Source: a candidate division WWE3 bacterium (lineage in GTDB: Bacteria > Patescibacteriota > WWE3 > UBA101185 > UBA10185). From it: DNA of 64,000 nucleotides. Within the stretch, counting starts at the first letter, position 1, and each line of letters opens with the position of its first letter. This document shows, one piece after another, positions 1 through 64,000 of the stretch. The position numbers were made by a program, and so were the translations under genes. The stretch is taken from assembly GCA_014729135.1 (NCBI GenBank), contig WJKK01000001.1, forward strand, positions 64,593 through 128,592, in the 5' to 3' direction. The notes under the pieces are model-generated. The model saw only the letters and a list, made by a program, of their open reading frames with translations. It was not told where the DNA came from and searched no databases.

Positions 1-3000
1 CCTAGCACCTCTGATAGCAGGCACCTTCTACCTATTCAATTTAAACACTCTGGCGACATTCTATTTCCCTATTTTTCCTTTTGTAGCAAGGTTTTACTCG
101 CTTCCACTGCTAACTTTGGCATGGCTAAAAATTCTTGAGAAAAACACAAGTAGAAAAAGCTGGATATTCTTAGGAGTAACACTAATCATCACACTCCCAA
201 GTTACATCATTGCAACCGTATTTATAACCAATATGATTCTTTTGGTATTAGTAAGCATTTTTCGAGGAAATCTAAAAAATTCCCTGAGGGGATTCCTTTT
301 CATAATCTTGATTAATACCTTTTGGCTAATCCCCTTTTCTAGCTACACACTACAAAAATCGGAAATAATGCGGTTAGCACCGACATTTATAGATGCTAAT
401 GAGACCCAACTAAACAAACCAAAGACATATCACTCTCTTAAAAAACAGGCTATTCTGCTTCCCAGCTTCTTCGAAACCACTGTGAAATCCCCAAACCTTG
501 ACAGCAACCTCACAAAACACCTCCACCCCCTAGCAGAAAGACAGGGGCAAGGAAATACAAAGCCGATTTTGTACATTTTCCCCACACTATACATATTATC
601 CTGCCTAATAATATTCCTGAGGCCAAGACAGAACAAAAAGATACTATGGATTCCCACAACTACAATATTCTTCCTTGTCATGACAATGAAAGAATTCTCT
701 GAGCTGGGATTCATCTATGCGTTTCTAGATAAATACCTACCGTTATTTGGTGTAGTATTTCGGTTTGGGGATACTAAATTACATACGTATATAGCCTTTG
801 CAGGAGCTCTTGCCATAGGCATAGCAGCGGGTCAGATCATAAAAAAAACAGAAAACAAAAAAATCTTACAAGGGGGCGTGACCCTAGGGACAACGCTGAT
901 CCTTGTAGCAACGGGAATAGTATTCAGGGAGTATTTTACTGGAAATCTAGTAGGATTTTTTATATACAACAGGATCCCGCAGGCTTACTACGAGATAGCA
1001 GAGACAGTACAAGAAACCTCTAAAGAGGGGCGTGTAGTGCATCTTCCTTATGATGAGAAGGTATATTGGAGGTCTTACGAATGGGGATACATTGGTTCAC
1101 ACTTCTTCGGATACATACTGGAAAATCCCCTGATTGAAAAAACATTCGAACCTGCAAGTATGGAAAACGCATACTTAAATGAGGAGGTACTTGAAATAAC
1201 CAAAAATTCGAGAAATTTGGCAAGCCAGGAAGGGATCAACCGCAGGGCACAGAAACTCTACAAACTTCTAAAAATGGCGGGAGTTAGCCATATAATCCAC
1301 GATGAAACGGTAAAAACAGCTAGTCTTCCACGAGGCCTCCTGTTCTGGGCAAATTTCAATCACAAAGACATAGAAATACTTCTACATGCATTGGAAAAGT
1401 CGGAACTCATAGAAAAACAGGAAACCGCCAATATAGACTTACGTGATTATATATACGATTATGAGAAACTCTTCACGGTTGAAGAGAAGCTTCTACAAGA
1501 ATATAAAATGGGCCCAATTAGGCACTTAACCCTATATAAGGTAAAAGAACCGGAAAGAAAATTTGAATTTGTAAAGGAAATTGTCAATATCAAACCAGGT
1601 AAAAATCTATTGTATGCATTAGAGAACTTAACAGAAAACTTTCGAGAAGCTCCTACGGAAACAGGTTACATTTACTTCCCTTTCAAAACCCCAACAAACA
1701 CTATGAATAAAGAAGAGACAGGGATAAACCTGAAAGTAGGAGAGACCGGGCCAAATGGAAACAACAGCATAGAAACAATGGAGAGCAGCACTCAACATCT
1801 GTTAAATTTAGAAGTTAAAAAGGAGAACGAACAGATTTTCATACGTATAAATGAATTCACCTTACCTCAATTGGACAACAAAAAGTTCTTAAAAAATGTA
1901 GCGGAATTCAGCTATACTCCTGCGGAGGAAAAACAAGACTTCACTACAGACACTCCCAGGTACTTAGCAGACTGGCATGTACTTCCCTATCAAAATTTTG
2001 CCGAAACGAGATTACGCATTGAAGAAACAGTGATACCGCTTCCAAAGAACCAAAATACAAACTACACAGAAATCGCAAACATTTTAGTTCACACAAATGA
2101 CCCCATTATTGAAATTCTAGAACCCGAGATAGCCGTAGAAATCAATCCTGCAGAAATTGCTCTCACTGAAAACCCAAACTGTGTGGGAGACATGCTAGAT
2201 AAATATGAGGTGGAAAGAACATGGAATAACGAAAGCGTGCGAGTTAATGTAACAAATGGATCAGCATGTCTCTGGAGAGGCATTCAAACCGAAATAGATA
2301 AAACACCCTATGCGGAAATTTCTTTGGCAACAAGAGCAAGTACCCAAGATCTGGAAAAAAACTTCAAACCAAATCCTACGGACACAAGCAAACCTCAATT
2401 ACGAAACGTGATAACCTCACTAGAGAAACCAACTATCCTAGAAATATGCCTAAAAGAAGCAAGTACAGATAGGTGCCTAAATAAACACAGACTCCTAAAA
2501 CTAACCCAGGAAGAGAGCACCGCTACAGTGCCAATAAGCTCGAACACCTCTAACAGCCAAAATATCCTAGCGCTATTTACCCTCAAAAACATGGGTTATC
2601 AGAAGATGAAACTGCAAATAAGCGATGTCAGGCTGCACAAATTCGCCAAAACTAACGAATTTGAGGTTAATTTAGCAAATCCGGGCTTAAAAATTGAAAA
2701 CATACAAACAGCAGAAGCAATTGAAATACCAAAAATCCTATCTAATAATTCTTTCTACTACAACCCAGAAATTGAGGGCCTCTATGCCTCTAATGGGGCC
2801 TGCTCCTACAAGAGAAATGGTTACAACACGAATAGACTACTTTCAAATATATGGGTGGGATATACAGAAAACTGCAAAAATGATACTTTCCAAACGGTCC
2901 CCTACTTAGATGAAGGGTTTTATTTGTGGAATTATGAGTATAACCTTGCGTCAGGAAAATTCCCGGAATTTAAAGTAAGTGGTCCGTCAATAACTCTTAT

Positions 3001-3703
3001 TAACAATTGGACATCTTTAAATCAAGGCTATCCGGATATAACCGGGTTTAAGGCTTTTCAGGATCCGGAATATTTCTTTAACAACAGCGGCTACGAGGAT
3101 GTTAAAACCCGCTTGGAGAATCTAAGTTTTCAACAAACGTACGAGTACATCTACCCTCAACCGGGAATGGAGAATAATCAACCTAAAAACTACTCTATAG
3201 AACAATTCGCTGAAAATGAGGGTTTAATTCTAATAAAAAGTTTTGAAATAGTGGAATTACCGAAGCATTGGGAGCATCTTGCCTTAAAAGGACAAGACTA
3301 CAAGGAAGCCTTTGATACCCCTGCAAATTACTCCTACAGAAAAATCCTCCCTTCCCTGTGGAAAATCGAAATAGAAAAAGCGCAAACAGATAAAAATTAT
3401 CTCCTCAAATTCAACGAAGGTTTTGATAAACAATGGACAATGTTTGTTAAAGGAACAAATATTTTACCCAAAAGGATTGAAAAGGCTGGCCATACAAGGT
3501 GCAATGGACTTGTAAACTGCTTTGAAATCGACGTCAGAGATGTAACTTCAAAAGAAAAAACAATAAAGCTATGGGTATTCTATTGGCCGGATGTGTTTTA
3601 CTGGATGGGAATAGCAATCTCTCTAGGCACTCTCGTTGCAGGAGCTATTTACCTAAAACAAAAGCAATCCCCTGTTTTAGCTGACGATAAACCCACCAAC
3701 TAA
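1..3703 (+). CDS. Large polytopic membrane protein, 5'-partial at the window edge; function unknown
   Basis: The ORF track starts at a TTG at 116, but the same frame is open back to nt 2 with hydrophobic residues, so the gene likely begins upstream of the window. Many N-terminal TM helices, an ~800 aa hydrophilic domain, and a C-terminal TM (VFYWMGIAISLGTLVAGAIYL). Stop TAA at 3701-3703. Confidence 0.6.
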   Translation, partial: LAPLIAGTFYLFNLNTLATFYFPIFPFVARFYSLPLLTLAWLKILEKNTSRKSWIFLGVTLIITLPSYIIATVFITNMILLVLVSIFRGNLKNSLRGFLFIILINTFWLIPFSSYTLQKSEIMRLAPTFIDANETQLNKPKTYHSLKKQAILLPSFFETTVKSPNLDSNLTKHLHPLAERQGQGNTKPILYIFPTLYILSCLIIFLRPRQNKKILWIPTTTIFFLVMTMKEFSELGFIYAFLDKYLPLFGVVFRFGDTKLHTYIAFAGALAIGIAAGQIIKKTENKKILQGGVTLGTTLILVATGIVFREYFTGNLVGFFIYNRIPQAYYEIAETVQETSKEGRVVHLPYDEKVYWRSYEWGYIGSHFFGYILENPLIEKTFEPASMENAYLNEEVLEITKNSRNLASQEGINRRAQKLYKLLKMAGVSHIIHDETVKTASLPRGLLFWANFNHKDIEILLHALEKSELIEKQETANIDLRDYIYDYEKLFTVEEKLLQEYKMGPIRHLTLYKVKEPERKFEFVKEIVNIKPGKNLLYALENLTENFREAPTETGYIYFPFKTPTNTMNKEETGINLKVGETGPNGNNSIETMESSTQHLLNLEVKKENEQIFIRINEFTLPQLDNKKFLKNVAEFSYTPAEEKQDFTTDTPRYLADWHVLPYQNFAETRLRIEETVIPLPKNQNTNYTEIANILVHTNDPIIEILEPEIAVEINPAEIALTENPNCVGDMLDKYEVERTWNNESVRVNVTNGSACLWRGIQTEIDKTPYAEISLATRASTQDLEKNFKPNPTDTSKPQLRNVITSLEKPTILEICLKEASTDRCLNKHRLLKLTQEESTATVPISSNTSNSQNILALFTLKNMGYQKMKLQISDVRLHKFAKTNEFEVNLANPGLKIENIQTAEAIEIPKILSNNSFYYNPEIEGLYASNGACSYKRNGYNTNRLLSNIWVGYTENCKNDTFQTVPYLDEGFYLWNYEYNLASGKFPEFKVSGPSITLINNWTSLNQGYPDITGFKAFQDPEYFFNNSGYEDVKTRLENLSFQQTYEYIYPQPGMENNQPKNYSIEQFAENEGLILIKSFEIVELPKHWEHLALKGQDYKEAFDTPANYSYRKILPSLWKIEIEKAQTDKNYLLKFNEGFDKQWTMFVKGTNILPKRIEKAGHTRCNGLVNCFEIDVRDVTSKEKTIKLWVFYWPDVFYWMGIAISLGTLVAGAIYLKQKQSPVLADDKPTN

Positions 3704-4508
3704 GTCTTGGGGGCAAAAGTTTATTGCTTAGAAGCTGGAAAACCCAATATGCCTGCGTTACTAAGCTTCCTTTTTGAACATTATTGTGGGCATATCTATG
3801 AGCCTTATACAAACTGTCAGCCATCTTACCCATGTATTTTAAGGAACCGGCCTCACCGTGCCATCTTACATCTACTAAAACTTCCTGCAGATTGGCTAAC
3901 TTGCCTTTAGCTCCAAGCTTATACCAAAACTGAGTATCATCCGCAGGCCAATAATCCTGCTCGTAACCACCTGCTGAAAGCGCAGTTGACTTTCTATACA
4001 TCACAGTAGGATCTGAAAAGGGTCCCACGTACAACCAATGTTTCCGAATTTTTTCATCTGTAGACATAAACTTTAGAACCATAACTTCCTCACCAAATTC
4101 ATCAAACAAGCGAATCCAAGAGCCAACAGCCACTACATCAGAATGCTTCTCCAAAAAGTCCACCTGCTTTTGCAACCGATCGGGGCGCATTAGGTCATCC
4201 TGATTTAAACGGGCAATACACTCCCCTTTTGCGTTATTTAGGATATGGTTTAAGACGTTAGAAAGCCCCTGATTTTCTTTGTACGAATGAAAGGTAATAT
4301 TAGGATGATTTTGGGCTAAGGCCTTACATACCTCAAAGCTGTCATCTGTGGAACCATCATTTATTAAAAAAATTTCAAAGTCGGTAAAAGTACTCTTTTC
4401 AACAGAGTCTATAGCGTCCTTTATATATTGGGAACCGTTGTAAACGGGAATGGCTACAGTTACTTTGGGGGTTTCTATTTGGGAGGTTTGAATTGTTTTT
4501 GAAGACAT
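3645..4508 (-). CDS. Glycosyltransferase family 2 (GT-A fold)
   Basis: N-terminal VTVAIPVYNGSQYIKDAIDSV...FEIFLINDGSTDDS is a classic GT2 signature. Its 3' end overlaps the upstream gene's 3' end by 59 nt (convergent). Confidence 0.75.
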   Translation of the reverse strand: MSSKTIQTSQIETPKVTVAIPVYNGSQYIKDAIDSVEKSTFTDFEIFLINDGSTDDSFEVCKALAQNHPNITFHSYKENQGLSNVLNHILNNAKGECIARLNQDDLMRPDRLQKQVDFLEKHSDVVAVGSWIRLFDEFGEEVMVLKFMSTDEKIRKHWLYVGPFSDPTVMYRKSTALSAGGYEQDYWPADDTQFWYKLGAKGKLANLQEVLVDVRWHGEAGSLKYMGKMADSLYKAHRYAHNNVQKGSLVTQAYWVFQLLSNKLLPPRLSWWVYRQLKQGIAFVLGK

Positions 4509-4651
4509 GTGATTTTAATTATGAGGTATTTTAGTGAGTAGTTCAATTTTTAGTTTTTAAGAGGTGTGGGAAATAAGTAAGTTGCTTTATTTAAGAAGTT
4601 ATTAAGAGAAAATGTTAAAAGTAATAAGGAAGTAAACGAAGTAAAAAAGAG

Positions 4652-4733
4652 GGCAAAAAAACGGCGCCTACTTACACATGATCCTCTTAAAAGAGATCCT
4701 CCATACATCTGGAGTGTGTAAGTAGACGCCGTC
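4652..4733 (-). terminator. Long imperfect hairpin (19-bp arms 4660-4678 / 4715-4733, ~36-nt loop) followed by a T-run on the minus strand; putative terminator or boundary element of the GC-rich island
   Basis: aacggcgcctacttacaca ... tgtgtaagtagacgccgtc with one mismatch. Plus-strand aaaaaaa at 4652-4658 reads as a U-tail on the minus-strand transcript, just 3' of CDS 4751-5647. Confidence 0.4.
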
Positions 4734-4750
4734 AGAGCGAACGTCGGGAG

Positions 4751-5647
4751 TTAGTCAGAGCCCCACCATGGGAAATCCCGGGCGGGGTTGATGGGAGCTT
4801 CCCCATCTTCGGTCGGGCAGATGACGACGCCACCGTGAGGGTACTCGAGCCGGATTGGCTCGGTGGCGTCGAAGTTGTACTGGATTTCCTCACCATCAAA
4901 CTGATCTAGGATCAGCGTGGTGTTCCCGAACGTACGTCCGGGCTGGAGCCAGTACAGCGCGAAACCCTCCGTGTACGTCACCGGATCGGAGGCTGATGCC
5001 TCCACGGACCGGCGAATTGCGCCGACGTAGTCGGGGCTGTTCGTCAGGCGATCCAGAGCCACGTACAACTCTCCGGAACCCTTGAGGTCGTTGATCATGG
5101 AGACCAGAACCCCGGCCGGGACGCAGGTGGCGTCTCCAACCTGCCGGATGGCGGCTTCACCGTCGATTTCGGGCGCGCCGTCCAAGGCGATCAACCCGAA
5201 GGTGCTCGGGATGTCCGCGGGGCCGGTGACCGCCCAAACGCCAGTGCGCCCGTCAACGATCAGGGGAGTAACGTTCTCCGGAATCCGGCCGTAGAAGCCG
5301 GTCCAGATGACGTACGTCCCAGAGATCGGGTCCAGCGCGGTGGGACCGTTGACGTGGACCTTTCGGGGGTCCGCGTCTAGGAGATCGATGGCGTCGTAGG
5401 GGTCCAACTCACTGAGGGTGATCACCAGTGCGTCGAACTCCTCCGTCGGCTCCACAGTGGGAACCGCGGTCGGCGGGGCGACGGGAACGGGGGTGGAAAC
5501 GACCGTAGGTTCGGCGGGGGGCGTCGCGTCGGAAGACGCATCGCCGCCGAACAGAACGTAGCCGGCGAATCCCAACCCGAGGGCCAGGACGCCGATCGCG
5601 AACAGAACGACCAAAACCCGGACAACGGCCTTCATGTTAATCGTCAT
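4751..5647 (-). CDS. Membrane-anchored or secreted protein with a Pro/Ala/Thr-rich linker, encoded in a high-GC island; function unknown
   Basis: 298 aa. N-terminal TM/signal anchor (VVRVLVVLFAIGVLALGLGFAGYVLF), then a PPAEPTVVSTPVPVAPPTAVPTVEPT linker. Strong RBS (AAGGAGACTTAAAATG). Local GC ~62-65% versus ~40% in the flanks. Confidence 0.6.
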   Translation of the reverse strand: MTINMKAVVRVLVVLFAIGVLALGLGFAGYVLFGGDASSDATPPAEPTVVSTPVPVAPPTAVPTVEPTEEFDALVITLSELDPYDAIDLLDADPRKVHVNGPTALDPISGTYVIWTGFYGRIPENVTPLIVDGRTGVWAVTGPADIPSTFGLIALDGAPEIDGEAAIRQVGDATCVPAGVLVSMINDLKGSGELYVALDRLTNSPDYVGAIRRSVEASASDPVTYTEGFALYWLQPGRTFGNTTLILDQFDGEEIQYNFDATEPIRLEYPHGGVVICPTEDGEAPINPARDFPWWGSD

Positions 5648-5716
5648 TTTAAGTCTCCTTTGCTCACGCCGTTTTGGCGGAGCTAGTAATTGTTCGAGCG
5701 ATCGAGAAACGCGAAA

Positions 5717-6037
5717 TTACTCCCAGACGAAACGGAGCCGGCGGCGGGAGGGGGCGGCGGGTGCCGGAGCGGGTGCCGGGGAAATCTGATTGGCCCGCTC
5801 GAGCAACTCCTGACCACTATCTGTCAGGATAGCGGCCAGCTCCCGCTGGGCCTCAGCCACGCCCTTACGGGCTTCGTCGGCGGCCTCACGGGCCTCCGAG
5901 ACCTCTCCAGCCTTCTCGGCCAGAGTTTGCATCGCCTCGTCGGCGGCCGTCTGGGCGGCCTGATGGGCGGTCATAGCTTCAGTCAAAACCTCTTGTGCCT
6001 CACGCAAACGCTCCTGAACCTCTACCAATGTAGCCAT
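5717..6037 (-). CDS. Small Ala/Glu-rich coiled-coil protein in the high-GC island; function unknown
   Basis: Start placed at MATLVEVQERL, preceded by AAGGAGGAACAGAAAATG; the ORF track's longer start lacks an RBS. Heptad-like AEAQ/EAxxEA composition and a Pro-Ala tail. Confidence 0.5.
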   Translation of the reverse strand: MATLVEVQERLREAQEVLTEAMTAHQAAQTAADEAMQTLAEKAGEVSEAREAADEARKGVAEAQRELAAILTDSGQELLERANQISPAPAPAPAAPSRRRLRFVWE

Positions 6038-6063
6038 TTTCTGTTCCTCCTTAAGGAATGATT

Positions 6064-6087
6064 GGGGCCTGTGGCCCGGTTTTTTTC
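6064..6087 (+). terminator. GC hairpin plus T7 run at the right edge of the GC-rich island
   Basis: ggggcc-tgt-ggccc followed by ggttttttt. Confidence 0.35.
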
Positions 6088-7030
6088 GAACGATTCCATC
6101 TCCGCAAACTTCTGCAGAGTACTGCAAACCTAAAAGCAACTTGGCACTTTAAATCCTCCCAAATCCCACACTTCACATCTAAAAAACAAACAAAAAGTGC
6201 TCAAAATTACTCCCAAGTTAGCAGTACCCTACTTTGGTTTTGCGTAGTGGAGATTCTGAATCAAGTTCAGAATGACGTTTCCCTTGTCAAAGAAGTATTC
6301 CCTTACCGGAACAACGCTTCCCTATCAGAGAAACATCTCCTTGTCGAAATGACGTTTCTTCACGAAAATCAAAAACCTACAAAAAGGAAAAATGACTTCA
6401 AGAATTTAAGCAATACCTTTGTATTTACTAACTAACCCTATTTAATTATCAAACTGCCTTTAAATGGCTAAAAAGCTATTTAAAAATTCAACCCTTAAAA
6501 ACTTTAAGCAAGATTCTTGCTTTTAGACATTAAGAGCTGATTTAGAAACTCCTCCTAATTGCCAAGCAACCTTTGCGGGGTCGCGTGCATGTATATATAA
6601 AGGAGAAATTGCTAAATCATTTGCTATTTAGCTTAGCCTTTATCCTTGTAAGTGCTGTAAGTAACCGAATAAAGCGGCGTAATAGCTTGTTAGCAATGGT
6701 ATCAGTAGTATCAGTGTTATCGGTGTTATCAGGCCAAACTTTGGAGGTTTTTATGTCCTCCTCATTTGCTGATGACTAAATCATACTATGGGACAGGTGA
6801 CTTGTCAAGTGTTATGGGATACTTTTGTGCTGGGCTGCTTCATTGGCCCACTTTAGTGACCCGCAAGAACACAGCACAAGGAACTGGAAAGGAATCTAGG
6901 AGAGTCCTGTCCGCAACATCCCCTAACTGAGGTTTATTATACTACGGGTTATAGGATGTGTCAACTTGTCGCATTGGATAATAATTTTTGTCATCCAAGC
7001 CCTCTTGTTGAAATGCAAAGTGGGGCAAAA

Positions 7031-7360
7031 CTACAAAAGCAACGCAAATTTCCAAGGAACCTTCACCATAGCATCGTTCACCTCCAAAGGGCTTGCTGAA
7101 AAAATCAGGCCGTAATCTCCTCCTATGGAACGCAGCGTTTCTGCAACTTGAGCGTAGTTCTTCCGGCCGGAACCAACCTCAATAATAAGGCGACGATCAG
7201 GACGCTCCAGAATAAAATCAGCGCCCTCCCGCGAACTATCATAGAACAGGGGCTTCTCTACTCCCGAAATCAACATCTCCTGTAAGTATCCGGCGGTAAT
7301 ATCCTCTAAAAGATACCCCTTATATTTTGAATACGCTTCCTCCCCATTAAGGGCGTACAT
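7031..7360 (-). pseudogene. Possible C-terminal remnant of a third COG1373/DUF4143-type ATPase paralog
   Basis: The 109 aa ORF has GADFILERPDRRLIIEVGSGRKNY, resembling the C-terminal (D...ExK-like) segment of the neighbouring ATPases (EIDFVL...GLEVKNT and KEIDLI...GFEFKWG). No ATPase domain is present. Confidence 0.3.
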
Positions 7361-7537
7361 TAAAGAATAGCGAAAGGCTGGTGAAGTAAAGTAATACAGT
7401 AAATGCGCTTACTGTGTCAACGCGTTGATACAGTAAGTGAAAAACCTCTTTCCTGCCTAGTACATAAGCATTTATAGTAAAACTAAGTAACTTATTCGCG
7501 GTCACTACGTTAAATTTTGCATTAAACTATAAATCAG

Positions 7538-8743
7538 CTACAAATCCCAGGCCATAATTGCCTTATCTAAATCCGTGAAGGTGTTGCTAACCACATAGTA
7601 TTCCTCAATACCCGCGGAATTTGCACGTTTTTTAAGGTTAGCCACATCCCTCTTGGTAGCCGTGTTTTTTACCTCTAAACCCACCTCCTCATTTAAAACA
7701 AAATCAATCTCACCTCCGGAAGAAGTCTGATAATAAGATAATTCATGCCTTCCCACCAAATTCATGTAAACACTGTTTTCCAGCTGACTCCCCTCCGCTA
7801 TAGATCCCAAGATATTAGCCAAACCCGTATCCCGAAAATACACCTTTTTTGCAGAAGAAACCGAATTATCTAAACTGGACTTTTGCGCAAGCAAATCAAT
7901 AACATAAGTCATTTTTAGCAACTCCAAATATTGATAAACTTTCTTACGGCTTATCTTAAGGGCATTAGCCAGTACATCTATATTTAGGCGCTGCCCTACT
8001 CTTTGGGTAAGAAGCTTCAATAAATCGCGTAATTTAGCAATGTCCTCAAAATCAGCAAAAGTAGTGACATCCTTTTGAAAGTAAGAATTGATAATGTCAT
8101 GCAACCGCTTTTTCTTCTCTTCCTGACGTGCGGCTAAGACAACCTCCGGAAAGCCTCCGTAACGAATATATTGGGAATAAAGCTCTTTATAGGCGGATTC
8201 ATGGACTTTCCTTTTGTTTGCCGACAATTGAGAAAGGGTATCCTCCCCCTCCGGAATGACCTTCTTTACCTCCTTAAAATCAAGAAATTCCCTAAATGTA
8301 AGCGGATATAGTTCGAAAATATACTTACGACCGGCAAGGCTTTCTGTAAAGTGATTTTTAATATAGTAACTGGAGGATCCTGAGAGGAAAAACTTAATAT
8401 TGTACTTGTCATAGAGATACTTGACTATAGAGGGAAGATTTGGGCTGAATTGTACTTCATCCAGAAAGACATAGGCTCTTGAGGCCTTTTTTGTTAGGTC
8501 AATGCCGCGTTCTTCTAAGGAGCGTGCCACATCTTCATAACTCTTTAGGGTGAAGATATCTCTAACTAAGGCATCTTCCAGGTCAAGAAAAACCTTGTTG
8601 GAAGTCTGAAGTTGCTTGTAAAAGTGGCGCATAACGGAGGTTTTTCCTACACGACGCATGCCTGTTAAAACGATTACCTGGCGGGAATCCATGTATTTGG
8701 CTATTTCTGGCATTATTTGGCGTTGTATTATTTTTTGTTCCAT
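7538..8743 (-). CDS. AAA+ ATPase of the COG1373/DUF4143 family with a C-terminal PD-(D/E)xK-like segment
   Basis: Walker A VIVLTGMRRVGKTS, Walker B-like VFLDEVQ, C-terminal GGEIDFVLNEEVGLEVKNT. Paralog of CDS 10166-11308. Confidence 0.8.
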   Translation of the reverse strand: MEQKIIQRQIMPEIAKYMDSRQVIVLTGMRRVGKTSVMRHFYKQLQTSNKVFLDLEDALVRDIFTLKSYEDVARSLEERGIDLTKKASRAYVFLDEVQFSPNLPSIVKYLYDKYNIKFFLSGSSSYYIKNHFTESLAGRKYIFELYPLTFREFLDFKEVKKVIPEGEDTLSQLSANKRKVHESAYKELYSQYIRYGGFPEVVLAARQEEKKKRLHDIINSYFQKDVTTFADFEDIAKLRDLLKLLTQRVGQRLNIDVLANALKISRKKVYQYLELLKMTYVIDLLAQKSSLDNSVSSAKKVYFRDTGLANILGSIAEGSQLENSVYMNLVGRHELSYYQTSSGGEIDFVLNEEVGLEVKNTATKRDVANLKKRANSAGIEEYYVVSNTFTDLDKAIMAWDL

Positions 8744-8792
8744 ACTTAGGCCTTATTGTACAATACCCCCCCGTTTGTGTGCAAATTCCGAC

Positions 8793-8813
8793 ACAAATAC
8801 CGGGGGTATTTGT
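8793..8813. promoter_or_regulatory. Perfect 9-bp inverted repeat ACAAATACC-GGG-GGTATTTGT, 50-70 bp upstream of ATPase gene 7538-8743; putative operator
   Basis: Seen directly. A near-identical ~45-bp block including the palindrome recurs upstream of the paralogous ATPase (11421-11441). Confidence 0.5.
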
Positions 8814-8843
8814 GCAAAGGCCGTAAAGTAAGGCACTTTAAAA

Positions 8844-9572
8844 TTAGCTACGGGCTATTTCACTATCTAAAAGCATCAACAACTCCGGCTTGAGATGTGG
8901 CAGAATTTTATTAAGTTTGGCGGTATCCATTAAAGGATTGAGATCCTCACGCAAACGCTTTTCGGTTATATGTTTAGTGATAAAATCCCGAAGGTACTCA
9001 AGATACTCTATGTGGGCTTTACCTGTACGCTCCTCCACCACACGAGCATTCACTGCTATCCCCTGCTCAAAAAACCTATGGATATCATAAAAATCGCGAC
9101 CCGCTATCTTGCCTTTTTTTTCAAACCTTGCTGTAGCTGCAACAAGCTTGTTAGAAAACATTGTTTCAGGCGTGTGACCTTGGCAAAACATGCGCACTTC
9201 CTGAAGCTGAGCCCGCTCGTAAGAATTGAAGGAGCTGGGAGCATCGTTGATATCTATTTTTAGGGTGTTTCTTGCGTTCTCGGGCGCATCATAACGGAGA
9301 AAAAACTGCAGGTAGTTGCGGGATTCATCTTTGATCGCCAGATCTAGATCTGCAAAAATAGTGTGCAGCTCCTGCTTTACCTTAGGTGAAGAATCTTGGT
9401 TGAGCAAATCAAAATCCAAATCCACTGAAAATCTATCCAAAAACCCACGAAGTGCTGCGTAGGTACCTCCTTTGAAAACTAGCTCGTTAGCTAAAATTTC
9501 GTTAGAGAGAATTTCCCGCAGTAAGCGCAACAATTGTACCTTGTGTCTGATTAGACGACGCGGGGCTTTCAT
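8844..9572 (-). CDS. abiEii: AbiEii/AbiGii-family nucleotidyltransferase toxin (type IV TA)
   Basis: N-terminal LVFKGGTYAALRGFLDRFSVDLDFDL matches the hallmark FKGGTAL...R.S.DIDF motif of DUF1814/AbiEii. Start overlaps the upstream gene by 4 nt. Confidence 0.8.
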   Translation of the reverse strand: MKAPRRLIRHKVQLLRLLREILSNEILANELVFKGGTYAALRGFLDRFSVDLDFDLLNQDSSPKVKQELHTIFADLDLAIKDESRNYLQFFLRYDAPENARNTLKIDINDAPSSFNSYERAQLQEVRMFCQGHTPETMFSNKLVAATARFEKKGKIAGRDFYDIHRFFEQGIAVNARVVEERTGKAHIEYLEYLRDFITKHITEKRLREDLNPLMDTAKLNKILPHLKPELLMLLDSEIARS

Positions 9573-10132
9573 GACAACACCTCCTTTAGCTCCTGAAAAC
9601 GATCCGAATCTAATACCTGTGGATTGTCCAGATAATAACAGGAACTGTAGTATTCCTTGTCTGCAGCTGCTCTCTCCGGCGTGGCAATCGCATAGGTTGG
9701 AAAATCATGAATACCTGTTCTATCTAGGAGGCGATCCGGCTTCATTTGTTTGCATGTAAAGTGAAAGTTGGCAATAGAATATTCCTTTGTTTTCTGCCCT
9801 ATAAGAGTGATTTTAGGTATGTCTTGGAAAATAACACCTTCTTTTACCAATACTGTTTCAAGTGAGATGTAGGAATAAGGCCCCATTAAGGCGCAACCTA
9901 GCTCATACGGATCGATTTTATCCAGGGGCTTCTTTGCATAAAGTCCTTTATGAACGCGATATAAGAGACCTCGTTTGATGTAACGAGAAACTGTCTTCCA
10001 AAGTGTGTTTTTGTTTTTTATCCCCCAAAGAACCGACATATCATCTGTAGTAAAAAGGTTAGCCGGTGTCTCAAGGAGGCTTTTGAGTTTGTCTCCCTTG
10101 TTTGTCCTGTACATATGTGTACAGGATAACAC
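9569..10132 (-). CDS. abiEi: AbiEi-family antitoxin/transcriptional regulator (type IV TA partner)
   Basis: ...LFTTDDMSVLWGI...LLYRVHKGLYAKKP...DPYELGCALMGPYSYISLETVLVKEGVI fits the AbiEi_4 N-domain plus the conserved P-SYISLESAL segment. Immediately upstream of abiEii and overlapping it. Confidence 0.7.
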   Translation of the reverse strand: MLSCTHMYRTNKGDKLKSLLETPANLFTTDDMSVLWGIKNKNTLWKTVSRYIKRGLLYRVHKGLYAKKPLDKIDPYELGCALMGPYSYISLETVLVKEGVIFQDIPKITLIGQKTKEYSIANFHFTCKQMKPDRLLDRTGIHDFPTYAIATPERAAADKEYYSSCYYLDNPQVLDSDRFQELKEVLS

Positions 10133-10165
10133 AACAGGAATACCTTAGCAAACAATTGGATAGAG

Positions 10166-11308
10166 CTAAGTAATAAAATCCAAATAATTCCCTTTATTCA
10201 TAACCTCATAGGTAGCATTGTCATAAGTTCCCAGCCAATCCCTTGGAGCCTTGGGCTCTTTACTTCCCCACTTAAACTCAAAGCCGTACAGCTTTCCATC
10301 CCTTTCCTCAATCAGGTCAATTTCTTTTTGGTCATATGTCCTCCAGAAGTAGTGGTTAGCATAAATATCCAGATATTCCCTTTTCTTTAGGCGCTCAACA
10401 AACAAATAATTCTCCCATAACATTCCTACGTCATCACGAGTTCCTAAATCGTTGAAATTATTAATAACGGCATTGCGTACGCCATTATCAAGGAAATAGT
10501 ATCTCGAGTTTTTTATCACTTCCTTGCGTAAATTTCGGCTAAACCCTCCTACTCTCTTAATGACAAAAACCTCCTCTAACAAGAAGAGGTACTTTTCGAC
10601 TGTATGAAAGGATAAATTCAAACTGTTAGCAAGGGCAGAAATGGACACTTCATTACCAATTTGAAATGCCAACAACTTTAGTAAATCAAGAAGTTTATCG
10701 GATCTCCTCAGATCTTCTAAAATCAAAAGATCTCTAAACAGATAGTTATCAACTATAGAATTAAGAATCTGCATTTTGGCATCAAGAGAGGGGGCTAAAA
10801 CAATCTCCGGATAAGAACCAAAAATAAGCCTTTCCTCTAGGCGTCCCCGGGTTTCCAAAGGATTTTCATAGGAATTCAGCTCCAATTGGGCAAAAGGATA
10901 AAGCAAATATTGCCACTTACGACCAACTAAAGGCTCTCCTATTTGATTTGCTAAGGAAAAGGAAGAAGATCCTGTAGCAACAACTACTACATCGGGTATA
11001 TTATCAACTATTAACTTGATGTTTAGGCCAATCTTATTGATGTGCTGAGCCTCATCAATAAAGAGGTAGTTATAAGACTCTAGGTTTCTTTTTAGGACTT
11101 CAATGGATTGACTACCTAACCATTCTGACACAAAACGATCTTCTCCCGTTACGGATAAAATAGAAGCTTTGGTTGTTTCTTCTAGCTGTTCTTTTAAGGA
11201 ATTTAGCAGAGTGGTTTTACCCACTCTACGGGGACCATAGATTATTGCAGCCCTCTTTGGTGAGAGGCTCTGCATTATTTTAGATGTGCTGTAGCGTTTT
11301 ATTTTCAT
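10166..11308 (-). CDS. AAA+ ATPase of the COG1373/DUF4143 family with a C-terminal PD-(D/E)xK-like segment (paralog)
   Basis: Walker A AIIYGPRRVGKTT, Walker B YLFIDEAQ, C-terminal KEIDLIEERDGKLYGFEFKWGS. Confidence 0.8.
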   Translation of the reverse strand: MKIKRYSTSKIMQSLSPKRAAIIYGPRRVGKTTLLNSLKEQLEETTKASILSVTGEDRFVSEWLGSQSIEVLKRNLESYNYLFIDEAQHINKIGLNIKLIVDNIPDVVVVATGSSSFSLANQIGEPLVGRKWQYLLYPFAQLELNSYENPLETRGRLEERLIFGSYPEIVLAPSLDAKMQILNSIVDNYLFRDLLILEDLRRSDKLLDLLKLLAFQIGNEVSISALANSLNLSFHTVEKYLFLLEEVFVIKRVGGFSRNLRKEVIKNSRYYFLDNGVRNAVINNFNDLGTRDDVGMLWENYLFVERLKKREYLDIYANHYFWRTYDQKEIDLIEERDGKLYGFEFKWGSKEPKAPRDWLGTYDNATYEVMNKGNYLDFIT

Positions 11309-11420
11309 TTATTCATTTAATAGAGTTACTACGTGCTTCTTACTGCACGTATTTTAGCAAATATACGCAGTATGTGCAAGAGAATTGGCCAATTCGCCTT
11401 CGCTCTATGCAAAATCCAAC

Positions 11421-11441
11421 ACAAGTACCCGGGGTATTTGT
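11421..11441. promoter_or_regulatory. Second copy of the ACAAATACC-N3-GGTATTTGT palindrome (one mismatch), upstream of ATPase gene 10166-11308
   Basis: acaagtacccggggtatttgt within a conserved block (tgcaaaatccaacacaagtaccc...), about 110-130 bp upstream of the 11308 start. Confidence 0.45.
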
Positions 11442-11935
11442 ACCGATACATCAAAAACCTTACCAAACATTTCTGTTAAGAGAAATAATTTCAATTGAAA
11501 CGGGAGTATTTGGTTTTGTCCCCTGTTAGTGAGGTTTGGAAGGGCTCAAATTCTAAAGAGCATTGCTTGCACGTTTGGTAAGGTTGCTTTAAGTTTTAAA
11601 TTAGGTTCTATGTTTCCTACTGTCCAGGAAACATGATCTTATAGAAAGAACACTCTGGGAGTGACGCTTCGGTCGCACATCTTGGGGTGTTTTTTCGTTT
11701 ATTCCTCTCTTTTTTAGTCTAGAGTTCAAAGGATTATCCTCCATCAAATACAGACTTCTTCCTGGAATTACAGCAAATGGAGTATTATTCTGAAGGATTA
11801 TCCTTGGTTTTTTAATACTATTCCCTTTAGTTGCAATAGCCATGCCTTGTTCAACAGAGGGTCGTCCTTTGAAAACCTCATAGACTTAAAAGATTTAAAC
11901 CTTTACAACACATTCCAAAAAAGGTACAATAAACT

Positions 11936-12200
11936 CATGCAAAAAGTCAGCATTAAAGACGCCAGAACCAACCTCTCCTCCATCGTGGAAGATGTCAGTG
12001 AAAGGCAAAAAACCTATGTTGTTACTAAGTACGGGAAACCCCGAGCCCTCATAAAACCTGTTACCTACAAAAATCTCCGGGATCCCTCCCCTAAAGAAGA
12101 CAAAAAGCTCAAAGCATTAAACAGTTCCGCGGGAATGTGGAAAGACAAGGATTATGATTACAAAAGGGAAAATTCACGCTATGAAAACATATTTGATTGA
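11936..12200 (+). CDS. Phd/YefM-family type II antitoxin
   Basis: MQKVSIKDARTNLSSIVEDVSERQKTYVVTKYGKPRALIKP is the canonical Phd/YefM N-terminus. Start chosen at the internal ATG at 11936 rather than the ORF-track start. Confidence 0.65.
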
Positions 12201-12561
12201 TACTAACGTTTTTATTAGGCACTTTAGAGGTGATAAAAAGGCTACGCGCTTTCTGAAAAGCGTGCGAAACAATTCCTACATTTCCTATATTGTGGCAGGC
12301 GAACTGCTCCAAGGAGTGGAGAATAAGAAGGATTTGGCTGTGGTAGAGGATATACTAGATGCTTGGGAAATCGACTGGGGAGATTCTAAGATCCACAAGA
12401 AAGGGCTGGAAATTTTGAAAAACGTTAACCTAAAAAACAAACTGGGCTTACTTGATGCGATTATTGCAGCTACGGCAATAAAAAACGGGAGTGTCTTGGT
12501 TTCGCTTAATCGGAAACATTTCAAGGATGTGGAGGGTTTAGAGCTTAGAGACAAGTTCTAA
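12181..12561 (+). CDS. PIN-domain toxin (VapC-like)
   Basis: MKTYLIDTNVFIRHF... has the PIN acidic residues (D6, E, D). Overlaps the antitoxin gene by 20 nt. Start at the ATG at 12181 rather than the ORF-track 12154. Confidence 0.7.
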   Translation: MKTYLIDTNVFIRHFRGDKKATRFLKSVRNNSYISYIVAGELLQGVENKKDLAVVEDILDAWEIDWGDSKIHKKGLEILKNVNLKNKLGLLDAIIAATAIKNGSVLVSLNRKHFKDVEGLELRDKF

Positions 12562-12684
12562 GCTGAGACTCAACAAATTCGGGCGCCAAAACAGTAACAC
12601 CAGAATTAAAAACCGAAAAAGTAGGAAACTAAGAAAACAGGCTGCCAACTACTTTTAGAAACAGGAAAACCACAGCAACAGCCC

Positions 12685-13791
12685 CTAATCTTCAAAAACC
12701 TCCGCAAAAATCATCCGGCCGGCAGAACCCTGCAAATTCTTCTTCACACAAACCTTAACCTCATCCCCTACCAAAGCCTTGCCTGCCTCCACAATCACCA
12801 TCGTGCCATCCTCTAAATAACCTACCCCCTGACCGTCCTCCTTACCTTCATCCAAAACCTTGATCTCAAACTTTTCACCCGGAAGATAGCGCATCCTTAG
12901 GGCATTTGCCAAGTCATTCAAGTTTAAAACCGAGACTCCCTCAGCTCCCGCTACTTTATTTAAAGAGAAATCCAACGTGACCAAAATCAAATCGTATTTT
13001 TTGGCGTATTTAACAAGGGATTTGTCGACGCCTTCCTCCAAAGGAGTAAATTCCTCTACAACCTCTAAATTTACCTTTTTGTCCTTTCTTAAAGCTTTTA
13101 GCAAGTCTAAACCTCTGCGACCTTTTTGCCGTTTTAGCTTGTCCTTACTGTCTGACAAAGTATGAAGTTCGTCCACAACAAACTCCGGAACTATGAGATC
13201 ACACATTAAAAACCCTGTTTTTGCAATGTCTAAAAGGCGACCATCAATTAAAACGGAGGTGTCCAAAACCATGGAACCTTTGTGTTTTTCCTTTAACAGT
13301 GCTTCCTTTTCTTTGCGGGCTTCTTCCTTAGCCTTGCGCTCCTCCTCCTCTTTTTTCTCGAGCTCCTTCTTATCTTCCCTTTCCTGGCGGGCCTCTCGCA
13401 TTTTATCCGTTTGCTGCTCCCAGAAGTCCGTTACAATGTCGCTAACAGCATCAAAAACGGCTTTTAAAACCCAGTGCTTTAGTGCAGAAAAAGCTTTTGG
13501 TACAACATAGAACCCCACCGAGGCAGTAAATAGGGAGATGAGAAATTCAGCTAAGAATTTGCGACCAAACAGGGGGTAATTATCAAAGAATACCTCATTG
13601 GAAAAGGTAAAACCTAGAATTAAGAAAACTAAGCCTAAAATGACACGGATTACTAGGGAAACTTCTTTTGGGGAGGGCTTGTCGTTGGCGCAGTCGTGGG
13701 CAGATTTTTTGCTTTCACTAGCACGTTTTTCAAAGGTTTTATTCGCTCCCTTGGTAGGAATCAATGTCTGAGTTTGATCTTGTAAAGCCAT
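12685..13791 (-). CDS. Membrane-anchored PIN + TRAM domain protein (YacL-like)
   Basis: N-terminal TM helices, PIN core (MVLDTSVLIDGRLLDIA...), C-terminal TRAM-like beta domain (GDEVKVCVKKNLQGSAGRMIFAEV). Sits downstream of radA as in Firmicutes. Confidence 0.7.
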   Translation of the reverse strand: MALQDQTQTLIPTKGANKTFEKRASESKKSAHDCANDKPSPKEVSLVIRVILGLVFLILGFTFSNEVFFDNYPLFGRKFLAEFLISLFTASVGFYVVPKAFSALKHWVLKAVFDAVSDIVTDFWEQQTDKMREARQEREDKKELEKKEEEERKAKEEARKEKEALLKEKHKGSMVLDTSVLIDGRLLDIAKTGFLMCDLIVPEFVVDELHTLSDSKDKLKRQKGRRGLDLLKALRKDKKVNLEVVEEFTPLEEGVDKSLVKYAKKYDLILVTLDFSLNKVAGAEGVSVLNLNDLANALRMRYLPGEKFEIKVLDEGKEDGQGVGYLEDGTMVIVEAGKALVGDEVKVCVKKNLQGSAGRMIFAEVFED

Positions 13792-13915
13792 TTTTGGTTT
13801 TCATAATCATGTTTTTTACTGTTTTATTGCGTACTTTTGCTGCGGGATTACAAAACATTGCGCTAGTACCTGTCTGTTGGAACGCCGCTGTATTAGGCCA
13901 AATACACCAAACACA

Positions 13916-15241
13916 CTACTGCGCCGAAAAGCCACGCTTAATTGCCTCTGTAATTGATTTTACCTTATGAGGAGTTATTATGTTAGTAAACCCTAGATTT
14001 TCAGCTTCTTGGGCGCGCGCCTCCATATGAGCTACTTTTCGAATTTCCCCTGAAAGTCCGCACTCCCCAAACGCTACTGTCCCCTTTTGTAAGGGCTTAT
14101 CCTTCATGGAAGAAACTAAAGCCAAACAAACGGCTAAATCTGCTGCATTTTCTCTTATGTGCATGCCTCCAACAACACTTAAATAAACGTCGTGTTCAGA
14201 AAAATCCAGTCGATAACGTTTTTCCAAGATGGCCATTAACACCTGAAGTCGATTGCTGCTAAAACCACTCGTTGTTCTTCTTGGGTAGCCAAATGCCGTT
14301 CTTGAAGTTAGCACCTGCACTTCTAAAAGGAGCGGCCTGAAGCCTTCCATGACTGTTGTTACACAGGATCCGGAGGTTTGCTGTCCGGACTGCTCCAAAA
14401 AGATTTCGGAAGGATTTTTGACCTCTAACATGCCCTCTTCAGCCATTTCAAAAATTCCCACCTCTGAAACAGGTCCAAAACGGTTTTTTGTGGTTCTAAG
14501 TATGCGGTACATGTGCTGTGAATCCCCCTCTAGGTAAAGGACGGTGTCTATAATATGCTCCAAAATTTTAGGGCCGGCTATTTCGCCTCCTTTGGTGATG
14601 TGGCCGACTAATACTATTGGAAGGCCTTTCTTTTTTGCTACGTTGGTTAGGCGCTGTGTACACCCTCTAAGTTGGGATATTGAACCGGGAATTCCTGTGA
14701 AATCTGATGAATACAGTGTCTGAATAGAGTCAATTATTGCCAAATCTACATCCTCCCTACTCTCTAGGGTTGCTATTAAGGAGTCTACGTTTGTTTCTGA
14801 TAATAAATGGAGGTTTTCACCGGAGTAGTTCATGCGATTGGAGCGTACTTTAATCTGCGATGGAGATTCTTCACCACATAAATATAGTAGCTGTAAGTTT
14901 GACATATTTTTGGCAACTTGAGTAAGTAATGTACTCTTTCCTATCCCAGGCTCTCCTCCAATGAGTACAACTTGTCCACGAACGAAACCTCCCCCTAAAA
15001 CGCGATCAAATTCACCTATATTGGAGCTGATTCTTTTGAGTTCTTGTGCTTTAACTTGGGATAGCTTTGTGGTCTTGGAAGCTGCTGCTGAACCTTTGTT
15101 GAGGTTAATAGATCCTTTTTGATCTAATTCTATACTCTCTTTTAGAGTGTTCCATTGCCCACAGGAAGGACACTGCCCTACCCAGCGTACGGTCTTATAA
15201 CCGCACTCGCTACATACATAGTTCTTTTTTGGTTTCGCCAT
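13916..15241 (-). CDS. radA: DNA repair protein RadA/Sms
   Basis: N-terminal C4 zinc finger (CSECGYKTVRWVGQCPSCGQW), RecA-like Walker A GGEPGIGKST, KNRFG motif, Lon-protease-like C-terminal domain. Confidence 0.9.
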   Translation of the reverse strand: MAKPKKNYVCSECGYKTVRWVGQCPSCGQWNTLKESIELDQKGSINLNKGSAAASKTTKLSQVKAQELKRISSNIGEFDRVLGGGFVRGQVVLIGGEPGIGKSTLLTQVAKNMSNLQLLYLCGEESPSQIKVRSNRMNYSGENLHLLSETNVDSLIATLESREDVDLAIIDSIQTLYSSDFTGIPGSISQLRGCTQRLTNVAKKKGLPIVLVGHITKGGEIAGPKILEHIIDTVLYLEGDSQHMYRILRTTKNRFGPVSEVGIFEMAEEGMLEVKNPSEIFLEQSGQQTSGSCVTTVMEGFRPLLLEVQVLTSRTAFGYPRRTTSGFSSNRLQVLMAILEKRYRLDFSEHDVYLSVVGGMHIRENAADLAVCLALVSSMKDKPLQKGTVAFGECGLSGEIRKVAHMEARAQEAENLGFTNIITPHKVKSITEAIKRGFSAQ

Positions 15242-15575
15242 GCTTACATTCTACATTAAAAAGGTTAAGGGTTTGTTAAAAAGTTTTCAGAAATTAGAAT
15301 AAAGGAAGTAAAAATCCAAATGGAAAAGCCACTTTTACTCAAACCATTAAGATCGTAAGGCTCCTGTCCTTAAGAAAAAGGCTTCGTCCTCCTAAACTGA
15401 AATATAAAGGGATGGGTTTTTTGCGAGACTTTCGCAGCGGGCTTTAACCAAAATACTAAAAACATCTGAATAATTGAAGGCCCGCGAGAACGAGCTGCTG
15501 CCGACACGCTTGAAAAAAGGGCAGACGGCGGTTCGAGCAAAAAACCCTCCCTTTAAGCTTGTTTGAAGAGGACAA

Positions 15576-17906
15576 TTAAAGCACACGGACCAAAACACTA
15601 TCATCACGTCCAACAGCGCTCAACTTCAAAGGACGCTCAGTATGCTCCAGCAAAACCTCCGCAATCCTATCCAAAAGCTCCCGCTCCACCGTCCTCCGCA
15701 AAGCCCGTGCACCATACTCATCAGAGTAACCAAGCTTCAACAAAACCTCTTTAGCCTTGTGCGAAAAGCGAATCGTAACATCCTGCTCCTCCAGATTCGC
15801 TCTAACGTCCCCCAGCATTAAATCAAGTATCTGATACTGATCATCCTTGCTTAAACGCTTAAAAACCACAATCTCGTCTAATCTATTTAAAAGCTCCGGT
15901 TTCAAAATTTTCTTTAAATTACTTCGCAAGCGCTTCTCCAAAGAAGTATCATTTAAAAACTTAGGTTCAAAGCCAATACCCTTTCTATGAACAATCTCCG
16001 TACCCAAATTGCTGGTTAAAACTACAACGGCAGAAGAAAAATCAAACGTTGTGCCTTTAGCATCCACAAGCTCCCCTTCTTCAGTAATTTGCAACAATAT
16101 GTTCAAAACATCCGGGTGTGCCTTCTCTATCTCGTCAAAGAGCACCAAGCTTCCCGGATTACGCTCTATTTTCGACGTTAATTCACCCCCATCGCCGTAA
16201 CCAACATATCCCGGAGGAGCTCCCACCAAACGCGCCACTGTATGCTTTTCACCAAAATCAGACATATCTAAGCGAATTAAGGAGTCCTCACCAAAAAATT
16301 CGTCTGATAAAACCTTGGCAAGCTCGGTTTTTCCTACACCTGTGGGCCCTAAAAAGAGAAAGTTCCCTAGAGGGCGCTTTTTAGAACGCAGGCCCAAACG
16401 AGCCCGAAGTAATGCGCGCGAAACTAAAGCAACAGCTTCGTCCTGACCTATTATTCTTTCCTTTATGCGCAGCTCTAAACTACTTAATGAGCTAATATCT
16501 GAATCAAAAACCTCTTCCGGTTCTTCATCATAGTCTTCAAAGGCCGTTTCAACGTCACGCTTGGCAACACGATAGTGCTGCTTACCAAACATCTGCACCT
16601 CATTTACAGACATCTTCTGTTCTATACCCGCAATCAAATCTCGAATCCTAAGTGCCTCATCATATTCCCTAACTTCCAAACTTTTATCTAAACCTTGAGT
16701 CAGCAAAATCGACTCCTCTAAAAGATCCTTGTACTCTTCCGGAACCTGTGCTTTTCGCAACAAAACCTTGGAAGCAGCTCTATCAAGAAGCTCTATGCCT
16801 TTTTGAGGAAACTTATTATCCAAATCCAGGTTTTCCACCTTTTCAAAAACATGCTGAACTATATCCGGTGTAAAGTTCACACTATGGTGCTCCCCAAGAT
16901 AAGCTGCAACAGATTCTAAAATCTCGCGAGTTTTCTCTTCATTGGGCTCATCCAACTCAACTACTCTAAAATTACTTAAAACCCGAGGATTTTCGGACAC
17001 CAAGCGAGAATAAACCTCGTCTGAAATTGTTGCTATTACAGGAATATTCAAATCATCCATTTGCGCCCTGAAAGAATTGTAAATCAAAGGAACTGCAATC
17101 CCTGTATTTGTAGTAAAGAAAAGATCTTCAAAGTTTTTGATACTAATAATTACCCGATTTAGCTTTTGAAGCTCTGCATAAAAGGCTGCCAGTGTTGCCT
17201 CCAAATCACCCTTATTTAAATTGTTGGTAATAAGCGTCAAAAGGTCCACTTCATAAATCCTATAACCAAGCAATCCGGAAGGCACCTCCATTTCATTCAT
17301 CTTTTGTGCCAACAACTTAACAAGCGTGCGCTTACCTACACCCGGATCCCCTACAATTAAAGGATTTGCATTCTCTTTTTGAAGCAAAATGCTCATAACA
17401 GAGGGCAGCACCTCCCTATCAACTAAAACTCTATCGGGTTCTGCTGCTACTTGAAGATTTAAATGTGTAGCAAAGAGGTCAATTATTGCTGCTTCCTCCT
17501 TCTTCGGAGCCTCTGCAAAAATCTGAGGAAAAACACTCATTCGAGAAAGTTTTTGTTGAGCACTTTCATAAAGATCAGAATTATTTAGCTTTAGCAAGGA
17601 TAAAAACAGGTGCTCAGAACCAACGTAGGGTTGCTGCAAACGAAGCGCTTCAAAATACGCACCCTTCACTAAATTACCTATATCAACACTTTTCGGAAGG
17701 TCATCGTGGTCAATTTCCAGAACTTGAACCAAACGTTTACCCATTCCGGAAACTTCAGCTATAGCTGCAAGCACATCCCCCGAAGACACCTCCAAAGAAT
17801 CAGAAAACGAAGAAGACCGCTTCTCTCCCTTAGAAAAGCTGCCACCTGCAACTTGCAAAAGCACCTTTTTTGCCTTAAGAGTAAGCCTGTTGATTTTATA
17901 AACCAT
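15576..17906 (-). CDS. clpC: Clp/Hsp100-family AAA+ chaperone (ClpC-like, two NBDs)
   Basis: Clp_N-like N-terminus, NBD1 P-loop GDPGVGKRT (non-canonical R after GK), NBD2 P-loop FLFLGPTGVGKTELAK, sensor/ClpB_D2-small C-terminus. Confidence 0.8.
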   Translation of the reverse strand: MVYKINRLTLKAKKVLLQVAGGSFSKGEKRSSSFSDSLEVSSGDVLAAIAEVSGMGKRLVQVLEIDHDDLPKSVDIGNLVKGAYFEALRLQQPYVGSEHLFLSLLKLNNSDLYESAQQKLSRMSVFPQIFAEAPKKEEAAIIDLFATHLNLQVAAEPDRVLVDREVLPSVMSILLQKENANPLIVGDPGVGKRTLVKLLAQKMNEMEVPSGLLGYRIYEVDLLTLITNNLNKGDLEATLAAFYAELQKLNRVIISIKNFEDLFFTTNTGIAVPLIYNSFRAQMDDLNIPVIATISDEVYSRLVSENPRVLSNFRVVELDEPNEEKTREILESVAAYLGEHHSVNFTPDIVQHVFEKVENLDLDNKFPQKGIELLDRAASKVLLRKAQVPEEYKDLLEESILLTQGLDKSLEVREYDEALRIRDLIAGIEQKMSVNEVQMFGKQHYRVAKRDVETAFEDYDEEPEEVFDSDISSLSSLELRIKERIIGQDEAVALVSRALLRARLGLRSKKRPLGNFLFLGPTGVGKTELAKVLSDEFFGEDSLIRLDMSDFGEKHTVARLVGAPPGYVGYGDGGELTSKIERNPGSLVLFDEIEKAHPDVLNILLQITEEGELVDAKGTTFDFSSAVVVLTSNLGTEIVHRKGIGFEPKFLNDTSLEKRLRSNLKKILKPELLNRLDEIVVFKRLSKDDQYQILDLMLGDVRANLEEQDVTIRFSHKAKEVLLKLGYSDEYGARALRRTVERELLDRIAEVLLEHTERPLKLSAVGRDDSVLVRVL

Positions 17907-17966
17907 AATGCCTAAAAACTGGTCCTACTAAATCCCAAATCCAAATCCAAACCCAAGTTCAATCCT

Positions 17967-19082
17967 CTAACTCATTTTCTCCAAAAGTCGAGTACTTAAA
18001 GCCAGCTTCTGATTGTCACTATCAACCAAAGTCACAATAGCCTCTACTTCTTCACCGGCCTCCAAAGGACCACTAGCCTCAGAAACATGAATCAATCCCT
18101 CAAGCCCCTGCTCCACCGTAACAAAAGCACCAAAAGGAACAATACGACTTACGGTTCCGGTAATCTTTGTACCAACGGGATACTTCTCCTGAACGTCTTC
18201 CCAAGGATTAGGAATCAAACGCTTAACGCTTAAAGCAAGCTTTCCGGAGTCCTCATCAATTCCCAAAACTTTAACCTCAATCTTTTCACCTACTTTATAG
18301 TAATTACCGGGGTTGTTGACCTTTTCCCAAGCAATCTCACTGATATGAACAAGCCCTTCAACACCTTCCAAATCCACAAAAATTCCAAAAGGCATTAATC
18401 CTGTTACTATGCCGGTTAAAATGTCGCCAACCTCAATTTTTTCTAGCTTTTCCTGGCGGGCTTCATCGCTGTAGGCTCTGGTAGCTTCCTTTTCGGAAAG
18501 AACCAAACGATTCTTGTCCATGTCCACCTCAATTACCTTTACCTTCAACTCTTTACCTTCCAAAACCTTAAGGGATTCCTTCAATTCCGCTTCACTGCCG
18601 GCAGCAAACTTAGCAATATCTTCTGCAAAGTGAACGCGATCCAAATGGGAAAGGGGTACAAATCCGCGGAGCCCCATGCAGTCAACCAAAAGGCCTCCTT
18701 TATTATATTCTTGAACCTTTACGTCTAAGACGATTTCATTTTCAAAGGCGTCTTCAACGATTTTCCACTGTCGATCTTTTTCGCAACGCTTAAAGGATAA
18801 AACTACATAACCTTGGCTATTTTCAGGTTGAACTACTGCTGCTAAAGCGGTGTCTCCCGGTTCTAGATTTCGGGCACTTAAAATACTGTCACCAAGCTCA
18901 GAACCTGAAACAACACCTTCAGCCTTGGCACCTATGTCCAATAAAACTTGTTCGTGAGACACACTTATCACTACACCTTCAACTAATTCTCCGGGGTGAA
19001 ATTGTTTAACTTGAATACCATGCTCTTCTAAGAGCTGATCCATTACAGAGGATTCTGTATGGACTTTTTTTGCATTTGCCAT
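17967..19082 (-). CDS. rpsA: 30S ribosomal protein S1 (short, ~4 S1 domains)
   Basis: Repeated S1 OB-fold motifs (G-x-V-x-G-x-V, FGAFV/FGIFV). Confidence 0.8.
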   Translation of the reverse strand: MANAKKVHTESSVMDQLLEEHGIQVKQFHPGELVEGVVISVSHEQVLLDIGAKAEGVVSGSELGDSILSARNLEPGDTALAAVVQPENSQGYVVLSFKRCEKDRQWKIVEDAFENEIVLDVKVQEYNKGGLLVDCMGLRGFVPLSHLDRVHFAEDIAKFAAGSEAELKESLKVLEGKELKVKVIEVDMDKNRLVLSEKEATRAYSDEARQEKLEKIEVGDILTGIVTGLMPFGIFVDLEGVEGLVHISEIAWEKVNNPGNYYKVGEKIEVKVLGIDEDSGKLALSVKRLIPNPWEDVQEKYPVGTKITGTVSRIVPFGAFVTVEQGLEGLIHVSEASGPLEAGEEVEAIVTLVDSDNQKLALSTRLLEKMS

Positions 19083-19206
19083 AATAAATTCTCTCGCTTT
19101 GATTAAATTTTTAATACATTCTTTGACTATTCCCCATGGAGGGGACTACAAAGGATCCTACAACAAAACGACAAACCAGTAGGATTTGGATGCGATTTAT
19201 AAACAT

Positions 19207-19338
19207 TATCCCGGCGACGACCTATCTTCCCAGACACGCGGTCTAGTATTTTCAGCGCTGGTAAGTTTAACTTCTCTGTTCGGAATGGATGTCCCGACAA
19301 GCGGGACGTAGAGGTGGGTCCTTACCGCCATCGTCACC
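19207..19338 (-). rRNA. rrf: 5S rRNA
   Basis: The reverse complement reads ...ccattccgaacagagaagttaaacttaccagcgctgaaaatactagaccgcgtgtctgggaag... with helix I ends ctcggtgacgatggcgg / ggtcgtcgccgg. Boundaries are approximate. Confidence 0.6.
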
Positions 19339-20170
19339 GAGATGATGCTTATAAACTGAGCTCATAACGGATATCCCCTTTCTTGCTCAGGCTTCCCTTC
19401 GGTCAGAATTCGCTCAAAAGGGGATATCCGAAATTCGCTAGGTGTATGAAGGCGAGAAGTGAAATGCTTCCTAACCTAATACACAAAAGTGCTTGTTTTA
19501 CTTTGAACAAGGGGATTCCCTTTTGCACGACATTTCGGAGCAAAGCGACGTCGTGGAGTGCAAAAGCGGAAACACTTGTTCAAATCCAACAAGAACAAGC
19601 ACAAATATTCTATTTTCAAAGAAATCAAGTAGATCAACTGCGCTCAATTGCCTCACAAGTTATTTAACAACTCGTAAGCTAGAAAAGAAGCGCAACATTA
19701 GTACTGCTCGGCTGAGAATTCCTCCAAACGTCATCATTTTTCCTAAGCAAAAGGGCAAGCCCAATTACTTTTGGAAGGCCGATTCAGTAAGAGAAATATC
19801 TACACACCCCTTACGGGGCTTACACCTACAGCCTATCAACCTGGTAGTCTCCCAGGAGTTGCGACCCACTTAAAGTGGGATAGTCCTAATCTTGAGGTGT
19901 GCTTCGTGCTTAGATGCTTTCAGCGCTTATCACGTCCGAACGTAGCTACCCAGCGATGCTCCTGGCGGAACAACTGGTACACTAGAGGTTCGTTCATTCC
20001 GGTCCTCTCGTACTAGGAATGACTCCTCTCAGGACTTTGCGCCTGTTGCGGAAAGGGACCGAGCTGTCTCACGACGCTCTAAACCCAACTAACGCGCCTT
20101 TTTAATGGACGAACAGTCCAACCTTTGGGACCTTCTCCAGCCCCAGGATAAGACGAGTCGACATCGCATG

Positions 20171-21006
20171 TTAATCAATTATTACTAATTGCACTGACTA
20201 TATCTTCTTCCTCATTCCTTTAAACCATCCATTTGTTTAAAGAGATAGGAGTCGGCGTATTATGAAAGTTTAAAATACAACACTTTACTCAAGTCTTCCA
20301 TCTCGCCCGCTTTTACGGGCTCAGTCGATACGGGGTCATAACAAAAGTTTATACTTCATACTCTCTATTATCAGAGGCTCCGTTAAGGTATTAAACCTTT
20401 TAACGCATCTCTTATAAAGGCGTATTCTGAAGTAAATTTTATCCTTATTCAAAGAGCCTTCTAAACCAAGTTCAGTTAGCTTTTTGAGAAGAAAACTCTG
20501 ATCCTCCAGGTCAAATTGTTGAGTATTGAAATAAACAGAATCCCTGTCTTTAGAACCATCATCCATAAACCATACAGCTAAAATCAAAGGATCTAGCTTT
20601 AGGTTTCTAGGAATGGTCTTGTACTCTTTTTGAGAATAATAATCCTCATAGAATACATTCAGTTCAGGCAGACTTCTGGTTGTAAATCTATAAGAAAAAC
20701 GGTTTTTCCCGGATTTTCTTAATTTTGGAGGAGTTAAAACATAAGATTTCAACTTCTCATACAACCAAAAGACATAGTCTTTCTGTTTATTAGAGTGGTT
20801 TATCTCCAAAAGAGTATTTTTTCTCCTTCGTAAAGAACCATCTCCCAACAATTTCCCTGTTATTATGGATTTTTGGACTTTTGTCAGACTTCCCACGGTA
20901 TCATCCATGTACAAAATAATACCACAATGTACATTAGGACTCCACCGTTATTAGCCGAATTTTTGGTACCGAATTACTTCGATAGCACCCCTTTCTATTT
21001 CCTTGT
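20171..21006 (-). mobile_element. Group I intron in 23S domain V, at the E. coli ~U2500 site (GGCACCU|CGAUGUCG)
   Basis: The exon junction reconstructs the conserved GGCACCTCGATGTCG. The upstream exon ends in U and the intron ends in G. It contains a LAGLIDADG ORF and shares 5' and 3' sequence blocks with the 16S intron. Confidence 0.75.
20336..20914 (-). CDS. LAGLIDADG homing endonuclease (single-chain, two motifs) inside the 23S intron
   Basis: Motifs ITGKLLGDGSL and ILAVWFMDDGSKD. N-terminus MYMDDTVGSL is paralogous to the 16S-intron ORF. Confidence 0.8.
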   Translation of the reverse strand: MYMDDTVGSLTKVQKSIITGKLLGDGSLRRRKNTLLEINHSNKQKDYVFWLYEKLKSYVLTPPKLRKSGKNRFSYRFTTRSLPELNVFYEDYYSQKEYKTIPRNLKLDPLILAVWFMDDGSKDRDSVYFNTQQFDLEDQSFLLKKLTELGLEGSLNKDKIYFRIRLYKRCVKRFNTLTEPLIIESMKYKLLL

Positions 21007-21049
21007 AGGTGCCAAACAGTGCCGCCGCTGTGGGCGCTCGGGCACTATT

Positions 21050-21080
<31 letters not shown>

Positions 21081-23140
21081 ATAAGTTCCGGGCCTACCAT
21101 TAGGCACTCGGAAGATCACTAAGACCTACTTTCGTATCTGCGCGATTTGTATATCTTGCAGTCAAGCTCCCATATACCTTTACGCTTACATCCCGATTTC
21201 CATCCGGGACAAGGGAACCTTTGTGCTCCTGCGTTACTCTTTAGCAGGAATCCGCCCCAGATAAACTGCCCTTCAAACATTGTCCTCTCACCCGATAAGG
21301 GCGAACAGTTAGGCTTGCACTAGTGAAAGAGAGGTGTTTCATCGACGTCCTCCAGTCGTTAAACGGGAGAACTCCCTCCTACTCTACACAGTCAATAGCA
21401 CGCACCAATGTCAGAATACAGTAAAGCTCCACGGGGTCTTTCTGTCCAGCAACAGGTAACCGGCATCTTTACCGGTAGTTCAATTTCACCGAGTTCGTGA
21501 CTAAGAGAGTGCTCAAGTCGTTACACCTTTCGTGCGGGTCGATAATTATTCGACAAGGGATTACGCTACCATAGAACAGTTATAGTTACTGCTGCCGTTC
21601 ACCCGAGCTTGAACCGAAAGCTCATTCCACTCCTAAGAGGGGAAATCACCTCCAGTCTTAACTTACAGGCACTGGGCAGGTGTCGGCCCCTATACCTCCT
21701 CTTGCGAGTTTAGCAGAGACCTGTGTTTTTAATAAACAGTCGCTTGAGCCATTTCTGTGCCCCCCACGCAATTAAGCATGGGGCATCCTTTTCCCTAAGT
21801 TACGGATGTAATTTGCCTAGTTCCTCGGCCACGATTCTCTCGTTCGCCTTAGTATTCTCTACTTGTCTACCTGTGTCGGTTTGCGGTACGGATACTAAAA
21901 AACCTCCCTAGAAGCTTTTCCCGGGAGCTTAACGCAACCGGATCACGCCTTTCGACGCTTTTCCCCCGGCTCACGTGAGTCTCCTTGCGGAGACAACGCC
22001 CGTACGGATTTGCCTGTACGGACTAGCTTGCCTTCGGGACTCAAATCCATAATGAGCCCGGCCTATCAAACTCCGTCCCTCCATTGGTAAAAACGGTTTT
22101 TCAGTAGTGCAGGAATATTAACCTGCTGTCCATTAGCTACGCCTTTCGGCCTCACCTTAGGACCGACTAACCCTCCGATGACTGACATTGCGGAGGAACC
22201 CTTAGACTTTCGGCGAGGTGGGTTTTCACCACCTTCTCGTTACTCATGCCAGCATTCTCTCTTGATAACGCTCCAGCAGCCCTCGCGGGTCTACCTTCTG
22301 TGCTACGTTCAAGCTCTTTTGAAGCCGATCCTGATTTACATCAGGATGACATCTTTAAAAGTTTGAATGTTATCAATGCTCCCCTACCTTCTGCCTCCTA
22401 CAAGAGGAGACAAAACCATAGTGTCGGTTCTTTGCTTGAGTCCCGTTAAATTTTCGGCGCAAGGCCGTTTAACTAGTGAGCTGTTACGCTTTCTTTAAAG
22501 GTTTGCTGCTTCTAAGCTAACCTCCTAGCTGTCTAAACAGACTTACTTCCTTTCTCACTAAGCATTCCACACAAGGTGGAACCCCCACAAAAGTGGGGAA
22601 AGATTTGGGACCTTAACTGATGGTCTGGGATGTTTCCCTTTCGCGCTAGGAACTTGCTCCCTAGAACTGACTCCCGGTCAACGGATTTGCGCATTCGGAG
22701 TTTGGTAAGAGTTAGTACGCAAAAGCGCCTAATCTCTTTTCAGTATCTCTACCTCACAAATCCTATAAGACCAAGGCTATACCTACATATATTTCGGGGA
22801 GAACCAGCTATTGCCAAGTTCGATTACCGTTTCAGCCCTAACCACAGGTCATCCGAGCATTTTTCCACATACACCGGTTCGGGCCTCCATCCACCTCTCG
22901 ATGGACTTCACCCTGCCCATGGTTAGATCACTTGGCTTCGGGTCTAATAGCACGTACTTATCGCCCGTTAAGACTTGGTTTCCCTTTGCCTCCACGACTG
23001 AATCGTTTAAGCTTGCACGTGCAATTAACTCGCTGGCTCATTTTTCAATAGGCACAATATCACCCGAACTTATCCGAAGATAAGTGGGCTCTATCAGCTT
23101 GACTGTGTACGGTTTCAGATTCTATTTCACTCCCCTATCC

Positions 23141-23185
<45 letters not shown>

Positions 23186-24262
23186 GTCTTGACGTGTTTA
23201 GCCTTAGCAGATGGTCCTGCTTCCTTCACACGAGGTTACCGTGTCTCGTGTTACTCTGGACAACTCAAGAAGATTCTTTGTTTCGTTTACGGGGCTATTA
23301 CCCTCTTTGGCTCCACTTTCCAGGAAGATTCTCCTACAAAAAATTTTCTAACTTCTTTTGTCTTAAAGACATAGAGTTTCCGAACCGCCAAGCACAAATA
23401 TAATTTGTGCTTGCCTTTGGGCTGATTCCCGTTCGCTCGCCGCTACTAGGGAAATTACTTAATTTAGTTTCCTTTCCTCCGGTTACTAAGATGTTTCAGT
23501 TCACCGAGTTACCTTCTCTTTACCTATACCCCACGAATTGTGAGGTTTTAGTAAAGGATAACTGTATTAAACAGATGGGTTTCCCCATTCGGAGACCCCC
23601 GGCTAATAACGCTTCTTATCAGCTGACCGAGGTTTATCGCAGATTGGCGCGTCCTTCTTCGGCATCAAGACCCAAGGCATCCACCATACACATTGAGTAT
23701 CTTTTCCAGCTTACAAGTTGGCACACAACCTGTAAGACAGTAATAAAGGTATTTCCTTTATTACGAGGAATATCTCCTTTTTGTTTTAAGGCACTCTCAA
23801 AGGGAGCGTCTTACCGCCGCCCTTAACGCCTTCTCAGGAGATATTTCATTCGATGAGGAAACGAGGTCCTCACCACGTTTCCTACAATTGAACATTTGAT
23901 ACTTTTAAAACGTTTGGTTTTACCCTTACGTTTTATCTGTATTGTTGATCTACTTAATTTTCAAAGATCTGTTAAGTTTGCGCGTGTGATTGCTTTTGCG
24001 TTCACATTTGGCAAAGTTAACTTAGCAAACAAAAGTGAGAGCATTCTAGTGCAGACACTTTGTTTATGCTTTTCAAGTTGGCTAAAGCCTAACTTGAACG
24101 GCTTCTGAAAACCTCTCTAAAGAAGTTCTCAAGACTGACAATCTCGAGGAGAGATCGTCAATCTTAAAAACTCCTAGTTAATCGGCTTTAATGAAACGTT
24201 TTGAGCCGAGAGGCATTGTATCATATGGTTTTTCAATGTAAATGACCCAAAAAGTTCCGCGA

Positions 24263-24335
24263 AATTTCAAAATACTCAATCCGCCTTCGGCGGATTTCGG
24301 GCATAAGCAAATCTTCCAGATTTGCTTAAGCGCAT
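24263..24335 (-). other. Two hairpins 3' of tRNA-Ala, before the 23S 5' end; possible processing or termination structures
   Basis: Near-palindrome gcataagcaaatcttccagatttgcttaagc (24301-24333) and aatccgccttcggcggatt (24278-24296) with a weak T-run on the minus strand. A copy of the first palindrome also lies 5' of tRNA-Ile at 27886-27918. Confidence 0.35.
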
Positions 24336-24357
24336 TAAAGTGCCTTTGGCACTTTAA

Positions 24358-24434
24358 TGGTGGACTCGGCGGGAATCGAACCCGCGACCTCCGCCATGCA
24401 AAGACGATGCTCTAGCCAACTGAGCTACGAGCCC
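24358..24434 (-). tRNA. tRNA-Ala (anticodon UGC), CCA encoded
   Basis: The reverse complement gggctcgtagctcagttggctagagcatcgtctttgcatggcggaggtcgcgggttcgattcccgccgagtccacca folds as a cloverleaf. Anticodon loop cuUUGCAug. Confidence 0.85.
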
Positions 24435-24478
24435 AAAAACCTGCCTCCGGCAGTTTTTGGGTCCAAGCAAACGTCAAA

Positions 24479-24520
24479 GACGTTTGTTTGCTACCTAAAA
24501 GGTTACAAAGTAACCTTTTA
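24479..24520. repeat. 42-bp direct repeat, copy 1, containing a perfect hairpin aaaaggttac-aaa-gtaacctttt
   Basis: gacgtttgtttgctacctaaaaggttacaaagtaacctttta. Second copy at 24711-24753. Confidence 0.6.
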
Positions 24521-24710
24521 CCCGAGAACCACCTACGGAAGCTCAAGGACTTAACAAAACGCCTTGCGTTTTGTTATGCCCAAAAATTTCAAAGAAATTT
24601 TTGGGGCCAGGTAAATGCGATTGAACAGGAGCATTTAGCTGGACCGTAAAACTTCTATGAAGTTTTACAAGGCATCCGAAAAAAGCTCAAGAGAGCTTTT
24701 ACGCAAAAAA

Positions 24711-24753
24711 GACGTTTGTTTGCTACCTAAAAGGTTACGAAGTAACCCTTTAA
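24711..24753. repeat. 42-bp direct repeat, copy 2 (2-3 mismatches)
   Basis: gacgtttgtttgctacctaaaaggttacgaagtaaccctttaa. Confidence 0.6.
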
Positions 24754-24883
24754 TCCTGCACAAAGTACAAATAAAGCAACTCCAAATATTAAATTAAAAA
24801 CCGGGATATCAGAGCCTCTTTTTTAAAGAGGATTAATTCCATTCCTAGTGAATCCATCAATGAATCCACGCAACAATAAGTTA

Positions 24884-26113
24884 TCATTCAAACAGGCGCA
24901 TGTCAACACTTTTAAGCAAATTCTTCAGACCATTTAACCCCTTCGAATGTTCCCCCGCTTCAGAAACAACCTCCTCATACATTTCAAGCGTCTGACTTGC
25001 AACATTAGACCAATCCATATGGGAAACCTTCTCCTTAGCTGCCAAACACAGCGCCTGATAATCCTCCTGGGGCAAACTTGCCAACTCCTTTAACTTAGCA
25101 GCAAAATCCTTGGGAGCCGTTTCCAAAGGAAAGTTATAACCCACCGAAACATCCACAAACTCATTAGTAGTTTCATTTTCCAAAGACACAATAGGCGTAC
25201 CCGAAGCCAAAGCCTCCAAAACCGACAAACTCTGAACCTCCTTTAGTGAAGCGGACACAAAGAAATGAGACTCTTCAAGCATTTTAGGTATCTTCTTATG
25301 AGGTACTTTACCTACAAAACTAACTAAAACCTCTGCTTTTTCAACTTTATTCTTCAGAAGTTCATCATAACCATCATTCAATGGAACCCCTATTAGATTG
25401 AGCTCAAACTCCTTTTTGGGTAAATGTTTCATAGCATCTATTAAATACGCCTGATTCTTGCGCTTGTTAAGGTAACCAACAAAAATCAGCTTTTTTGGAG
25501 TTGCTGTAATGTCCGCGCAAGACAAGTCTGCGTAATTTTCGAGGTTTCGCCCGTTAGGTATCGTATAAACAGGCGTTTCTAAGTCGTAAGTTTCCAAGTC
25601 TTTTAAAACGGAGTCGTTTATGGCGATGATTGCAGAGGACTTCTTTAGAAACAGGTCAAAGTAACTGTCAAAAACTTTAGAGTCAAAAAGCGATTGCATC
25701 TTTGGAAAGAGCTCTGCTAAACCAAAAGTCACAACCTCTGAGGGAATTGTGTGAGAGGTGAAAACCGTAGGTGTCTTATTTTTTAGTGCCCACAAAAGAG
25801 AAACAAAAGCTGCAGGACCTTGATCATGAAAGTGGATTATGTCGGGAGAAAAGTCACGCAAAACTTTAAGGAGGGAGTTGATTTTTACAGGGTCCAGAAG
25901 CGGTAAAATGACGTCTTGCTTTTTTCTACCGGAAATCTCAAATTGAGTAAAGGTTTTTGTCGTTTTTGTTTTCCCAGTTTCTTCTCCGGAGAGGATTAAA
26001 AGGATATTGTTTTCGGAGGGCGTTTTTGACAAAACTTCTGCAAGCTCCCGGGCTACACGGCCATCCCCTCCTGAGCTATTTGCTGATGCACTGGAAACAA
26101 AAGCGATATTCAT
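24884..26113 (-). CDS. Glycosyltransferase family 4 (GT-B fold)
   Basis: The C-terminal E-x7-E region (EAEVLVSFVGKVPHKKIPKMLEESHFFVSASLKEVQSLSVLEALASGTPIV) is typical of GT4. Confidence 0.75.
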   Translation of the reverse strand: MNIAFVSSASANSSGGDGRVARELAEVLSKTPSENNILLILSGEETGKTKTTKTFTQFEISGRKKQDVILPLLDPVKINSLLKVLRDFSPDIIHFHDQGPAAFVSLLWALKNKTPTVFTSHTIPSEVVTFGLAELFPKMQSLFDSKVFDSYFDLFLKKSSAIIAINDSVLKDLETYDLETPVYTIPNGRNLENYADLSCADITATPKKLIFVGYLNKRKNQAYLIDAMKHLPKKEFELNLIGVPLNDGYDELLKNKVEKAEVLVSFVGKVPHKKIPKMLEESHFFVSASLKEVQSLSVLEALASGTPIVSLENETTNEFVDVSVGYNFPLETAPKDFAAKLKELASLPQEDYQALCLAAKEKVSHMDWSNVASQTLEMYEEVVSEAGEHSKGLNGLKNLLKSVDMRLFE

Positions 26114-26140
26114 GGCAGTTTGAATTCTAGCACACCCGAA

Positions 26141-26325
26141 AAGGGACAGTCCTCTAAGGGGACAGTCCTTTTTAAAACCTACTCTGAAATTCTAGTCTAA
26201 ATAGAAGGGGCTTTAAAAGAGAAACTCTATCGCAAAAGTCAAAAATCAACTTCCTTAACTTCCGAAACTTCTAGTTTAACTAGAATTACTAAAGAGGACA
26301 GTCCTTTAAGAGGACTGTCCCTTCC
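26141..26325. mobile_element. MITE-like composite palindromic element (module A-B' ... B-A) in the GT4 / relA divergent intergenic region
   Basis: Left end aaagggacagtcctctaaggggacagtcc...attctagtctaaatagaa. Right end cttctagtttaactagaattactaaagaggacagtcctttaagaggactgtccc. The ends are imperfect inverted copies of each other (~60 bp). Confidence 0.45.
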
Positions 26326-26354
26326 AGACAAAGCTGCGGTATAATAAGGGCACC

Positions 26355-27770
26355 ATGTCCCTCCCCCAAGCCAAAAAACTGGCAGAAAAAATCTACAAAA
26401 ACAAAACCCGCTTATCCGGGGAAACCTACTACGAACATGCTCTAGAAATCGCGAACCGCCTAAAAAAGTATGGAATCCAGGAAGAAATCACTCTAATAAC
26501 AGCAATCCTCCATCACGCCCTCGACGAGAAAAAAACAACAGCCCAATCCGAAATTGCAGAAATCAGCAAAGAAGCTGCAGACCTTCTAGAGAAATACAAG
26601 CGCCTCACAAAAACCGACATAAAAACAGAATCCCTTACCACTTATAACGAGCGCTACATAATGCAAACTTTTGTAAATCTGGTGGAAGACATTCGAGTCC
26701 TTATAATTAGAGCCGTAGATAAATTGCATGCCCTGGAAAATTCCTGGGCCTTGGAAAAGGAGAAACGTGAGGAGGCTGCTCAAAGAGCCCTTTACCTTTA
26801 TGCCCCCCTTGCAAAAATCCTGGGAGTATCGAAAATTTCAAAAGACCTGGAGGATACAGCGTTTAAAATCCTATACCCGGACAAATACTTTAAAATCAAA
26901 AAAAGTGTACAGAAGCGTTCTTGGGGTACTAAAAAGATTTTTAGGGAGGTGGAAAAGTTTTTAAAGGAGATTCTAGCGGAACAGGGTATTGAGAACTTTA
27001 AGATTCAATATCGGGTTAAAAGTGCTTATAGTTTGCATCGAAAGGTAGAGCGCTACAAAAAGGAAGGTAAGGCGCTGGGCGAGGATTTGAGTAAGATTTA
27101 TGATCTTTTTGCACTTCGTCTCGTTCTTAATACAGTGGAAGAGTGTTACCTAACAGAAAACCTCCTGGCACAACTTTGGGAGGAAATTCCAAACGAACGG
27201 GATGACTACATTAAAAATCCCCGAAGCACAGGTTACCAATCAATCCATAATGCCTTTCAAATTGACAACGACTTCATTGCGGAAGTGCAAATTCGAACGC
27301 ATGAAATGCATCAACAAGCGGAGTTTGGCATTAGTTCGCATCTTTTGTATAAGATTGGGGATAAAGGGGCAAAGTCAAAGGCCGTAGATAAATTCAAAAA
27401 GTACCTCCAAAAACATCCGGAATGGTTTAAGGATTTGAACTTCTGGGAGATTGCGCCGGATAAAAAGTATATACCTAAAACTCCCTTTAGTGACAATATT
27501 TACACGTTTACACCAAAGGGGGATATTATTGAGCTGCCTAAGGGGGCTTCAGTTGTAGATTTTGCCTATAAGGTGCATACGGAGGTGGGCAATAATTGTG
27601 CGGGAGCCTTTGTTAATGGGAAAATTGTTAAGTTGGATCATGTTTTGAGGACGGGGGATACGGTGAAGATTAAGGTGGATAAGCGTAAGCGGCGTCCAAG
27701 TAAGGATTGGCTGGAGTTTGTGGAGACGCGGGCAGCGAAGATTCATATTAATCGTGCCTGGCGGGAGTGA
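26355..27770 (+). CDS. relA: RelA/SpoT-family (p)ppGpp synthetase: degenerate HD, synthetase and TGS domains, no ACT domain
   Basis: HD region ETYYEHALEIANRL...ILHHALDEK (canonical LHD replaced by LHH). Synthetase motifs YSLHRKVE, DLFALRLVL, YQSIHNAF, EVQIRTHEMHQQAEFG. TGS IYTFTPKGDIIELPKGASVVDFAYKVHTEVG. Confidence 0.85.
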   Translation: MSLPQAKKLAEKIYKNKTRLSGETYYEHALEIANRLKKYGIQEEITLITAILHHALDEKKTTAQSEIAEISKEAADLLEKYKRLTKTDIKTESLTTYNERYIMQTFVNLVEDIRVLIIRAVDKLHALENSWALEKEKREEAAQRALYLYAPLAKILGVSKISKDLEDTAFKILYPDKYFKIKKSVQKRSWGTKKIFREVEKFLKEILAEQGIENFKIQYRVKSAYSLHRKVERYKKEGKALGEDLSKIYDLFALRLVLNTVEECYLTENLLAQLWEEIPNERDDYIKNPRSTGYQSIHNAFQIDNDFIAEVQIRTHEMHQQAEFGISSHLLYKIGDKGAKSKAVDKFKKYLQKHPEWFKDLNFWEIAPDKKYIPKTPFSDNIYTFTPKGDIIELPKGASVVDFAYKVHTEVGNNCAGAFVNGKIVKLDHVLRTGDTVKIKVDKRKRRPSKDWLEFVETRAAKIHINRAWRE

Positions 27771-27787
27771 TAGCTATTCAAAGTATT

Positions 27788-27864
27788 TATGGTGGGCGTT
27801 CATGGACTCGAACCATGGGCCTCTCCCTTATCAGAGGAGTGCTCTTACCATCTGAGCTAAACGC
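27788..27864 (-). tRNA. tRNA-Ile (anticodon GAU), CCA encoded
   Basis: The reverse complement gggcgtttagctcagatggtaagagcactcctctgataagggagaggcccatggttcgagtccatgaacgcccacca. Anticodon loop cuGAUaa. Begins 18 nt after the relA stop on the opposite strand. Confidence 0.85.
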
Positions 27865-27871
27865 CCTTGAA

Positions 27872-27892
27872 ATACTCGCCTACGGCGAGTTT
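27872..27892 (+). terminator. Putative intrinsic terminator for relA, located antisense and just beyond tRNA-Ile
   Basis: ctcgcc-tac-ggcgag followed by tttt. Confidence 0.4.
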
Positions 27893-27980
27893 TCAAGCTT
27901 AAGCAAATCTGAAAGATTTGCTTATGCCGTGCAAGTCCGAAGGACTTGTACGATAAGCCTTTGTAAACAAATTTTTTTGG

Positions 27981-28018
27981 TGATCAAAATGTGAGCGTAC
28001 TAACGCGAGCATTTTGAC
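27981..28018. repeat. 38-bp repeat R1 (hairpin caaaatgYgagcg-tactaa-cgcgagcattttg), upstream (5') of tRNA-Ile
   Basis: tgatcaaaatgtgagcgtactaacgcgagcattttgac. A near-identical copy R2 sits 5' of the 16S. Confidence 0.6.
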
Positions 28019-28652
28019 CTCCCTAACAAGTTCTGTAAGAACTTGTTAGTACTGTTGAAATTTCAAGCGTGCCCTGGATGGACACAACCCAACCAAAGCT
28101 CGCCTATAATAGCACAAACAAACTCCACACCCAACCACTAAAACTGCTAAAATAACTCCATGAACCCTGCCACAAACAAAACCCTCCAGAAAATACTAAT
28201 CCCACTTCTTATAGCAACCATCCTAAGCATCAACAAAATCCTAAATATACAAAGCGCTCAGCAAGTCATGCGCGTTTTTGTGAGAATTTTTGTAATTACG
28301 TCTGTGATTTTTGTTGGAATTAAGCTAGTCCCGCAAATTTTTAACCATATTGTTAACGATTAAAAAGAAAAAACGACAGCCCCTTCAGAGTTAACTTCCC
28401 TCTTCCGGGGCTTTAGTCTATTCATCTTCCTCCTCCATAAATTCGACTAAAAATTCCTCGAGGGTCATTGAACACGAATTCCCCGAAGAACGATCTTTGC
28501 CAAAAATTCCCCACAGAAAAAGCAAGAGCAAAGCACCAAACAACAACCACTCATCCATCAGAAACCTCCTTTGAAAGTTGCAAAAATACCACCAACCTGC
28601 CAAGTATACTAAAACAACAAACCAAATTTTAAAAACAAAACAAATAAGAATA

Positions 28653-28684
28653 AAACAAAAAAAGCCTACCATTACGGTAGGCTT
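28653..28684 (-). terminator. Intrinsic terminator ~300 nt downstream of the 16S 3' end
   Basis: Minus-strand hairpin aagcctacc-gtaat-ggtaggctt followed by a 7-nt T-run (plus-strand aaaaaaa before the stem). Confidence 0.5.
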
Positions 28685-29422
28685 AATTTAAAAATCACTT
28701 ATATTTGCTTCAACTTCTCTCTAAACTCAAAATTCAAGAAACCAAAGGCAAAAAGAATGCTCATCTACGAGTTTTGTTATGTGTGAATATTCACCACACA
28801 ACGGCTCACTCGAAACCTTCCCAAAGCTGCTTGTGAGTTACACAGCTCTACTGACTACACGATTTAGGGATTATCACATGTAGTAGGTGTTTCTTCTTTT
28901 GAAGGGCTTTTTTGTAAGTTCATACAAAAAAGATTCCTGCAATCAAAAACACTTGTTACTCCTTAGAAAGGAGGTGATCCAGCCGCAGATTCCCCTACGG
29001 CTACCTTGTTACGACTTCACCCTCATTACTGATTTCACCATGGGACCCCTTAAAAGAGGTACTTCAGGTGACCTCAGCTTTGCTGATGTGACGGGCAGTG
29101 TGTGCAAGACCCGAGAACGTATTCACCGTCGTTTTGCTGACCGACGATTACTAGCGATTCCAACTTCATGAAGTCGAATTGCAGACTTCAATCCGAACTG
29201 AGATGCGCTTTAGGGATTAGCTTTACCTTACGGTATCGCGATACTCTCTGTACGCACCATTGTAGCATGCTTCTAGCCCCAGTCATAAGGGCAATACCGA
29301 CTTGACGTCGTCCCCGCCTTCCTCCATCTTACGATGGCAGTTCCGCTAGAGTGATACAACTAGCAGTAAGGGTTGCGCTCGTTAACCCACTTAAGGGTAC
29401 GCCTCACGGTACGAGCTGACGA

Positions 29423-30294
29423 CCATGTGTAATTCCATTGTTTCCAATGGCACTGACTATATCATCATCCCAATTTTTGCATTGGGAGATCGGCGTGTTA
29501 TGAAAGCGTTTATCCCCACTCATGATTATGTGAGGTAACTTCCATCTCTCCTATAAAAGGATCAGTCGATACGGGGTCATTGTAGTTTTCCGGAAATAGA
29601 ATACTTCCCGATGCCTTCTAGAAACTTAGATAGGGTACTTTTTGAAAAGTACAAACAATAAGTTCCGGCAGCAGAATATCTATATACGGATGTATTTATT
29701 CCTGTGAGTAGGGATCGATCAAGGGATAATTCCGTTGAATCGCCATAAACAATTCTACAGAAAGTTCCCTCCGGAGATATTGAACCATCTCCATCAAATC
29801 TACCCGCAAAATAGGGATAAATACATTCCTTTGCAAGATGTTTCCTATTGGAAAGAGAATATAGGAATTCTCTAACTAAAGGCCTTGAATTAACATAAAC
29901 GTGATAGGCCATTGAAACATTTTTCGAACACTTGCAAAAAGACTTTTTAAATCCTTCGAAACGCTTTGGAATCTCATTACCGTAAATACGGACTCTAACT
30001 CTCTCTTTAGGAAACCTTTCTAAAAGGAAATCTAAAGATCTATAGAGTAAGGTAAGATTCGTATTACTTAGTCCTATGCTGCTGGTTCGTAAATAACGAT
30101 CAGCACCCCAAAGACCAAGAATATAAGCATCTTCTGGATTTGTAAGTAAACTACCAAGACTTCCCACGGTATTGTCCATACACTTATATTAGCATAAGAT
30201 GTATTAGGATTTCACCGTTATTAGCCGATTTTTTCGATAGCGATTACTCGCTAAAGGGCCATCGTTGACGCAGGCCTAAGCCTGCTTTGTGCAT
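29423..30294 (-). mobile_element. Group I intron in 16S between GCAUGGCU and GUCGUCAGCUCG (E. coli ~1059/1060), carrying a LAGLIDADG ORF
   Basis: The exon junction reconstructs ...acaggtgttgcatggct|gtcgtcagctcgtaccg. The upstream exon ends in U and the intron ends in G. Shares cagtcgatacggggtcat and gatatagtcagtgc blocks with the 23S intron. Confidence 0.7.
29577..30179 (-). CDS. LAGLIDADG homing endonuclease inside the 16S intron
   Basis: MDNTVGSLGSLL N-terminus, motif 1 AYILGLWGADRYL, motif 2 YPYFAGRFDGDGSIS. Confidence 0.75.
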   Translation of the reverse strand: MDNTVGSLGSLLTNPEDAYILGLWGADRYLRTSSIGLSNTNLTLLYRSLDFLLERFPKERVRVRIYGNEIPKRFEGFKKSFCKCSKNVSMAYHVYVNSRPLVREFLYSLSNRKHLAKECIYPYFAGRFDGDGSISPEGTFCRIVYGDSTELSLDRSLLTGINTSVYRYSAAGTYCLYFSKSTLSKFLEGIGKYSISGKLQ

Positions 30295-30578
30295 AGCCAT
30301 GCAACACCTGTGTATGCTTCCTAATAAATTAAGATCGGGCACCTTTCGGATTCCTACTACAAACATGTCAAGACTGGGTGAGGTTCTTGGGTTAGCAACC
30401 AATTAAAGAGCATGCTCCACCGCTTGTGCGGGTCCCCGCCAATTCCTTTGAGTTTCAGCCTTGCGACAATACTCCCCAGGCGGCCTGCTTAACGCGTTAG
30501 CTTCGACGCTCAGTCTTAAGACCAAGTATCTAGCAGGCATAGTTTACGGCTAGGAATACAAGGGTATCTACATATTGT

Positions 30579-30886
30579 TACTATGGTTGGATTGATTACC
30601 AACTCCTCATATCGCTATGAGGATCGGACTATATCATTATCTCAACGAATTGAGATATTTGGCGTATAGTCTCTGAGGATTTCCATACTAAAGTGTCCCT
30701 TACTATGGATCTTTCCTGCTGATTGTCTGCACCGGAAGCATTTTTAGGCATTATGAATATTATAGTAATTGTTGTTACCTAATTCAATACCTAGCCCCGG
30801 ATACTCAGATGTTCCAGCATATAGCCAAATTTTAACTCTATAAGGTCGCCCTAATAGAGGGACCGATACCTTGTTGATCCTTTTCT
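30579..30886 (-). mobile_element. ORF-less ~300-nt insertion in 16S near E. coli ~770-785; putative small intron
   Basis: The exon sequence ...gacgaaagctaggggag is followed by non-rRNA sequence until ...tagatacccttgtattcctagccgtaaac resumes. Shares motifs (ttggcgtatagtctctgagg, ccagcatatagccaaatttt) with the insertion at 31150-31512. Boundaries are approximate. Confidence 0.5.
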
Positions 30887-31149
30887 CTCCCCTAGCTTTC
30901 GTCTCTCAGCGTCAGCACAGCCCCAGACAGTTGGCTTCCCCCTTGGTGTTCCTCGTGATATCAACGCATTTCACTGCTTCACCACGAATTCCACTGTCCC
31001 CTAGCTGGCTCTAGTAATACAGTATTGAAAGCAGTCTCTCGGTTGGGCCGAAAGATTTAACCTCCAACTTATATTACCGCCTACAGAACTCTTTACGCCC
31101 AGTAAATCCGGATAATGCTTGCACCCTACGTTTGACCGCTGCTGCTGGC

Positions 31150-31512
31150 TTCTGCTATAGGTTAACCCCCATACTGCAGCTTGTGAGTTATTAATTAACT
31201 CGCCTTGGACTATCTCTTCATCCTCATTCACCTTGGTTAAGGGAAAAAAGGAGTTTGGCGTATAGTCTCTGAGGGCTTTCTCATCATTAGTACAAAAACA
31301 AAATAATATTGCGTACTAAATTAGAGGTTGCCTGCTGATTGTATTGCAATCCATAAGTGGAGCGCGGTTCGCCCCTTTTCGAATTTCCAAAGGATTGTCA
31401 CTGGAGTTTAACTCCGAGTACCTTTGTATTAACAATAGTTTCCAGCATATAGCCAAATTTTCTTATCTAGTGTTACCACTAGAACTACGCACCTGGTCTT
31501 CTTTCAGACCTT
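31150..31512 (-). mobile_element. ORF-less 363-nt insertion in 16S that splits the 515F primer site (ggctaactacgt | gccagcagcagcgg); putative small intron
   Basis: Both exon halves are seen in the sequence. The insertion begins with an inverted repeat aactacgtaaggtctgaaagaagaccaggtgcgtagtt (P1-like). Related to the 30579-30886 element. Confidence 0.55.
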
Positions 31513-32140
31513 ACGTAGTTAGCCGGTGCTTTTTAACGTGAGTTTACAACCCGAAGGCATTCATCCTCCACGCGGCGTCGCTGCGTCAGACTTTCGTCCA
31601 TTGCGCAAGATTCCCGATTGCTGCCTCCCGTAGGAGTGAGGCCCGTGTCTCAGTGCCCCTCTGCCGGTACATCCTCTCAGATCCGGTACCCGTCATAGCC
31701 TTGGTGAGCTTTTACCTCACCAACAAGCTGATAGGCCACAGGCTCGTCCCTAACCGATAAATCTTTGGAGTTTCCTCCACATCGGGTATTAGTTCACCTT
31801 TCGGTGAATTATTCCCGAGTTAGGGGTAGATTCCTATGTATTACTCAGCCGTTCGCCACTAACTATTTAAGGTGTCTACCCGAAGGTAGACGATATAAAT
31901 AGTCCGTTCGACTTGCATACCTTAGGCACGCCGCTAGCATTAATCCTGAACCAGGATCAAATTCTCAAAAAAACATTCTTTTTGCCTTCAGTCCCTCGAA
32001 TAAAATTTCAAGAAACTTAAAGACAAGCGATTTTTAGCTCTATTTAGGTTTTCAATGTGCAAAATAACTAAGTCCAGTTGAAATTAGATATAAACTAATT
32101 CTAAGTAGGAATTATTTAAGCTCGTGAAAACCTAAATAGT

Positions 32141-32178
32141 TGATCAAAATGCGAGCGTACTAACGCGAGCATTTTGAA
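32141..32178. repeat. 38-bp repeat R2, ~165 nt 5' of the 16S 5' end
   Basis: tgatcaaaatgcgagcgtactaacgcgagcattttgaa, ~36/38 identical to R1. Confidence 0.6.
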
Positions 32179-32447
32179 CTACCTCAAAGGTTTCCAAAGG
32201 AAACCTTTGCGAATCCTAATCCTAGAAACCAAACTTAATTTCAATAAGGAATTTTAAAATAAACCCCTCCTGCCAAGATCATAACACACAAAAACTCCCA
32301 AACCTCAGCAATAAGGAAGATACCAAGTAAAACCAACCTCGTCAACCCTTTCTTATTGCGGCATACTTTCCACAATAATTCCCACCAGAATCTACAAACG
32401 GATACCTAAGGAGCTACTACCACCCGTAATATGAAAATCCCATACGA

Positions 32448-33020
32448 TTACACTAAAAAAGGCTCATTTTTCGCTAATAGTGTATAGGAACATGTATATT
32501 CCCCGGGCCAAGAACCATCAGGATCTCTCTCATATACTCTTTTAAAGGCATACATCTCAATCTCGGGACCTTGAAGACGGCTCTCAGCACCGCCTCTATC
32601 TGCGGCTAACTCGGAGCCTACATGTAAAAAAGCGCTGGAACCCTGAGTACCTCTAGAGCGAATGCTTATAGTCATGACCTCTAAATCGTTATCTAGCGCA
32701 TCTTTGGAGATACGCTCCCGATCTACTAGGGGGATATTTGCCTTAGCTAAAGCCCCCTCCACAGAATCCTCAAACTCCCTTTCGGAAGCAGAACCCCCCT
32801 CGACATCCCTCACAACGGGAACCAACTCCTCCCAAATACCTGCCGCCCTCTCTTCAAAAGCATCTGCCACTCTAATGCGCTCCGCGTAATCTCCCACCCA
32901 AGTAACCTCGCCCCAAAAAGGCTCAGGACGCTCCCCAGAGGCTTCAATGTCCTCTTGAAAACGTTCCTCCCCCTTCCTAACACTAGAGCGACTATTAACT
33001 TCTTTGTTACTACCTGCCAT
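32448..33020 (-). CDS. Acidic hypothetical protein
   Basis: 190 aa ORF, Glu/Asp-rich, no recognisable motifs. Local GC ~50%, above the window average. Confidence 0.4.
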   Translation of the reverse strand: MAGSNKEVNSRSSVRKGEERFQEDIEASGERPEPFWGEVTWVGDYAERIRVADAFEERAAGIWEELVPVVRDVEGGSASEREFEDSVEGALAKANIPLVDRERISKDALDNDLEVMTISIRSRGTQGSSAFLHVGSELAADRGGAESRLQGPEIEMYAFKRVYERDPDGSWPGEYTCSYTLLAKNEPFLV

Positions 33021-33103
33021 ATAATATCTCCTTTCTTGAAATAAGTATTTGATGCAAAACAGCTAGCTCGCACGGATAAATTTTAACACATTCTAAAACA
33101 ACC

Positions 33104-34324
33104 TTATGCATCCCTTCTGAGGAGAGAACGCAACCCCTTAACGAACCTGCCAGAATCTTCGCGACGCAAACTTAGAAACTCCGCATCCCGAAAATAAACC
33201 ATTAAGGCAGGACCAACTAAAGTACTCACCATACTCAAAACCACCAAAGCCGTGATCAACTTATCATCCATTAACCCAACGGAGCGTGCCGTATGCGCAA
33301 CCGCTAAAGTAGTTGACAACTGCGGAATAGAGGAAGCTCCAAAGAAAGCGCCTTCAGAAGGATTAAAGCCAACAAGCCAAGCCCCCAACCATCCACTTAA
33401 AAACTTAGAAAGGATTGAGCCAAAAACGATAAGCAAAATCAACGGCAAAGAAGAATTCACCTCAAATAAAAGAGAAACATCCGTTTGGGTTCCCACATAA
33501 ACAAAAAATGTGGGAATAAAAAAGCCATAACTTAAAGCGCGAATTTTAGCCTTTAAAACCTCGTCATCAATAGTTTCGGATAAAACTACTCCGGCAAAGA
33601 AACCCCCTACAATAGGGTGCAAACCTAAAACTTCAAACAAGATAACCGTTCCCAATAAAACCAAAAACACAGAACGAAGCTGGTCTTGAAAAGGGTCATC
33701 CCCTGCAGTTAAATCCGCTACAAAGGCCTGCAGCTTTGGGAGAAGCAGGCGTAATCCAACGACGATAGCCAACAACAACGGATAGAAAAAGTAAGGAGGC
33801 AAATTGCTTACAGGCTTAATATCCTGCAGTAGTACAGACAAAAGTATCAAACTGAGTACATCTTGTATAATACTCGTTGTAGTAACTGCCCGGCCTATTT
33901 TTAAATCGAACAAATCGTTAGCTTCTAGGGTGGGAATGACCACAGCAACCGAAGATGAAATGAAGACGGTGCCTAAAAGTAAAAGCGTTGTAAAAGAGTA
34001 GCCATAGTAATAGGCAATGGCTAAGCCGGCTACAAAAGGAATTAGGCCGTTAACTAGGGAAAGTAGAAATAGGCTGGGGGCGGATTCCTTGAAGCTGGAC
34101 AATTTTACTTCTAAGCCGGCCATAAACATTAAAAAGATTAGGCCTAAATCTGAAATAAATTCTATGGTGGAGTCGGATTCAAAAAACCCCAAACCGTGCG
34201 GGCCAATGGCTATTCCCCCTAGAATTAGGGCAGCCACCCAAGGAAGATGCAACTTTTTTAATAAGGTTGATGAAAAAAGGCCAATAAAGAGTACTAAAAA
34301 GAAGGCGGGCAGTGCTGTTTGCAT
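33104..34324 (-). CDS. Monovalent cation:proton antiporter (CPA2, Kef/NapA-like); transporter domain only
   Basis: About 12 predicted TM helices. The N-terminus LKKLHLPWVAALILGGIAIGPHGLGF is typical of the CPA2 core. Confidence 0.75.
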   Translation of the reverse strand: MQTALPAFFLVLFIGLFSSTLLKKLHLPWVAALILGGIAIGPHGLGFFESDSTIEFISDLGLIFLMFMAGLEVKLSSFKESAPSLFLLSLVNGLIPFVAGLAIAYYYGYSFTTLLLLGTVFISSSVAVVIPTLEANDLFDLKIGRAVTTTSIIQDVLSLILLSVLLQDIKPVSNLPPYFFYPLLLAIVVGLRLLLPKLQAFVADLTAGDDPFQDQLRSVFLVLLGTVILFEVLGLHPIVGGFFAGVVLSETIDDEVLKAKIRALSYGFFIPTFFVYVGTQTDVSLLFEVNSSLPLILLIVFGSILSKFLSGWLGAWLVGFNPSEGAFFGASSIPQLSTTLAVAHTARSVGLMDDKLITALVVLSMVSTLVGPALMVYFRDAEFLSLRREDSGRFVKGLRSLLRRDA

Positions 34325-34363
34325 AGGCTTATTCTAGCACTTTGGAAAAGGTAATTCCAAAAA

Positions 34364-35677
34364 CTACTCTATCTTTTCGATTTCAATTTTTTTCGTTTTA
34401 AAAAGCAGGCTCAAATTCTCATACAGCCTTTCCGGCTTGGCCACAGGCTCACAAGTCACCAAAACCACATGCACAGCATTCAACTCCGGCCAAGTATGCA
34501 CCGTTAAACTGGAAGTGGACAGCGTGTAATTAAACGTATAGCCTCCACGAGAAAAACGAGTAATATCTGTATCCACCACTTTAAGCCTGTGGTAGTCACA
34601 AAACTTGCCTAAAATCTTTTGTAGACGGTTTTTTGACGATAAAAGCGGCTCCGGAACGTCATAAAGCTTAAACGTAAAGTGCTCTACAAAGGGAAAATCT
34701 GCTGAATGAGGCTCTTGATAAGTGTAAATATTAGTAATTTTCTTTTTTAAAGGCTGATGTGTTGAGGAAAGCGTCTCCAGCAGATAGAGTGAACTGGCAC
34801 TTCCAATAGACTCTGCACCATGATAACGAGCAAAACGATTAATCTTTTCTTTTATCAGCAAATTGTACTTTGCAATAAGTTCCTGAATTTGGAAAGTCTT
34901 TTCAGGCGTTTTAAAACTGTTGCCATAGTAAAGGTAAATATGCTTTCCGGAATTTGGCCCCAAAAATTGCAAAGCCCACTCTAAAAACAACTTAATTCCT
35001 GCGGTAGTATAAGGAGGATCCGTAACTACAACATCAAAACGTCCTCTTAGTTCGGGGCGCAATTCATTTCTGGCATCATAAAGCTCTGTGCGAATGTTTT
35101 CAAAACCCTGCTCTTCCACAATGGAGTTAATCGTATCCAAGATATCCTGGTCAATATCAAAAACCGTAATTTGCGTATACGGAGTTTCAGCTAATCCCAT
35201 AACCACCGACAATAAGTCGTCCTCTCCCAACAGGGCGATTCGCTTACCTTCCAGATCGCCTCTAGCCTCCATGATTTTCACCTTTGCCACCGAAGTATTA
35301 ACCGTAGCAAAAAATTGGTCATACTCTCTTTTTGGAGCTAAATCATGCGCTTTTCGAATTTCCATGAGACGATCCTCTAGGTCAGGATCAGCAAATTCCA
35401 CGAGCGACCAAGCGTATGGTTTTGGAGCCAGTTCTTCAATTTCAGAGGTATATTCCAGTTTAAATAGAATTTCGTCCCCTTCCGGCTCTTGTAAAAGTGT
35501 GGAAATAGTGGATTTGAACCTGCGAAGCGTCTCCTTTGGAAGGCCTGTTTTTCTTATTAGAGAGGCGTTAGTCATTCCCGGATTTTTTAAAATCAGGTAC
35601 AAGATTCCCTCAATTTGAGGTTTTGAAAGACCTTTGTTTTGTTTCTGAATCTCTGTTATTGAGAGCACGGCTGACAT
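34364..35677 (-). CDS. Putative bifunctional polyamine-synthesis protein: N-terminal wHTH + DPPY-motif Rossmann domain (BpsA/DUF43-like aminopropyltransferase candidate) fused to a C-terminal SpeH-like S-adenosylmethionine decarboxylase
   Basis: N-terminal FDVVVTDPPYT within a Rossmann-like region. C-terminal ...HGAESIGSASS... and SLTVHTWPELNAVHVVLVTC resemble prokaryotic AdoMetDC (the E-S self-cleavage site and the HTWPE motif). Confidence 0.5.
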   Translation of the reverse strand: MSAVLSITEIQKQNKGLSKPQIEGILYLILKNPGMTNASLIRKTGLPKETLRRFKSTISTLLQEPEGDEILFKLEYTSEIEELAPKPYAWSLVEFADPDLEDRLMEIRKAHDLAPKREYDQFFATVNTSVAKVKIMEARGDLEGKRIALLGEDDLLSVVMGLAETPYTQITVFDIDQDILDTINSIVEEQGFENIRTELYDARNELRPELRGRFDVVVTDPPYTTAGIKLFLEWALQFLGPNSGKHIYLYYGNSFKTPEKTFQIQELIAKYNLLIKEKINRFARYHGAESIGSASSLYLLETLSSTHQPLKKKITNIYTYQEPHSADFPFVEHFTFKLYDVPEPLLSSKNRLQKILGKFCDYHRLKVVDTDITRFSRGGYTFNYTLSTSSLTVHTWPELNAVHVVLVTCEPVAKPERLYENLSLLFKTKKIEIEKIE

Positions 35678-35683
35678 TATAGC

Positions 35684-35706
35684 AGCATTCTAGTTTAAAT
35701 AGAAAT
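35684..35706. repeat. Solo copy of palindromic module B (TTCTAGTTTAAATAGAA) in the 35677 / 35749 divergent intergenic region
   Basis: cattctagtttaaatagaaatt. Confidence 0.5.
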
Positions 35707-35748
35707 TAGGGTATTGAAAATTGTTATTTTTGTGTCAAAATTAGATCA

Positions 35749-38193
35749 ATGGATGTTTGGGAAAGAATTAGGAGAATAAATAAGGCATTTTCACACGAGG
35801 CTTTGCTAAAGGCAATAAAAAAGCTTTTTATATTTTTAATGTTTGCTATTTTTTGCTTAATAATAATTCCGCAAAAAGCGTTAGCCAACTCCACAGGATC
35901 CCCCTGGGAAAGCGTGTTAGATAAAGAAAACTTAGTAAGTTTGGAAATTGCCCCTTATGGAATCTTAGTCGGCCAAAAATCGCATGCTCACTGGCAAAAT
36001 CCTTATAACGGCATTTTCATTTCCCGCGACTTTGGTAACACTTGGGAGGAATTTGCATTAGGCGGATACGGCATTATGGACACCAAAGTTGTCGACAACC
36101 GAATTTATGCTGCAGCTCACTTTTCCACGCCCATGCATCCTGCAGGACTTTATTACTCCGACGACTACGGAGCCACCTGGATTCATCGCGGGCAAGACTG
36201 GAAGGCTACAACAGTAGAAGTGGCGGGGGATACTATCTATTTGGGAACAATTTCTAATGGATTATGGATTTCCCGCAACAATGGAATTACCTGGGAGAAT
36301 GCCTTTAAATATGAAGTTAAACCCGGAACGCATATTCATAAAATTTGGCGTAACGGGGATGTGATGTTTATTAAAACCAACTCAGGCTTGCTGGTTTCCT
36401 ATGATGATGGCAAAAACTTTGAAATTAATGATCAGCTTTCTACAGCTGTTGGGAGATGTGTTTTGCTGACGCCTACAAGAATTTATGCAGGAACCCGCGA
36501 TGTTGGCCTTTTGTTTTCGGAAGATTTGGGCGCAACTTGGGAAACCACTAAAAGATTGCGTAGTTTGGACACTTCCCTTTTGGTTAAGGCCGGTCGAAAT
36601 ATTTTAGCTGCAGCTGAAACCTATGCCCCTTATGAAACTATCTATTTGTCAAAGGATCAGGGCAAAAGTTGGGCGGATACGTTAATTACGGATTTGGTGG
36701 AGCCTTATGGAATCTTGGATGTTGGTGTAATTCCGGGGGCACCTACTTCAGAAATCTTTGCGGTTGTAGCGCAGGAAGGTATTTATAAAATGGAAATTGC
36801 AAATGCACCGACTAGCTTTCCGTTTTTAGGTGATTTATGGGAAGGACAGGAATCAACAGAGTTAATTAGCACAATTACTTCCTTTTTTGATCACGAATAC
36901 CCCCTACTTGGGTACACTTCTTATTCGGAATCCGAAAATTCAGCACAAACAACAACAAACTTTCTAGGTCAACGTGAAAAAGAGCCTGTTATATATTACT
37001 CCTCTCATAACGGTTACGATTTTGGTCTAAAATACGGCACAAAAATTATTGCCCCTGCTGCAGGAATTGCCAACTATTACTACTGCCCCGCTTGTGGACA
37101 TGCTATTAAAATTGATCATCAAAACGGCTATGAAACAACTTACATGCACTTGCAGAAAGAAGATTTGGTTACGGAGGATTCTGCAGGAAATGTGGCGGTA
37201 GAGGCAGGGGATACTATTGGAAAGGTTGGAATGACAGGGAATACAACGGGGCCGCATCTTCATTTTCAGATTAAAAAAGACACCGACTATGACGGCAGTT
37301 TTGACGATGAATTTCCTACGGGTATGACGGATCCGTTTGGGTGGCAGAATAGTTTGGTGTGGGATCCATGGGCAACTTTTACCTGGCAGGATAATCAAGG
37401 ACCTCATCGGGGAAGTTCTTCGGAGTATTTGTGGGCAGCCGATTGGTCCTCATGGGAAGTTCGAGAGACTTTTAGAGAGTCGGGAGCTTTAATGGAACTG
37501 GCAGATATTCGCGTTGAAATACCGGCCACTATTAAGCCCTATCCCCTCCACATGAAAGTGCAAAAATATGCAAAAGTAACTCCACCGAATTCTAAGTTGA
37601 AATTTATTGAGGGTAGTTCTTTTATTGTGGAGGCAACGGATTTTGCAGGAGAAACTGTGCATAAGCTAGATGACTTTTTGACTTTGAAGTTTAAGGTGCC
37701 CACGGATCTATCCGAGAACGTTCTTAAAGATAGTTTGAAGTTTTTCCACTGGGATAGTCTTGAGGGGGCTTGGGAAGCTCTTACAACTAAACTGGATCCA
37801 TCAGGGGAGTATTTGCAAGCTAAGACAGATGAGATTAGCAATTTTGCAGTTTTTGGAGAGGTTTTGACACCGGCTGACGAAAGTGTAGGTGAGACAACTT
37901 TGGAGTTTGAGGCTACCGGATCAGGGAAATGGCTACAGGAGCCTCCATTGGTGACGTTGACAAATGCTGCGGGAAATCGTGTTTTTTATGCCGTTGGGAA
38001 AGAAAATGAGTACTGGCAGGAATATACGGAACCTTTTGTTGTAGAAAATGAAGGTGTTGTTGAGGTGCGCTTTAGAGCATTGGATGAAGCGGGAAACGTG
38101 GAAAATACTAAGGCACAAACTTTTTACATTGATCCTTCACGGGAGGTGCTTGGAACGGTAAAAATTGAGAATGCAAGGTTTACAGTGCAATAA
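35749..38193 (+). CDS. Secreted/anchored Asp-box (BNR-type) beta-propeller + M23 (LytM) metallopeptidase + C-terminal Ig-like region
   Basis: N-terminal TM/signal. Six S-x-D-x-G-x-(T/S)-W repeats (SRDFGNTW, SDDYGATW, SRNNGITW, SYDDGKNF, SEDLGATW, SKDQGKSW). M23 motifs HNGYDFG (HxxxD) and GPHLHFQ (HxH). Confidence 0.8.
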   Translation: MDVWERIRRINKAFSHEALLKAIKKLFIFLMFAIFCLIIIPQKALANSTGSPWESVLDKENLVSLEIAPYGILVGQKSHAHWQNPYNGIFISRDFGNTWEEFALGGYGIMDTKVVDNRIYAAAHFSTPMHPAGLYYSDDYGATWIHRGQDWKATTVEVAGDTIYLGTISNGLWISRNNGITWENAFKYEVKPGTHIHKIWRNGDVMFIKTNSGLLVSYDDGKNFEINDQLSTAVGRCVLLTPTRIYAGTRDVGLLFSEDLGATWETTKRLRSLDTSLLVKAGRNILAAAETYAPYETIYLSKDQGKSWADTLITDLVEPYGILDVGVIPGAPTSEIFAVVAQEGIYKMEIANAPTSFPFLGDLWEGQESTELISTITSFFDHEYPLLGYTSYSESENSAQTTTNFLGQREKEPVIYYSSHNGYDFGLKYGTKIIAPAAGIANYYYCPACGHAIKIDHQNGYETTYMHLQKEDLVTEDSAGNVAVEAGDTIGKVGMTGNTTGPHLHFQIKKDTDYDGSFDDEFPTGMTDPFGWQNSLVWDPWATFTWQDNQGPHRGSSSEYLWAADWSSWEVRETFRESGALMELADIRVEIPATIKPYPLHMKVQKYAKVTPPNSKLKFIEGSSFIVEATDFAGETVHKLDDFLTLKFKVPTDLSENVLKDSLKFFHWDSLEGAWEALTTKLDPSGEYLQAKTDEISNFAVFGEVLTPADESVGETTLEFEATGSGKWLQEPPLVTLTNAAGNRVFYAVGKENEYWQEYTEPFVVENEGVVEVRFRALDEAGNVENTKAQTFYIDPSREVLGTVKIENARFTVQ

Positions 38194-38194
38194 C

Positions 38195-39268
38195 TTAGCC
38201 GGAAATAATGCCTCCACCAAGAACTTTTTCCCCATCATAAAAAACAGCACTCTGACCGGGAGCAAGACCGAACAGTTCCTCCTCTGTTGTTACCTGCAAC
38301 TTTCCCGAATCTGTACCTGCAGAAATCTCGGCAGCATGAAAATCACCTAAATTACGAATACGAACGGCTGCCTTAAAAGGAATCTCCGGTTCTTCGCAAA
38401 TCCAGTGTAAATCCTCCACTAAAAACCGGGAACGCGTAACCTCCTCCTTAGGACCTACCACTAAAAGATTTTTCTCAACATCCTTAGCCACTACATACAA
38501 AGGAACACCTTGATATTTAGTGATATTAAAGCCATGGCGCTGGCCTATTGTGTAAAACCAAGCACCTTCATGCGTTCCAATTACATTTCCGGAAGTATCC
38601 GTAACCTGCCCCTGCTTAGCATCAATACGCTCCTGCAAAAACTCCCTAATGTCTACCTCTCCAATAAAGCAAATACCTACACTGTCGGGCTTGTTGTGAA
38701 TTCTCAAACCCAGCTTCTTGGCTGTAGCGCGGACATCTTCTTTTAGATACGTGCCTAAAGGAAACATGATTTTTTGAAGTTGATTTTGATTAAGGCGATA
38801 TAAAAAGTAGGATTGATCTTTAGTTTTGTCTTTGCCGGAAAGAAGGTTTATGCACTTGGCTTTTGGATTCTCTTCCAAACGCGCGTAATGGCCTGTTGCC
38901 ACAAAATCAAAGCCTTCCTTTAAAGCCCACTCCAAAAAGATTCCAAACTTTATCATCGAATTGCATAAAATATCAGGATTTGGCGTGCGCCCTGCTTTAT
39001 ATTCCGAATAAAAATATTGAATAATCTTTTCCTCGTATTCCTCAATAAATTCAAGGTGCTGAAATTTAAGGCCTAATTCTGTAGCTACATGAATGGCATC
39101 GTTACGAGCAGAGTCGCCTCCACATCCCGGTCGATCGAAATCCCAACATTGCAAATAAAAGGCGGTAACGTCATGTCCCTGTTCCTGAAGGAGATGTGCA
39201 GCTACAGCGGAGTCTACCCCTCCGCTAAGACCAACGGCTATTTTCTTTTTCTCTTTGGAATGTGACAT
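38195..39268 (-). CDS. mnmA: tRNA-specific 2-thiouridylase MnmA
   Basis: PP-loop KIAVGLSGGVDSAVAA; conserved C-terminal architecture. Confidence 0.9.
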   Translation of the reverse strand: MSHSKEKKKIAVGLSGGVDSAVAAHLLQEQGHDVTAFYLQCWDFDRPGCGGDSARNDAIHVATELGLKFQHLEFIEEYEEKIIQYFYSEYKAGRTPNPDILCNSMIKFGIFLEWALKEGFDFVATGHYARLEENPKAKCINLLSGKDKTKDQSYFLYRLNQNQLQKIMFPLGTYLKEDVRATAKKLGLRIHNKPDSVGICFIGEVDIREFLQERIDAKQGQVTDTSGNVIGTHEGAWFYTIGQRHGFNITKYQGVPLYVVAKDVEKNLLVVGPKEEVTRSRFLVEDLHWICEEPEIPFKAAVRIRNLGDFHAAEISAGTDSGKLQVTTEEELFGLAPGQSAVFYDGEKVLGGGIISG

Positions 39269-39314
39269 ATAGGGAAAGTATACCTCAGCTAAAAATTTCA
39301 GCTAGAATAAGGAA

Positions 39315-39944
39315 GTGTCTCATCTAAAACTCCATGTAAGAATAGTAAAATTTGCGCTCAAACAAATGGAACAAAACGGTTATACAAACATGCCAAAAAA
39401 AAGAATCTTATTCTTCACCAAAATCCTATCACCGGACTTGGCGCATATGCATAAAAATTTCGGGGGTGAAAACTGGTACAAACGCTTCAGTCACATGAAT
39501 ACAAAAACAATTAAAGGCTCAATTAAAAAAGCGAAAAGAGAGCATAAACTCCTAAGAAAAAATCTAAAGAACCAAAGGGGAACAGCTAAAAATTTGGCAT
39601 GGGTAGCTCATTACATAGTGGATTCCTTGGAACCAATGCATTTGATTGATTGGAAAAGAAAAATAAAACCAAAACAATTTAGGAGACATTTCTACATAGA
39701 AAACCAAACGAAAAATATAGAAATTAGAGCAAGCGAAAACACGGAGCCGGAGAATGAAAAAAGCCTGGAAAAACTATTAGAGAGGGAAAGCTCTAAAATC
39801 AGAAGTAGAAATCTGGAGAATCTTTATCCAGATGGAATGAGCGAAATCTTAGAAATCTACAAAGAGGAAATCATACCTCTGCAGCTAAAAATCACTCTCC
39901 AAACCTGGAAAGAAGCTCTCTTAAAACCCCGGGCTAAACAATAG
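39315..39944 (+). CDS. Basic hypothetical protein with a zinc-PLC / S1-P1-nuclease-like H-Y-x3-D-x3-P-x-H motif
   Basis: VAHYIVDSLEPMHLID resembles the PROSITE zinc-dependent phospholipase C site (H-Y-x-[GT]-D-...-P-x-H). There is no signal peptide, so the assignment is weak. Confidence 0.4.
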   Translation: MSHLKLHVRIVKFALKQMEQNGYTNMPKKRILFFTKILSPDLAHMHKNFGGENWYKRFSHMNTKTIKGSIKKAKREHKLLRKNLKNQRGTAKNLAWVAHYIVDSLEPMHLIDWKRKIKPKQFRRHFYIENQTKNIEIRASENTEPENEKSLEKLLERESSKIRSRNLENLYPDGMSEILEIYKEEIIPLQLKITLQTWKEALLKPRAKQ

Positions 39945-40464
39945 AAGTAACCTCAGAGGCCCTCTTTAGGCTATCCTCTGCAAGACCTAAACCACACTCA
40001 CCCACCGCTTGCTCCATACGGGCACCAATTTCTTGAATAATATCCAAAGCCTCCTCATAAGAAAGGCGTCGAAAATTATGCGGAAAATAATGAAAAACAC
40101 GATTCCTACCGCGATGCCATGTCTCCCATAGCTCATCAGCTAAATCCACTTTTTTAGTTTCTTTCAAACACATCCGTCCAAATTGACGTGAATGCGACTT
40201 CCTATATCTAGGACTTAAAATACGGCCCACACGAATTTCATCTCCATAAAAGTCCTCCTCGTTAATCACATCCATGTCCAAAAAGAGCTTTTTCAAAAAG
40301 CCCTCATAAGCTTTTGCGAAAGGAAAAACTAAATAAGAAAAATCAGAAACTTTTTGATCTCTTTCAGGGGGTAAATCCAGGAGGCTTTCACCATCACTAA
40401 TTAAACCCTGAATATCTCCTTCCATGTAAGCCCAAACTGCTGATTTTTTATTTATTATTTCCAT
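39934..40464 (-). CDS. Hypothetical protein with a HEPN-like R-N-x3-H motif
   Basis: WHRGRNRVFHYF contains RNxxxH in a predicted helical protein. Convergent with, and overlapping by 11 nt, the PLC-like gene. Confidence 0.4.
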   Translation of the reverse strand: MEIINKKSAVWAYMEGDIQGLISDGESLLDLPPERDQKVSDFSYLVFPFAKAYEGFLKKLFLDMDVINEEDFYGDEIRVGRILSPRYRKSHSRQFGRMCLKETKKVDLADELWETWHRGRNRVFHYFPHNFRRLSYEEALDIIQEIGARMEQAVGECGLGLAEDSLKRASEVTSIV

Positions 40465-40481
40465 ATCCTTTTATTCTTAAA

Positions 40482-43115
40482 CTACCCCGCCAACGACTCA
40501 ACCCTTCTACTATGCAGCTGAGACCTAAAGAGCCACTTCGAAAGCTCAATTAAAACAAACATCAAAGCAGAAGCACCCCCTACCCATAGCCAGCGACCCC
40601 CAATAGGAACCAACCCAAAAATATCCCTTAACAAAGGTGTATAAGGAACCAGTTGAAAAACCATTCCCAAGGCTACCGCCCCTATCAGCCAAGTATTCCC
40701 AAAAATTTTCTCCTTCCAAAACGGCAGTGTTAAAGTGCGCACCGAAAACACATAAACCAGCGAATCCAATCCCACATTTGCAAAAACCACAGAGCGAGCA
40801 AGCGTCAAATCCCCCGTAGTCTTCAAAGTCACCCAATAAAGCAAAAGCGTAAAAGCACCGCCTGTTAGAGACACCAATCCTATAAGCATGTAAATCCATG
40901 ACACCACAAGATTTTCATTTGGAGATCTTGGAGGACGCTCCATAATTCCTTTAGTTTTTGGATCCAGCGTAAGAGCAAGGTTAGGAAACCCATCGGATAT
41001 AACATTTATCCAAAGTATCTGAATTGGCTTTATAGGTAGGGGGAACTTAAAAAGGGTAGTGGTTAAGACTAAAACAATACCGGAGAAGGCATCACACATT
41101 AAATATAGGATGATCTTTCTAATGTTATCAAAAATACCGCGACCCTCCTCAATTGCAGCCACTATAGTAGAAAAACTGGAATCCAACAAAACCAAATCCG
41201 CGGATTCCTTGGAGACATCGGAAGCTTCCCCCACCACAATCCCTATATCTGCTTTAGAAACAGCCGGAGCGTCATTGACACCATCGCCCATCATAGCCAC
41301 AATCTCGTTGTTACGCTTTAAAACCTCCACAATCTTAAGCTTTTGATCCGGCTTAGTTCGTGCAAACAACAAAGGAGTCCCCGGGGCCGACTTGGAAATC
41401 AAATCCAAAAGAGCCTCCTCAGACATCTCCCACAACTCTGCCCCTGTGATTACGTGCTCATCCTTAACTGCTAAATCCAACTCCTCCATAACGGACAAGG
41501 CAGTTTTAGCATAATCACCAGTAATAACTATCAAACGAATACCGGCTTTACTCGTTTTCGCCAAAGAATCCTTAACATCGGCCCTAACCGGATCCGTAAA
41601 CGCCAAAAGACCAACCCACTCAAAGCCACCGGAAGTGTCGGCATCAGACAACTCCTCTTTCGCACTAGAAACCACCTTACGCGCCATTCCAATAATGCGC
41701 TTGCCTTCCGAAGTCATCTCATCCAAACGGGTCATCAACTTTTCCTTTTCATCAGAGTCCAAATCACACTTTTCCATAACAACTTCAGGGGCACCATTCA
41801 TAAAAACCACTTTAGAATCATCATGCCACTTATTTAAACTTGCAAAATACTGATAATCAGAGGAAAAAGGGATGCTATCCAAACGGGAAAAATTTCGACT
41901 TATGTCCTTAGCAGAATCCACCAGCTGACTTCCCCACTCCCAAGCAGCAATAACAACGGGATCGTCCAAATCATTAGCCAAAATAGACTGCATGGCAAGC
42001 TCCTTTTGATCGCCAATCATACCCACAACTTTCATCTTACCTTCAGTTAAAGTGCCGGTCTTATCAACACAAATCGTAGTCACACCCCCTAGAGTTTCGG
42101 CTGAAGCCAAGTTACGAACCAAGCCTTTGCGCGCCAAAATCCGTTGCATACCAATAGCCAAAACCACAGTCAGGCCAACCAACAATCCTTCAGGAATGGA
42201 GGAAACAGCCAAGGCTACAGAAGTTGTAAAAATCTCCGTTAAGTCATTGCCTAAGAGCATGCCTACAACAAAGACCAAGACAGTCAATCCCAAAACCAAG
42301 AACGTCAGCTGCTTACTAAATTTGTTGAGCTGCCGACTTAAAGGCGTCTTCTCCTTTTCCGTACTAACCGACAAAGCAATCTTGCCCATCTCTGTGTACT
42401 CCCCTGTAGCTGTCACCAAGAGCTTCCCCGTTCCTGCCGTCACCATGGTTCCCATAAATCCTTTTTGCCCTTTGGCTTTATCCACCGGAACCGACTCGCC
42501 CGTTAAAATTGCCTCCTCCACAAACAGCCGGTTAACTTCTACAAACTCGCCATCCGCCGGAACCTTGTCACCCTGGCGCAACAAAACGATGTCTCCGGGA
42601 ACCACCTCTTCTAAGGCAATAGTTAAAACTTCGCCATCCCGAATAACGCGAACCTGCGGATGAACCAACTTCTTTAGGGCTTCCAAGGCTTTACCGGCGC
42701 GCTCCTCCTGCACAAAGCCTAAAATTGTGTTTATAAAAACTGCAAAGGAAATGACCAAAGCATCCGTGTATTCGCCTAGGGCCACCGTAACGGCAGCGGC
42801 AGCAAGCAAAATGTAGACAAGGGGGCTTTTAAACTGAGCCAAAAAGATAGCTAAACTTGAGGGGGGTTTTTCTTCGGGGAGGCAGTTGCAGCCGTATTTT
42901 TTAAAGCGCTCGTCTGCTTGTTCTTTGGTGAGGCCGGTTTCCAGGGGTGTTTGTAGTTCTTTGCGTGAGATGGCTCCACCGGAGGGTGTTAGGGTTTCTT
43001 TAGATTTTTTAGAATCGCTAGTTCCGGGGGCTTTACGACCCCTCCCTTTGCCCCGCTCCCTCAACGAATCCCCTAACTCCTCCTGACTACTCTTGGCAGC
43101 ATCTTCTTTAACCAT
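40482..43115 (-). CDS. P-type ATPase, Ca2+(/cation)-transporting (P2-type), with a Lys/Gly-rich N-terminal extension
   Basis: DKTGTLT, TGDYAKTA and MMGDGVNDAPA motifs; 10 TM helices. Confidence 0.9.
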   Translation of the reverse strand: MVKEDAAKSSQEELGDSLRERGKGRGRKAPGTSDSKKSKETLTPSGGAISRKELQTPLETGLTKEQADERFKKYGCNCLPEEKPPSSLAIFLAQFKSPLVYILLAAAAVTVALGEYTDALVISFAVFINTILGFVQEERAGKALEALKKLVHPQVRVIRDGEVLTIALEEVVPGDIVLLRQGDKVPADGEFVEVNRLFVEEAILTGESVPVDKAKGQKGFMGTMVTAGTGKLLVTATGEYTEMGKIALSVSTEKEKTPLSRQLNKFSKQLTFLVLGLTVLVFVVGMLLGNDLTEIFTTSVALAVSSIPEGLLVGLTVVLAIGMQRILARKGLVRNLASAETLGGVTTICVDKTGTLTEGKMKVVGMIGDQKELAMQSILANDLDDPVVIAAWEWGSQLVDSAKDISRNFSRLDSIPFSSDYQYFASLNKWHDDSKVVFMNGAPEVVMEKCDLDSDEKEKLMTRLDEMTSEGKRIIGMARKVVSSAKEELSDADTSGGFEWVGLLAFTDPVRADVKDSLAKTSKAGIRLIVITGDYAKTALSVMEELDLAVKDEHVITGAELWEMSEEALLDLISKSAPGTPLLFARTKPDQKLKIVEVLKRNNEIVAMMGDGVNDAPAVSKADIGIVVGEASDVSKESADLVLLDSSFSTIVAAIEEGRGIFDNIRKIILYLMCDAFSGIVLVLTTTLFKFPLPIKPIQILWINVISDGFPNLALTLDPKTKGIMERPPRSPNENLVVSWIYMLIGLVSLTGGAFTLLLYWVTLKTTGDLTLARSVVFANVGLDSLVYVFSVRTLTLPFWKEKIFGNTWLIGAVALGMVFQLVPYTPLLRDIFGLVPIGGRWLWVGGASALMFVLIELSKWLFRSQLHSRRVESLAG

Positions 43116-43146
43116 AAATCAATGCTAACATAATTATGTATAATCA

Positions 43147-44106
43147 ATGAGTATGTTCATAATCGGAAACCTTGCCCTCATCTTAATCAGCGCCATCGTC
43201 CTAGTAAAAGCCGTAGACATCTTCATAAACTCCTCCACAAAAATTGCACAACACTTTGGAATCTCCGGATACACCATCAGCTTCCTTTTAGTTGCCATAG
43301 CCACCTCCTTACCGGAAACCGTCGTAGCCATAACCTCCGGACTCTCTAAAAAGACCCTCCTAGCCTATGGAGACGCCATGGGATCCAACATTACTTTAAT
43401 TACCTTGATCATTGCCTTGCCTATCTTGTTAGGAACCGGTATGGCCACCAGAAGCGTGCTCCACTCCAAAGACGCCTACTACGCCACCTTTTTTGCCTTC
43501 TTGCCGGCCTTGTTAAGTTTTGACGGGAATTTAAGGCGTGTTGATGGGTTGATCTTAGTAACAGCCTACGTTTATTATTTGCGAAGCGTTATGCGCCGCA
43601 GTAAAGGTTTTGAAAAGTTTGTCCAAAGGTTTGACCACATTAACATTTGGAAGGCATGGGTAATGTTTGGATTGTCCTTGGCGTTTTTGTTGGGTTCTAG
43701 TCGCGGGATTGTCTTTGCTGCCATTAACATCAGCCAAACTTTGGGATGGGCGCTAAGCTTTGTTGGATTGACGGTTACTTCTCTGGGCACATCTTTACCG
43801 GAAATAGCCTTTGTTATCTCTTCCAAAGCTAAGAGTAATCACCGGGAAATTTTGGGCGACGTTGTGGGAAGTGTTGTAGCAAACTCCACTTTAGTTTTAG
43901 GAACGGCTTCTTTAATTTATCCAATTGAACTGGAATATTCGTCTTTTGGAAGTTCTACTATTTTCTTTTTAACAATTGCATTGCTTTTGTTTCTAAAGTT
44001 CACAAGAAGTAAGGAGAGGCTGGACCGCTATGAGGCGTTTCTTTTGTTGGGTGTTTATGTTTTGTTTTTGGTAACGCAGTATTTGCTGCAGACGCAAATC
44101 CACTAG
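43147..44106 (+). CDS. CaCA-family Na+(/H+):Ca2+ exchanger (YrbG-like)
   Basis: Two alpha-repeats (GYTISFLLVAIATSLPE and LGWALSFVGLTVTSLGTSLPE). Divergent from the Ca2+-ATPase. Confidence 0.8.
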   Translation: MSMFIIGNLALILISAIVLVKAVDIFINSSTKIAQHFGISGYTISFLLVAIATSLPETVVAITSGLSKKTLLAYGDAMGSNITLITLIIALPILLGTGMATRSVLHSKDAYYATFFAFLPALLSFDGNLRRVDGLILVTAYVYYLRSVMRRSKGFEKFVQRFDHINIWKAWVMFGLSLAFLLGSSRGIVFAAINISQTLGWALSFVGLTVTSLGTSLPEIAFVISSKAKSNHREILGDVVGSVVANSTLVLGTASLIYPIELEYSSFGSSTIFFLTIALLLFLKFTRSKERLDRYEAFLLLGVYVLFLVTQYLLQTQIH

Positions 44107-44198
44107 TTTTTTAGAGTGATTTAGGATGTGGAAGGAGGCGGTAAGCTAATACGTAGGCTTACCTGAGAGTCGTAAAACTCTCTTAACCTCCTCCAAAA

Positions 44199-44423
44199 TT
44201 ACGACAAAATAAATACGTGCCCACAGGAGGGACAAGTCAATCTATCCTGTCTGTTTTCGGGATGCAAAGGCGAACCATGCTTCCCGGAACGATTAATACG
44301 GCGGGAAACAACAACAGATTCCCCTGCAACACTTCCGCGATCAAACCCGTGATCGCACTGAGGACATTGCACTTGACTCTTCTTCCGCATAACAACCCCC
44401 TTTAATTTCCCACAAGTTAACAT
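44199..44423 (-). CDS. Small zinc-ribbon protein (CxxC...CxxC), hypothetical
   Basis: CPQCDHG ... CPSCGHV. Could start at the internal Met (MRKKS). Confidence 0.3.
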   Translation of the reverse strand: MLTCGKLKGVVMRKKSQVQCPQCDHGFDRGSVAGESVVVSRRINRSGKHGSPLHPENRQDRLTCPSCGHVFILS

Positions 44424-44585
44424 AGAACAACACCCTTAAGTGAGGCAAAGAGGTACCCCTTCTTCGTTCAGGTTGACCTAAAGGTCAAAATTCTCTCAGA
44501 AGGGGTACCTCTTTCCCCACAGCATCAAAAACGTGAGAGGGGAGAAACAGGGCACAACCTCCTCCCTTGGTATAATAACAGCACA

Positions 44586-45782
44586 ATGAAAAACACCTCC
44601 GACGCCTCTACAAATACAAACAAAAAACCCAAAATAGCCATTGTTCACGACTACCTCCTCCAATACGGCGGGGCAGAAAAAACTCTAGAAGCCATTTTAG
44701 AACTATTCCCTAACGCCCCAATCTACACAGGCCTCTACGCCCCTAAAAACCTTCCCGAAACAATCACCAAAAGAAAAGTCTACTCACTAAAAAACCCCTT
44801 AGTTAGAGCATTTTCCAAACATTTTACATTCATAATGCCCATGATCTTTGAAAACTTCGATTTGACAAAATATGACATAGTGATCTCTGACTCTTCAGCA
44901 TGGGCAAAAGGAGTCATAACCCAACCGGATCAGCTTCACATCAGCTACATTCACACACCTCCCCGCTTTTTATACAAATACTCCGTTGAAAGCCCAAAAA
45001 GATTTAAGTGGTACTACAAGCCAATAGTTGCTGTTTTGGATCACTTCCTAAGAATTTGGGATTATTGTGCCGGCCAACGCCCTGATTATCTTTTAACTAA
45101 CTCTCAAACAACAGCAGCAAGAATTAATAAGTTTTATGGGCGGGAGGCTAGAGTGGTTCACCCTCCTGTGGAGGCGGATCTGGCTAAAACTACTGCAACG
45201 GAACAAGAAAAAAACGCAACTAAACCCGCTAAGGCGATGCAAGCACCCTACTTTTGCTCTTTAGGAAGGCTGGCAGCTTACAAAAACACGCATCTTCTTG
45301 TGCAGGCTTTTAATCTTTTGGGGTGGGATTTGATAGTAATGGGAACAGGTCCCGAAGAGCGAAAACTTAAGAAACTCGCACAAAATAACCCTAAAATTAA
45401 GATAACAGGGCGCGTTACGGAGGAGCAGAAGAATCAAATTCTGGCAGGGTGTAAAGGGCTTATTTTTCCTGTGGTTGAGGAAGATTGGGGAATTGTCCCT
45501 TTGGAGGCGATGTCGCATGGAAAGCCGGTTTTAGCCCACAAATCAGGAGGAGCAACAGAAACGGTTAAGGCGGGAGTCACGGGGATGTTTTTTGAGTCTT
45601 TAGAGCTGGAGGATTTCATTAATTCGATTAAAATTTTTAATCAAAATATTGAAGAGGACCTTTACAAGGAGGAGAAAATTAAGCAGTCCGTAGGTAACTT
45701 TTCAAAGGAGACGTTTAAACAAGAGTTTTTGGAGTTTGTAAAAGAAAAGTATCGGCTTCATAAAGAGGAGAATCAAATTTAA
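44586..45782 (+). CDS. Glycosyltransferase family 4
   Basis: N-terminal KIAIVHDYLLQYGGAEK; C-terminal EDWGIVPLEAMSHGKPVLA (E-x7-E). Confidence 0.8.
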   Translation: MKNTSDASTNTNKKPKIAIVHDYLLQYGGAEKTLEAILELFPNAPIYTGLYAPKNLPETITKRKVYSLKNPLVRAFSKHFTFIMPMIFENFDLTKYDIVISDSSAWAKGVITQPDQLHISYIHTPPRFLYKYSVESPKRFKWYYKPIVAVLDHFLRIWDYCAGQRPDYLLTNSQTTAARINKFYGREARVVHPPVEADLAKTTATEQEKNATKPAKAMQAPYFCSLGRLAAYKNTHLLVQAFNLLGWDLIVMGTGPEERKLKKLAQNNPKIKITGRVTEEQKNQILAGCKGLIFPVVEEDWGIVPLEAMSHGKPVLAHKSGGATETVKAGVTGMFFESLELEDFINSIKIFNQNIEEDLYKEEKIKQSVGNFSKETFKQEFLEFVKEKYRLHKEENQI

Positions 45783-45784
45783 GC

Positions 45785-46717
45785 ATGCCGGAGTTTCCGG
45801 AGGTTTACACAATTGTTAAGGACTTGGACCGTGTTGTTAAAAGAAGGAAGTTTAGGCGTGTTGAGATTGAAGAGGGCTATAAAGTCTTGCCCGAAAACTC
45901 TAAGTTTAAGGAGGCTGTGGAAGGAAAAGCAGCTGAAGGCGCTGAACAAATTGCCAAAAACATTATCATAAAACTGGAAGGAAACGCTTACATAAACATC
46001 CATTTGGCAATGAGCGGTCAAGTGCTTTTGAAAAAGAAAAACAAAAAACTACGTTGGGAACGGGTTACTTTTACTTTAGAGCCTTTACAAGAGCAGATCC
46101 CAAAACAGATCCAGAAAGATGCCCCGAACACAAAGGAGAACGGAAAAAAAGAGACCAACTCAATCCTCTACCTTGCATACCGCAGCATTCGCATGTTTGG
46201 AAAAGTTGAGCTGTTAAATCAAATCCAATATGAAGAACTAAAGAAAAAGTACGGACCCCCTCCCCTGTTTAAAGAGGTGGACGCTAAAAAATTCCATGAA
46301 ATAATCAGGTCAAGAAATACAAACATTAAAAATTTGCTCATGGATCAGACAAAAATAGGCGGTTTGGGTAACATTTATGCCACAGAAGCCCTTTTTAGGG
46401 CTCAAATACACCCTGAAAGTCGAACGCAAAACATCTCCCTTGAAAAAAGTGAAAAACTTTGGCGGGCAGTTAAAGAGGTTACAAATGAGGGTATTAAAAA
46501 CAGAGGTTCTACCTTGGAGGATGAGCTTTATGTTGATATTTTTGGGAAGAAGGGCACCCAACAGGAGCATTTTCAGGTTTATAGTCGGGAAGTTTGCGTT
46601 AAGTGCAAGGGAAAAATCAAGCGAAAAAAGATTTCAGGCCGTAATACTTATTTTTGTAAAACTTGTCAGGAACTTGTTGAAAAGGAAAAAACTAAGGAGG
46701 GGCTATTTGACGCCTAG
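45785..46717 (+). CDS. mutM: Fpg/Nei-family DNA glycosylase (formamidopyrimidine-DNA glycosylase-like)
   Basis: N-terminal MPEFPEVYT (catalytic Pro2/Glu3), H2TH region, C-terminal zinc finger CVKCKGKI...FCKTCQ. Confidence 0.75.
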   Translation: MPEFPEVYTIVKDLDRVVKRRKFRRVEIEEGYKVLPENSKFKEAVEGKAAEGAEQIAKNIIIKLEGNAYINIHLAMSGQVLLKKKNKKLRWERVTFTLEPLQEQIPKQIQKDAPNTKENGKKETNSILYLAYRSIRMFGKVELLNQIQYEELKKKYGPPPLFKEVDAKKFHEIIRSRNTNIKNLLMDQTKIGGLGNIYATEALFRAQIHPESRTQNISLEKSEKLWRAVKEVTNEGIKNRGSTLEDELYVDIFGKKGTQQEHFQVYSREVCVKCKGKIKRKKISGRNTYFCKTCQELVEKEKTKEGLFDA

Positions 46718-46768
46718 TTTCGGTTTAGGCAAAGTTCTCTTTAGGCAGGGAAAGAAAAGCAAAAACAC

Positions 46769-47911
46769 ATGTATCTAAAACACCTCCAATTAACAAATTA
46801 TCGAAATCATGAAGATAAGAAGCTTGTTTTTGATGCTGCCGGAAAGTTGATAGTAGGACCAAATGGTTCGGGAAAAACAAATATTATAGAAGCAATTAAT
46901 TTTTTGGCTACAGGGAAGCCGTTTCGAGCGGGTTACGACAGGGAGGTTATTATGCATGGTAAGTCTTTGGCTGCCATTAAAGCGCAAGTGATTGAGGGGA
47001 TTTCGCAGGAGGAGAAAGAAGCTCGGGCAATTCCGGAGGATCAAGAGACTCCGGCGGGACATCAGGAAACTCCGCAAAAAAACGAAAACAAGCCCATCAC
47101 CATAGGCATAGGCATCCAAAAAAGCGACAAATATGAAAACGCCTCTTCTAAAAAAGTGAAGATTAACGGAAAAAGCACAAAAATAGGCTCTCTGGCAGAA
47201 AAGGTTAATACAGTTTTGTTCTCGCCTCTTGACATGAATTTGCTAACGAATTCGCCGTCAACTAGGCGCAATTTTTTTGACGACGTTTTGGAGCAGGCTA
47301 GCAAAGAATATAAAAAGGCTCGCCGCGACTTTCGTAAAGCCCGCCGTCAAAAGAATAAAATTTTGGAAATTATCAGGGAGACGGGAAAAGGGCATTCTCA
47401 GCTGGATTATTGGAATAAAAAGGTTTTGGAAATGGGTCAGGTGATTCAAGAAAACCGGAAAAAGCTGGCAGAATACTTTAATGATCAGATGGATTCTCAT
47501 TTGGAGACGCTGGATCCAAGTTTGGAGTGTACGTTTGTTTATGACGCGAATTTGATAAATCAGGAGCGTTTGGAGATTTATGCGGAAAAGGAGTTGGCTG
47601 CGGGGACTAGTTTGATTGGTCCTCATAGAGATGATTTTTATTTGGAACAGGAGAAAATCTCAAATCTGGCTGACTATGCTTCTAGAGGGCAACAGCGTAC
47701 GCTGATTTTAACTTTGAAGCTGTGTGTTTTGGAGTTTTTGGAGGGGGTTGTAGGAAAAAAGCCGATTTTACTTTTGGATGATATTTTCTCGGAGTTGGAT
47801 GAGACGCATAGGGGTGTGTTGGAAAATTTGGTTAGGTCTCAACAGACTATCTTGACCGCAACAGAGGTTCCAAAGGGCTTTGAATCTTTTCCAATTGAGG
47901 AGCTGAAGTAG
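46769..47911 (+). CDS. recF: DNA replication and repair protein RecF
   Basis: LQLTNYRNHEDKKLVFDAAGKLIVGPNGSGKTNIIEAI; SMC-like signature and a C-terminal Walker B (LLLDDIFSELD). Confidence 0.85.
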   Translation: MYLKHLQLTNYRNHEDKKLVFDAAGKLIVGPNGSGKTNIIEAINFLATGKPFRAGYDREVIMHGKSLAAIKAQVIEGISQEEKEARAIPEDQETPAGHQETPQKNENKPITIGIGIQKSDKYENASSKKVKINGKSTKIGSLAEKVNTVLFSPLDMNLLTNSPSTRRNFFDDVLEQASKEYKKARRDFRKARRQKNKILEIIRETGKGHSQLDYWNKKVLEMGQVIQENRKKLAEYFNDQMDSHLETLDPSLECTFVYDANLINQERLEIYAEKELAAGTSLIGPHRDDFYLEQEKISNLADYASRGQQRTLILTLKLCVLEFLEGVVGKKPILLLDDIFSELDETHRGVLENLVRSQQTILTATEVPKGFESFPIEELK

Positions 47912-48533
47912 CTATCTAAACAGCGCTTAAAACTTAAACCAAGTCGGAAAAACTCCTGAGATACTCTTGCCTGCTTGCGTTTCACTAACAACTACGCAAA
48001 CGCGCGCTAAGCAAGAGTATCTCACACATGTTCTAGTAGAGAAACCAAAAAAGAACGGCAAAAACAAAGCCGCAGCCCGCAAGACGGTTCCTCGGTCCAC
48101 ACTCGGTACCCGCTGTACCCTCGCCAAGATGCGCCAAGTCAGCAACTCGCGCAGGGTTACGGGATACCTTGACTATCCCTATCAGCAGGTAGGCAAGACC
48201 AATTAAGAAAACAACGACTGTCCAATTCATCGTAAAACCTCCTTCTCTATGAAAACTAGGCTAAATTGACAACGCGGTCGCATTATAGGATAAGCTGTCC
48301 TACCCTGCAAACATCTCTAACAAAAATAAATTTGGAAGGGCTTACGAAAGCACTTGCTTTAGAGCGAATTTTGATCCAAAGGATCAACGTGAGCGAAAAA
48401 GCAAGTGCAAAGTAAGACCATTTTCCAAATAAAAATGACAAGTTGCGGGAAATATGCAAGAATTACACAGAAACCAAAAAAGATTAGCGAAAACGGCGAA
48501 GTCCTCCGTTGAAACCGCCCTATAAACAAAAAC

Positions 48534-49622
48534 ATGTACATCCCCGAATACACCATTACTAATAAAACCCTCCAAAATATAACCGTCATTGAATACTTAA
48601 AGGCTGTGGCTGAAACCAAAGTCATCCTACCCTCCTGGGAAAAAAACCTCAAAAAAGAAGCGCAGGTGCAATTTATAAAAAACAATTTGAATCTTTTAGG
48701 AATTAGAACCGATGTTAAGGAAATTAAGAAGTATCTGGATGGATTGGTTAAAAAGCCCGCAGAGCTGGTTGAAAACATCAAAAAGAGTATGGATTATGTG
48801 CAAATTCTAGTTCAAAGCCCTGAAATAGGGGAAGAAGACTTGCGAGTGCTTTATGGGATTTTGTTGGGGCAGGTACTGGAGGGGGGAACACAAGATACTC
48901 CTGCGAAGGTCACGAAAATGTATAGGGAAACTCCTGTGGAGAACAAGCCAAATCCGGAAGAGCTTCTGGCAGAAACCGTGGGCCTTTTTGACTGGCTAAA
49001 CAGTCTTGACGGGCGGGAGACGCATCCGTTGATAAAGGCGGCAATTGTGAAGGCAAGATTTACGCAGTTAATGCCTCTGAAAAATTATAATGAGTTAATG
49101 GGAAATTTGCTGGCTTTTTATGTTTTAAGTACAGGAAAGTATGGAATTAAGAATTTTGCTCATTTGGAGGTGGCTTATGCGGAGGATGCTGCGGGTTATA
49201 GGGAAGCGCAAAAGGATCTGGCGATAACTTGGACGGTGCGGGAAAACTCTGCGGAAACTCCGGAAAATTTGGATGCGGGAACTGTTCCGGAAGAGGAGGA
49301 TTTAACTCCTTGGATTGACTTTTATATAAGCGCGATGGCCTCTAAGGCGGCTTCTATTAAGGAGGAAATTTTGCTGCTGTCAAAGGATACAAAGATTGCA
49401 ACGGCAACGGGAAGGGCTAAGCTTTCTAAGCGTCAGGAGAGGATTATTCGGTATTTGCAGGATTATGGGATGTTGCAGAATAAGGATTTTGGACGTTTGT
49501 TTCCGGAGATTTCGGAGGATACGGTTTTGAGGGAGTTGAAGAAGTTGATAAAGAAGGATTTGGTTGTTAAACGGGGCCGTACAAAGTCTTCGCGCTATGA
49601 GTTGAAGCAGGAGGGTTTGTAA
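48534..49622 (+). CDS. Fic/Doc-fold protein with a degenerate active-site motif
   Basis: THPLIKAAIVKARFTQLMPLKNYNELMGNLLAFYVL aligns to the Fic core hPl..A...H..f..IHPF.DGNGR..R, but the H-P-F-x-D-G-N-G-R residues are replaced (MPLKNYNELMGN). C-terminal wHTH-like region. Confidence 0.55.
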   Translation: MYIPEYTITNKTLQNITVIEYLKAVAETKVILPSWEKNLKKEAQVQFIKNNLNLLGIRTDVKEIKKYLDGLVKKPAELVENIKKSMDYVQILVQSPEIGEEDLRVLYGILLGQVLEGGTQDTPAKVTKMYRETPVENKPNPEELLAETVGLFDWLNSLDGRETHPLIKAAIVKARFTQLMPLKNYNELMGNLLAFYVLSTGKYGIKNFAHLEVAYAEDAAGYREAQKDLAITWTVRENSAETPENLDAGTVPEEEDLTPWIDFYISAMASKAASIKEEILLLSKDTKIATATGRAKLSKRQERIIRYLQDYGMLQNKDFGRLFPEISEDTVLRELKKLIKKDLVVKRGRTKSSRYELKQEGL

Positions 49623-49822
49623 AGGGACAGTCCTCTTAAAGGACTGTCCCCTTTTGAAATCCTAGTTTAACTAGAATATGGAAAATCAATCCAACGCTTA
49701 CTTTGAGCCTTAGGTAGGATTTTTTATTACAAAAAAACCGTATAGTAATTTCTATTTATAGTGGATTTACTGAAGCAAAATTAGAAAGGACTGTCCTCGT
49801 GGAGGACTGTCCCTATTTCTTG
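49621..49822. mobile_element. Second MITE-like composite element (A-B ... B'-A)
   Basis: Left end gggacagtcctcttaaaggactgtcccc + tcctagtttaactagaa. Right end degenerate B (ttctatttatagtgga) + aggactgtcctcgtggaggactgtccc. Lies between the fic-like gene and the DUF4870 gene. Confidence 0.45.
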
Positions 49823-49896
49823 CCCCTATTTCCCTAAACCGGAAGTTGCAAGAAATGGCGTAAAAAAGTATCATAAAAACAGAAACAAGCAATTCC

Positions 49897-50253
49897 ATGA
49901 ACAACACCGCCCAATCAACAAACACAAACGAAAAACCTTACCAAATGGAACCAAACATCGAAGCAGCTCTCAGCTACCTTCCTCTTGTAGGCATCGCTAT
50001 CCTCTTAATGGAAAAGGAAAACAAATTCGTTCGCTTTCATGCCTTTCAATCCATATTCTTTTGGATAGCCTCATTTGCAATCTACAGCATGTTCTTTTCC
50101 CTGCGCATTTTACTCATAGGATTTTTCCTAACCCCTCTTGTAAACATTGCCATAACAATAACTTGGTTGTGGCTTGTTTGGAAAGCCTACAACAAAAGCA
50201 AACCGGAGCTTCCAGTTATTGGAAAGTTAGCGCAAGAACGAGTTGACAAATAG
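49897..50253 (+). CDS. DUF4870-type small membrane protein
   Basis: SYLPLVGIAILLMEKENKFVRFHAFQSIFFWIA matches the DUF4870 signature; 3 TM helices. Confidence 0.6.
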   Translation: MNNTAQSTNTNEKPYQMEPNIEAALSYLPLVGIAILLMEKENKFVRFHAFQSIFFWIASFAIYSMFFSLRILLIGFFLTPLVNIAITITWLWLVWKAYNKSKPELPVIGKLAQERVDK

Positions 50254-50264
50254 ACTGCCAAAAT

Positions 50265-50570
50265 ATGCAAAACATTGCTGACATTTTGGACAAGAAAGAT
50301 ATCGAAGGCGATTCTAGAAATAAGTACGAGTTTCAGGCTTATGGAAATCGCTTAGCGGAGGAGTTTGGAGACCCACAGCATCGCTCCTTGTATATTAAGC
50401 TGGCTAAAGAAGAGGATCGGTCTTTAGTGGAGCGGGCACGTGAATTTGTTCTAAGATCAGAAAATGCTACTACTAAAGGGAGACTTTTTATGTGGAAGCT
50501 TTCGGAGTTGAAGAAGGAGCGGAAGCAAAAGAAAAAGAGAAAAACTTCTGATGAGAACGAAACAGATTAG
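50265..50570 (+). CDS. Hypothetical charged protein
   Basis: ORF only; Lys/Glu-rich C-terminus. Confidence 0.35.
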   Translation: MQNIADILDKKDIEGDSRNKYEFQAYGNRLAEEFGDPQHRSLYIKLAKEEDRSLVERAREFVLRSENATTKGRLFMWKLSELKKERKQKKKRKTSDENETD

Positions 50571-50635
50571 CTGGTGAAGTTTTAGAGCTTGCGCAAAATC
50601 GGTATTAATAAAGTACAAAAGAAAACTATAGGAAT

Positions 50636-51193
50636 ATGAAAGAAAAATTATTAGGAAAGATTTTTAAAATATATAAGCTACCTCTTTTAGTCTCCTTAAC
50701 TGTCTTTATAGTAATAACAGCCCTTGCGGTACTAAAGGAACCTTTAGAAATAGGGGTGGTATTTCTAGGAAGCCTTCTGGGAACGTTCTTTTTGGACTTA
50801 GACTACATTATATACGCCTATTTCACTGATATGAGTACAGACTTTTCTCGAACTTTAAGAGGATTCTTTAAACATAACGATTACAGCAATGCCGTGTCCT
50901 ACATCTACTACAATAAAGACAAGGTAAAGGAAAAGACGTTGCAGAGTATTTTGTTTCAAATTGTCATAGGTGCTTTTAGCATTTTTATGGTTTTCTCTCC
51001 TATAAACTATTTCGCAAAAGCCGTAGTAATATCGGTCTACGTGAACTCGCTTTATAGGTTGGCAGAAAGATACGCAAAACACGACACAAACGACTGGTTT
51101 TGGATGCTAAAAGACAAACCATCCGAAAAAAACGTGAAAATATATTTGGCAGTACATGTCATAACTTTTCTGGTTGTCATTCAGTTTCTATAA
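50636..51193 (+). CDS. Hypothetical membrane protein
   Basis: Four to five predicted TM helices. Confidence 0.45.
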   Translation: MKEKLLGKIFKIYKLPLLVSLTVFIVITALAVLKEPLEIGVVFLGSLLGTFFLDLDYIIYAYFTDMSTDFSRTLRGFFKHNDYSNAVSYIYYNKDKVKEKTLQSILFQIVIGAFSIFMVFSPINYFAKAVVISVYVNSLYRLAERYAKHDTNDWFWMLKDKPSEKNVKIYLAVHVITFLVVIQFL

Positions 51194-51312
51194 GTGCTAA
51201 CTTTTCAGACTTTTTTAACACTTCTCTTGAGTTTAACACTTCTCTTGAGTTTTTTCCTCTATCTAAAGGGTAGCAACAAATTATTAAAAGAGTATTAACC
51301 TAAAATTATAAA

Positions 51313-52089
51313 ATGGCACTTTATGGAATCTTAATTAGCCTGGGAGCACTTCTTGCCTTCTTTATAGGGGAGAAGGCTGTTAAAAAAAGAAATCTCCCGC
51401 TGACAACTTACTATCACGCCGTCAACGGAGCCCTTATTGGAGGACTTGTTGGTGGCAGGCTTTATCACATCCTGGACTACTGGAGTCTTTACAGCAGGAA
51501 CCCCTTACTAATTTTACAGGTGTGGAAGGGTGGAATGGGGATCTTTGGCGCCTTATTTGGTGGAGTTATAGGAATTGGCTTAATTCTGTTTCTAGCTGCA
51601 AAGAAAAAATGCGAAGAAACCCTAACAAGCGGATTCCTCCTAAAATGGTTGGACATCTTTGCTTTGGGAGTCCCTTTAATACAGGCAATTGGAAGATGGG
51701 GAAATTTTTTTAATCACGAACTCTATGGAAAAGAGACAAATTTATCTTGGGGACTAGCTTTCGAAGGCAAACGCTATCATCCCCTGTTTCTTTATGAGTC
51801 TATTGCAAACTTTGCTTTGTTTTTGATCCTGCTAGAAATTGAAAGATCTTGGAGTCCCGAAAATCCTACTAAACAAGATAACCAAACCGCAACTACGTTT
51901 AAATCGGGAACTATCTTTTTCACTTATTTAACGGGATACGGGCTAATCAGGTTTTTCCTGGAGTTTCTTAGGCTACGCTCCTGGACTTTACATGGAATAA
52001 ATGTCGCCCAAACTATTTCACTACTTTTCATTCTTACAGGAATCTACAACCTAAGGAAAAGAAGGATCCTCCTTCGGGAAAACAACTAA
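51313..52089 (+). CDS. lgt: Prolipoprotein diacylglyceryl transferase
   Basis: Lgt signature GRWGNFFNHELYG; multi-TM. Confidence 0.8.
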   Translation: MALYGILISLGALLAFFIGEKAVKKRNLPLTTYYHAVNGALIGGLVGGRLYHILDYWSLYSRNPLLILQVWKGGMGIFGALFGGVIGIGLILFLAAKKKCEETLTSGFLLKWLDIFALGVPLIQAIGRWGNFFNHELYGKETNLSWGLAFEGKRYHPLFLYESIANFALFLILLEIERSWSPENPTKQDNQTATTFKSGTIFFTYLTGYGLIRFFLEFLRLRSWTLHGINVAQTISLLFILTGIYNLRKRRILLRENN

Positions 52090-52243
52090 AATCCCTTTGC
52101 CAAAGCACGGGAATAGAAAACTAATAAGGATAATCCTTAATCAAGAGCGCTAAAATGGCTCTATAAAAGGGAGATCCCAGAAAAACACAAGGATTATCCT
52201 TACTAAAACTCTCAAAAATCAAAAGCATGATAGGATTTAAACA

Positions 52244-52687
52244 ATGAAAGTTTACATGGCAGCAGATCATGCAGGGTTTGAGCTAAAAGAGCATCTAAAA
52301 AAATACTTACATGAAGAAGGATACGCTGTGATAGATAATGGTCCCAAAGAGTACGACAAACAGGACGATTATCCCCTAACAACAGAAAAAACAATCAAAC
52401 ATATTGACGCTAATCCCCAGGAACGTGCTGTTCTAATCTGCAAAAACGGCGTGGGAGTTACAATTTTTGCAAACAAATTTAAACGAGTTAGAGCAGGGCT
52501 TTCATGGACTCCCCATCATGCCAAATCGCATAAGCTGGACGATCACACCAACATCCTTACGCTTCCGGCTGCTTACATCACCCCTCAAAAAGCTGTTGAA
52601 ATTACGCTTGCCTGGCTGCAAACTTTGCCCAGTGCAGAACCTCGCCATGAAAGAAGAATCCGTCAAATTGAAGAGCTTAGTGCTTAA
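52244..52687 (+). CDS. rpiB: Ribose-5-phosphate isomerase B (RpiB/LacAB family)
   Basis: MKVYMAADHAGFELK...LICKNGVGVTI. Confidence 0.85.
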   Translation: MKVYMAADHAGFELKEHLKKYLHEEGYAVIDNGPKEYDKQDDYPLTTEKTIKHIDANPQERAVLICKNGVGVTIFANKFKRVRAGLSWTPHHAKSHKLDDHTNILTLPAAYITPQKAVEITLAWLQTLPSAEPRHERRIRQIEELSA

Positions 52688-52693
52688 ACTTTT

Positions 52694-53443
52694 ATGATTA
52701 TTCCCACCATTCTGGAGAAAAACCTGGAAACGCTTGAGAAGAGGTTGCAAAAAACTGTTCCATTTTCTCCCGTTGTAGAGGTCGATTTGGCAGACGGTAA
52801 ACTTTTTGATGGAAAAACCTATCCGGATTTGAAAATAATTGTTAACTCCTACACAAGAATGGTTGCTGAGCTGACTAAAACCTCTGCTGAGCGGAATCAT
52901 GGAGAGCAAAGGAGATCACAAAAGCCCTCACACACTCGGAAGAATCCCACACCTCTACTAGACATCCACCTAATGGTCAAAGACCCCTTCCCCTACTTGG
53001 AAATCAACGCCAAAGGAATAATCCATAAAATAAGTGCTCATGTGGAAGCTCCTATAAACATGGCTAAGTGGCTGGAAGAGGCTAAACAAAAAAGCTACAA
53101 AGCAGGAATAGCAATAGCTCCCAAAACTCCCCTGAAAAAACTGGAAAATCTTGTTTCACAGGCAGATTATGTGCAATTTCTTACAATCACCCCCGGAAAA
53201 CAAGGGCAACCCTTTCAGCCACAAGTCCTGGAAACAATTAAAACCTTCCGCAAAAGTCATCCGCAAAAGGAAATCCAAGTGGATGGAGGCGTCAAAAAAC
53301 ACAACATTAAAGACGTATTGCAAGCAGGTGTAAATAATGTTGTAATTGGTTCTGCTATTGTTAGAGCAGAAAATCCGCAGGAGGCTTATGAGGATTTTGT
53401 TAAAATCGAAAGGGAGTTTCATGAAGCGCAAACCCAAATTTAA
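52694..53443 (+). CDS. rpe: Ribulose-phosphate 3-epimerase (with an internal insertion)
   Basis: DIHLMV, VDGGV...AGVNNVVIGSAI. Confidence 0.7.
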   Translation: MIIPTILEKNLETLEKRLQKTVPFSPVVEVDLADGKLFDGKTYPDLKIIVNSYTRMVAELTKTSAERNHGEQRRSQKPSHTRKNPTPLLDIHLMVKDPFPYLEINAKGIIHKISAHVEAPINMAKWLEEAKQKSYKAGIAIAPKTPLKKLENLVSQADYVQFLTITPGKQGQPFQPQVLETIKTFRKSHPQKEIQVDGGVKKHNIKDVLQAGVNNVVIGSAIVRAENPQEAYEDFVKIEREFHEAQTQI

Positions 53444-53527
53444 GGGAGTCCCTATCAACCGAAAAAGCTTTTAACAACTGCAGGAAAAACAAAAAACGCA
53501 AAAGACAATAATCAAACAAAAACAAAC

Positions 53528-54154
53528 ATGCCCAAATCCAAAAAAATAAAAAATAAAATCAAAAAAATCGCCTTCCTTGGAGGCTCCTCCTGGAAAAAAG
53601 AAGACAAACCCTATAAGGACGCCTACAAAACCGCCAGACTCCTTGCTGAAAACGGCTATGAAATTGTTAATGGAGGGGGTCCCGGAATCATGCGGGCAGC
53701 AACACGAGGCGGTAAGGCTGGCGGAGGAGAAGTTTTAGCTATTACATATCACCCCAATAAAAAGAAGAAAAACTATGAAGGGATCGATTCGGGGAACAAC
53801 TTTGACGAGGAAATTATTACTTTAGACTATTTTGATCGCACAAAAGTGATGCTGCAGAATTCTGATGTGCATATTGTTTTTAACGGGAGCACGGGAACAA
53901 TTAGCGAATTTGGTATGACGTGGGCAAGTTCGCGCATTCATGAGGGAAATCATAAGCCTATTGTTTTGTTTGGAGCTTTTTGGGAAGAAATTTTAGAGGT
54001 TATCCGCAAAAATATGTTGATGCGCCCGGGTGAGGTGGAGTTACTGAAGGTCTGCACTAAACCGGAGGAGGTTTTGGAGTTTGTGGAGAGTGTGGAAGGT
54101 AAATCAACTGACCCACCGGAAAAGAATAAGGAACAGATTAACTCCTTAACATAA
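53528..54154 (+). CDS. LOG-family protein (TIGR00730 Rossmann fold; lysine decarboxylase-like)
   Basis: IAFLGGSS...GYEIVNGGGPGIMRAATRGGKAGGGEVLAI. Confidence 0.8.
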   Translation: MPKSKKIKNKIKKIAFLGGSSWKKEDKPYKDAYKTARLLAENGYEIVNGGGPGIMRAATRGGKAGGGEVLAITYHPNKKKKNYEGIDSGNNFDEEIITLDYFDRTKVMLQNSDVHIVFNGSTGTISEFGMTWASSRIHEGNHKPIVLFGAFWEEILEVIRKNMLMRPGEVELLKVCTKPEEVLEFVESVEGKSTDPPEKNKEQINSLT

Positions 54155-54185
54155 AACTCTTCTAAAAAGCGGTGTTATACTTAAC

Positions 54186-55133
54186 ATGATGTCACTGCCC
54201 AAAAGTACAGGAACAGCCAAAACCGTTAAACAAAACCAGCGAAGAGTCACCTACACAAAAGCAGGTCTGCAAAAAATCGCCCATGAGCTTCGCATTGATG
54301 TCCTAAAAATGCTCGAAAAAGCAAAATCCGGACACCCCGCAAGCGCCCTAGGAACAGCCGAGATCTTCTCCGTTTTATACTGGGACTACCTCAACATCAG
54401 CCCGCAAAACGCCCAAGACCCCTCCCGCGATAAATTCATCCTCTCTAACGGCCACATCTGCCCCATTTTATACGCCACCTTAGCAAAAAAAGGATTCTTC
54501 CCGGAAACCGAATTAAACTCCCTCAGAAAAATAAACGCCCTGCTGCAAGGGCATCCCGACAGAAACATCCCCGGAATAGAAACAACAGCAGGATCGCTAG
54601 GCCAAGGATTATCCCTAGCAACAGGCATAGCGCTAACCCAAAAAATAGAAGCCGATACCGCAAACACTGCCGGCAACACCGCCACCACCACAAAAGTCAT
54701 AGTCATGACAAGCGACGGAGAGCTCAACGAAGGCCAAACCTGGGAAGCAGCAATGTACGCACCCCGCCACTCCCATACGCCCAAGTACACCTTAGACAAC
54801 TTAACTTGGATAATCGACCGCAACAACATTCAAATTAGCGGGCACACAAATGAAGTTTTGCCCCTAGAAAACCTCCGAGAAAAACTGGAAAGCTTTAACT
54901 GGTACGTCCTGGAAATTGATGGCCACAACATTTCCGAAATTCAAGGAGCACTAAAAATGGCCGAAAACATAACATCGCGTCCAACTGTTATAATTGCACA
55001 TACGATTCCCGGAAAAGGCGTGGACTTCATGGAAAAAGATCCGAAATGGCATGGTAAAGCTCCTAACCGAGAGCAAATGCAAGACGCAGTTGCACAAATT
55101 AAAAATTTATTAAAAAATATTAAGGATTATTAA
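54186..55133 (+). CDS. Transketolase, N-terminal (TPP-binding) subunit of a split enzyme
   Basis: HPASALGTAEIFSVLY...ILSNGH...GSLGQGLSLATGIAL. Confidence 0.85.
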   Translation: MMSLPKSTGTAKTVKQNQRRVTYTKAGLQKIAHELRIDVLKMLEKAKSGHPASALGTAEIFSVLYWDYLNISPQNAQDPSRDKFILSNGHICPILYATLAKKGFFPETELNSLRKINALLQGHPDRNIPGIETTAGSLGQGLSLATGIALTQKIEADTANTAGNTATTTKVIVMTSDGELNEGQTWEAAMYAPRHSHTPKYTLDNLTWIIDRNNIQISGHTNEVLPLENLREKLESFNWYVLEIDGHNISEIQGALKMAENITSRPTVIIAHTIPGKGVDFMEKDPKWHGKAPNREQMQDAVAQIKNLLKNIKDY

Positions 55134-55163
55134 ACCGCCATTAAGGCCACTAAACACAAAAAT

Positions 55164-55715
55164 ATGAAATCAATAAAGCTTCACATCAACTTAATTCCCC
55201 TATTAATAATTTTGTTCCTCATTGGAGGCGCCGGTTACTTTTTGTTTGGCCAGGATTTGGAAATTCCTATAGAGGATCGCAAAACTAAAATTACCCGTAT
55301 TGAAGGCTTTCCTAGAATGATGTATGTGGATGAGGAGCGTGAAAAGATTCATCGGGTTTTGAAGTCGGAGGAAGAGTTGAATGAGTTTTTAAATGAGGTG
55401 GATCCGGAGGGGCGTCTGGAGTTTAATGAGGATGTTAATTTTGACCGCAACTATTTGATTGGCACAACAACAGATACTCTTGAGGGCGAAAATCACGAGT
55501 ATAAGATCCGCAAGATTTACAAGGATACGGATGATCAGACTTTGACTATTTCAAGGGAGCGTGTGGATCCGGATGAGGATTGTGAGCTTGATGGTGGTAA
55601 GAACATTTGGATTGATATCGTTAAGATTAATAAAACTGATTGGAAAATAGATTTTGAACTCGTAAAAAAGATACTGCCCTGTGACGAGGAAATCAACGAA
55701 ACAACTGAAGAGTAA
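55164..55715 (+). CDS. Hypothetical membrane-anchored acidic protein inserted between the two transketolase halves
   Basis: N-terminal TM (LIPLLIILFLIGGAGYFLF); no known motifs. Its 3' end overlaps the transketolase C-subunit start by ~35 nt. Confidence 0.5.
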   Translation: MKSIKLHINLIPLLIILFLIGGAGYFLFGQDLEIPIEDRKTKITRIEGFPRMMYVDEEREKIHRVLKSEEELNEFLNEVDPEGRLEFNEDVNFDRNYLIGTTTDTLEGENHEYKIRKIYKDTDDQTLTISRERVDPDEDCELDGGKNIWIDIVKINKTDWKIDFELVKKILPCDEEINETTEE

Positions 55716-56670
55716 GTCAACCCGAGACGCTTTTGGTGAAGTGCTTCCGGAGTTGGCGGAGAAAATTCCCGAACTTGTTGTTTTAACCGCCGATTTAGCG
55801 GACTCCACCAGAGTAACCGGCTTTGCGGAAAAATACCCTAAACGCTTCTTTCAAATAGGAGTTGCTGAACAAAACATGGCCTCGCTGGCTGTGGGAATGT
55901 CTTTAGCAGGAAAAATTCCGGTGATAACCTCCTTTGGAGTCTTTTCGCCCGCTAAAAATTGGGATCAAATTAGGGTGGGTGTGTGCATGAATGAGGCTAA
56001 CGTTAAGATCGTTTCAACGCATTGCGGAATTAACGTGGGTGAGGATGGCGCTACTCATCAGGCTTTGGAGGATATTGCTTTGATGCGCGTTTTGCCGGGT
56101 ATGAAGGTTTTTTCTCCTGTGGATTTCGAAGAAACTAAGGAGGTGGTGAGGGCTGCTTTTTTGGAGGAGGGCCCAGCATATGTGAGGTTAACACGTGCAA
56201 AAACTCCTGTGTTAGAGGAGGCTTCTGCAAAAGGAAGTAAGAATTTCAAAGTTGGCTCCCCTTATGTCTTGGAAGAGGGTACTAAAGTAGCCCTTGTAGG
56301 TACGGGACCAATCCTAACGGAGGGACTTTTTCCCGCGCGGGAAATTAACGAAAAGTATCCCGAGAGCATAAAAGTTGTGAATATTCCTACAATTAAACCC
56401 TTGGATGTGAAAAAGTTTTTAGGCACTCTAGAAGGAATTTCTCATGTTGTAACTTTGGAAGAGCATCAAATAACGGGAGGGTTGGGGAGTTTGGTAAGTG
56501 AGATTCTTTCAATGGAGGGGCTGCAAAAACCACGAAAGATAGTTAGAATGGGAATGCAGGATACATTTGGGGAATCAGGAAGTTATGAGGATTTAAAGAA
56601 AAAGTTCGGCTTAGATAGTGAGAGTATTAAAAAAGTTTTACTGAAAGAACTTAAAGAAGCAGGAATTTAA
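55681..56670 (+). CDS. Transketolase, C-terminal (Pyr + C-terminal domain) subunit
   Basis: TRDAFGEVLPEL...VVLTADLADST...GVAEQNMASLAVGMSLAG. Confidence 0.85.
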   Translation: MTRKSTKQLKSKSTRDAFGEVLPELAEKIPELVVLTADLADSTRVTGFAEKYPKRFFQIGVAEQNMASLAVGMSLAGKIPVITSFGVFSPAKNWDQIRVGVCMNEANVKIVSTHCGINVGEDGATHQALEDIALMRVLPGMKVFSPVDFEETKEVVRAAFLEEGPAYVRLTRAKTPVLEEASAKGSKNFKVGSPYVLEEGTKVALVGTGPILTEGLFPAREINEKYPESIKVVNIPTIKPLDVKKFLGTLEGISHVVTLEEHQITGGLGSLVSEILSMEGLQKPRKIVRMGMQDTFGESGSYEDLKKKFGLDSESIKKVLLKELKEAGI

Positions 56671-56674
56671 AAAA

Positions 56675-57640
56675 ATGAATCAGGAAAAACAACAACTGGA
56701 CCTTTTAACAATAGGAGACACCTCCATAGACCTCTTCATGAAAATCGATGAAAACTTCGTGTGGGACGTTTATCCCGACACCGAAGAGGACCTCTGCTTT
56801 CATCACGGGAGCAAGATCCCCGTAAACTCCTTTGAAACTTCGATTGCCGGAAACTCCTGTAACGTTGCCGTGGGAGCCACAAAACTAGGCCTAAAAACTG
56901 CCATCTACACAGAGCTTGGCGACGACTCCAACGGGGAACGCGTAATTCGTGAACTGCAGCAAAAAGGCGTAATCACCAACTACTGTATTAAAAACAAAGG
57001 AACCCCGACAAACGTGCACTCTATTATTGTTTATGCCGGCGACAGAACGATCTTTTCCTATCATGAACCTAGAGATTACAAGCTTTACTCCTGGCCGAAA
57101 CCTAAATGGATCTTTTATTCCTCGTTGGCAAAGGGATTTGATAGTTTTCAGGAGGAATTAGTGCAGTATGCAAAGGATAATCCGGAAATTGGGGTGGCGT
57201 TTAATCCGGGAAGCCAGCAGCTTCGGGAAGGGGTGGAGACGCTAAAAAATGCTTTGGAAATTGCGGATGTTTTGTTTGTAAATAAGCAGGAAGCGCAGGA
57301 TTTGGCGCAGTCAAAGGAGGAGGGTTTGGAAAAGTTGCATGGGATGTTGCAGGAGTTGGGGCCTAAAGTGACGGTTATCACACTGGGAGATGAAGGATCT
57401 ACAGCTCATGACGGGACTAAGATGGTTACGGAGGGTATTTATGAGAAGGATGCCAAGATTATGGATAAAACGGGAGCCGGTGACTCTTATGCTACAGGAT
57501 TTATTGCAGCCCTGCATTATAAAAAGCCTTTAAAGACTGCTATGAAGTGGGGAGCAGCTAATTCTTCGCATGTTATTCGTAAGATTGGGGCCATTAAAGG
57601 GCTACTAAACAAAACTCAAATTGAAAATCTTGTTAAGTAA
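56675..57640 (+). CDS. PfkB-family carbohydrate/nucleoside kinase (ribokinase-like)
   Basis: C-terminal DKTGAGDSYATGFIAAL (the PfkB motif). Confidence 0.8.
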   Translation: MNQEKQQLDLLTIGDTSIDLFMKIDENFVWDVYPDTEEDLCFHHGSKIPVNSFETSIAGNSCNVAVGATKLGLKTAIYTELGDDSNGERVIRELQQKGVITNYCIKNKGTPTNVHSIIVYAGDRTIFSYHEPRDYKLYSWPKPKWIFYSSLAKGFDSFQEELVQYAKDNPEIGVAFNPGSQQLREGVETLKNALEIADVLFVNKQEAQDLAQSKEEGLEKLHGMLQELGPKVTVITLGDEGSTAHDGTKMVTEGIYEKDAKIMDKTGAGDSYATGFIAALHYKKPLKTAMKWGAANSSHVIRKIGAIKGLLNKTQIENLVK

Positions 57641-57806
57641 GGATAATCCTTTCAAAATCTTGGTAAAATGTCTTACCTAGAGTCATTAAAAGAAACCCAA
57701 CAGGGATTGTCCTTGTCTAAATGTCTCGAAACTCCGCAAACAAAGCAAATTTGGCAAAAAATGCAAGGATCATCCTTACTCGAAAATGTGCTAACATAAA
57801 CTCAAC

Positions 57807-58754
57807 ATGAAAGTACTAATCACACGAAAAATCCCCGACGCAGGCATTAGATTGTTAAAAGAACATCCGGAACTGGAACTCGACTACAGACAAGGCGCTC
57901 CCCTCTCAAAGGAAGAACTCATCAAAGCAATCAAAGACGCCGATGCAATCATCCCTGTAATCCCCGATCAAATAGACGCCGACATCATAAACGCAGCCGA
58001 CAACTTGAAACTCATTGCCACCTACTCCGTTGGATACGACCACATCAACCTGGAAGCAGCAAAATCAAAAAGCGTCTACGTTTCCAACACACCCGGAGAC
58101 CTAACCGAATCCGTTGCAGAGCACACCATAGCTCTCATGATGGCCGTGGGGAAAAAGATAGTCCAGGGCGACAAATACGTTAGAGAAGGCAACTACAATT
58201 ATTGGGATCCTATGCTTTATTTAGGGCCTCAGTTTATGGGCAAGACGTTGGGAATTGTGGGATTCGGCAGGATTGGCCAACACGTAGCTGACATTGCTAG
58301 AGATGGCTTTAACATGCGCATAGTTTATTCGGATCCTAAGGTGATCCCAAATAGCGGGGCAGAACGACTCTCCTTGGAGGAGCTTTTGGAAACTTCGGAC
58401 GTGATTTCCCTAAACTGCAATCTTTGCCCTGCCACGCATCACTTAATTGACGAGGCGCAGCTTAAGATGATGAAACCGACAGCTATCTTGATTAATACGG
58501 CAAGAGGTCCGGTGATTAATGAGAAGGCTTTAATGAGGGCGTTAGAAGAGGAGTGGATTGAGGGCGCCGGCCTGGATGTGTTTGAGGAGGAGCCAAATGT
58601 TCCGGAGGAGTTGCGCGATTTGAAGAATGTAGTTTTAACTCCGCATATTGCAAGCGCTACCAGGGAGGCAAGAATTGAGATGGCTACTATGGCGGCTAAG
58701 AATGTGATTGAGGTGCTTGTTAATGGAAATGAGCCTGTTAATAAGGTGGCCTAA
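57807..58754 (+). CDS. D-isomer-specific 2-hydroxyacid dehydrogenase (glycerate / hydroxypyruvate reductase-like)
   Basis: NAD-binding GIVGFGRIGQHVA and a catalytic R...E...H arrangement. Confidence 0.85.
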   Translation: MKVLITRKIPDAGIRLLKEHPELELDYRQGAPLSKEELIKAIKDADAIIPVIPDQIDADIINAADNLKLIATYSVGYDHINLEAAKSKSVYVSNTPGDLTESVAEHTIALMMAVGKKIVQGDKYVREGNYNYWDPMLYLGPQFMGKTLGIVGFGRIGQHVADIARDGFNMRIVYSDPKVIPNSGAERLSLEELLETSDVISLNCNLCPATHHLIDEAQLKMMKPTAILINTARGPVINEKALMRALEEEWIEGAGLDVFEEEPNVPEELRDLKNVVLTPHIASATREARIEMATMAAKNVIEVLVNGNEPVNKVA

Positions 58755-58809
58755 GTAGATATCTACGGCAGCAGTTTTTTACAAGGGGCATACTCAAAAA
58801 CAAACAAAA

Positions 58810-59850
58810 ATGAACTTCATAAAACGAAACATCCCCATACTAATCACTGGAATCGCCCTACTAATCCTCTTTTTCATTATCATAGGACTGTCGCAAACAA
58901 AAGAACCTCAAACTCCAGGACTCTCCACAGTAACCGAAGCAGAACTTATAGCAGCACACACCTACATCCTGGGCTCACCCGATGCTGCCTTCAGCTTGGT
59001 CATGTTTGCAGACTTAACCTCCGCAAATCAAGCAGCTTACTATCAAACGCTGCAAAACCTCTATGGGGAAAACAGTCGCTACCTAAAAATTGCTCTTCGC
59101 CACATGCCTCAAAACGATCAGGCTAAACTAAGGGCAAAAGCAGCTCAAGCAGCAGGCGAGCAAGGCAAGTTTTGGGAGTTTGCGGAAGTACTTTACAACA
59201 GGGTCGAGGATGAGTTGAATTCGAAGGAGTTGTCAAAGATTGCGGAGGCGCTGGCCTTAAGCACAAAGGAGTTTGAGACAGATTTGAAGGATGAGGCTTT
59301 TGACACTGTTGTTGAAATGGATTTAAAGGATGCAAAAAAGCTTGAGCTGACAACGCCTCCGGAGTTTTTCCTAAATGAAGATAAATTAGCAGTTACGAGC
59401 CCTCAGGATTTGGAGCAGCAGGTTCAGGCGGAAATTGATCGAGTTAAGCAGTACCGTCTTAATCGGGAACGCTCCCAAACGGAGGATCCTAACGGTGACG
59501 GCGTTGAAACGGATGCGGGTAATCCGGCGGGAGGCGAGTCGAAGCCCGGCACAAATCTAAATGCGCGTCAGTTAAAGTGGCTGCAAACTGTAAAGGAAAT
59601 TAGCTTTACTGAAGAGGGATGGAATCCTAAGGAAGCTTCTGTTGTGAAAAATCAGGTGGTTCGCTGGACTAATACAACGGAGGAGGAGATTGAGATTGAG
59701 CAGCTGGATAAGCTTTATGATGATTTTGAGGAGAATAAGGTTATAGCGCCGGGGGAGACTTTGGAGTTTAAGTTTACTCGTCCGGGAGTGTGGCGCTATC
59801 AGGAGGCAGGTTCCCTTTCTTGGGGTATGGTTTTTGTTGAGAACTACTAG
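58810..59850 (+). CDS. Secreted/anchored DsbA-like thioredoxin-fold protein lacking CxxC, plus a C-terminal beta-sandwich (cupredoxin-like?) domain
   Basis: N-terminal TM. The expected CxxC position reads VMFADLTSANQ, with no Cys. C-terminal VVRWTNTTEEEIEI...GVWRYQEAGSLSWGMVFV. Confidence 0.45.
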   Translation: MNFIKRNIPILITGIALLILFFIIIGLSQTKEPQTPGLSTVTEAELIAAHTYILGSPDAAFSLVMFADLTSANQAAYYQTLQNLYGENSRYLKIALRHMPQNDQAKLRAKAAQAAGEQGKFWEFAEVLYNRVEDELNSKELSKIAEALALSTKEFETDLKDEAFDTVVEMDLKDAKKLELTTPPEFFLNEDKLAVTSPQDLEQQVQAEIDRVKQYRLNRERSQTEDPNGDGVETDAGNPAGGESKPGTNLNARQLKWLQTVKEISFTEEGWNPKEASVVKNQVVRWTNTTEEEIEIEQLDKLYDDFEENKVIAPGETLEFKFTRPGVWRYQEAGSLSWGMVFVENY

Positions 59851-59983
59851 GGAGTAGCTGGGGGAAGTATCCCACCCCCTCTTCACGTTTCGCTTCGATT
59901 TACGTTTGAAAAAAAAGTGGAAAATCTCGCTGCAAAAGTTCATCGGAGGGAGATACTTCCCCCAAAAACTATCCAAAGCTGCA

Positions 59984-60634
59984 TCAATCCTCAAGAGAAA
60001 AGGCGGAAGGGCACACCTCACTCAAAAAACACTCATCACACTTTGGACTTCGCGCCGTACACACATACCTCCCATGTAAAACCACAGAGGACGAGTAAAG
60101 CTGCCACATCTCCTTTGGTAAAAGCTCCATCAAATCCTGCTCCACCTTCTTAGGACGCGTCTCCTCTGTAAGGCCCAAGCGCTTGCTAACACGCTTAATA
60201 TGCGTATCAACAACGATACCCTCGGTTATTCCCCAAAGCTCCTGCAAAATCACGTTAGCACTTTTGCGGGCAATCCCGGGAAGACTAGTTAGATCTTTCA
60301 TGTTTTGAGGAACCTTACCGTTAAAGTCATGCACAATCTTGGTGGCGGTTTTTACCAGGCGCTCGCCTTTTGTTTTGTGATAGTTGACCCCATAAATATC
60401 CTTCTGCACTTGTGTAGGATCGGCGGAGGCAAGCGTTTGCCAATCCGGATATTTTTGAAAGAGAGTCTTTGTGATTTCGTTAACTTTCTTATCCGTTGTT
60501 TGCGCAGAAAGCATAACTGCAATAACCAGCTGCATTTCACCCTTGTAATTAAGCTCTATTTCAGGCTCGGGATAGTGCTTTTTAAGCAGGTCTAGTATTT
60601 TTTGTACTTCAGGCATGTATCTAGTATACGACAT
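59984..60634 (-). CDS. nth: Endonuclease III (Nth), [4Fe-4S] DNA glycosylase
   Basis: HhH-GPD region (LTSLPGIARKSANVIL), catalytic VDTHIKR, cluster C-x6-C-x2-C-x5-C (CTARSPKCDECFLSEVC). Confidence 0.9.
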   Translation of the reverse strand: MSYTRYMPEVQKILDLLKKHYPEPEIELNYKGEMQLVIAVMLSAQTTDKKVNEITKTLFQKYPDWQTLASADPTQVQKDIYGVNYHKTKGERLVKTATKIVHDFNGKVPQNMKDLTSLPGIARKSANVILQELWGITEGIVVDTHIKRVSKRLGLTEETRPKKVEQDLMELLPKEMWQLYSSSVVLHGRYVCTARSPKCDECFLSEVCPSAFSLED

Positions 60635-60640
60635 AAGGAG

Positions 60641-60669
60641 CGAACAAAAGGGGCAGTCCTCTTAAAGGA
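60641..60669. repeat. Degenerate solo copy of palindromic module A, just upstream of nth
   Basis: aggggcagtcctcttaaaggaatgtcaag. Confidence 0.35.
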
Positions 60670-60938
60670 ATGTCAAGCGTAGCAAAGCTACCTTGACTTC
60701 TTAGGTAAATGAGAGCGAAGCGATCATTTAGCTATGCTGTCCCCTAAATATGCTGTCCCTCCATCGAGCAAAGGCTTGACTTATAGAAAAAAGTGAAATA
60801 GACTCTGAATCAAGAAAGGACTCGGAGATGGGGTCTTTTCCTTTGGGGGCGTTCCCCAATTAGTTGTTTCAGGGAGCGCCCCTGAATCAATCTGTCGCCA
60901 CATTTCTCCCCAACTGCAAGTAACCGCAAACCCTACTC

Positions 60939-61745
60939 CTAAATCGCGTACTCCCCCAAAACCAACACCTCAAACATCCGCTGCCAATCACCAACAGACA
61001 AAGCCTGCGGCCGCTTAGTACCATCCACCGAAGAGCGCGCCAACTCCGCATCCGTAAAAGGCTTATTCAACATTTTCCGAGGCGTCTGAAACCCCTTATG
61101 CAAAAACCCCTCAAACTTATCTATCATATTCAAATCAGCAAGATACTCCGGCAGAGCCTCCCTACGAGTTAAACGAACAATTCCCCCATCCACTTTAGGC
61201 ACAGGCTTAAAAACCTCCCTGGGAACCTCCTTTAAATAATCCACCTCAAAAAACGTCTGCAAAAACACCGACAAATAAGAAGCATCCGGCGCCTTAGCAG
61301 AAATCTTTTCAGCAACCTCCTTTTGAATTAGCAGAACACACGTTTCGGGGAGGCGCGGCAGCTTCACCAGCATGTGCAAAATTGGAGAGGTGATGTAGTA
61401 AGGCAACGAACCTAAAACCTTAAAAGGAGTATTCTCCGCAGCAAATTCCTTAGCTTTTTTAGGCAACCACTCCAGAATATCCGCCTCTACAACAGAAACG
61501 TTAACCGTAGTTTTAAACATCTGCTCCAGTTTAGAAATGAAACGAGAATCTATTTCAACAGCATAAATTTTAGAACCGTACTCAAATAGAGCTTCTGAAA
61601 GCGTTTGAGTCACTGCCCCTAATCCAGGACCTATTTCAACAACAATGTCATCAGAGGCAAGCTGCAAGGAGTTAACCATGTATTTGGAAATGTCTTCGCT
61701 GAGCATGAAATTTTGACCTAGGGATTTTTTTGGTTTGTAAGGCAT
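60939..61745 (-). CDS. rsmA: 16S rRNA (adenine1518/1519-N6)-dimethyltransferase RsmA/KsgA
   Basis: KSLGQNFMLSEDI, VVEIGPGLGAVT. Start set at MPYKPKK (ATG at 61745); the longer ORF-track N-terminus lacks support. Confidence 0.85.
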   Translation of the reverse strand: MPYKPKKSLGQNFMLSEDISKYMVNSLQLASDDIVVEIGPGLGAVTQTLSEALFEYGSKIYAVEIDSRFISKLEQMFKTTVNVSVVEADILEWLPKKAKEFAAENTPFKVLGSLPYYITSPILHMLVKLPRLPETCVLLIQKEVAEKISAKAPDASYLSVFLQTFFEVDYLKEVPREVFKPVPKVDGGIVRLTRREALPEYLADLNMIDKFEGFLHKGFQTPRKMLNKPFTDAELARSSVDGTKRPQALSVGDWQRMFEVLVLGEYAI

Positions 61746-62075
61746 GTGGATATTATAAGGGATTTTTGGCGTAAAAAAGGGGGAAGTGAGGGGAAAACAC
61801 CCCTTTTGAGCGAATTTTGAAAAATCTAAAGGATAGATAAGAGAAACCCTCCTTTGAAAGAACTTTTGCAACGTAAAAGTTTGCAAAACTTTTGCGACTC
61901 ATCGACAATCCGTTAGTGACGGATTTCGATGTGGCTAACAAGTTGCAAAGCAACTTGTTAGAACTGTCTTTTTGGGTAACAAAAAAAGGAAGTTGAGCGA
62001 AACGTGAGAGAAAAGGAGGGTTTCTCTTAAAAGCAGCCTTAAAGGAATTTCCTTGAATGAATCTAAAGAAGCCTT

Positions 62076-64000
62076 TTACACCCAGTTAAAATCCCCGCGA
62101 TCATAATCCAGCTCATCCAAAAACTCCCCCACCGAAGACTGCTTCCTCAAAAACCTCCGCGTACCCGAACTCCCCTCAAAAACAAGCAACCCCTCATCAA
62201 TCTCACCAATAAAACGACTCGGCTGATTTGCCTGCACACTCCCAAAATAAACCCGCGACTTCGTATTCGTCATAAAAACCTTCTCCTTAGCCCGCGTAAT
62301 AGCCACATAACAAAGCCGACGCTCCTCCTCCAACTCCGCAACCTCCCCAATAGACTGACTATGCGGAAAAAGACCCTCCTCCATGCCCACCATAAAAATC
62401 AACGGAAACTCCAAACCCTTAGAAGCATGAATTGTCATTAAAGTAACAGCATCCAGCGAATGAGCATCCGGGCGATCAGCACTTTCAATTAACGAAACAT
62501 TCTCCAAAAACTCCCCCAAATCCTCAAACAAACCCGCCACAGAACGAAGCTCACGCAAGTTTTCCAGGCGCTCCTTATTTTCCTCCGAACCATCATCAAG
62601 CCACTCCAGATAGCCCGACTTCTCCAAAACCAGATCCAAAAGCTCCAAAGTAGTAGCCCCTTGCGCTGCTGCGGCAATCCACTTTTGCCAAGGCAACTTC
62701 GACTTCTCCTCAATAAGCTCAAGATCCCACCCCGAATCCTTAATCTTCCCAAGCGTCACCTTGCCAATCCCCCGAGTAGGCGTGTTAATAATGCGCTCCC
62801 AAGAAACCGCATCCTTAGGATTGTACAGGACCCGCAAATACGAAATTGCATCCTTAATTTCCTTTCGAGCATAGAAGCGAAAACCTCCAATAATCTTGTA
62901 AGGAATGCTTGATTTAATAAAAGCCTCCTCCAGATTTCGCGATTGAGCATTCGTCCGATATAAAACTGCTATGTCTTTATAAGAAGCTCCTTCAGAAACG
63001 GCATCCAGAATTTTATCCACCACAAAATCAGCTTCTGCCTTTTCGTTATAAGCCGTATAAACAGTCAGCTTTTCGCCTTGTCCATTTTGTGTATGCAAAT
63101 CCAGCGGGATGTGGCTGGAATTGTTGTTAATAACATGTTTTGCTGCATCCAAAATATTTTGAGTCGACCTATAATTTTCTTCCAAATTGTAAACCTGAGC
63201 ATCTTTATAATCGCTTTGAAAATTTAAAATATTGCGATAATCGGCTCCTCTAAAGCTGTAAATTGCCTGTGCCATATCGCCCACTACGTATAAATTGCGA
63301 TGCTTTTTAGCCAGAAGCTTTGTTATGGAGTATTGCGCTTTGTTAGTGTCCTGATACTCGTCAACCAAAACATGCTGAAAAAAGTTTTGATATTTGGCTA
63401 AAACTTGCGGATGCTCTACAAAAAGCCGAACCGTTTCCATAAGCAAGTCGTCAAAATCTAGCGCTTTATTTTTGCGGAGGCGCTTTTGATATTCGTGATA
63501 AATTTTTGCTGCTGTTCTTTGAAAGTAACCTTTAGCATAGCCGCTATATTCCAGCGGGGTAACTAATTCGGTTTTGGCCCCTGAAATAGCATATAAAACT
63601 GCTTTCGGCCGGATCTTCTTGGAGTCGATGCCAAAGTCTTTAATTATGGTTTTTACAAGGGCTCTTTGGTCGTAGGTGTCGTAAATTACGAAATCGTTGG
63701 GAATTCCCAGATGCTTGCCGTCCCGCCGGAGGATTCGTGAGCTAATGGAGTGAAACGTGCCACTCCAGGAGAGTTTGCCGGAAAAGGTGTCTAAAAGGTG
63801 GCCAACGCGTTCTTTAATTTCGCCGGCAGCTTTGTTGGTAAAGGTTACAGCTAGAATGTTTTGTTGCGGGATGTTTTTTGTGTGGATTAGGTAGGCCACG
63901 CGATGTGTAAGTACGCGAGTTTTACCACTTCCGGGGCCGGCTACTACTAGAGCAGGGCCGTTTTGGTGCTCTACTGCTGCTTTTTGCTGTGGGTTTAGTT
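62076..64000 (-). CDS. UvrD/PcrA/Rep-family superfamily-1 DNA helicase, 5'-partial: the N-terminus lies beyond the window end
   Basis: The frame stays open to nt 64000 (…NGPALVVAGPGSGKTRVLTHRVAYLIH = Walker A); the ORF-track start is an internal GTG. Motifs TFTNKAA, DEYQDTN, VGDMAQAIYSFRGA, TIHASKGLEFP. Confidence 0.85.
   Translation of the reverse strand, partial: LNPQQKAAVEHQNGPALVVAGPGSGKTRVLTHRVAYLIHTKNIPQQNILAVTFTNKAAGEIKERVGHLLDTFSGKLSWSGTFHSISSRILRRDGKHLGIPNDFVIYDTYDQRALVKTIIKDFGIDSKKIRPKAVLYAISGAKTELVTPLEYSGYAKGYFQRTAAKIYHEYQKRLRKNKALDFDDLLMETVRLFVEHPQVLAKYQNFFQHVLVDEYQDTNKAQYSITKLLAKKHRNLYVVGDMAQAIYSFRGADYRNILNFQSDYKDAQVYNLEENYRSTQNILDAAKHVINNNSSHIPLDLHTQNGQGEKLTVYTAYNEKAEADFVVDKILDAVSEGASYKDIAVLYRTNAQSRNLEEAFIKSSIPYKIIGGFRFYARKEIKDAISYLRVLYNPKDAVSWERIINTPTRGIGKVTLGKIKDSGWDLELIEEKSKLPWQKWIAAAAQGATTLELLDLVLEKSGYLEWLDDGSEENKERLENLRELRSVAGLFEDLGEFLENVSLIESADRPDAHSLDAVTLMTIHASKGLEFPLIFMVGMEEGLFPHSQSIGEVAELEEERRLCYVAITRAKEKVFMTNTKSRVYFGSVQANQPSRFIGEIDEGLLVFEGSSGTRRFLRKQSSVGEFLDELDYDRGDFNWV

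Follow-up and report, generated by a model that had tools for sequence, protein, structure and literature searches.

The stretch between positions 7031 and 12561 of the window (the whole 64-kb stretch of DNA analysed here) raises the question of whether two ATPase genes that carry a near-identical palindrome upstream and flank an AbiE pair form one jointly regulated defence locus. In this region, separate modules of known kinds are stacked to form a small accessory island of a candidate-division WWE3 (CPR/Patescibacteria) chromosome, namely two divergent PDC-S01-type genes, the 3' stump of a third, and one toxin–antitoxin pair each of type IV (AbiEi/AbiEii) and type II (Phd–PIN); the novelty of the island is limited to one detail, a conserved palindromic promoter site owned by one ATPase subfamily. 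Known modules, a dyad operator of the ATPase1-subfamily promoter, and self-repression by ATPase1 make up, as one joint claim for the whole region, a reading in which we place slightly more belief than doubt.

The modules of the island

An ORF check found every reading frame of the preliminary description at the coordinates it had given, and its gene identities were borne out by profile matches (Pfam, PADLOC, NCBIfam). ATPase1 (7538-8743, minus strand) is a PDC-S01-type protein in which Pfam, PADLOC, and an AF2 model (pLDDT 92) delineate an AAA+ ATPase with a helical lid and a winged helix, plus a PD-(D/E)xK domain at the C-terminus; it matches AAA_14 (3.4e-31), DUF4143 (4.9e-25), and, as its best PDC-S01 sub-model, PDLC04787 (8.6e-67). 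The top Foldseek matches of the model are archaeal Orc1/Cdc6 and STAND NTPases, which it resembles in the AAA+ domain, the lid, and the winged helix. The Walker A, Walker B, and EID...ExK motifs previously quoted for the ATPases are all found and are invariant in a 68-sequence alignment that takes in 12 ATPase2-type sequences (invariant residues of ATPase1: G28, K34, D95, E96, R139, E322, E345, D347, E357, and K359), and a 62-sequence sample balanced between the two subfamilies shows them conserved at 98-100%. The proposed ATPase-nuclease fusion also stands: the model of the C-terminal domain (pLDDT 90.6) has an alpha-beta-beta-beta-alpha-beta core, the E/D/ExK residues are invariant, and the top fold matches are PD-(D/E)xK nucleases, albeit weak ones (Can2, EcoT38I, Bax1, and lambda exonuclease; E 0.05-0.25). 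As modelled, the C-terminus of ATPase1 is thus a predicted PD-(D/E)xK-type domain, and DUF4143 is listed within the PD-(D/E)XK superfamily (PMC3424549).

ATPase2 (10166-11308, minus strand), which precedes the co-oriented abiEi by 51 nt, is a second PDC-S01-type ATPase-nuclease, assigned to a different subfamily by Pfam, PADLOC, and pairwise comparison (AAA_14 7e-25, DUF4143 7.9e-37, best sub-model PDLC04789 at 9e-142). The two ATPases had been called paralogous, which applies only loosely, given a pairwise identity of 27% and different best PDC-S01 sub-models. Homologs of ATPase2 at 59-67% identity are solitary genes in unrelated contexts.

The possible third fragment noted at 7031-7360 proved real and longer than annotated. 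PADLOC, a library search, and tblastn delimit a minus-strand pseudogene at 7031-7396, a 5'-truncated PDC-S01 gene that retains only the C-terminal ~121 codons of the nuclease domain; the tblastn homology runs from 7396 to 7034 and extends 12 codons past the annotated ATG. The fragment aligns with positions 328-426 of the 439 of PDLC04786 (E 4.9e-07), and most of the best 150 of its 176 matches are proteins of ~470-490 aa aligned over their last ~100 residues, the full-length relatives carrying AAA_14 and DUF4143 and matching PDC-S01. By these comparisons, it is the 3' remnant of a third PDC-S01 gene of roughly 480 aa.

Both ATPases had been described as poorly characterised, which is correct in that only a candidate function is on record, but they match a class already catalogued by PADLOC as the candidate system PDC-S01 and described as an ATPase plus PD-(D/E)xK (PMC12988326). 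PDC-S01 is very common and its anti-phage status is that of a candidate only; the one member for which a test was found is absent from those reported to protect E. coli against T4, T5, or T7 (bioRxiv 10.1101/2024.09.26.614923). The co-localisation with Abi genes, which had been taken to suggest an anti-phage role, is present here but is not a rule, since AbiE adjoins the ATPase gene in only 3 of the ~12 distinct loci examined by neighbourhood comparison. In the other loci of this set the ATPase genes adjoin unrelated genes, among them, at some loci, Fic, MNT/HepT, or Gp49/HTH_3 toxin–antitoxin-like genes.

The AbiE and Phd–PIN pairs are standard toxin–antitoxin modules, each presumably autoregulated separately as an ordinary pair. 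AbiEii (8844-9572, minus strand), the DUF1814 nucleotidyltransferase toxin of the type IV toxin–antitoxin/abortive-infection pair, matches Pfam PF08843 (1.5e-20; 74.6 bits, cut-off 22.5) and PADLOC AbiEii (1.2e-28), and the motifs G35-G-T37 and D51-L-D53 are read off its translation. The antitoxin/regulator AbiEi (9569-10114, minus strand; longest ORF from GTG 10132), whose gene overlaps abiEii by 4 nt, is recognised by PADLOC (2.2e-32) and stays below the cut-off elsewhere (NCBIfam TAA_AbiEi 3.7e-13; Pfam AbiEi_4 23.4 bits against 25). The starts of the HMM alignments, together with the sequence, make ATG 10114 the more likely start than GTG 10132. Across this start codon lies a palindrome, TCCTGTACA-N4-TGTACAGGA (10105-10126), with a copy at 2726-2747 of the Saccharibacteria contig L008; it is a candidate AbiEi operator. 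The Phd/YefM-VapC pair was likewise recovered from Pfam matches to both domains. The Phd/YefM-family antitoxin (11937-12200, plus strand) matches PF02604 (1.1e-07; 32 bits, cut-off 29.8) and TIGR01552, and the promoter scan places a TTTACA-17-TACAAT site ending 6 nt ahead of its ATG. The PIN-domain (VapC-like) toxin (12181-12561, plus strand; longest ORF from 12154), whose gene overlaps the end of phd, matches Pfam (1.3e-17, 64.9 bits) and reaches the NCBIfam VapC models only below their cut-offs. The most likely starts are ATG 11937 for Phd and ATG 12181 for PIN.

The dyad of the ATPase1-type promoter

The near-identical palindrome reported upstream of both ATPases, ACAAATACC-N3-GGTATTTGT, is found exactly at 8793-8813 and with one mismatch at 11421-11441, i.e. 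twice in the 64 kb against 0.02 matches expected; no further match with up to three mismatches occurs in the window. The scan for further copies therefore yields only these two in the window, but the element recurs in other CPR contigs. The two copies share a 34-nt block (8780-8813 and 11408-11441) that is 88% identical, against 27% for the encoded ATPases.

At ATPase1, the site extends to a perfect 10-3-10 palindrome, O1 (8792-8814; CACAAATACC-CCC-GGTATTTGTG in the minus-strand reading; p = 0.005 against shuffles), just upstream of the -35 box of a minus-strand promoter-like site, TGCACA-17-TACAAT (8755-8783). The spacer between the -35 and -10 boxes is filled by a half-degenerate copy of the dyad, O2 (8760-8778; ACAAAC-G7-TATTGT), centred 34 bp downstream of O1, and the same spacer holds a dyad in L033, L084, L078, L086, and L065. 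The -10 box is separated from the ATG by 11 nt, which leaves a very short leader or none.

Other CPR contigs also carry the dyad upstream of ATPase1-type genes, whether AbiE is present or not. The closest case, L064 (82% aa identity), has a 10-2-10 palindrome and the same promoter, with AbiE adjoining; L033 (48% identity) has a perfect palindrome within TTGACA-17-TAAGAT; L084, L078, L086, L065, and L075 have the same promoter with variants of the dyad and no adjoining AbiE; and in L008 a conserved O1-type block, adjoined by AbiE, is followed by a decayed ATPase1-like gene. A common layout, TTGACA-dyad-TAnAAT followed after 6-11 nt by the ATG, is seen in L033, L065, L075, L076, L084, and L086. 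The arms show compensatory changes (ACAGAT/ATCTG in L084, AAACAC/GTGTTT in L078): across 12 sites, hand-picked and phylogenetically related, 83% of the cells are complementary against 77% in shuffles (reached by 0 of 500), double changes occur in five pairs (1 of 500 shuffles), and 28-49% is obtained in slid controls. In L065, L086, and L076 the symmetry is confined to the outer bases, and part of the outer symmetry (ACA...TG) falls on the -35 box and the place of an extended -10 TG, so that some of the conservation is explained by promoter constraints alone. The palindrome is thus a non-random, conserved cis-element and, as judged from these alignments, the predicted dyad-symmetric operator of the ATPase1-subfamily promoter. 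A palindromic operator for every PDC-S01 gene is unsupported, as only 5 of 14 upstream regions beat shuffles.

The common autoregulation formerly proposed for both ATPases has to be abandoned. The close ATPase2 homologs that were compared lack the dyad upstream; ATPase2 has a proximal promoter-like site of its own (11351-11378, minus strand; TGCACA-16-TAAAAT with a TG in front), which lies between the arms of an imperfect inverted repeat, ACTGCGTAT...ATACGTGCAGT; and the recognition helix of the winged helix differs (SFHTVEKYL in ATPase2, SRKKVYQYL in ATPase1).

We propose that ATPase1 itself, a choice of binder that is pure inference, would use its Orc1/Cdc6-like winged helix to bind O1 and O2, probably in dimeric form, and would thereby repress its own transcription. 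Sensing of an invader would then trigger an ATP-dependent assembly that frees the promoter and switches on the nuclease domain.

The second copy of the block

The second ATPase1-type block (11408-11441) comprises O1' (11421-11441, 20 of 21 positions kept) and a TTTGCA motif and lies 123 nt upstream of the ATPase2 ATG. It is probably a partly decayed duplicate of the ATPase1 promoter in which the palindrome was retained and which would at most place the ATPase2–abiE side, or a divergent sRNA-like element, under ATPase1 control. That this copy is instead a functionless remnant left when the ATPase1 promoter was duplicated or recombined, making common regulation illusory, is unlikely but deserves consideration: the adjoining O2/-10 part is decayed (TACAAT to GCCAAT, about 56% identity beyond the 34-nt block), the block is missing at ATPase2 homologs elsewhere, ATPase2 has its own promoter-like site, and further decay is seen in the locus. 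Against a relic, the palindrome is the best-kept part amid decayed surroundings, and O1' is placed, like palindrome (ii) in L008, about 20 nt ahead of a promoter-like site on the plus strand (11460-11489, promoter scan) that faces the sRNA-like element.

This element (11564-11722, plus strand), 77% identical to L008 2441-2602 (minus strand), is conserved and structured and may be a small RNA. It folds into two or three hairpins, the last a 22-bp stem followed by U6 (RNAalifold -40.4 kcal/mol, 4 compensatory pairs of 35, z -4.49), has no Rfam match, and has no further copy in 22 sources; an overlapping minus-strand ORF (11601-11843) is probably spurious.

Other roles for the palindromes

A second candidate binder, AbiEi, would co-ordinate the whole ATPase2–abiEi–abiEii–ATPase1 string, for which the scan predicts no internal intergenic terminator. 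Autorepression of the operon via promoter inverted repeats is known for AbiEi proteins (PMC7319586, PMC3985639); of the two palindromes, one precedes the co-oriented ATPase2–abiE genes and the other stands directly 3' of abiEii; and AbiE also adjoins the block in L064 and L008. Nevertheless, this assignment is rather improbable: the flanks examined around the dyad and promoter in L065, L075, L076, L078, L084, and L086 contain no AbiE, the gene just upstream in L033 (a short contig) is not AbiEii, and the L008 block precedes the decayed ATPase1-like gene, the abiEi of that contig having its own promoter and palindrome. In the window, too, abiEi has a different palindrome across its start, and the characterised operators consist of two 23-bp repeats (PMC7319586), compared with arms of 9-10 bp here.

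Very little weight is given to the palindromes being recombination sites or cassette boundaries in a mobile array of integron-like or hotspot type rather than operators, even though one bounds every gene unit (11421, 10105, 8793, and 7408), PDC-S01 genes are single-gene insertions in many contexts among the loci compared, and the window shares with L008 a collinear set of four non-coding elements, of which one is sRNA-like, with intervening genes that differ or are only 24-30% identical and with unrelated flanks. The four palindromes are unrelated in sequence and share no core, the dyad of solitary loci has an operator-like position, enclosed by the -35 and -10 boxes, no recombinase is seen in the island, and no target-site-like repeats flank the solitary PDC-S01 genes examined. 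That the palindrome acts in RNA, by terminating the abiEii transcript or stabilising its 3' end as a hairpin, is scarcely credible: O1 lies 30-50 nt past the stop codon of abiEii, and read-through RNA would fold there into a 10-bp hairpin, but O1 is followed by no U-tract, the scan predicts no terminator there, and in L033, L084, and L078 the dyad sits in a promoter spacer with no co-oriented abiEii upstream.

Other decay and rearrangement of the locus includes the pseudogene stump and the remnants in L008. The long nested palindrome placed by the preliminary description at ~7407-7436 is found at 7408-7437, in the gap that separates the stop codon of ATPase1 from the pseudogene remnant, and spans 30 bp, with 18-nt arms (7408-7425 and 7420-7437) that are 94% complementary. 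Its RNA fold does not stand out (z -1.25), and it is not followed by a U-tract; it marks the junction at which the homology with L064 ends (stopping at 7531) and the remnant begins.

Gene content of the island

The defence/addiction island that a preliminary description placed at 7031-12561 is confirmed as an observation, every one of its ORFs being present, and its interpretation holds in part. All genes belong to known kinds, namely two PDC-S01 genes and the stump of a third, an AbiE pair, and a Phd–PIN pair, and the new element is a modest detail, a dyad in the promoter of the ATPase1 subfamily. ATPase1 (7538-8743, minus strand; AAA_14 3.4e-31, DUF4143 4.9e-25) and ATPase2 (10166-11308, minus strand; AAA_14 7e-25, DUF4143 7.9e-37) both exceed, in the HMM search, the Pfam cut-offs for AAA_14 (108 and 88 bits, respectively, against 27) and for DUF4143 (88.6 and 126.9 bits against 28.1). 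Moreover, they match PDC-S01 profiles over their full length, with different best sub-models: PDLC04787 for ATPase1 (8.6e-67, residues 1-386) and PDLC04789 for ATPase2 (9e-142, residues 1-379). Since they are only 27% identical to each other, they are remote relatives within one family and not recent duplicates, so that their initial designation as paralogs applies in a loose sense only. Both are annotated as "AAA family ATPase" in the source WWE3 record (CPR/Patescibacteria; 864,248-bp contig), and an exact-sequence look-up returned no match for either.

These genes had also been called poorly characterised; they are already catalogued as PDC-S01, which is reported to be among the most abundant candidate defence genes and indeed has no demonstrated function or mechanism. 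Specifically, PDC-S01 is described as an ATPase fused to a PD-(D/E)xK domain, with validation pending, and ranks as the fourth most common defence entry across all prokaryotes (PMC12988326), while in rumen genomes it is the most frequent single locus (PMC13356809). The DUF4143/COG1373 family was placed in the PD-(D/E)XK superfamily already in 2012 (PMC3424549). In the sole test found, performed in E. coli against T4, T5, and T7, the PDC-S01 gene was outside the protective four of eight candidates (bioRxiv 10.1101/2024.09.26.614923). The window ATPases resemble PDC-S01 in profile coverage, domain architecture, and occurrence as single genes, with no difference in the proteins themselves; what the window adds is a conserved dyad, a candidate operator, in the promoter of one subfamily, and the side-by-side arrangement of two subfamilies and a dead third copy adjoining AbiE.

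The third copy, previously listed as a possible ATPase fragment at 7031-7360 (minus strand), is indeed recognizable: its 109-aa ORF matches the C-terminus of a PDC-S01 model (E 4.9e-07). A word-based search for relatives gave the fragment itself only and an exhaustive one gave 176, most among the best 150 of which are proteins of 470-490 aa aligned over their last ~100 residues; the long relatives carry AAA_14 and DUF4143 and match PDC-S01. Because the relatives are long and the tblastn homology continues past the ATG for 12 codons, up to 7396, where it ends, the fragment is, as judged from these alignments, what is left of the 3' end of a third PDC-S01 gene after the loss of ~360 codons. The lysine motif in its subfamily is E-V-G-x-G-x-K.

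The Phd–PIN module of the preliminary description stands, and so does the AbiE pair, with AbiEi as its probable antitoxin. The abiEi gene (9569-10132, minus strand, with a more likely ATG at 10114) lies directly upstream of abiEii (8844-9572, minus strand), with a 4-nt overlap and a gene order that fits AbiE. AbiEii is above the PF08843 cut-off (1.5e-20, 74.6 bits against 22.5), matches the PADLOC AbiEii model (1.2e-28), and carries the nucleotidyltransferase motifs G35-G-T37 and D51-x-D53, read from the translation, whereas AbiEi is recognized by PADLOC only (2.2e-32 over residues 16-184) and falls under the curated cut-offs of Pfam AbiEi_4 (23.4 against 25) and NCBIfam (49.6 against 150). 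Known abiE operons repress themselves via promoter inverted repeats (PMC7319586, PMC3985639), and a palindrome across the AbiEi ATG (10105-10126) would fit this self-repression as a candidate operator, although it is a single 9-4-9 palindrome and not the two 23-bp repeats of the described AbiEi operator (PMC7319586). The pair also differs from the known systems in being sandwiched between two same-strand PDC-S01 genes. Phd (most likely 11937-12200, plus strand; PF02604, 1.1e-07, 32 bits against 29.8) and the PIN protein (12154 or 12181 to 12561, plus strand; PF01850, 1.3e-17, 64.9 bits against 23.6) are, on domain content, a standard pair of the Phd/YefM–VapC kind, with the antitoxin first, a gene overlap of 20-47 nt, and both domains above the Pfam threshold. 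The differences are that the PIN protein reaches no NCBIfam VapC equivalog, such as the tRNA-fMet nuclease (best 44.2 bits against a cut-off of 140), and that the promoter geometry suggests a leaderless mRNA.

To the right of the island are housekeeping genes, for a PIN-TRAM protein and RadA; to the left, ~900 nt without convincing ORFs are followed by a segment of 64.5% GC (4751-6139) in a genome of ~41% GC. The segment encodes a 298-aa Pro/Ala-rich ORF (4751-5647, minus strand) with an apparent N-terminal hydrophobic (membrane-anchor) stretch and a 140-aa ORF, neither with a Pfam match. The segment has no plasmid match and is foreign DNA or else the product of a chimeric assembly. At 6936-6964 (minus strand) stands a perfect 12/12 sigma-70 consensus, TTGACA-17-TATAAT; no convincing ORF occupies the ~800 nt that follow, and their first 140 nt fold unremarkably (z -1.44), with no Rfam hit.

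Predicted architecture of the ATPase-nucleases

In an alignment of 68 family members, 12 of them ATPase2-type, the Walker motifs are intact and the GxRxxGKT and DE signatures do not vary (G28, R30, G33, and K34 of Walker A; D95 and E96 of Walker B); Q98, S123, S125, and R139 are likewise invariant, as are D305, E322, E345, D347, E357, and K359 in the C-terminal domain. The AlphaFold2 model of ATPase1 (pLDDT 92, pTM 0.91) predicts an AAA+ core, a lid, and a winged helix in the first ~280 residues. The best PDB matches of this model in Foldseek are archaeal Orc1/Cdc6 proteins on origin DNA (2v1u, 2qby, 1fnn), and further top matches include eukaryotic ORC subunits and STAND proteins (Apaf-1, plant NLRs, and Avs, including 3sfz and 9jap); the Orc1/Cdc6 and STAND matches have a probability of 1.0, TM values of 0.24-0.45, and 10-16% identity. 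The winged helix of Orc1/Cdc6 binds specific DNA sites. ATPase1 was not assigned to either group, since the likeness is confined to the fold; ATPase1 differs from both in lacking a replication context and in having a C-terminal PD-(D/E)xK domain, and a PDB sequence search returned generic AAA+ matches only (E ~1e-3).

The last 121 residues of ATPase1, modelled alone (pLDDT 90.6), adopt an alpha-beta-beta-beta-alpha-beta core in which the first helix carries E322, the second strand D347, and the third strand both E357 and K359. Its top fold matches are Can2 (8bao), EcoT38I, Bax1, lambda exonuclease, and T7 endonuclease I, which rank first but are weak (E 0.05-0.6 overall; E 0.05-0.25 and TM 0.22-0.45 for the first four). 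Can2/Card1 and restriction-endonuclease domains share this core and the E...D...ExK residues, whereas ATPase1 has no CARF domain or other ligand sensor. Because family, motif, and topology agree, the predicted PD-(D/E)xK nuclease fold of the C-terminal domain is supported, and with it the ATPase-nuclease fusion first proposed from the sequence.

A dyad in the promoter of the ATPase1 subfamily

Near-identical palindromes had been reported upstream of each ATPase, and they are present: ACAAATACC-N3-GGTATTTGT occurs exactly at 8793-8813 and with one mismatch at 11421-11441, with no third site in the 64-kb window at up to three mismatches (0.02 expected). The block common to the two upstream regions spans 34 nt at 88% identity, and beyond it the similarity drops to about half. 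Upstream of ATPase1, the perfect palindrome (O1, 8792-8814) precedes a promoter-like TGCACA-17-TACAAT at 8783..8755. A second, half-degenerate copy (O2, 8760-8778) makes up the spacer of this promoter, whose -10 box ends 11 nt short of the ATG.

The ownership of the palindrome emerges from its relatives in other loci. Pattern scans retrieved 21 genome loci and 42 metagenome loci, by rough estimate about the chance level, among which only L033 and L008, the latter from a Saccharibacteria contig, are related to the window; the scan of viral contigs gave no hits. L033 encodes an ATPase1-like protein (48% identity) and carries a perfect palindrome inside TTGACA-17-TAAGAT, 8 nt before the ATG. In L008, the palindrome and O2 have a divergent PDC-S01 gene on one side and an AbiE pair on the other, and sensitive tblastn detects, immediately after the block, what remains of the C-terminal part of a decayed ATPase1-like gene. 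The closest relative of ATPase1, in L064 (82% aa identity), keeps the palindrome as 10-2-10 within a region of 75% DNA identity that runs across abiEi(3')–abiEii–block–ATPase1 and stops at the ATPase1 stop codon. Moreover, the ATPase1-type genes of 50-58% identity (L065, L075, L076/L077, L078, L084, and L086) have in common the promoter TTGACA-[ACAAAT...ATTTG]-TAnAAT with the ATG close after, and AbiE was not found in their examined flanks. Both arms have changed together in L084 (ACAGAT...ATCTG) and in L078 (AAACAC...GTGTTT). Over twelve author-chosen, mutually related sites, with G-T counted as a pair, arm complementarity is 83% against 77% in shuffles (0/500 reach 83%), double changes occur at five arm positions (1/500 shuffles), and slid registers give 28-49%. 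Comparison of these loci at the sequence level thus shows that a site with dyad symmetry has been conserved within the ATPase1-type promoter or beside it.

Conversely, homologs of the ATPase2 type (59-67% identity) occur singly in unrelated gene neighbourhoods and lack the block, ATPase2 is preceded by a proximal promoter-like site of its own (11378..11351), and the recognition helix of its winged helix is SFHTVEKYL, against SRKKVYQYL in ATPase1. For these reasons, the dyad belongs to the promoter of the ATPase1 subfamily, and the proposal of a common operator for both ATPases fails; the copy upstream of ATPase2 (O1', 11421-11441) reads as a partly decayed duplicate of which the palindrome is the best-preserved part. 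The generalization that every PDC-S01 gene has a palindromic operator was also rejected, as only 5/14 upstream regions beat shuffles. An ATPase2-type gene in L070 has a perfect 12-2-12 palindrome, AATACGTATAGT-GT-ACTATACGTATT, abutting a TTGACA box (~5918-5945); its close relative L071 lacks this palindrome, the left arm being degenerate.

The -10 boxes of ATPase1-type genes (window 8743-8760; L033, L065, L075, L076, L084, and L086) lie 6-11 nt before the starts, as does that of Phd (window 11925-11939). Such short distances suggest leaderless or near-leaderless mRNAs for these CPR accessory genes.

The promoter dyad would make specific DNA binding by the PDC-S01 winged helix testable and would also serve as a cis-element for sorting PDC-S01 subfamilies; apart from the dyad, what this CPR genome carries here is an unremarkable series of toxin–antitoxin and candidate defence genes. 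The simplest putative binder is ATPase1, because it is the sole protein common to all dyad loci: it would bind through its Orc1/Cdc6-like winged helix and exert negative autoregulation. Binding by AbiEi instead is disfavoured, as AbiE-free loci also carry the dyad and AbiEi has a separate palindrome of its own. An RNA-terminator role for the palindrome is unlikely, and the same role was rejected for the separate palindrome at 7408-7437, whose fold is unremarkable and which no U-tract follows.

Non-coding elements shared with L008

Four non-coding elements are common to the window and L008 and are collinear in the two. The proteins encoded between them differ or, in the case of the ATPases and AbiE, are no more than 24-30% identical; in the synteny comparison, the genes flanking L008 have no counterpart in the window. 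Element (i), of ~160 nt and 77% identity, is at 11564-11722 (plus strand) in the window and at 2441-2602 (minus strand) in L008; element (ii) is the abiEi-start palindrome (10105-10126; L008 2726-2747); element (iii) is the O1/O2 block (8762-8813; L008 4479-4529); and element (iv) is a promoter-like CCCATAACACTTGACAA..ATAGTA (6821-6778, minus strand; L008 6619-6662). Matches to elements (ii) and (iv) in viral contigs were set aside, as they look like chance and have no flank similarity. Decayed remnants, of an ATPase1-like gene (~4900-5049) and of an AbiEi-like start, are present in L008 as well.

Element (i) may be a small RNA, judging from its predicted folding: it forms hairpins, the last of which is a 22-bp stem followed by U6, and the consensus of its two sequences (window and L008) has an energy of -40.4 kcal/mol, 4 of its 35 pairs being compensatory; the z score of the element is -4.49. 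Rfam contains no match to it, its covariance model gave no further copy in the loci examined, and the phage and plasmid collections searched gave none either. The Rfam search of 6000-13000 returned nothing, and that of L008 chance miRNA-like hairpin matches only. An 80-aa ORF at 11601-11843 (minus strand) looks spurious, since it overlaps this conserved structured element. A promoter-like site directed towards element (i) lies ~20 nt beyond O1', the place of which is taken in L008 by palindrome (ii).

If ATPase1 binds the dyad, its reach would extend through O1' to the ATPase2–abiE side or to the plus-strand element that diverges from it; it is also quite possible that O1' specifically is a functionless relic. 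The collinearity of the four elements in the window and L008 suggests, alternatively, that the palindromes are recombination or cassette-boundary sites. However, the palindromes at 11421, 10105, 8793, and 7408 are unrelated to one another (O1 and its copy O1' aside) and offer no common core sequence, such as the attC-like one of an integron array, and no recombinase was noticed in the island. Extending the ATPase1-binding reading, PDC-S01 proteins would be Orc1/Cdc6-type sequence-specific DNA binders acting on a dyad in their own leaderless promoter, extra copies of which, before ATPase2–abiE and the sRNA-like element, would wire defence and toxin–antitoxin modules into one circuit, with the four shared elements as the control backbone of a mobile CPR island with exchangeable protein cargo; we regard this whole scheme as rather doubtful. 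The nuclease might be triggered, speculatively and by analogy with STAND and Orc-like ATPases, by nucleotide-dependent assembly on sensing an invader.

Lastly, PDC-S01 genes are often paired with members of different subfamilies (L076 5001-8551; L078 2895-5516), and neighbouring genes are often toxin–antitoxin-like (Fic, MNT/HepT, Gp49/HTH_3). The pair in L078 is divergent, and its common 177-nt intergenic region contains two different palindromes, CAAACAC-N5-GTGTTTG and TGAGGAATAG-N8-CTATTCCTCA.

Follow-up and report, generated by a model that had tools for sequence, protein, structure and literature searches.

Organization and conservation of the split rRNA locus

The tiny genome of this WWE3 bacterium (Katanobacteria, CPR/Patescibacteria) carries a single rRNA locus that is split into parts, and it very likely represents a lineage-typical "unlinked" configuration in which a rel cassette lies between two predicted rRNA units. 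Within the 64-kb window, by which we mean the whole stretch of DNA analyzed, the minus strand carries the 16S rRNA (28967-31972, 3006 nt; Rfam RF00177, 1102.8 bits), tRNA-Ile(GAT) (27790-27866) and tRNA-Ala(TGC) (24358-24434; both by ARAGORN and Rfam), the 23S rRNA (19771-23707, 3937 nt; RF02541, 2166.6 bits) and the 5S rRNA (19209-19341, 133 nt; RF00001, 59 bits). The gene order given in an initial annotation of this DNA agrees with Rfam, ARAGORN, the list of open reading frames and Pfam; its tRNA-Ile was correctly recognized, only placed at 27788-27864.

The 3' end of the 16S rRNA (28967) and the 5' end of the 23S rRNA (23707) are separated by 5259 bp, more than the 1500 bp beyond which rRNA genes count as unlinked (Brewer et al., bioRxiv 10.1101/705046). 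Judged by comparative sequence evidence only, the genes would be unlinked functionally as well, with a promoter belonging to the 23S unit and a stop after the 16S rRNA. The locus differs from a canonical single rrn operon in the terminator that follows the 16S rRNA and in its protein genes, of which rel and small67 occupy the opposite strand and the glycosyltransferase gene GT4 the same strand as the rRNAs. In the arrangement that we propose, a plus-strand cassette running from rel through tRNA-Ile to small67 would converge on the 16S terminator, with a variable glycosyltransferase gene placed between rel and tRNA-Ala. The promoters, terminator and processing sites described below are assigned from sequence and conservation and should be read as predictions.

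The initial annotation had proposed related genomes as a check on the locus structure. We compared 12 relatives from NCBI, ENA and JGI (L001, L002/L003, L004, L005, L006, L089, L091 and L093-L097), and the order 5S-23S-tRNA-Ala-[0-2 genes]-rel-tRNA-Ile-(16S) was found again in these 12 independent assemblies; the layout is therefore not a misassembly. More distant WWE3 genomes carry rel beyond radA (L007, L090) or at sites unrelated to rRNA (L008, L092).

The predicted 16S rRNA unit

The 16S rRNA is preceded by the promoter P16S (TTGACG-17-TATCTT with a TGn extended -10; 32317-32345, minus strand), identified by pattern match. The pattern TTGAC-N15-TGnTAnnTT occurs twice in the 64-kb window, against 0.05 matches expected, once upstream of the 16S rRNA and once upstream of tRNA-Ala, and in each relative covering these two places it matches there only. 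P16S is kept in L001, L002, L004, L005, L089 and L095, and the alignments of both promoters show an invariant -35, spacing and -10 amid otherwise unalignable DNA. Both -10 hexamers, TATCTT and TAACTT, are non-consensus. A generic promoter scan listed P16S at 9/12 matches and missed the promoter before tRNA-Ala.

From this near-consensus sigma-70 promoter (32345-32317) a pre-16S RNA would be transcribed. Its leader contains a 52-nt hairpin element (32141-32192, minus strand), 88% identical to a copy in the tRNA-Ile leader (27981-28032), a pair for which the number of matches expected by chance is 0. Further downstream lies the boxA-like sequence CACATTGAAAACCT (32046-32059, minus strand), which we take to be a boxA from its resemblance to known boxA sequences; it belongs to an aligned block, GCWCWTTGAMAA, that is kept in the window, L001, L004 and L005 and is missing from L002 and L089. 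The 5' strand of a processing helix (31973-32001, minus strand) pairs with 28732-28761 and is almost invariant among the relatives, apart from one double change in L001 that replaces a G-C by an A-T pair. The 3' strand of the helix ends a conserved trailer (28732-28966, minus strand; supported by cofolding) that is 73-87% identical to that of five relatives, while the remaining spacer DNA there is unalignable. The leader would thus pair with the trailer about 205 nt past the mature 3' end and form a helix that is presumably an RNase III substrate.

Transcription of this unit is predicted to end at T16S (28684-28652, minus strand), which reads AAGCCTACC-GTAAT-GGTAGGCTT followed by TTTTTGTTTT and which the terminator scan reports as a terminator-like site at 28684-28662; with its 10-bp stem, five G-C pairs and T-run it qualifies by sequence as an intrinsic (Rho-independent) terminator. 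The equivalent place in nine other loci, 28-108 nt past the helix strand, is likewise occupied by a stem-loop (dG -10 to -16) and a T-run, and five different stem sequences occur when the window is counted. The terminator that the initial annotation had placed 3' of the 16S rRNA is thus found by the scan and conserved in position. Its proposal of a separate 16S unit is likewise strengthened by a conserved promoter, a leader-trailer helix and a terminator conserved in position with variable sequence, and we regard the 16S rRNA as a putative autonomous transcription unit that is supported by these features. Some read-through of T16S may run antisense to small67 and rel.

The probable tRNA-Ala-23S-5S unit

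The second promoter has the same architecture (TTGACA-17-TAACTT with TGa; 24906-24878, minus strand) and overlaps the end of GT4 (last codons and stop codon). It aligns in 8/8 genomes compared, and the exact pattern is present in seven relatives. A conserved leader element, AGGAATGG...GAAGCTCTGR (24809-24846, minus strand), follows downstream; a hairpin within this element is weakly supported. This promoter would drive tRNA-Ala and, most probably, also 23S-5S, through a spacer that contains the boxA-like sequence GATCTTTGAAAAT 5' of the 23S rRNA (23957-23969, minus strand). The latter forms an aligned block in the window, L002 and L004, and L001 has a looser counterpart, TTTTTGACA.

An inverted tRNA-Ile module and its neighbor small67

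In 12/12 relatives tRNA-Ile lies on the rel strand, opposite the rRNAs, and it is inverted in the window genome alone. By blastn the tRNA and its leader (27787-28048, minus strand) match L001 7950-7780 and L002 11767-11627 in reverse, so the inverted module measures at least about 260 nt; it probably measures about 330 nt when a candidate promoter is counted. This candidate (TTGGGT-17-TATTAT with TGc; 28106-28134, minus strand) is homologous to TTGGTG-17-TGCTATTAT in L001, and TGnTATYAT or TATAAT is found 5' of tRNA-Ile in most relatives. The assignment is weaker than that of the two rrn promoters, because of its poor -35 and because hexamers resembling a -10 abound in AT-rich DNA.

The leader contains the second copy of the 52-nt element (27981-28032, minus strand), common to the 16S and tRNA-Ile leaders; in L001 one copy likewise precedes tRNA-Ile and another lies between tRNA-Ala and the 23S rRNA. 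A 32-nt near-palindrome 5' of tRNA-Ile (27897-27928, minus strand) is an inverted copy of 24300-24331, with 31/32 positions complementary. The earlier view of tRNA-Ile as a unit apart gains weight from the inversion of the module with its leader relative to 12/12 relatives, and an autonomous, portable unit with its own leader is supported. Such a unit would comprise a candidate extended -10 promoter, a hairpin leader of 170-250 nt and the tRNA, and would have been flipped onto the rRNA strand in this genome alone.

A "relA terminator" that the initial annotation had located just beyond tRNA-Ile proved weak, being a 6-bp hairpin followed by TTTT that fails the scan criteria. The equivalent hairpin in L002 lies directly 5' of tRNA-Ile in the sense of the tRNA, and hence it belongs to the tRNA module and not to rel.

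Beyond the module lies small67 (28160-28363, plus strand), the gene of a predicted membrane protein of 67 amino acids that is conserved in relatives (56% identity to L001 8052-8255, E 3e-27; 40-48% in L093-L097). A nucleotide match of its region to L001 was not found by blastn, nor was a family for the protein in Pfam.

Alternative readings of the transcription units

The initial annotation had divided the locus into four units, in which the 16S rRNA, tRNA-Ile, tRNA-Ala and 23S-5S are each separately transcribed and terminated, a reading that we consider unlikely for this genome. Three hairpins follow tRNA-Ala (24278-24355, minus strand), as had been claimed; they include a 32-nt palindrome (24300-24331), and the scan reports the one at 24296-24278 as terminator-like. 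The site TTTACA-16-TACAAT with TG (24242-24215) is among the two best of the promoter scan in the locus; it contains the extended -10 TGATACAAT (24215-24223, minus strand), a possible secondary 23S promoter that the window has in common with L001, L002 and L093 only. Moreover, the spacer between tRNA-Ala and the 23S rRNA has grown to 650 nt, versus 161-270 nt in L005, L089, L091 and L006. With such a spacer, a terminator-like hairpin and an extended -10 promoter, tRNA-Ala and the 23S rRNA could be separate here. However, the clade-wide promoter precedes tRNA-Ala and not the 23S rRNA, and the short spacers of the four relatives yielded none of the -10 motifs searched, except in L006, where a single TATAAT precedes the 23S rRNA by 31 nt. 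In L001 and L002 the hairpins differ in sequence but keep their structure, and there they are devoid of T-runs and resemble processing or structural elements; the T-run of the supposed terminator is found in this genome alone. The separation of tRNA-Ala from 23S-5S is thus not supported, and co-transcription of the two is probable.

At the other extreme, one read-through RNA might extend from the 16S promoter to the 5S rRNA and be cut up afterwards, the protein genes merely lying within its spacer. The 16S rRNA, tRNA-Ile, GT4, tRNA-Ala, 23S and 5S rRNA do all occupy the minus strand in canonical order, and boxA-like elements precede the 16S and the 23S rRNA as in canonical operons. This reading is nonetheless very improbable given a strong terminator, conserved in position right after the 16S helix in the window and nine other loci, a second full conserved promoter before tRNA-Ala, and about 2 kb (rel, tRNA-Ile and small67) on the opposite strand in 12/12 relatives. 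With tRNA-Ile on that strand, read-through from the 16S rRNA could not yield tRNA-Ile in the relatives, and if the 16S rRNA and tRNA-Ile are both autonomous, the rRNA genes cannot form one operon. Hardly credible at all is a misjoin of the rel/GT4 segment or of the flipped tRNA-Ile. Such an artifact might be suspected from the single genome in 13, that of the window, with tRNA-Ile on the rRNA strand, and from the palindromic elements in and around the module. Besides the overall order common to the independent assemblies, the inverted module is free of long flanking inverted repeats able to mislead an assembler, and it fits cleanly into the intergenic region between rel and small67 (389 nt, versus 383 nt in L001).

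The rel and GT4 genes and the meaning of their position

The rel gene (26355-27770, plus strand) encodes a truncated long RSH protein of 471 amino acids with the N-terminal domains of that class (Pfam HD_4, 1.2e-20; RelA_SpoT, 7.6e-31; TGS, 1.3e-22), and its best PDB match is 6yxa (E 4.5e-77). The sequence is 100% identical to a "TGS domain-containing protein" of a candidate division WWE3 bacterium. Its domain order (HD-like, then synthetase, then TGS) is that of long Rel/RelA/SpoT proteins (6yxa, annotated as "GTP pyrophosphokinase"), but the protein stops about 30 residues past TGS and is without the C-terminal domains, about 270 residues being absent relative to 735-aa homologues. In RSH proteins these C-terminal domains (Pfam ACT families in homologues of the 700-aa class) have a ribosome-binding role. 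The hydrolase motif HDxxED of bifunctional Rel/SpoT enzymes is replaced by HHxLD (LHHALDE, versus LHDVVED or LHDVPED), and the HH is widespread among WWE3 homologues. An ExDD-type motif (ERDD) is kept in the synthetase domain, whose motifs are intact in the alignment. A putative -10 box, TATAAT (26340-26345, plus strand), stands 9 nt 5' of the ATG with the same geometry in L001, and the rel mRNA is probably leaderless.

GT4 (24884-26113, minus strand) encodes a glycosyltransferase of 409 amino acids with both domains expected of this family (Glyco_transf_4, E 1.1e-16; Glycos_transf_1, E 6.3e-22). An orthologue is present in L001, L005 and L091, a GT28 gene takes its place in L002, and it is absent from L004, L006 and L089.

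The simplest account of where rel lies is a neutral, clade-specific rearrangement and not a regulatory device; this analysis yielded no evidence of a functional link between rel and the rRNA genes, and distant WWE3 genomes have rel elsewhere. The placement might instead be functional, in that convergent transcription interferes with rel or tRNA-Ile and couples alarmone synthesis to rRNA output. Several features would fit: tRNA-Ile follows rel by 36-277 nt in 12/12 relatives, the pair converges on the 16S rRNA in each relative whose contig reaches it, and the adjacency is kept down to 46% Rel identity (L089). We nevertheless hold this to be quite improbable, as 16S transcription is kept out of the cassette by the conserved terminator, tRNA-Ile comes with its own candidate promoters, rel is found beyond radA or apart from rRNA in the four distant genomes, and the co-orientation of rel and tRNA-Ile is broken here with both genes retained. 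Slightly less probable still is a functional module of rel, tRNA-Ile and small67 that is held beside and convergent with the 16S rRNA, its small, palindrome-bounded tRNA-Ile part perhaps prone to rearrangement or even invertible. Expression of the only (p)ppGpp synthetase could conceivably be tuned by the rRNA or tRNA units, through transcriptional interference or antisense RNA, or else the output of tRNA-Ile could be tied to rel transcription. Such a tie would build a feedback between ribosome synthesis and the alarmone into the genome of an organism whose regulatory repertoire is minimal.

Comparison with known rRNA loci

Although real and conserved among the relatives, the layout is of a type known before from Patescibacteria/CPR. 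The split that the initial annotation had called unusual does exist, but the word was too strong, since unlinked rRNA genes have been reported as characteristic of this group, one of the listed clades in which they predominate (Brewer et al., bioRxiv 10.1101/705046). The present locus resembles the cases of that survey in its wide gap, its clade-conserved state and its small-genome CPR host. Unlinked pairs in the survey are about 410 kb apart on average, whereas the WWE3 genes are still neighbors in canonical order on one strand; the survey did not address promoters or terminators, for which the comparative analysis here suggests separate promoters and a terminator.

[quoted passage not shown] This related CPR class thus also has tRNAs and mixed-orientation protein genes in the 16S-23S interval. 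The inserts differ, with a 79-aa protein and a dihydroorotate dehydrogenase in Saccharibacteria versus rel, the 67-aa membrane protein and GT4 in WWE3; tRNA-Val is not part of the WWE3 locus, and the Saccharibacteria paper is without an analysis of transcription units (PMC7651992). Gene order, two spacer tRNAs, leader-trailer helices and boxA-like elements before the 16S and 23S rRNA are features in common with the canonical rrn operon (E. coli rrnA; PMC5179076). In contrast to the latter, the WWE3 locus has a terminator after the 16S rRNA, a second full promoter before tRNA-Ala and three protein genes in the spacer, and the ancestral place of tRNA-Ile in the clade is the opposite strand.

The locus leaves the current view of rRNA or stringent-response biology unchanged. 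It offers a worked comparative example of an "unlinked" CPR rRNA locus, with two near-identical strong promoters, an apparently autonomous pre-16S RNA and a portable tRNA unit, and its anatomy helps the annotation of CPR genomes. The promoter consensus TTGAC-N15-TGnTAnnTT is a candidate signature of strong promoters in this clade, which is uncultured.

Introns and insertions in the rRNA genes

Three introns, the third of them probable, account for the 3006-nt length of the 16S rRNA. Its four exons (31972-31513, 31149-30877, 30570-30295 and 29423-28967, minus strand) are collinear by blastn with the intron-less 16S rRNA of L001. Two insertions without an ORF, of 363 nt (31150-31512) and 306 nt (30571-30876), score 61.1 and 87.8 bits with the group I intron family RF00028, above its gathering score of 50 bits, at points where the intron-less gene of L001 is continuous. 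The third, of 871 nt (29424-30294), scores 28.4 bits (E 4.8e-5), below that threshold; this probable group I intron encodes a homing endonuclease domain (ORF 29577-30179; LAGLIDADG_3, E 2.3e-6, 28.2 bits versus a Pfam cutoff of 22.5 bits). The 23S rRNA contains an insertion of 840 nt (20167-21006, minus strand; boundaries set against L001), likewise with a LAGLIDADG homing endonuclease ORF (20336-20914; LAGLIDADG_2, E 2.5e-35 in Pfam). The three 16S introns are presumably spliced out, and they are recent and sporadic, since the close relatives L001-L005 have an intron-less 16S rRNA.

rRNA introns and LAGLIDADG insertions are known in CPR (Brown et al. 2015, as cited in PMC9297842 and PMC12641178). 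The three 16S insertions and the 23S insertion found here, two of them with LAGLIDADG ORFs, are alike in kind and show no essential difference from those. With a 16S rRNA of 3 kb, a spacer of 5.3 kb and a 23S rRNA of 3.9 kb, this lineage would go undetected in long-amplicon (16S-ITS-23S) surveys or be mis-sized by them. The initial annotation had overlooked the three 16S insertions, the 23S insertion with its LAGLIDADG gene, small67, the decay of the Rel hydrolase motif and the lost C-terminal domains of Rel.

Gene content of the rRNA locus

The minus strand of the locus carries the genes for 16S rRNA (28967-31972), tRNA-Ile(GAT) (27790-27866), tRNA-Ala(TGC) (24358-24434), 23S rRNA (19771-23707) and 5S rRNA (19209-19341), as located by Rfam and, for the two tRNAs, also by ARAGORN. 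Two open reading frames are sited between tRNA-Ala and tRNA-Ile: the relA-like gene rel on the plus strand (26355-27770; 471 aa; Pfam HD_4, RelA_SpoT and TGS) and the glycosyltransferase gene GT4 on the minus strand (24884-26113; 409 aa; Pfam Glyco_transf_4 and Glycos_transf_1). A third protein gene, small67 (28160-28363, plus strand), encodes a predicted membrane protein of 67 aa that matched no Pfam family. Its product shares 56% identity (E 3e-27) with that of an ORF at the same place in the related WWE3 locus L001, and blastn found no nucleotide similarity to L001 in this region; small67 is recognisable in five more contigs (L093-L097), adjoining tRNA-Ile there as in L001. A minus-strand ORF at 28418-28672, in which AAAGGAGG precedes an internal ATG (28558), was not taken as a gene because the relatives yielded no homologue on the expected strand. 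A permissive Rfam scan of 23600-29000 yielded no further RNA families, the extra matches being noise below the gathering scores.

The 16S gene reaches 3006 nt because three insertions, spanning 29424-31512, interrupt it; comparison with the intron-less 16S of L001 places the exons at 31972-31513, 31149-30877, 30570-30295 and 29423-28967. Inserts one and two (363 and 306 nt) exceed the Rfam gathering score for group I introns, and the third (871 nt), which carries a LAGLIDADG ORF and matches the group I model weakly (28.4 bits, E 4.8e-5), is a probable group I intron. The 23S gene holds an insertion of 840 nt (21006-20167) with a LAGLIDADG_2 ORF. Since the 16S genes of the close relatives L001-L005 are free of introns, those seen here are recent and sporadic; such rRNA introns and insertions are known traits of Patescibacteria (CPR), as stated in PMC9297842 and in PMC12641178, each of which cites Brown et al. 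(2015). The initial annotation, whose gene order and terminator-like site agree within a few bases with the Rfam, ARAGORN, ORF, Pfam and terminator-scan results, had placed the locus correctly and overlooked the 16S introns, the 23S insertion and small67. The 5S gene measures 133 nt, not ~114 nt, and contains an extra hairpin of ~19 nt (GTCCCGCTTGTCGGGAC) that reduces its Rfam score; the 5S of the relative L002 (4285-4417) likewise has 133 nt and a low score.

Conservation among WWE3 relatives

An NCBI protein named from a candidate division WWE3 bacterium is 100% identical to Rel, which assigns the window to a CPR/Patescibacteria genome. Loci of relatives were drawn from the surroundings of Rel homologues and from contigs carrying the exact tRNA-Ile sequence, and were annotated with Rfam, ARAGORN and BLAST. 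The layout is common to 12 independent assemblies (L001, L002/L003, L004, L005, L006, L089, L091 and L093-L097), whose Rel proteins range from 71% down to 46% identity to that of the window, and this recurrence excludes a misjoin. The shared order is 5S(-), 23S(-), tRNA-Ala(-), a variable slot, rel(+), tRNA-Ile(+), small67(+) and 16S(-). The slot holds GT4 in L001, L005 and L091, a GT28 gene in the opposite orientation in L002, and nothing in L004, L006 and L089. In the more distant WWE3 loci L007 and L090, rel is found across 5S, past S1-clpB-radA, and in L008 and L092 it is far from the rRNA genes; its placement is therefore a feature of one subclade. A scan of genome contigs with the Rel alignment returned no WWE3 loci, only matches of at most 37% identity from other phyla, and the back-translated patterns used in it were generic.

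A distance above 1500 bp between 16S and 23S has been used as the criterion for unlinked rRNA genes, and Patescibacteria are among the clades in which such genes predominate (Brewer et al., bioRxiv 10.1101/705046). With a gap of 5259 bp the present locus is unlinked by that criterion, so its class of arrangement has already been described, and the epithet "unusual" first attached to it fits bacteria at large, though not CPR. In the literature searched, no description was found of the rel/tRNA-Ile/small67 cassette, of the two conserved promoters, of the position-conserved 16S terminator or of the tRNA-Ile flip, all of which are details of this known phenomenon.

Promoters and transcription units

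The region upstream of tRNA-Ala, aligned across eight genomes, contains an island, surrounded by unalignable DNA, in which a 17-nt spacer with TGn at its end separates TTGACA from TAAnTT; the alignment upstream of 16S displays the matching architecture TTGACn-17-(TGg)TATCTT. The joint pattern TTGAC-N15-TGnTAnnTT has exactly two matches in the 64-kb window where 0.05 would be expected, both on the minus strand: one upstream of 16S (P16S, 32345-32317) and one upstream of tRNA-Ala (P(Ala-23S), 24906-24878), the latter overlapping the last codons and the stop codon of GT4. Exactly two matches at equivalent places also occur in each of L001, L002, L004, L005 and L089, and one each in L091, L093 and L095, at the sole equivalent place that their contigs cover. 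These sites are strong candidates for two rRNA promoters. They are singled out by conservation only: a generic promoter and terminator scan gave totals not above shuffled expectation, scored P16S at 9/12 matches and missed P(Ala-23S). The conserved leader element that follows P(Ala-23S) was considered as a hairpin but is treated as a sequence motif only, as RNAalifold gave just five pairs, -0.9 kcal/mol and one compensatory pair. At ~440 nt, the tRNA-Ala leader exceeds those of relatives (55-213 nt), having been lengthened by internal duplication; it contains a 45-nt direct repeat (24476-24520 and 24708-24752; 96% identity, 232-nt spacing). Boxes resembling boxA precede both 16S (about 32059-32046) and 23S (23969-23957) on the minus strand.

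The 16S leader ends in ~30 nt (32001-31973) that are nearly perfectly complementary to 28761-28732, ~205 nt past the mature 3' end, forming a processing helix in which L001 differs by one G-C to A-T double change. The helix is assigned because the pairing is contiguous and conserved, not because of its energy, as duplex energies did not discriminate leader-trailer pairs from shuffled controls, long AT-rich sequences scoring high even when shuffled. The trailer (28732-28966, minus strand) keeps 73-87% identity between genomes that cannot be aligned in their other spacers; its ~205 nt between mature end and helix strand are unusually long. Beyond it, a terminator-like site (28684-28662) comprises a 10-bp stem with five G-C pairs, followed by TTTTTGTTTT. 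In 10/10 loci with the conserved trailer motif, a stem-loop (dG -10 to -16 kcal/mol) and T-run lie 28-108 nt past the helix, and the stems have five different sequences across these ten loci. A position kept while the sequence turns over is the look of a functional terminator. Promoter, helix and position-conserved terminator together mark the pre-16S RNA as a self-contained unit, as the initial annotation had proposed.

The same annotation had separated tRNA-Ala from 23S-5S, on which the comparison suggests otherwise. The clade-wide promoter precedes tRNA-Ala, the spacer to 23S is only 161-270 nt in L005, L089, L091 and L006 (555-870 nt in the window, L001 and L002), and the three hairpins 3' of tRNA-Ala, whose structure is kept while their sequences differ in L001 and L002, lack T-runs there; tRNA-Ala, 23S and 5S are thus probably one unit. 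Within the window, partial termination at 24296-24278 is possible, as is a secondary 23S promoter; a TGATACAAT element (24223-24215) is conserved in the expanded spacers of the window, L001 and L002. S1 (rpsA) lies 3' of 5S on the same strand, 126 nt away and with no evident terminator (17967-19208). The order 5S-S1-clpB-radA is kept across WWE3 loci, and rpsA may therefore be co-transcribed with 23S-5S.

The autonomy claimed for tRNA-Ile is supported. In every relative this gene shares its strand with rel and not with the rRNAs, and blastn aligned the tRNA together with its 5' leader, as one module of 260 nt or more (27787-28048), to L001 and L002 in inverted orientation; tRNA-Ile has therefore been turned back, in this genome alone, to the strand of the rRNA genes. 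The module probably extends to about 28134, taking in the candidate promoter. An own promoter, less secure than the two rrn promoters, is suggested by the opposite orientation in relatives, by movement as a module, by the homologous extended -10 TGCTATTAT in the window (28114-28106) and L001, by TGnTATYAT or TATAAT boxes upstream in most other relatives, and by a 52-nt leader hairpin element shared between tRNA-Ile (27981-28032) and 16S (32141-32192). A 32-nt near-palindrome 3' of tRNA-Ala (24300-24331) has an inverted copy 5' of tRNA-Ile (27897-27928; 31/32), with diverged counterparts in L002; the near-identity of the two points to a recent exchange between the tRNA flanks, by gene conversion or recombination.

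The rel gene and its product

The whole of Rel can be aligned with solved Rel structures (6yxa, E 4.5e-77); the protein ends shortly past TGS, where 735-aa homologues run ~270 residues further. The hydrolase motif HDxxED reads HHALDE, with HH widespread among WWE3 homologues. The motifs of the synthetase domain, which belong to the ExDD type (ERDD), are intact. The analogy with RelA makes a synthetase-only enzyme probable; WWE3 Rel proteins, which have HH for the catalytic HD dyad and no domains past TGS, are possibly also ribosome-independent. In the window (26340-26357) and L001 (6235-6252) alike, the rel -10 box TATAAT precedes the ATG by 9 nt, which suggests a leaderless mRNA, and no Shine-Dalgarno sequence was seen. 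The 9-mer GGACAGTCC/GGACTGTCC occurs four times in the divergent rel-GT4 intergenic region (26139-26323), within two ~33-nt repeats absent from L001; one abuts the rel -35 position, and the repeats are a possible operator. That the position of rel serves a function of its own seems to us improbable.

Elsewhere in the window, a GC-rich island at about 4750-6140 (64.5% G+C in 5001-6000 against ~41% around) has two ORFs on the minus strand (298 and 140 aa), both with a high content of Ala, Pro and Glu. No significant Pfam family matched either of them, a sub-threshold phiKZ_IP being the sole match, and the island is probably foreign DNA.

Follow-up and report, generated by a model that had tools for sequence, protein, structure and literature searches.

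Inverted pairs of REP-like hairpins in a WWE3 genome probably represent non-autonomous REPIN-like elements

The 64-kb stretch of DNA analysed here (64,000 nucleotides of contig WJKK01000001.1, hereafter referred to as the window) originates from a WWE3 bacterium of the candidate phyla radiation (CPR) and includes an rRNA locus with the order 16S-tRNAIle...tRNAAla-23S-5S, in which tRNA-Ile and tRNA-Ala enclose a GT4 glycosyltransferase gene on the minus strand and a relA/spoT gene on the plus strand. The start codons of these two divergent genes are separated by a composite of repeated palindromic modules, designated c1 (26141-26323), which fills the space between the two core promoters. Its position confirms an earlier account of this DNA made from the letters alone (here called the sequence-only reading), which had assigned one copy of the repeat family to the divergent GT4/relA region inside the rRNA locus. 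A second composite, c2 (49621-49816), starts at the stop codon of a gene for a Fic-like protein and runs up to the conserved promoter of a DUF4870 gene, ending 80 bp before that gene. A third region, c3 (60647-60762), is probably a decayed element of the same kind and is located between the endonuclease III and KsgA genes.

The first of the two modules, module A, conforms to GGACWGTCC-N7-GGACWGTCC and has four exact matches in the 64-kb window, at 26144-26168, 26296-26320, 49625-49649 and 49788-49812, to which a pattern search of the window added a fifth copy with three mismatches at 60651-60675. The total thus comes to four good and approximately two decayed copies, every one of which is intergenic. 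Chance expectation, as estimated from shuffled sequences, is 0.05 matches, and a count of five was never reached. The A copies that the sequence-only reading had placed at 26144 and 26296 are located exactly there, while those given as 49624, 49795 and 60641 were displaced by 1-10 nt from their actual starts (49625, 49788 and 60651). Module A has the form of a hairpin composed of the stem GGGACAGTCCT, a 5-nt loop and the stem AGGACTGTCCC, with a foot of the form (A/T)AGGG, and folding against shuffled sequences indicates that the four A hairpins are stable (-8 to -13 kcal/mol; z-scores of -3.2 to -5.5). The 16-bp half-site period is consequently the length of stem plus loop of a single hairpin and, because GGAC.GTCC, which is contained in the stem, is identical to its reverse complement, each half of the hairpin takes on the appearance of a 'palindromic 9-mer'. 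The earlier suggestion that this spacing marks a tandem dimer operator is therefore not supported, the more so as A is not conserved at orthologous promoters. The GT[AG]G tag of canonical REPs is absent 5' of A, where the feet read AAAG, GAAG, AAAG and ATAG. The motif GGGGWSAS of the TIRYT-associated repeats discussed below is present in exact form as GGGGACAG at 26159-26166 and on the reverse strand at 49645-49652, and the remaining A arms end in AGGGACAG, which matches it at seven of eight positions; both GGGGACAG and GGGGTCAG agree with GGGGWSAS. A literature search with the 9-mer and 11-mer strings returned only eukaryotic primers and Gal4-type sites.

Module B, TTCTAGTTTAACTAGAA, occurs in exact form at 26269-26285, with one mismatch at 49660-49676 and 35688-35704, and with two mismatches at 26190-26206 and 35453-35469. 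Allowing zero to two mismatches, ten strand-matches were obtained against 0.44 expected so that, together with the four exact copies of A, the repeated motifs described in the sequence-only reading were found to be real. Four of its B positions (26270, 49659, 35687 and 26197) were recovered with small offsets, while the fifth, at 49752, was not, as the sequence there carries more than three mismatches and can be identified by alignment only. Module B consists of two back-to-back -10-like boxes, ATTCTA-N7-TAGAAT. Many operon-first genes of the window have a -10 box of the form TA(G/T/A)AAT positioned 6-10 nt before the ATG, a distance which suggests leaderless transcripts, and the TAGAAT version of this box is found at GT4, at the gene spanning 33104-34324, at 13916-15241 and at BpsA.

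The two composites share the same architecture, in which two A modules, inverted relative to each other, form the ends and a B module lies inward of each A. In c1, the left A hairpin AAGGGACAGTCCTCTAAGGGGACAGTCCTTTTTA (26141-26174; A.A stem mismatch, -8.3 kcal/mol, z -3.2) is followed by a variant B, ATTCTAGTCTAAATAGAAG (26189-26207), then by a core and a second B, CTTCTAGTTTAACTAGAAT (26268-26286), and finally by the right A hairpin (26290-26323), which has a perfect 10-bp stem GGACAGTCCT/AGGACTGTCC (-11.9 kcal/mol, z -4.8). In c2, the left A hairpin (49621-49654; -12.7 kcal/mol, z -5.5) overlaps the Fic-like stop codon and is followed by TTTT, after which come B, TCCTAGTTTAACTAGAAT (49660-49677), a degenerate variant B, TTCTATTTATAGTGGAT (49750-49766), which has more than three mismatches to B and is recognised by composite alignment only, and the right A hairpin (49785-49816; T.T stem mismatch, -9.2 kcal/mol, z -4.5). 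The arms of c1 are 85% complementary, with 26141-26174 pairing with 26290-26323 and also 26188-26207 with 26268-26287, and c2 possesses analogous arms, the range for the two composites being 81-85%, which corroborates the A-B...B-A inverted layout proposed in the sequence-only reading. Each composite measures approximately 190 bp (196 bp for c2). As single-stranded DNA, the minimum free energy structure of c1 is one long hairpin (-32.9 kcal/mol, z -4.8), while that of c2 favours local hairpins instead. Both perfect TAGAAT boxes of c1 point outward through A, the one of the variant B facing GT4 on the minus strand and the other facing relA on the plus strand, and the perfect TAGAAT box of c2 points to its downstream gene. 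Furthermore, a promoter scan returned TTTAAA-17-TAGAAT on the minus strand at the variant B of c1 (26217..26189). Promoter activity of these candidate boxes of the composite Bs is plausible.

Alignment revealed that reversed c1 is collinear with c2, both having the order A, short spacer and good B, then the core, then variant B, an 11-nt-longer spacer and A. The good-B arm carries a near-perfect TTCTAGTTTAACTAGAA, and the variant Bs have TAAATAGAA in common. This collinearity indicates that c1 and c2 are versions of one asymmetric element. Their cores (60-73 nt) do not display significant similarity, with an alignment score of 17 against 16.1 +/- 3.1 in shuffles, and since the cores are unrelated the composites are not recent copies of each other. 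The mobile unit may be either the whole composite or a single A-B arm. The target-site duplications for which the sequence-only reading had advised looking are not visible at either c1 (flanks CGAAA/TCCAG) or c2 (flanks TGTAA/ATTTC), nor were direct repeats seen flanking the elements. The c3 region consists of a left A, which matches the left A of c2 at 23 of 26 positions and folds weakly (-4.1 kcal/mol), and a weak right arm with two copies of GCTGTCCC at 16-bp spacing (60736-60760), and it is devoid of B. The sequence-only reading had identified this A (60651) as a degenerate solo copy; its degenerate nature is upheld, while its solo status is not, given the weak degenerate partner at 60736-60760.

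Syntenic loci of related WWE3 genomes were recovered via their relA homologues (62-71% identity) and Fic-like homologues (62-65% identity). The spacer between the Fic-like and DUF4870 genes, i.e., the c2 site, measures 274 bp in the window as compared to 78 bp in two relatives (L153 and L154) and 30 bp in a third (L155), and subtraction of the 196-bp composite from the 274-bp spacer leaves precisely 78 bp. The DUF4870 promoter is kept downstream of c2, reading GTTGCAA-N17-TATCAT in the window and GTTGAAA-N17-TAAGAT in L153, and no A or B motif occurs at the c2-site loci of the three relatives. Likewise, the divergent GT4/relA spacer, i.e., the c1 site, is 241 bp long in the window and 110 bp in L149, which retains the flanking -10 boxes of GT4 (TGTGCTAGAAT) and relA (GGTATAAT) and has neither A nor B between these genes. 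No A-like motif was detected at up to four mismatches in approximately 100 kb of related WWE3 loci. The presence of both composites is thus lineage-specific, in agreement with the empty sites that the sequence-only reading had proposed to look for in related genomes. Absence from two or three separate relatives favours a gain in the lineage of the window on comparative grounds, although the composites may alternatively have been lost in these distant relatives, whose relA products are 62-71% identical.

A different picture emerged for the solo copy of module B (35687-35705). This inverted repeat, ATTCTA-N7-TAGAA(A/T), is located in the divergent spacer between the leaderless BpsA (polyamine synthase) gene and an M23 peptidase gene, and its left box constitutes the -10 box of BpsA (TAGAAT, minus strand). 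The BpsA/M23 spacers of three relatives (L149, L150 and L152) retain ATTCTA...TAGAAT, the sequence between the boxes being different and either 7 nt or, in L152, 18 nt long. Since it is retained at orthologous sites, the solo B is a conserved promoter-region element and not a mobile copy, and it is removed here from the repeat family in which the sequence-only reading had included it. The composite Bs match the whole 17-mer at this site, spacer GTTTAAM included, and may derive from it or obey the same constraint; the surroundings of the solo B display only marginal extra similarity to c1.

A scan of one genome per species with the A pattern identified at least 119 loci in at least ten phyla, of which approximately 35 would be chance matches as estimated for uniform base composition. 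The matches listed extend past the A pattern to GGGGACWGTCCCC-N3-GGGGACWGTCCCC; the central two bases are identical in 123 of the 144 matches listed and, among these same matches, the loop of the T strand is mostly GCA or GAA. High-GC relatives with GTAG also occur (e.g., L032, L035, L094, L095 and L112). Searched with the window-specific A pattern, metagenomes yielded 21 loci, all of which are high-GC variants and none related to the window, and no additional copies from the source lineage. All-against-all BLAST of the open reading frames around the matches listed yielded mostly spurious high-GC open reading frames, along with one small cluster that led to a Y1 gene, the clustered neighbour protein being an IS200-like Y1 transposase (PF01797). 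This Y1 family has more than 7,600 members, many of them from Patescibacteria, and its top NCBIfam match is the REP-associated tyrosine transposase model, at 44-70 bits, which is below the cutoff of 80 for that model.

Hairpins of the same build were found to bracket Y1 genes in other CPR genomes. For example, a Microgenomates genome (L089) possesses a 234-aa Y1_Tnp gene with GGACAGTCCTTATCAAGGACTGTCC on either side, one more copy being present on a separate contig (L021) of the same MAG. Five further CPR homologues (L120, L124, L126, L156 and L157) are each bracketed by genome-specific hairpins, such as TAGGGTCAGTCCTTATAAGGACTGACCCTA, AAAGACAGTCTT...AAGACTGTCTTT and AAGGACGGACCC...GGGTCCGTCCTT, giving six CPR loci in total in which a Y1 gene lies between hairpins of this type; additional hairpin copies occur near the CPR Y1 genes that were retrieved. 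Outside the CPR, a member of the Planctomycetota (L034) and one of the Aminicenantes (L087) have GGGGACTGTCCCC repeats upstream and GGGGACAGTCCCC repeats downstream of the Y1 gene, which corresponds to a terminal inverted repeat (TIR) arrangement. The CPR stems are usually not self-palindromic (e.g., GGGTCAGTCC...GGACTGACCC) and the hairpin is kept nevertheless, indicating that the hairpin, and not the tandem 9-mers, is the conserved feature. A conserved box upstream of the CPR Y1 genes is absent from the window.

The Y1 proteins themselves can be placed among known enzymes. The Microgenomates protein contains NHFH, FQ and YIHLNP within its 234 residues, and N94, H95, H97, Y155 and N159 are invariant in the alignment of the Y1 family. 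A PDB search with a single Y1 sequence gave no match, so that a family profile was needed, and comparison of this profile with solved structures returned E. coli TnpArep (4ER8) as the best hit (E = 4e-5), followed by ISDra2 TnpA. Members of TnpAY1 subclass 2.1, which is equivalent to the RAYT Group 1 of Bertels et al., are tabulated with NH[YF]H, FQ and Y[IV]HLNP as their motifs and with a median of 238 aa (Quentin et al. 2018, PMC6006769). The same study identifies them with the 'TIRYT' proteins described in 2013 by Di Nocera et al.; C-terminal HTH-like domains were reported for them, and no REP-like sequences were reported adjoining their genes (PMC6006769). On the basis of sequence, the CPR Y1 proteins carry the motifs and length of RAYT Group 1/TnpAY1 subclass 2.1 ('TIRYT').

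It is considered fairly probable that the composites are non-autonomous REPIN-like or TIR-repeat elements, and that module A is a REP-like hairpin of the class recognised by RAYT-like subclass 2.1 Y1 HUH enzymes. Under this explanation, the A hairpin would be the substrate of a subclass 2.1 Y1 HUH endonuclease, and two inverted A hairpins, each with its adjoining pair of B boxes, would make up an element of approximately 190 bp that could fold as a long hairpin. On the model of IS200/IS605 and REP/RAYT systems, the hairpin in its single-stranded form would be cut and rejoined, for instance at the replication fork, by a Y1 enzyme whose gene lies elsewhere in the genome or was once present, and insertion of single-stranded DNA into intergenic sequence would leave no target-site duplication. 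No Y1 (PF01797) gene is located within the 64-kb window, so that both the presence of such an enzyme in the genome of the window and the mobilisation of these copies by it are inferred. At least two insertions would have taken place in this WWE3 genome, one between the GT4 and relA core promoters and one just past the Fic-like stop codon, while the third copy appears to be decaying. Once inserted, the A hairpin and T-run after the Fic-like gene could terminate transcription and the TAGAAT boxes of B could add promoters reading through A to neighbouring genes, and such side effects on transcription (termination and promoter supply) are likely, or at least possible.

An extension of this explanation treats the composites as a REPIN-like 'mobile promoter cassette', in which a Y1-type hairpin is combined in each arm with back-to-back TAGAAT boxes in the form of a 17-mer that matches the genome's own BpsA promoter/operator. 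This extension must be regarded as rather doubtful. If it were true, transposition would spread promoters, or the binding sites of one regulator, through a genome of leaderless transcripts, and one copy would be placed such that it drives relA and the GT4-tRNAAla-23S-5S unit.

An alternative that does not involve mobility holds that A is a transcription factor operator, with each of its two palindromic 9-mers bound by a dimer, and that the composites are bidirectional regulatory cassettes which evolved in place. The self-palindromic half-site GGACWGTCC and its fixed 16-bp spacing agree with such a role, as do the position of c1 between two divergent promoters and the wHTH-bearing Fic-like protein encoded adjacent to c2; binding of double-stranded A is also conceivable in view of the HTH-like C-terminal domains of subclass 2.1 Y1 proteins. 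However, the relatives lack A in their GT4/relA and Fic/DUF4870 spacers even though the flanking promoters are conserved, one A copy overlaps a stop codon, the stems in other CPR genomes retain the hairpin without being self-palindromic, and the same motif brackets transposase genes. The operator explanation is for these reasons thought unlikely.

Less credence still is given to the possibility that the A hairpins serve simply as bidirectional intrinsic terminators or insulators and resemble one another only incidentally, although the A hairpin at 49621-49654 comes after a stop codon and has TTTT at its end, that at 26141-26174 lies between an A-tract and a T-tract, and A-tract/T-tract flanks also accompany some high-GC copies of other phyla (e.g., L026, L102 and L012). 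Four of the five A copies lie ahead of gene starts or separate divergent genes, positions at which there is nothing to terminate. The sequence-only reading had considered terminators more likely should every copy lie immediately 3' of a convergent gene pair; only one A copy follows a stop codon. A terminator scan, which scores sub-hairpins only, detected no enrichment (7 versus 5.3 +/- 2.1 in shuffles, and 2 versus 2.4), and a shared 26-nt sequence together with a B module in fixed order is foreign to terminators.

It is very improbable that the composites are classical MITEs moved by a DDE transposase via terminal inverted repeats. Their imperfect terminal inverted repeats of approximately 60 bp, size of approximately 190 bp, intergenic location and restriction to one lineage would suit such elements, yet neither composite has a target-site duplication, a DDE transposase with matching ends was not found, and the terminal module resembles the hairpins flanking Y1 HUH genes. 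The MITE-like label of the sequence-only reading accordingly stands as far as a non-autonomous insertion is concerned, on account of the shared A/B order, the empty sites and the Y1-type hairpin, and is not supported as regards a DDE-type MITE, given the lack of duplication and the Y1 enzyme. According to a last alternative, the composites would be small-RNA genes transcribed from B, with A serving as terminator or as 5' stem-loop; this is likewise very improbable. B does contain TAGAAT, the common -10 box of this genome, and an A hairpin could end or stabilise a transcript; however, the cores are not conserved between c1 and c2, Rfam gave no credible match at gathering or E-value thresholds (the highest score, 24.6 bits, compares with a gathering score of 100) and the composites are absent in relatives.

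To return to the REPIN-like/TIR-repeat explanation, a number of known systems offer points of comparison. The IS200/IS605 family and its non-autonomous derivatives (PATEs) also depend on a Y1 HUH enzyme, use imperfect sub-terminal hairpins for recognition and insert without duplicating the target. In contrast to the inverted copies observed here, the ends of IS200/IS605 elements are on the same strand and mutually different; furthermore, the Y-motif found here is Y...NP (RAYT class 2) and not Y...Q, and there is no tnpB. The Correia elements of Neisseria, i.e., MITEs with outward promoters, are likewise small intergenic inverted repeats that bring promoter-like boxes and hairpins near genes; they differ in having a TA target duplication and a presumed DDE-type mechanism, neither of which is seen in the composites. 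Closer to the composites are the REP/REPIN-RAYT systems of Enterobacteria and Pseudomonas (Groups 2 and 3, including the BIMEs of E. coli), which similarly comprise extragenic hairpins in inverted doublets with the potential to form a long hairpin, and a single-copy transposase gene bracketed by the same hairpins, as for the Y1 genes of the other genomes, without target-site duplication. Some E. coli BIMEs contain a protein-binding (IHF) motif in the linker between REPs, to which module B represents a parallel. Unlike these systems, the elements described here have no GT[AG]G tag, are associated with another enzyme subclass, have an apparently low copy number and do not have a conserved core.

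The closest relationship appears with the TIRtrons, in which TIRYT genes are situated between TIRs with the common sequence GGGGWSAS; some of these TIRs make up families of moderate abundance whose members occur as dimers or clusters (Di Nocera et al. 2013, PMC3733652). Moreover, 16-mers flanking Group 1 genes occur at approximately 12 per replicon (Bertels et al. 2017, PMC5581495). The elements described here share with these the related Y1 proteins of subclass 2.1 length and motifs, repeats that fit GGGGWSAS, and dispersal of the repeats in dimers or clusters at moderate copy number. They differ in that the hosts are CPR bacteria, which are not mentioned in PMC3733652, PMC6006769 or PMC5581495, in that the repeats are compact self-complementary hairpins abutting the gene, and in that, in the window, the repeats are accompanied by B as a second module within an asymmetric doublet of approximately 190 bp. 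Within the library searched, no paper was found that connects CPR bacteria to REP/REPIN/RAYT-type repeats.

The WWE3 lineage of the CPR is therefore best read as a newly recognised host group of elements whose kind is already known, namely RAYT/TIRYT-associated hairpin repeats in REPIN-like doublets, the local peculiarity of which is the attached promoter-like module and the insertion within the rRNA/relA control region. CPR genomes are very small and compact, and REPIN-like insertions in WWE3 would extend REP/REPIN/RAYT systems to a new major lineage. They would also strengthen the case for dispersed cognate repeats of subclass 2.1 ('TIRYT') enzymes, given the many CPR genomes in which genes for subclass 2.1 Y1 proteins lie between matching hairpins. 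Because c1 fills the control region of relA, the gene of the stringent response, and of GT4 upstream of tRNAAla-23S-5S, it may alter the expression of central growth-control genes. For genome annotation, palindromes of this kind should not be taken as operators or terminators by default.

As regards module B, its interpretation as a dimeric operator was considered and seems less likely, the spacer of 7 or 18 nt at the orthologous BpsA/M23 sites arguing against a fixed spacing. Finally, the B-like copy at 35453, which was missing from the list given in the sequence-only reading, is located inside coding sequence, where the 17-mer belongs to a segment encoding DEILFKLEYT that is conserved in relatives.

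The hairpin GGGGACWGTCCCC-N3-GGGGACWGTCCCC, of the REP-like A type that forms the end modules of the two composites c1 and c2, was found repeatedly on genome contigs from at least ten phyla (L001–L119, the loci matching the A pattern in a scan of one genome per species). Among the matches listed, it is present in many copies in some MAGs (UBA6704, binchicken_co179_59 and MFD09964.bin.2.5), and tandem arrays with a period of ~46 bp are observed at L015, L075, L101 and L113. The central pair of positions is identical in 123 of the 144 copies among these matches and, because both central bases are the same, the hairpin contains a T.T or A.A mismatch; its loop, read on the T strand, is mostly GCA or GAA among the same matches.

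Next to composite c2, a 362-residue Fic-like protein is encoded at 48534-49622. The protein itself has no Pfam match, its homologues possess a Fic domain (PF02661), and its C-terminus forms a winged-helix-like tail. It extends four to five residues past the ends of its relatives, and the A hairpin begins exactly at that point.

At four CPR loci carrying a gene for an IS200-like Y1 transposase (L120, L124, L126 and L156), a near-identical box of ~24 nt, TTTGTAGGTTATAAGCGrTtGACA, is located ~30-60 nt upstream of the Y1 start (position 10001), and may represent a promoter or operator. The hairpins flanking the Y1 genes differ among these loci despite the near-identity of the box, which is shared by different CPR genomes. 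In L126, the hairpin AAAGACAGTCTTAATAAAGACTGTCTTT (7238-7279) lies within a called 777-residue Mur ligase/MurB fusion ORF and is unlike the type that flanks the Y1 genes of the same assembly; possibly, a REP-like sequence has inserted in frame here. The CPR genome of L156 also encodes a tyrosine recombinase (Phage_integrase; 18004-20211) whose gene is split by a LAGLIDADG-domain intein.

The rRNA locus of the window (19209-31972, minus strand) is split by the GT4 glycosyltransferase gene (minus strand) and relA/spoT (plus strand), located between tRNA-Ile and tRNA-Ala, and this gene pair is also present in a WWE3 relative (L149). Group I introns occupy two stretches of the 16S gene (28967-31972), at 30605-30877 and at 31184-31522, and the gene also carries a LAGLIDADG_3 ORF (29577-30179). 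The 3.9-kb 23S gene (19771-23707) harbors a LAGLIDADG_2 ORF (20336-20914).

A fusion of a BpsA_C polyamine synthase and an AdoMet decarboxylase domain, with a weak wHTH match at its N-terminus, is encoded at 34364-35677. The inverted repeat ATTCTA-N7-TAGAAT at its promoter (35687-35705), whose position is retained in three relatives, may act as an autoregulatory operator. Finally, at least twelve genes of the window, e.g., those at 13916-15241, 24884-26113, 26355-27770, 33104-34324, 43147-44106 and 44586-45782, display a TA(G/T/A)AAT -10 box 6-10 nt upstream of the ATG, with no Shine-Dalgarno sequence evident at these genes. In this genome, transcripts appear to be leaderless as a rule.

Follow-up and report, generated by a model that had tools for sequence, protein, structure and literature searches.

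Insertions in the rRNA genes of Candidate Phyla Radiation (CPR) bacteria have been surveyed: 48% of CPR 16S rRNA genes contain them, with 35% of those assigned by Rfam to group I introns (PMC11270868), with or without LAGLIDADG_2 or LAGLIDADG_3 open reading frames (ORFs) (Brown et al. 2015; PMC11270868). Several can interrupt a single 16S gene, they lie in highly conserved regions, LAGLIDADG_3 ORFs are confined to the 16S insertions, and ORF-less and ORF-bearing versions occur at common sites; a related CPR enzyme, I-ShaI, is described there as having been shown active (PMC11270868). The escape of intron-rich 16S genes from PCR primers is a published hallmark of CPR bacteria, credited to Brown et al. 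2015 in the account given by PMC11270868 (Tsurumaki 2024). WWE3 was sparsely represented among the affected genes, with insertions in only two of 11 16S genes in that survey. The 16S gene described here comes from the same radiation and resembles those genes in the kinds of element, in their number and conserved placement, in the sharing of sites by ORF-less and ORF-bearing versions and in the expected failure of standard primers. Whereas the survey reported no exact splice junctions and did not address an irregularity at S516, the present analysis concerns one WWE3 genome, and it is useful mainly as a well-resolved case: the junctions at S516, S788 and S1060 are placed exactly, one intron has an intact endonuclease and the other two are relics that lack one.

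Counterparts are also known further afield. Eukaryotic nuclear S516 introns (myxomycete IC1, PMC9223047) occupy the same site, after the equivalent of U516, have a group I core and in some members carry homing endonuclease genes, but those genes encode His-Cys box rather than LAGLIDADG enzymes, their terminal G is conserved whereas intron A described below lacks one in the expected register, their hosts are not bacterial, and in the CPR relatives the ORF follows P9 and continues across the 3' splice site into exon sequence. Giant sulfur bacteria, members of another phylum, are likewise reported to carry multiple self-splicing 16S introns that hamper PCR surveys (Salman et al. 2012, as cited in PMC11270868). 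Cbu.L1917 of Coxiella burnetii, a group I intron in a bacterial rRNA gene, reportedly has no canonical terminal G (Raghavan et al. 2007); it sits in a 23S rather than a 16S gene of an unrelated host, and the corresponding ending of intron A in A is putative. The closest structural counterpart of the endonuclease encoded here is I-DmoI, from a 23S rRNA intron of Desulfurococcus mobilis: both are encoded in rRNA introns, have two motifs per chain and are of similar length (about 190 versus 200 aa), and I-DmoI is the best structural match to the predicted model, although sequence identity is only 15–18% and the host domain, rRNA gene and target site differ. We take the I-DmoI intron to be archaeal-type rather than group I, and the insertion sites in giant sulfur bacteria to be other than those found here.

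A WWE3 16S rRNA gene interrupted at three conserved sites

The window analysed is a stretch of 64,000 nt in which a 16S rRNA gene occupies positions 28967–31972 on the minus strand, as do all features below (Rfam RF00177 SSU_rRNA_bacteria, 1102.8 bits, full model 1–1533). The nearest 16S sequences are those of WWE3 or Patescibacteria MAGs, and the product of the ORF in the largest insertion matches, at 100% identity, a candidate division WWE3 protein in NCBI (GF360_00370, encoded on an 864-kb contig); judged by these matches, the host is an ultra-small CPR bacterium of candidate division WWE3 (Katanobacteria).

Junctions were mapped by aligning the exons to E. coli K-12 rrsH and to intron-less relatives, leaving out L001, an atypical 1522-nt E. 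coli copy. Three large insertions lie at universally conserved sites, after E. coli U516, U788 and U1060, and their removal shortens the gene from 3006 nt to 1466 nt. Exon 1 (31513–31972; E. coli 1–516) ends in ...GGCUAACUACGU and exon 2 (30877–31149; E. coli 517–788) runs from GCCAGCAGCAGCGGUCAAAC to ...GAGAAAAGGAU, both placed against rrsH and the intron-less relatives; exon 3 (30295–30570; E. coli 789–1060) runs from UAGAUACCC to GCAUGGCU and exon 4 (28967–29423; E. coli 1061–1542) from GUCGUCAGCUCG to GGAUCACCUCCUUU, both placed against rrsH. Once spliced in silico, the gene aligns from end to end, at 93–94% identity, with the WWE3-type 16S of two relatives without introns (L003, L004). 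Both relatives read exactly as exon ligation predicts, with ACGU-GCCAGC at S516; the predicted joins at S788 and S1060 are GGAU-UAGAUACC and GGCU-GUCGUC.

An initial annotation made from the window had already recognised the 16S gene, at 28968–31975, and its three insertions; the Rfam match and the exon alignment bear out both. Its boundaries for the S516 insertion (31150–31512) were exact, those for the S788 insertion (30579–30886) were shifted by 8–10 nt from the true 30571–30876, and those for the S1060 insertion (29423–30294) were off by one from 29424–30294.

Group I cores, ORF-bearing relatives and the case for splicing

Intron A, at S516 (31150–31512, 363 nt), has no ORF and matches Rfam Intron_gpI at 61.1 bits (E 4.7e-13; gathering score 50). 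It starts with AAGGUCUG and ends with ...CCUAUAGCAGAA, a register without a terminal G; in its P1, AACUACGU pairs with GCGUAGUU, U516 forming a wobble with G, and its P10, read from the sequence, is GCC/GGU. BLAST against 120 loci with the core motif returned no close full-length homologue of intron A, and homologues were recognised through their 16S context instead, at S516 in independent assemblies (L055, L097, L133, L139, L142, L143 and L145). Across this family, intron A included, RNAalifold on six homologues recovers P1, P2, P3, P4, P5, P6 and P8 with 23 compensated pairs, the U-G pair of P1 being invariant (6/6); the folding z-score of intron A itself is -3.9. Intron A is homologous to ORF-bearing S516 introns of relatives. 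A 57-aa ORF fragment in L133 gave no match in a protein search, the relatives that this endonuclease of S516 introns has in viruses are remote and lie outside 16S genes, and viral contigs scanned for the intron A 3' junction gave no match.

Intron B, at S788 (30571–30876, 306 nt), is also ORF-less and scores higher (87.8 bits, E 4.9e-21, against the same gathering score of 50), with a folding z-score of -4.7. Its junctions, ...AAAAGGAU|CAACAAGG...AACAAUAUG|UAGAUACCC, combine a U at the 5' exon end with a terminal G (...AAUAUG), and inspection gives GGAU/GUCC for P1 and GAUACC/GGUAUC for P10. Homologous introns occupy S788 in independent assemblies (L128, L131, L097). That of L128 is 998 nt long, with a 269-aa LAGLIDADG_3 ORF in the P8 loop, and its flanks are 81% and 89% identical to intron B; by this comparison, intron B is the L128 intron minus ~690 nt in the P8 loop.

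Intron C, at S1060 (29424–30294, 871 nt), interrupts the site that reads GGTGTTGCATGGCT|GTCGTCAGCTCGTA in intron-less genes, giving GCAUGGCU|AUGCAC...ACACAUG|GUCGUCAGCUCG. Rfam matches only its 3' half, below threshold (28.4 bits, E 1.4e-4), and its structure was drawn by hand, as a P1–P10 model, from the window sequence and checked against only six homologues from independent assemblies; L137, which has an endonuclease homologue, was left out of this alignment as its S1060 3' flank was not found. On those six, 98.7% of cells in the 52 pairs are paired, compared with 31–41% after sliding the partners, and changes on both sides occur in 15 pairs; this covariation supports the complete P1–P10 fold with its P3/P7 pseudoknot. 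Extra hairpins lie between P7 and P3' (IA-like), the ORF lies in the P6 loop, P10 counted across homologues is GUCGU/ACGAU, and both the U-G pair of P1 and the terminal G (...CACAUG) are present in 6/6. Homologous introns occupy S1060 in independent assemblies L128–L136.

The ORF of intron C (29577–30179, 200 aa) matches Pfam LAGLIDADG_3 at 28.2 bits (cutoff 22.5, E 2.3e-6) and has 564 homologues, mostly in CPR bacteria. It has two motifs, ILGLWGADRY and YFAGRFDGDGS, which show little or no variation across 40 homologues; their acidic residues D27 and D131 are conserved. A sequence search of the PDB with this ORF returned only noise. Its AlphaFold model (pLDDT 91.2, pTM 0.88) finds I-DmoI as the best PDB fold match (about 192–205 columns, E 1.6e-7, TM 0.6–0.73). 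The match extends over the full length, and the model is that of a LAGLIDADG endonuclease with two domains, similar to I-DmoI and with the alpha-beta-beta-alpha-beta-beta-alpha fold of this family.

Two 20-mers are exactly shared by introns A and B and confined to them, where none would be expected by chance: CCUCAGAGACUAUACGCCAA (intron B 30659–30678, intron A 31255–31274) and AAAAUUUGGCUAUAUGCUGG (intron B 30814–30833, intron A 31442–31461), which in the Rfam alignment fall on P6'-J6/7-P7-P3' and P3-J3/4-P4, respectively. At sequence level, GACU/AGUC of P7, with its guanosine-binding G-C pair, is present in all three introns and invariant in homologues, and U516, U788 and U1060 each stand opposite a guide-sequence G in P1.

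[quoted passage not shown] The whole 3-kb gene would be transcribed; each intron would fold a group I core whose internal guide sequence (P1, P10) aligns the flanking exons, and each would be removed by two guanosine-dependent transesterifications, yielding the 1466-nt rRNA. We infer splicing of all three, as we do activity of the endonuclease of intron C, which presumably cuts intron-less S1060 alleles, with repair-mediated copying spreading the intron. Introns A and B lack an endonuclease gene and descend from mobile introns that, at the same two sites in related bacteria, have kept their LAGLIDADG genes, a descent that fits the usual cycle of homing endonuclease gene gain, decay and loss.

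Two other explanations bear on all or part of this reading. The insertions might be retained as expansion segments, or be intervening sequences excised by RNase III without ligation, leaving an enlarged or fragmented 16S rRNA. The sites lie inside the 530 loop, the 790 loop and the 1050–1065 strand of helix 34, universally conserved functional sites that are unlikely to tolerate either a retained insertion or a break. Bacterial rRNA does contain intervening sequences that fragment it, as, probably, do the 23S genes of CPR bacteria (PMC11270868), but those of the RNase III type are simple stems in variable helices without a ribozyme core, whereas all three elements here lie at invariant sites and have group I cores, with guides that pair with both flanking exons. 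The insertions are, moreover, absent from relatives with 93–95% identical exons, and Brown et al. reportedly found such insertions absent from transcripts, as relayed in PMC11270868; we consider retention or fragmentation highly improbable. The initial annotation had also proposed that the two ORF-less elements may form an undescribed small intron class, for which nothing speaks beyond their small size and lack of an ORF. It was right that they are related to each other, as the exact shared blocks demonstrate, but a new class is left with virtually no probability. Introns A and B exceed the Rfam group I gathering score, covariation in the S516 family supports a group I fold, the shared blocks belong to the group I core, whose 18-mer recurs across at least 120 metagenome contigs, and both introns have ORF-bearing homologues at the same rRNA sites, that of intron B differing by the P8-loop segment described above. 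Its assignment of the largest insertion to group I, with a LAGLIDADG ORF, agrees with the covariation in six homologues and the Pfam match. Intron-laden 16S genes are already well documented in CPR bacteria, and there is no new intron class here.

Terminal G and splice register at S516

The only part of this locus that could interest ribozyme specialists is the splice-site register problem at S516. Introns B and C end in G, whereas intron A does not in the register that gives G517. Intron-less relatives fix its junction as ...GCAGAA|GCCAGC, with A before G517, and in no register is a terminal G of the intron compatible with both a U at the end of the 5' exon and the relatives' G517. As intron A starts with A and has A before G517, its ends cannot be slid, and only a 5' exon ending at U516 with an intron ending in A would give the relatives' G517; the 3' splice site used here is a putative one. 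A terminal G would be obtained only with a mature rRNA that carries A517 or lacks G517. Rescuing it by a 2-nt (AA) exon insertion or by loss of G517 was considered and set aside, as the intron-less relatives read ACGU-GCCAGC and mismatch both; neither can give the relatives' sequence, yet either may be the real product of intron A.

Related S516 introns have a register ambiguity of a similar kind. Among LAGLIDADG_2 ORFs that read through in the junction-exposing frame, G517 is preceded by A in 35 of 44 cases, by G in seven and by C in two. The four S516 introns of the G..A type for which DNA is available would either end in A or have their 5' cleavage after G517, a nucleotide beyond the U-G wobble. 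CPR S516 introns, intron A among them, may depart from one of the two splice-site rules that group I introns follow almost universally, a possibility that we raise tentatively and regard as doubtful; if true, a large natural group I ribozyme family would ligate exons without a terminal G despite a canonical guanosine-binding site, the P7 pair of intron A looking canonical (G-C).

Intron A as assembled might instead be defective or chimeric. Mixed populations make rRNA introns hard to assemble, and a mixed-allele consensus could have joined an L142-like 5' end (U|AAG...) to a 3' end of the common ...A|GCC type; alternatively, decay after loss of the endonuclease gene could have left a gene copy that gives an aberrant product, with G517A, loss of G517 or no splicing. 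Both versions gain some weight from the finding that, among the eight S516 introns for which the two junctions, or what corresponds to them, are known, only that of the window has A after U516 as well as A before G517, and from the closest relative, L133 (95.6% identical 16S), in which the homologous tail ends in G (...CCUAUAGCCACG, compared with ...CCUAUAGCAGAA in intron A). Against them, intron A otherwise has an intact group I core that folds well, and the exons are intact too. A dead copy should be lethal, given that one 16S gene is usual in CPR genomes, and Cbu.L1917, as reported, provides a natural bacterial precedent for an rRNA group I intron without a terminal G. We consider a defective or chimeric intron A unlikely.

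Primer sites in the interrupted gene

By occupying conserved rRNA sites, homing group I introns of CPR bacteria lengthen the genes and defeat universal primers. The 515F target of this gene is both mutated and split, as the initial annotation had pointed out: its sequence (GTGCCAGCAGCAGCGGTCA) differs from the primer at positions 12 and 18, and on genomic DNA the split falls after the second base. Counted on genomic DNA, mismatches number four for 515F and three for 806R (two of them at the 3' end), and 341F has a 3'-terminal mismatch. With both V4 primer sites split and lineage-specific substitutions in both, 515F/806R surveys should miss this lineage twice over, and standard V4 or V3–V4 primers probably miss the organism, in line with the earlier suggestion that it would be invisible to standard surveys. 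Two further splits go beyond those in the initial annotation: the two mismatches at the 3' end of 806R arise where intron B splits the 806R/785 site, and the 1046–1064 site is split by intron C.

Introns in the 16S rRNA gene of a WWE3 bacterium

A complete rRNA gene set was identified by Rfam on the minus strand, comprising 16S (28967-31972), tRNA-Ile (27790-27866), tRNA-Ala (24358-24434; both tRNA coordinates from ARAGORN), 23S (19771-23707) and 5S (19209-19341). The 16S gene spans 3006 nt, against 1533 positions in the Rfam model, and 1466 nt after intron removal. Across its full length, the spliced sequence shared 93.2% identity with the uninterrupted 16S gene of genome L003 and 93.9% with that of L004, which is labelled candidate division WWE3. 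The protein encoded by its third intron (intron C) was 100% identical to NCBI protein GF360_00370 from a candidate division WWE3 bacterium, encoded on a contig of 864,248 bp. The host is a Katanobacteria/WWE3 member of the CPR, with a nearly complete and already public genome. Between tRNA-Ile and tRNA-Ala (24434-27790), the rRNA operon is broken up by genes for a GT4-family glycosyltransferase (24884-26113, minus strand) and, on the opposite strand, a RelA/SpoT-HD-TGS protein (26355-27770, plus strand), so that 16S and 23S lie ~5.3 kb apart and are unlikely to share a single transcript.

Junctions were placed by aligning provisional exons with rrsH of E. coli K-12 and comparing them with intron-less relatives, which were picked out among species-representative genomes by their unusual 530-loop sequence. 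This confirmed the three insertions reported in the initial annotation, whose coordinates were exact for intron A, off by one base for intron C and shifted by 8-10 nt for intron B. With slashes marking junctions, intron A (31150-31512, 363 nt) follows U516 (ACGU/AAGGUCUG...GCAGAA/GCCAGC), intron B (30571-30876, 306 nt) follows U788 (GGAU/CAACAAGG...AAUAUG/UAGAUACCC) and intron C (29424-30294, 871 nt) follows U1060 (GGCU/AUGCAC...CACAUG/GUCGUCAGCUCG).

Among 380 CPR 16S genes analysed by Tsurumaki et al. 2024 (PMC11270868), 48% carried insertions of at least 100 bp, of which 35% were Rfam group I; in WWE3 the count was 2 of 11 genes. In that survey, LAGLIDADG_3 ORFs were restricted to 16S insertions, endonuclease-bearing insertions occurred only in highly conserved regions, and the same sites held ORF-bearing and ORF-less versions with high similarity outside the ORF; as summarised there, Brown et al. 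observed that insertions of this kind are removed from transcripts. In the nuclear rDNA of eukaryotes, too, S516 is a classic site for group I introns (PMC9223047). The three introns thus provide a further, well-resolved example of something already known, and little about them is new.

The 515F primer site is both split and mutated, as first described, with four mismatches on genomic DNA: two from the intron split, C526A, and A532C at the penultimate 3' base. Primer 806R has three, of which the intron B split accounts for two, at the primer's 3' end; 1064R has three from intron C, and 341F one at its 3' terminus. On the counts for 515F, 806R and 341F, the suggestion that this organism would be invisible to standard amplicon surveys is reasonable, though this is a known CPR property. 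The 530 loop (31110-31149, minus strand; GCCAGCAGCAGCGGUCAAAC) carries C526A, A532C and U534A relative to E. coli; these substitutions, present in five species-representative genomes, some of them intron-less, are a lineage trait, and the exact loop 24-mer was found only in five species-representative genomes (L003-L007) labelled WWE3, Saccharibacteria or Patescibacteria. As G505 is unchanged, C526A would make the 505-526 pseudoknot pair G-A.

Group I structure and the encoded endonucleases

Inside the 16S gene, Rfam Intron_gpI matched at 30605-30877 (intron B, 87.8 bits) and 31184-31522 (intron A, 61.1 bits), both above the curated threshold; a more permissive search added a sub-threshold match to intron C (29434-29760, 28.4 bits). 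Two exact 20-mers, present in introns A and B only, bear out the kinship proposed for these ORF-less elements, and in the Rfam alignment they correspond to P3-J3/4-P4 and P6'-J6/7-P7-P3', that is, the catalytic core. An 18-mer of the second block is present in at least 120 metagenome contigs, mostly outside 16S genes, and so marks a large intron family rather than a private one. The folds of both introns are far more stable than those of shuffled controls (z-scores of -3.9 for A and -4.7 for B). Introns A and B are ordinary group I introns; the idea that they might represent a new class falls, given their Rfam scores and the identity of their shared blocks.

Intron B and the 998-nt intron at S788 in L128 are one and the same element; L128 is a WWE3 relative with two large introns in its 16S gene, which is 92-94% identical to that of the window. 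The two introns match at positions 1-229 (81% identity) and 217-301 (89%), between which the L128 copy has ~690 nt extra in the P8 loop, with a 269-aa LAGLIDADG_3 ORF. The L128 16S (3873-7199) scored higher with the archaeal Rfam SSU model (RF01959, 721 bits) than with the bacterial one, probably an alignment effect of its two large introns. Homologues of intron A are the S516 introns of six contigs (L055, L097, L139, L142, L143 and L145), which share with it a P1-extension hairpin, a P2 hairpin, the guide sequence GG(U/C)GC(G/A)(U/G)AG and AAGAAAAUYU..GCUAUAUGCUGGA. Covariation, suggested in the initial annotation as a check, was assessed with RNAalifold on six S516 introns (intron A and its homologues except L139), which independently recovered P1, P2, P3, P4, P5, P6 and P8, with an invariant U516-G wobble in P1 and compensatory changes in 23 pairs.

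Because intron C scored low in Rfam, S1060 introns were gathered through homologues of its ORF (564 in all). Those of L128, L131, L133, L135 and L136, contigs from different samples, all lie between GCAUGGCU and GUCGUCAGCUCG and end in G. A structure drawn from the window sequence with the ORF taken out comprises P1 (GGCU with GGCC, including U1060-G), P10 (GUCGU with ACGAU), P2, P3 (AUCGGC with GCCGAU), P4 (ACGGU with ACCGU), P5, P6 (ORF in its loop, start codon within P5'), P7 (GACU with AGUC), two extra hairpins between P7 and P3', P8 and P9. Across the six sequences used, standard pairs filled 98.7% of cells, against 31-41% with partners slid by 1-3 columns, and 15 of 52 pairs had both sides changed, including all five in P2, four in P8 and one in P3, in keeping with the original description of intron C as a group I intron with a LAGLIDADG ORF. 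With its ORF in L6 and P7.1/P7.2-like hairpins, we take intron C to resemble Michel-Westhof subgroup IA (e.g. phage T4 td); we infer a IA-like assignment, which would account for the weak Rfam score.

The intron C ORF has a modest Pfam match to LAGLIDADG_3 (residues 123-191), and alignment of 40 homologues revealed two conserved motifs, around Y19-G22-L23-W24-A26-D27 and at G126-R127-F128-D129-G130-D131-G132. Its AlphaFold model is confident (pLDDT 91.2, pTM 0.88), and the best PDB matches are many I-DmoI structures (~192-205 columns, E down to 1.6e-7, TM 0.6-0.73). Together, motifs, model and matches point to a predicted enzyme that is most likely monomeric, with two LAGLIDADG domains.

The 23S gene (19771-23707) holds one insertion of ~840 nt (20167-21006, minus strand) between E. 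coli positions 2500 and 2501, with a 192-aa LAGLIDADG_2 ORF (20336-20914; Pfam, 122 bits) and a weak Rfam group I match at its 3' end only (20175-20404, 25.9 bits). The insertion probably represents a fourth homing intron of the group I type in the rRNA locus.

The 3' splice site of the S516 introns

One small point of interest is where the S516 introns are cut at their 3' end. Intron-less relatives read ...ACGU-GCCAGC... and the window ACGU/AAGG...GCAGAA/GCCAGC, a junction that cannot be slid, so that intron A would end in A. Its P7 G-binding pair is nonetheless canonical, and P1 (U516-G) and P10 (GCC with GGU) fit this register. In the closest relative, L133 (95.6% identical 16S), the homologous tail has a terminal G (CCUAUAGCCACG/GCC versus CCUAUAGCAGAA/GCC), and a LAGLIDADG ORF crosses the splice site and continues in the exon, as it also does in L097. 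The C-termini of such read-through ORFs were used as a probe for the base before G517: among the matches listed, 44 of 120 homologues of the L097 endonuclease end in x-QQ(Q/P/E/S)R*, where x is an NGC codon whose GC is rRNA positions 517 and 518, and x was Ser (AGC) in 35 of the 44, Gly in seven and Arg in two.

The bases after U516 and before G517 are G and G in the S516 introns of L055 and L090, G and A in L097, L139, L143 and L145, A and G in L142, and A and A in the window. Read from sequence, the L142 intron would be canonical if its 5' exon ends at U516 and the intron itself in G; the sole alternative would yield A517 rRNA. The G/A introns have a canonical 3' end only if 5' cleavage falls after G517, 1 nt past the wobble, and otherwise end in A. 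Intron A follows neither pattern. If the 5' exon ends at U516 and the intron in A, the register that P1 and P10 fit, normal rRNA would result, and a bacterial rRNA group I intron without the canonical terminal G, Coxiella Cbu.L1917, is reportedly a precedent. Two other products are possible: G517A, from cleavage after A517 and an intron with a terminal G, and loss of G517, from a 5' exon ending at U516 and an intron with a terminal G. It is possible, too, that the junctions of intron A derive from a chimeric metagenome consensus.

In S516 introns of CPR bacteria, a LAGLIDADG_2 ORF following P9 runs through the 3' splice site and terminates within the 16S exon, either at the UAA of GCGGUAA or at the UAG in CAAACGUAG (L097, with an 832-nt intron; L133:3-176; and 49 of 120 proteins among the matches listed), so that its last 5-8 residues are encoded by the 530 loop. 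In L090 (~5780-5845, oriented), and also in L104:40-60, the 5' exon end AAACUCGUG is duplicated ~50 nt downstream; in L090 the duplicate directly precedes the S516 intron, with a short hairpin-forming spacer between copies. The arrangement may be the scar left when an intron was gained imprecisely, or else a small nested insertion.

Other features of the window

A 1195-aa ORF (116-3703, plus strand) had no Pfam match at E <= 0.001. A 1.2-kb island at 4800-6000 has 60-67% G+C, against ~41% for the genome. The 298-aa protein encoded there (4751-5647, minus strand) combines a hydrophobic segment at its N-terminus with a linker rich in Pro, Thr and Val, and no Pfam match or tandem repeats were found in it. 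Foreign origin or an assembly join may explain the island.
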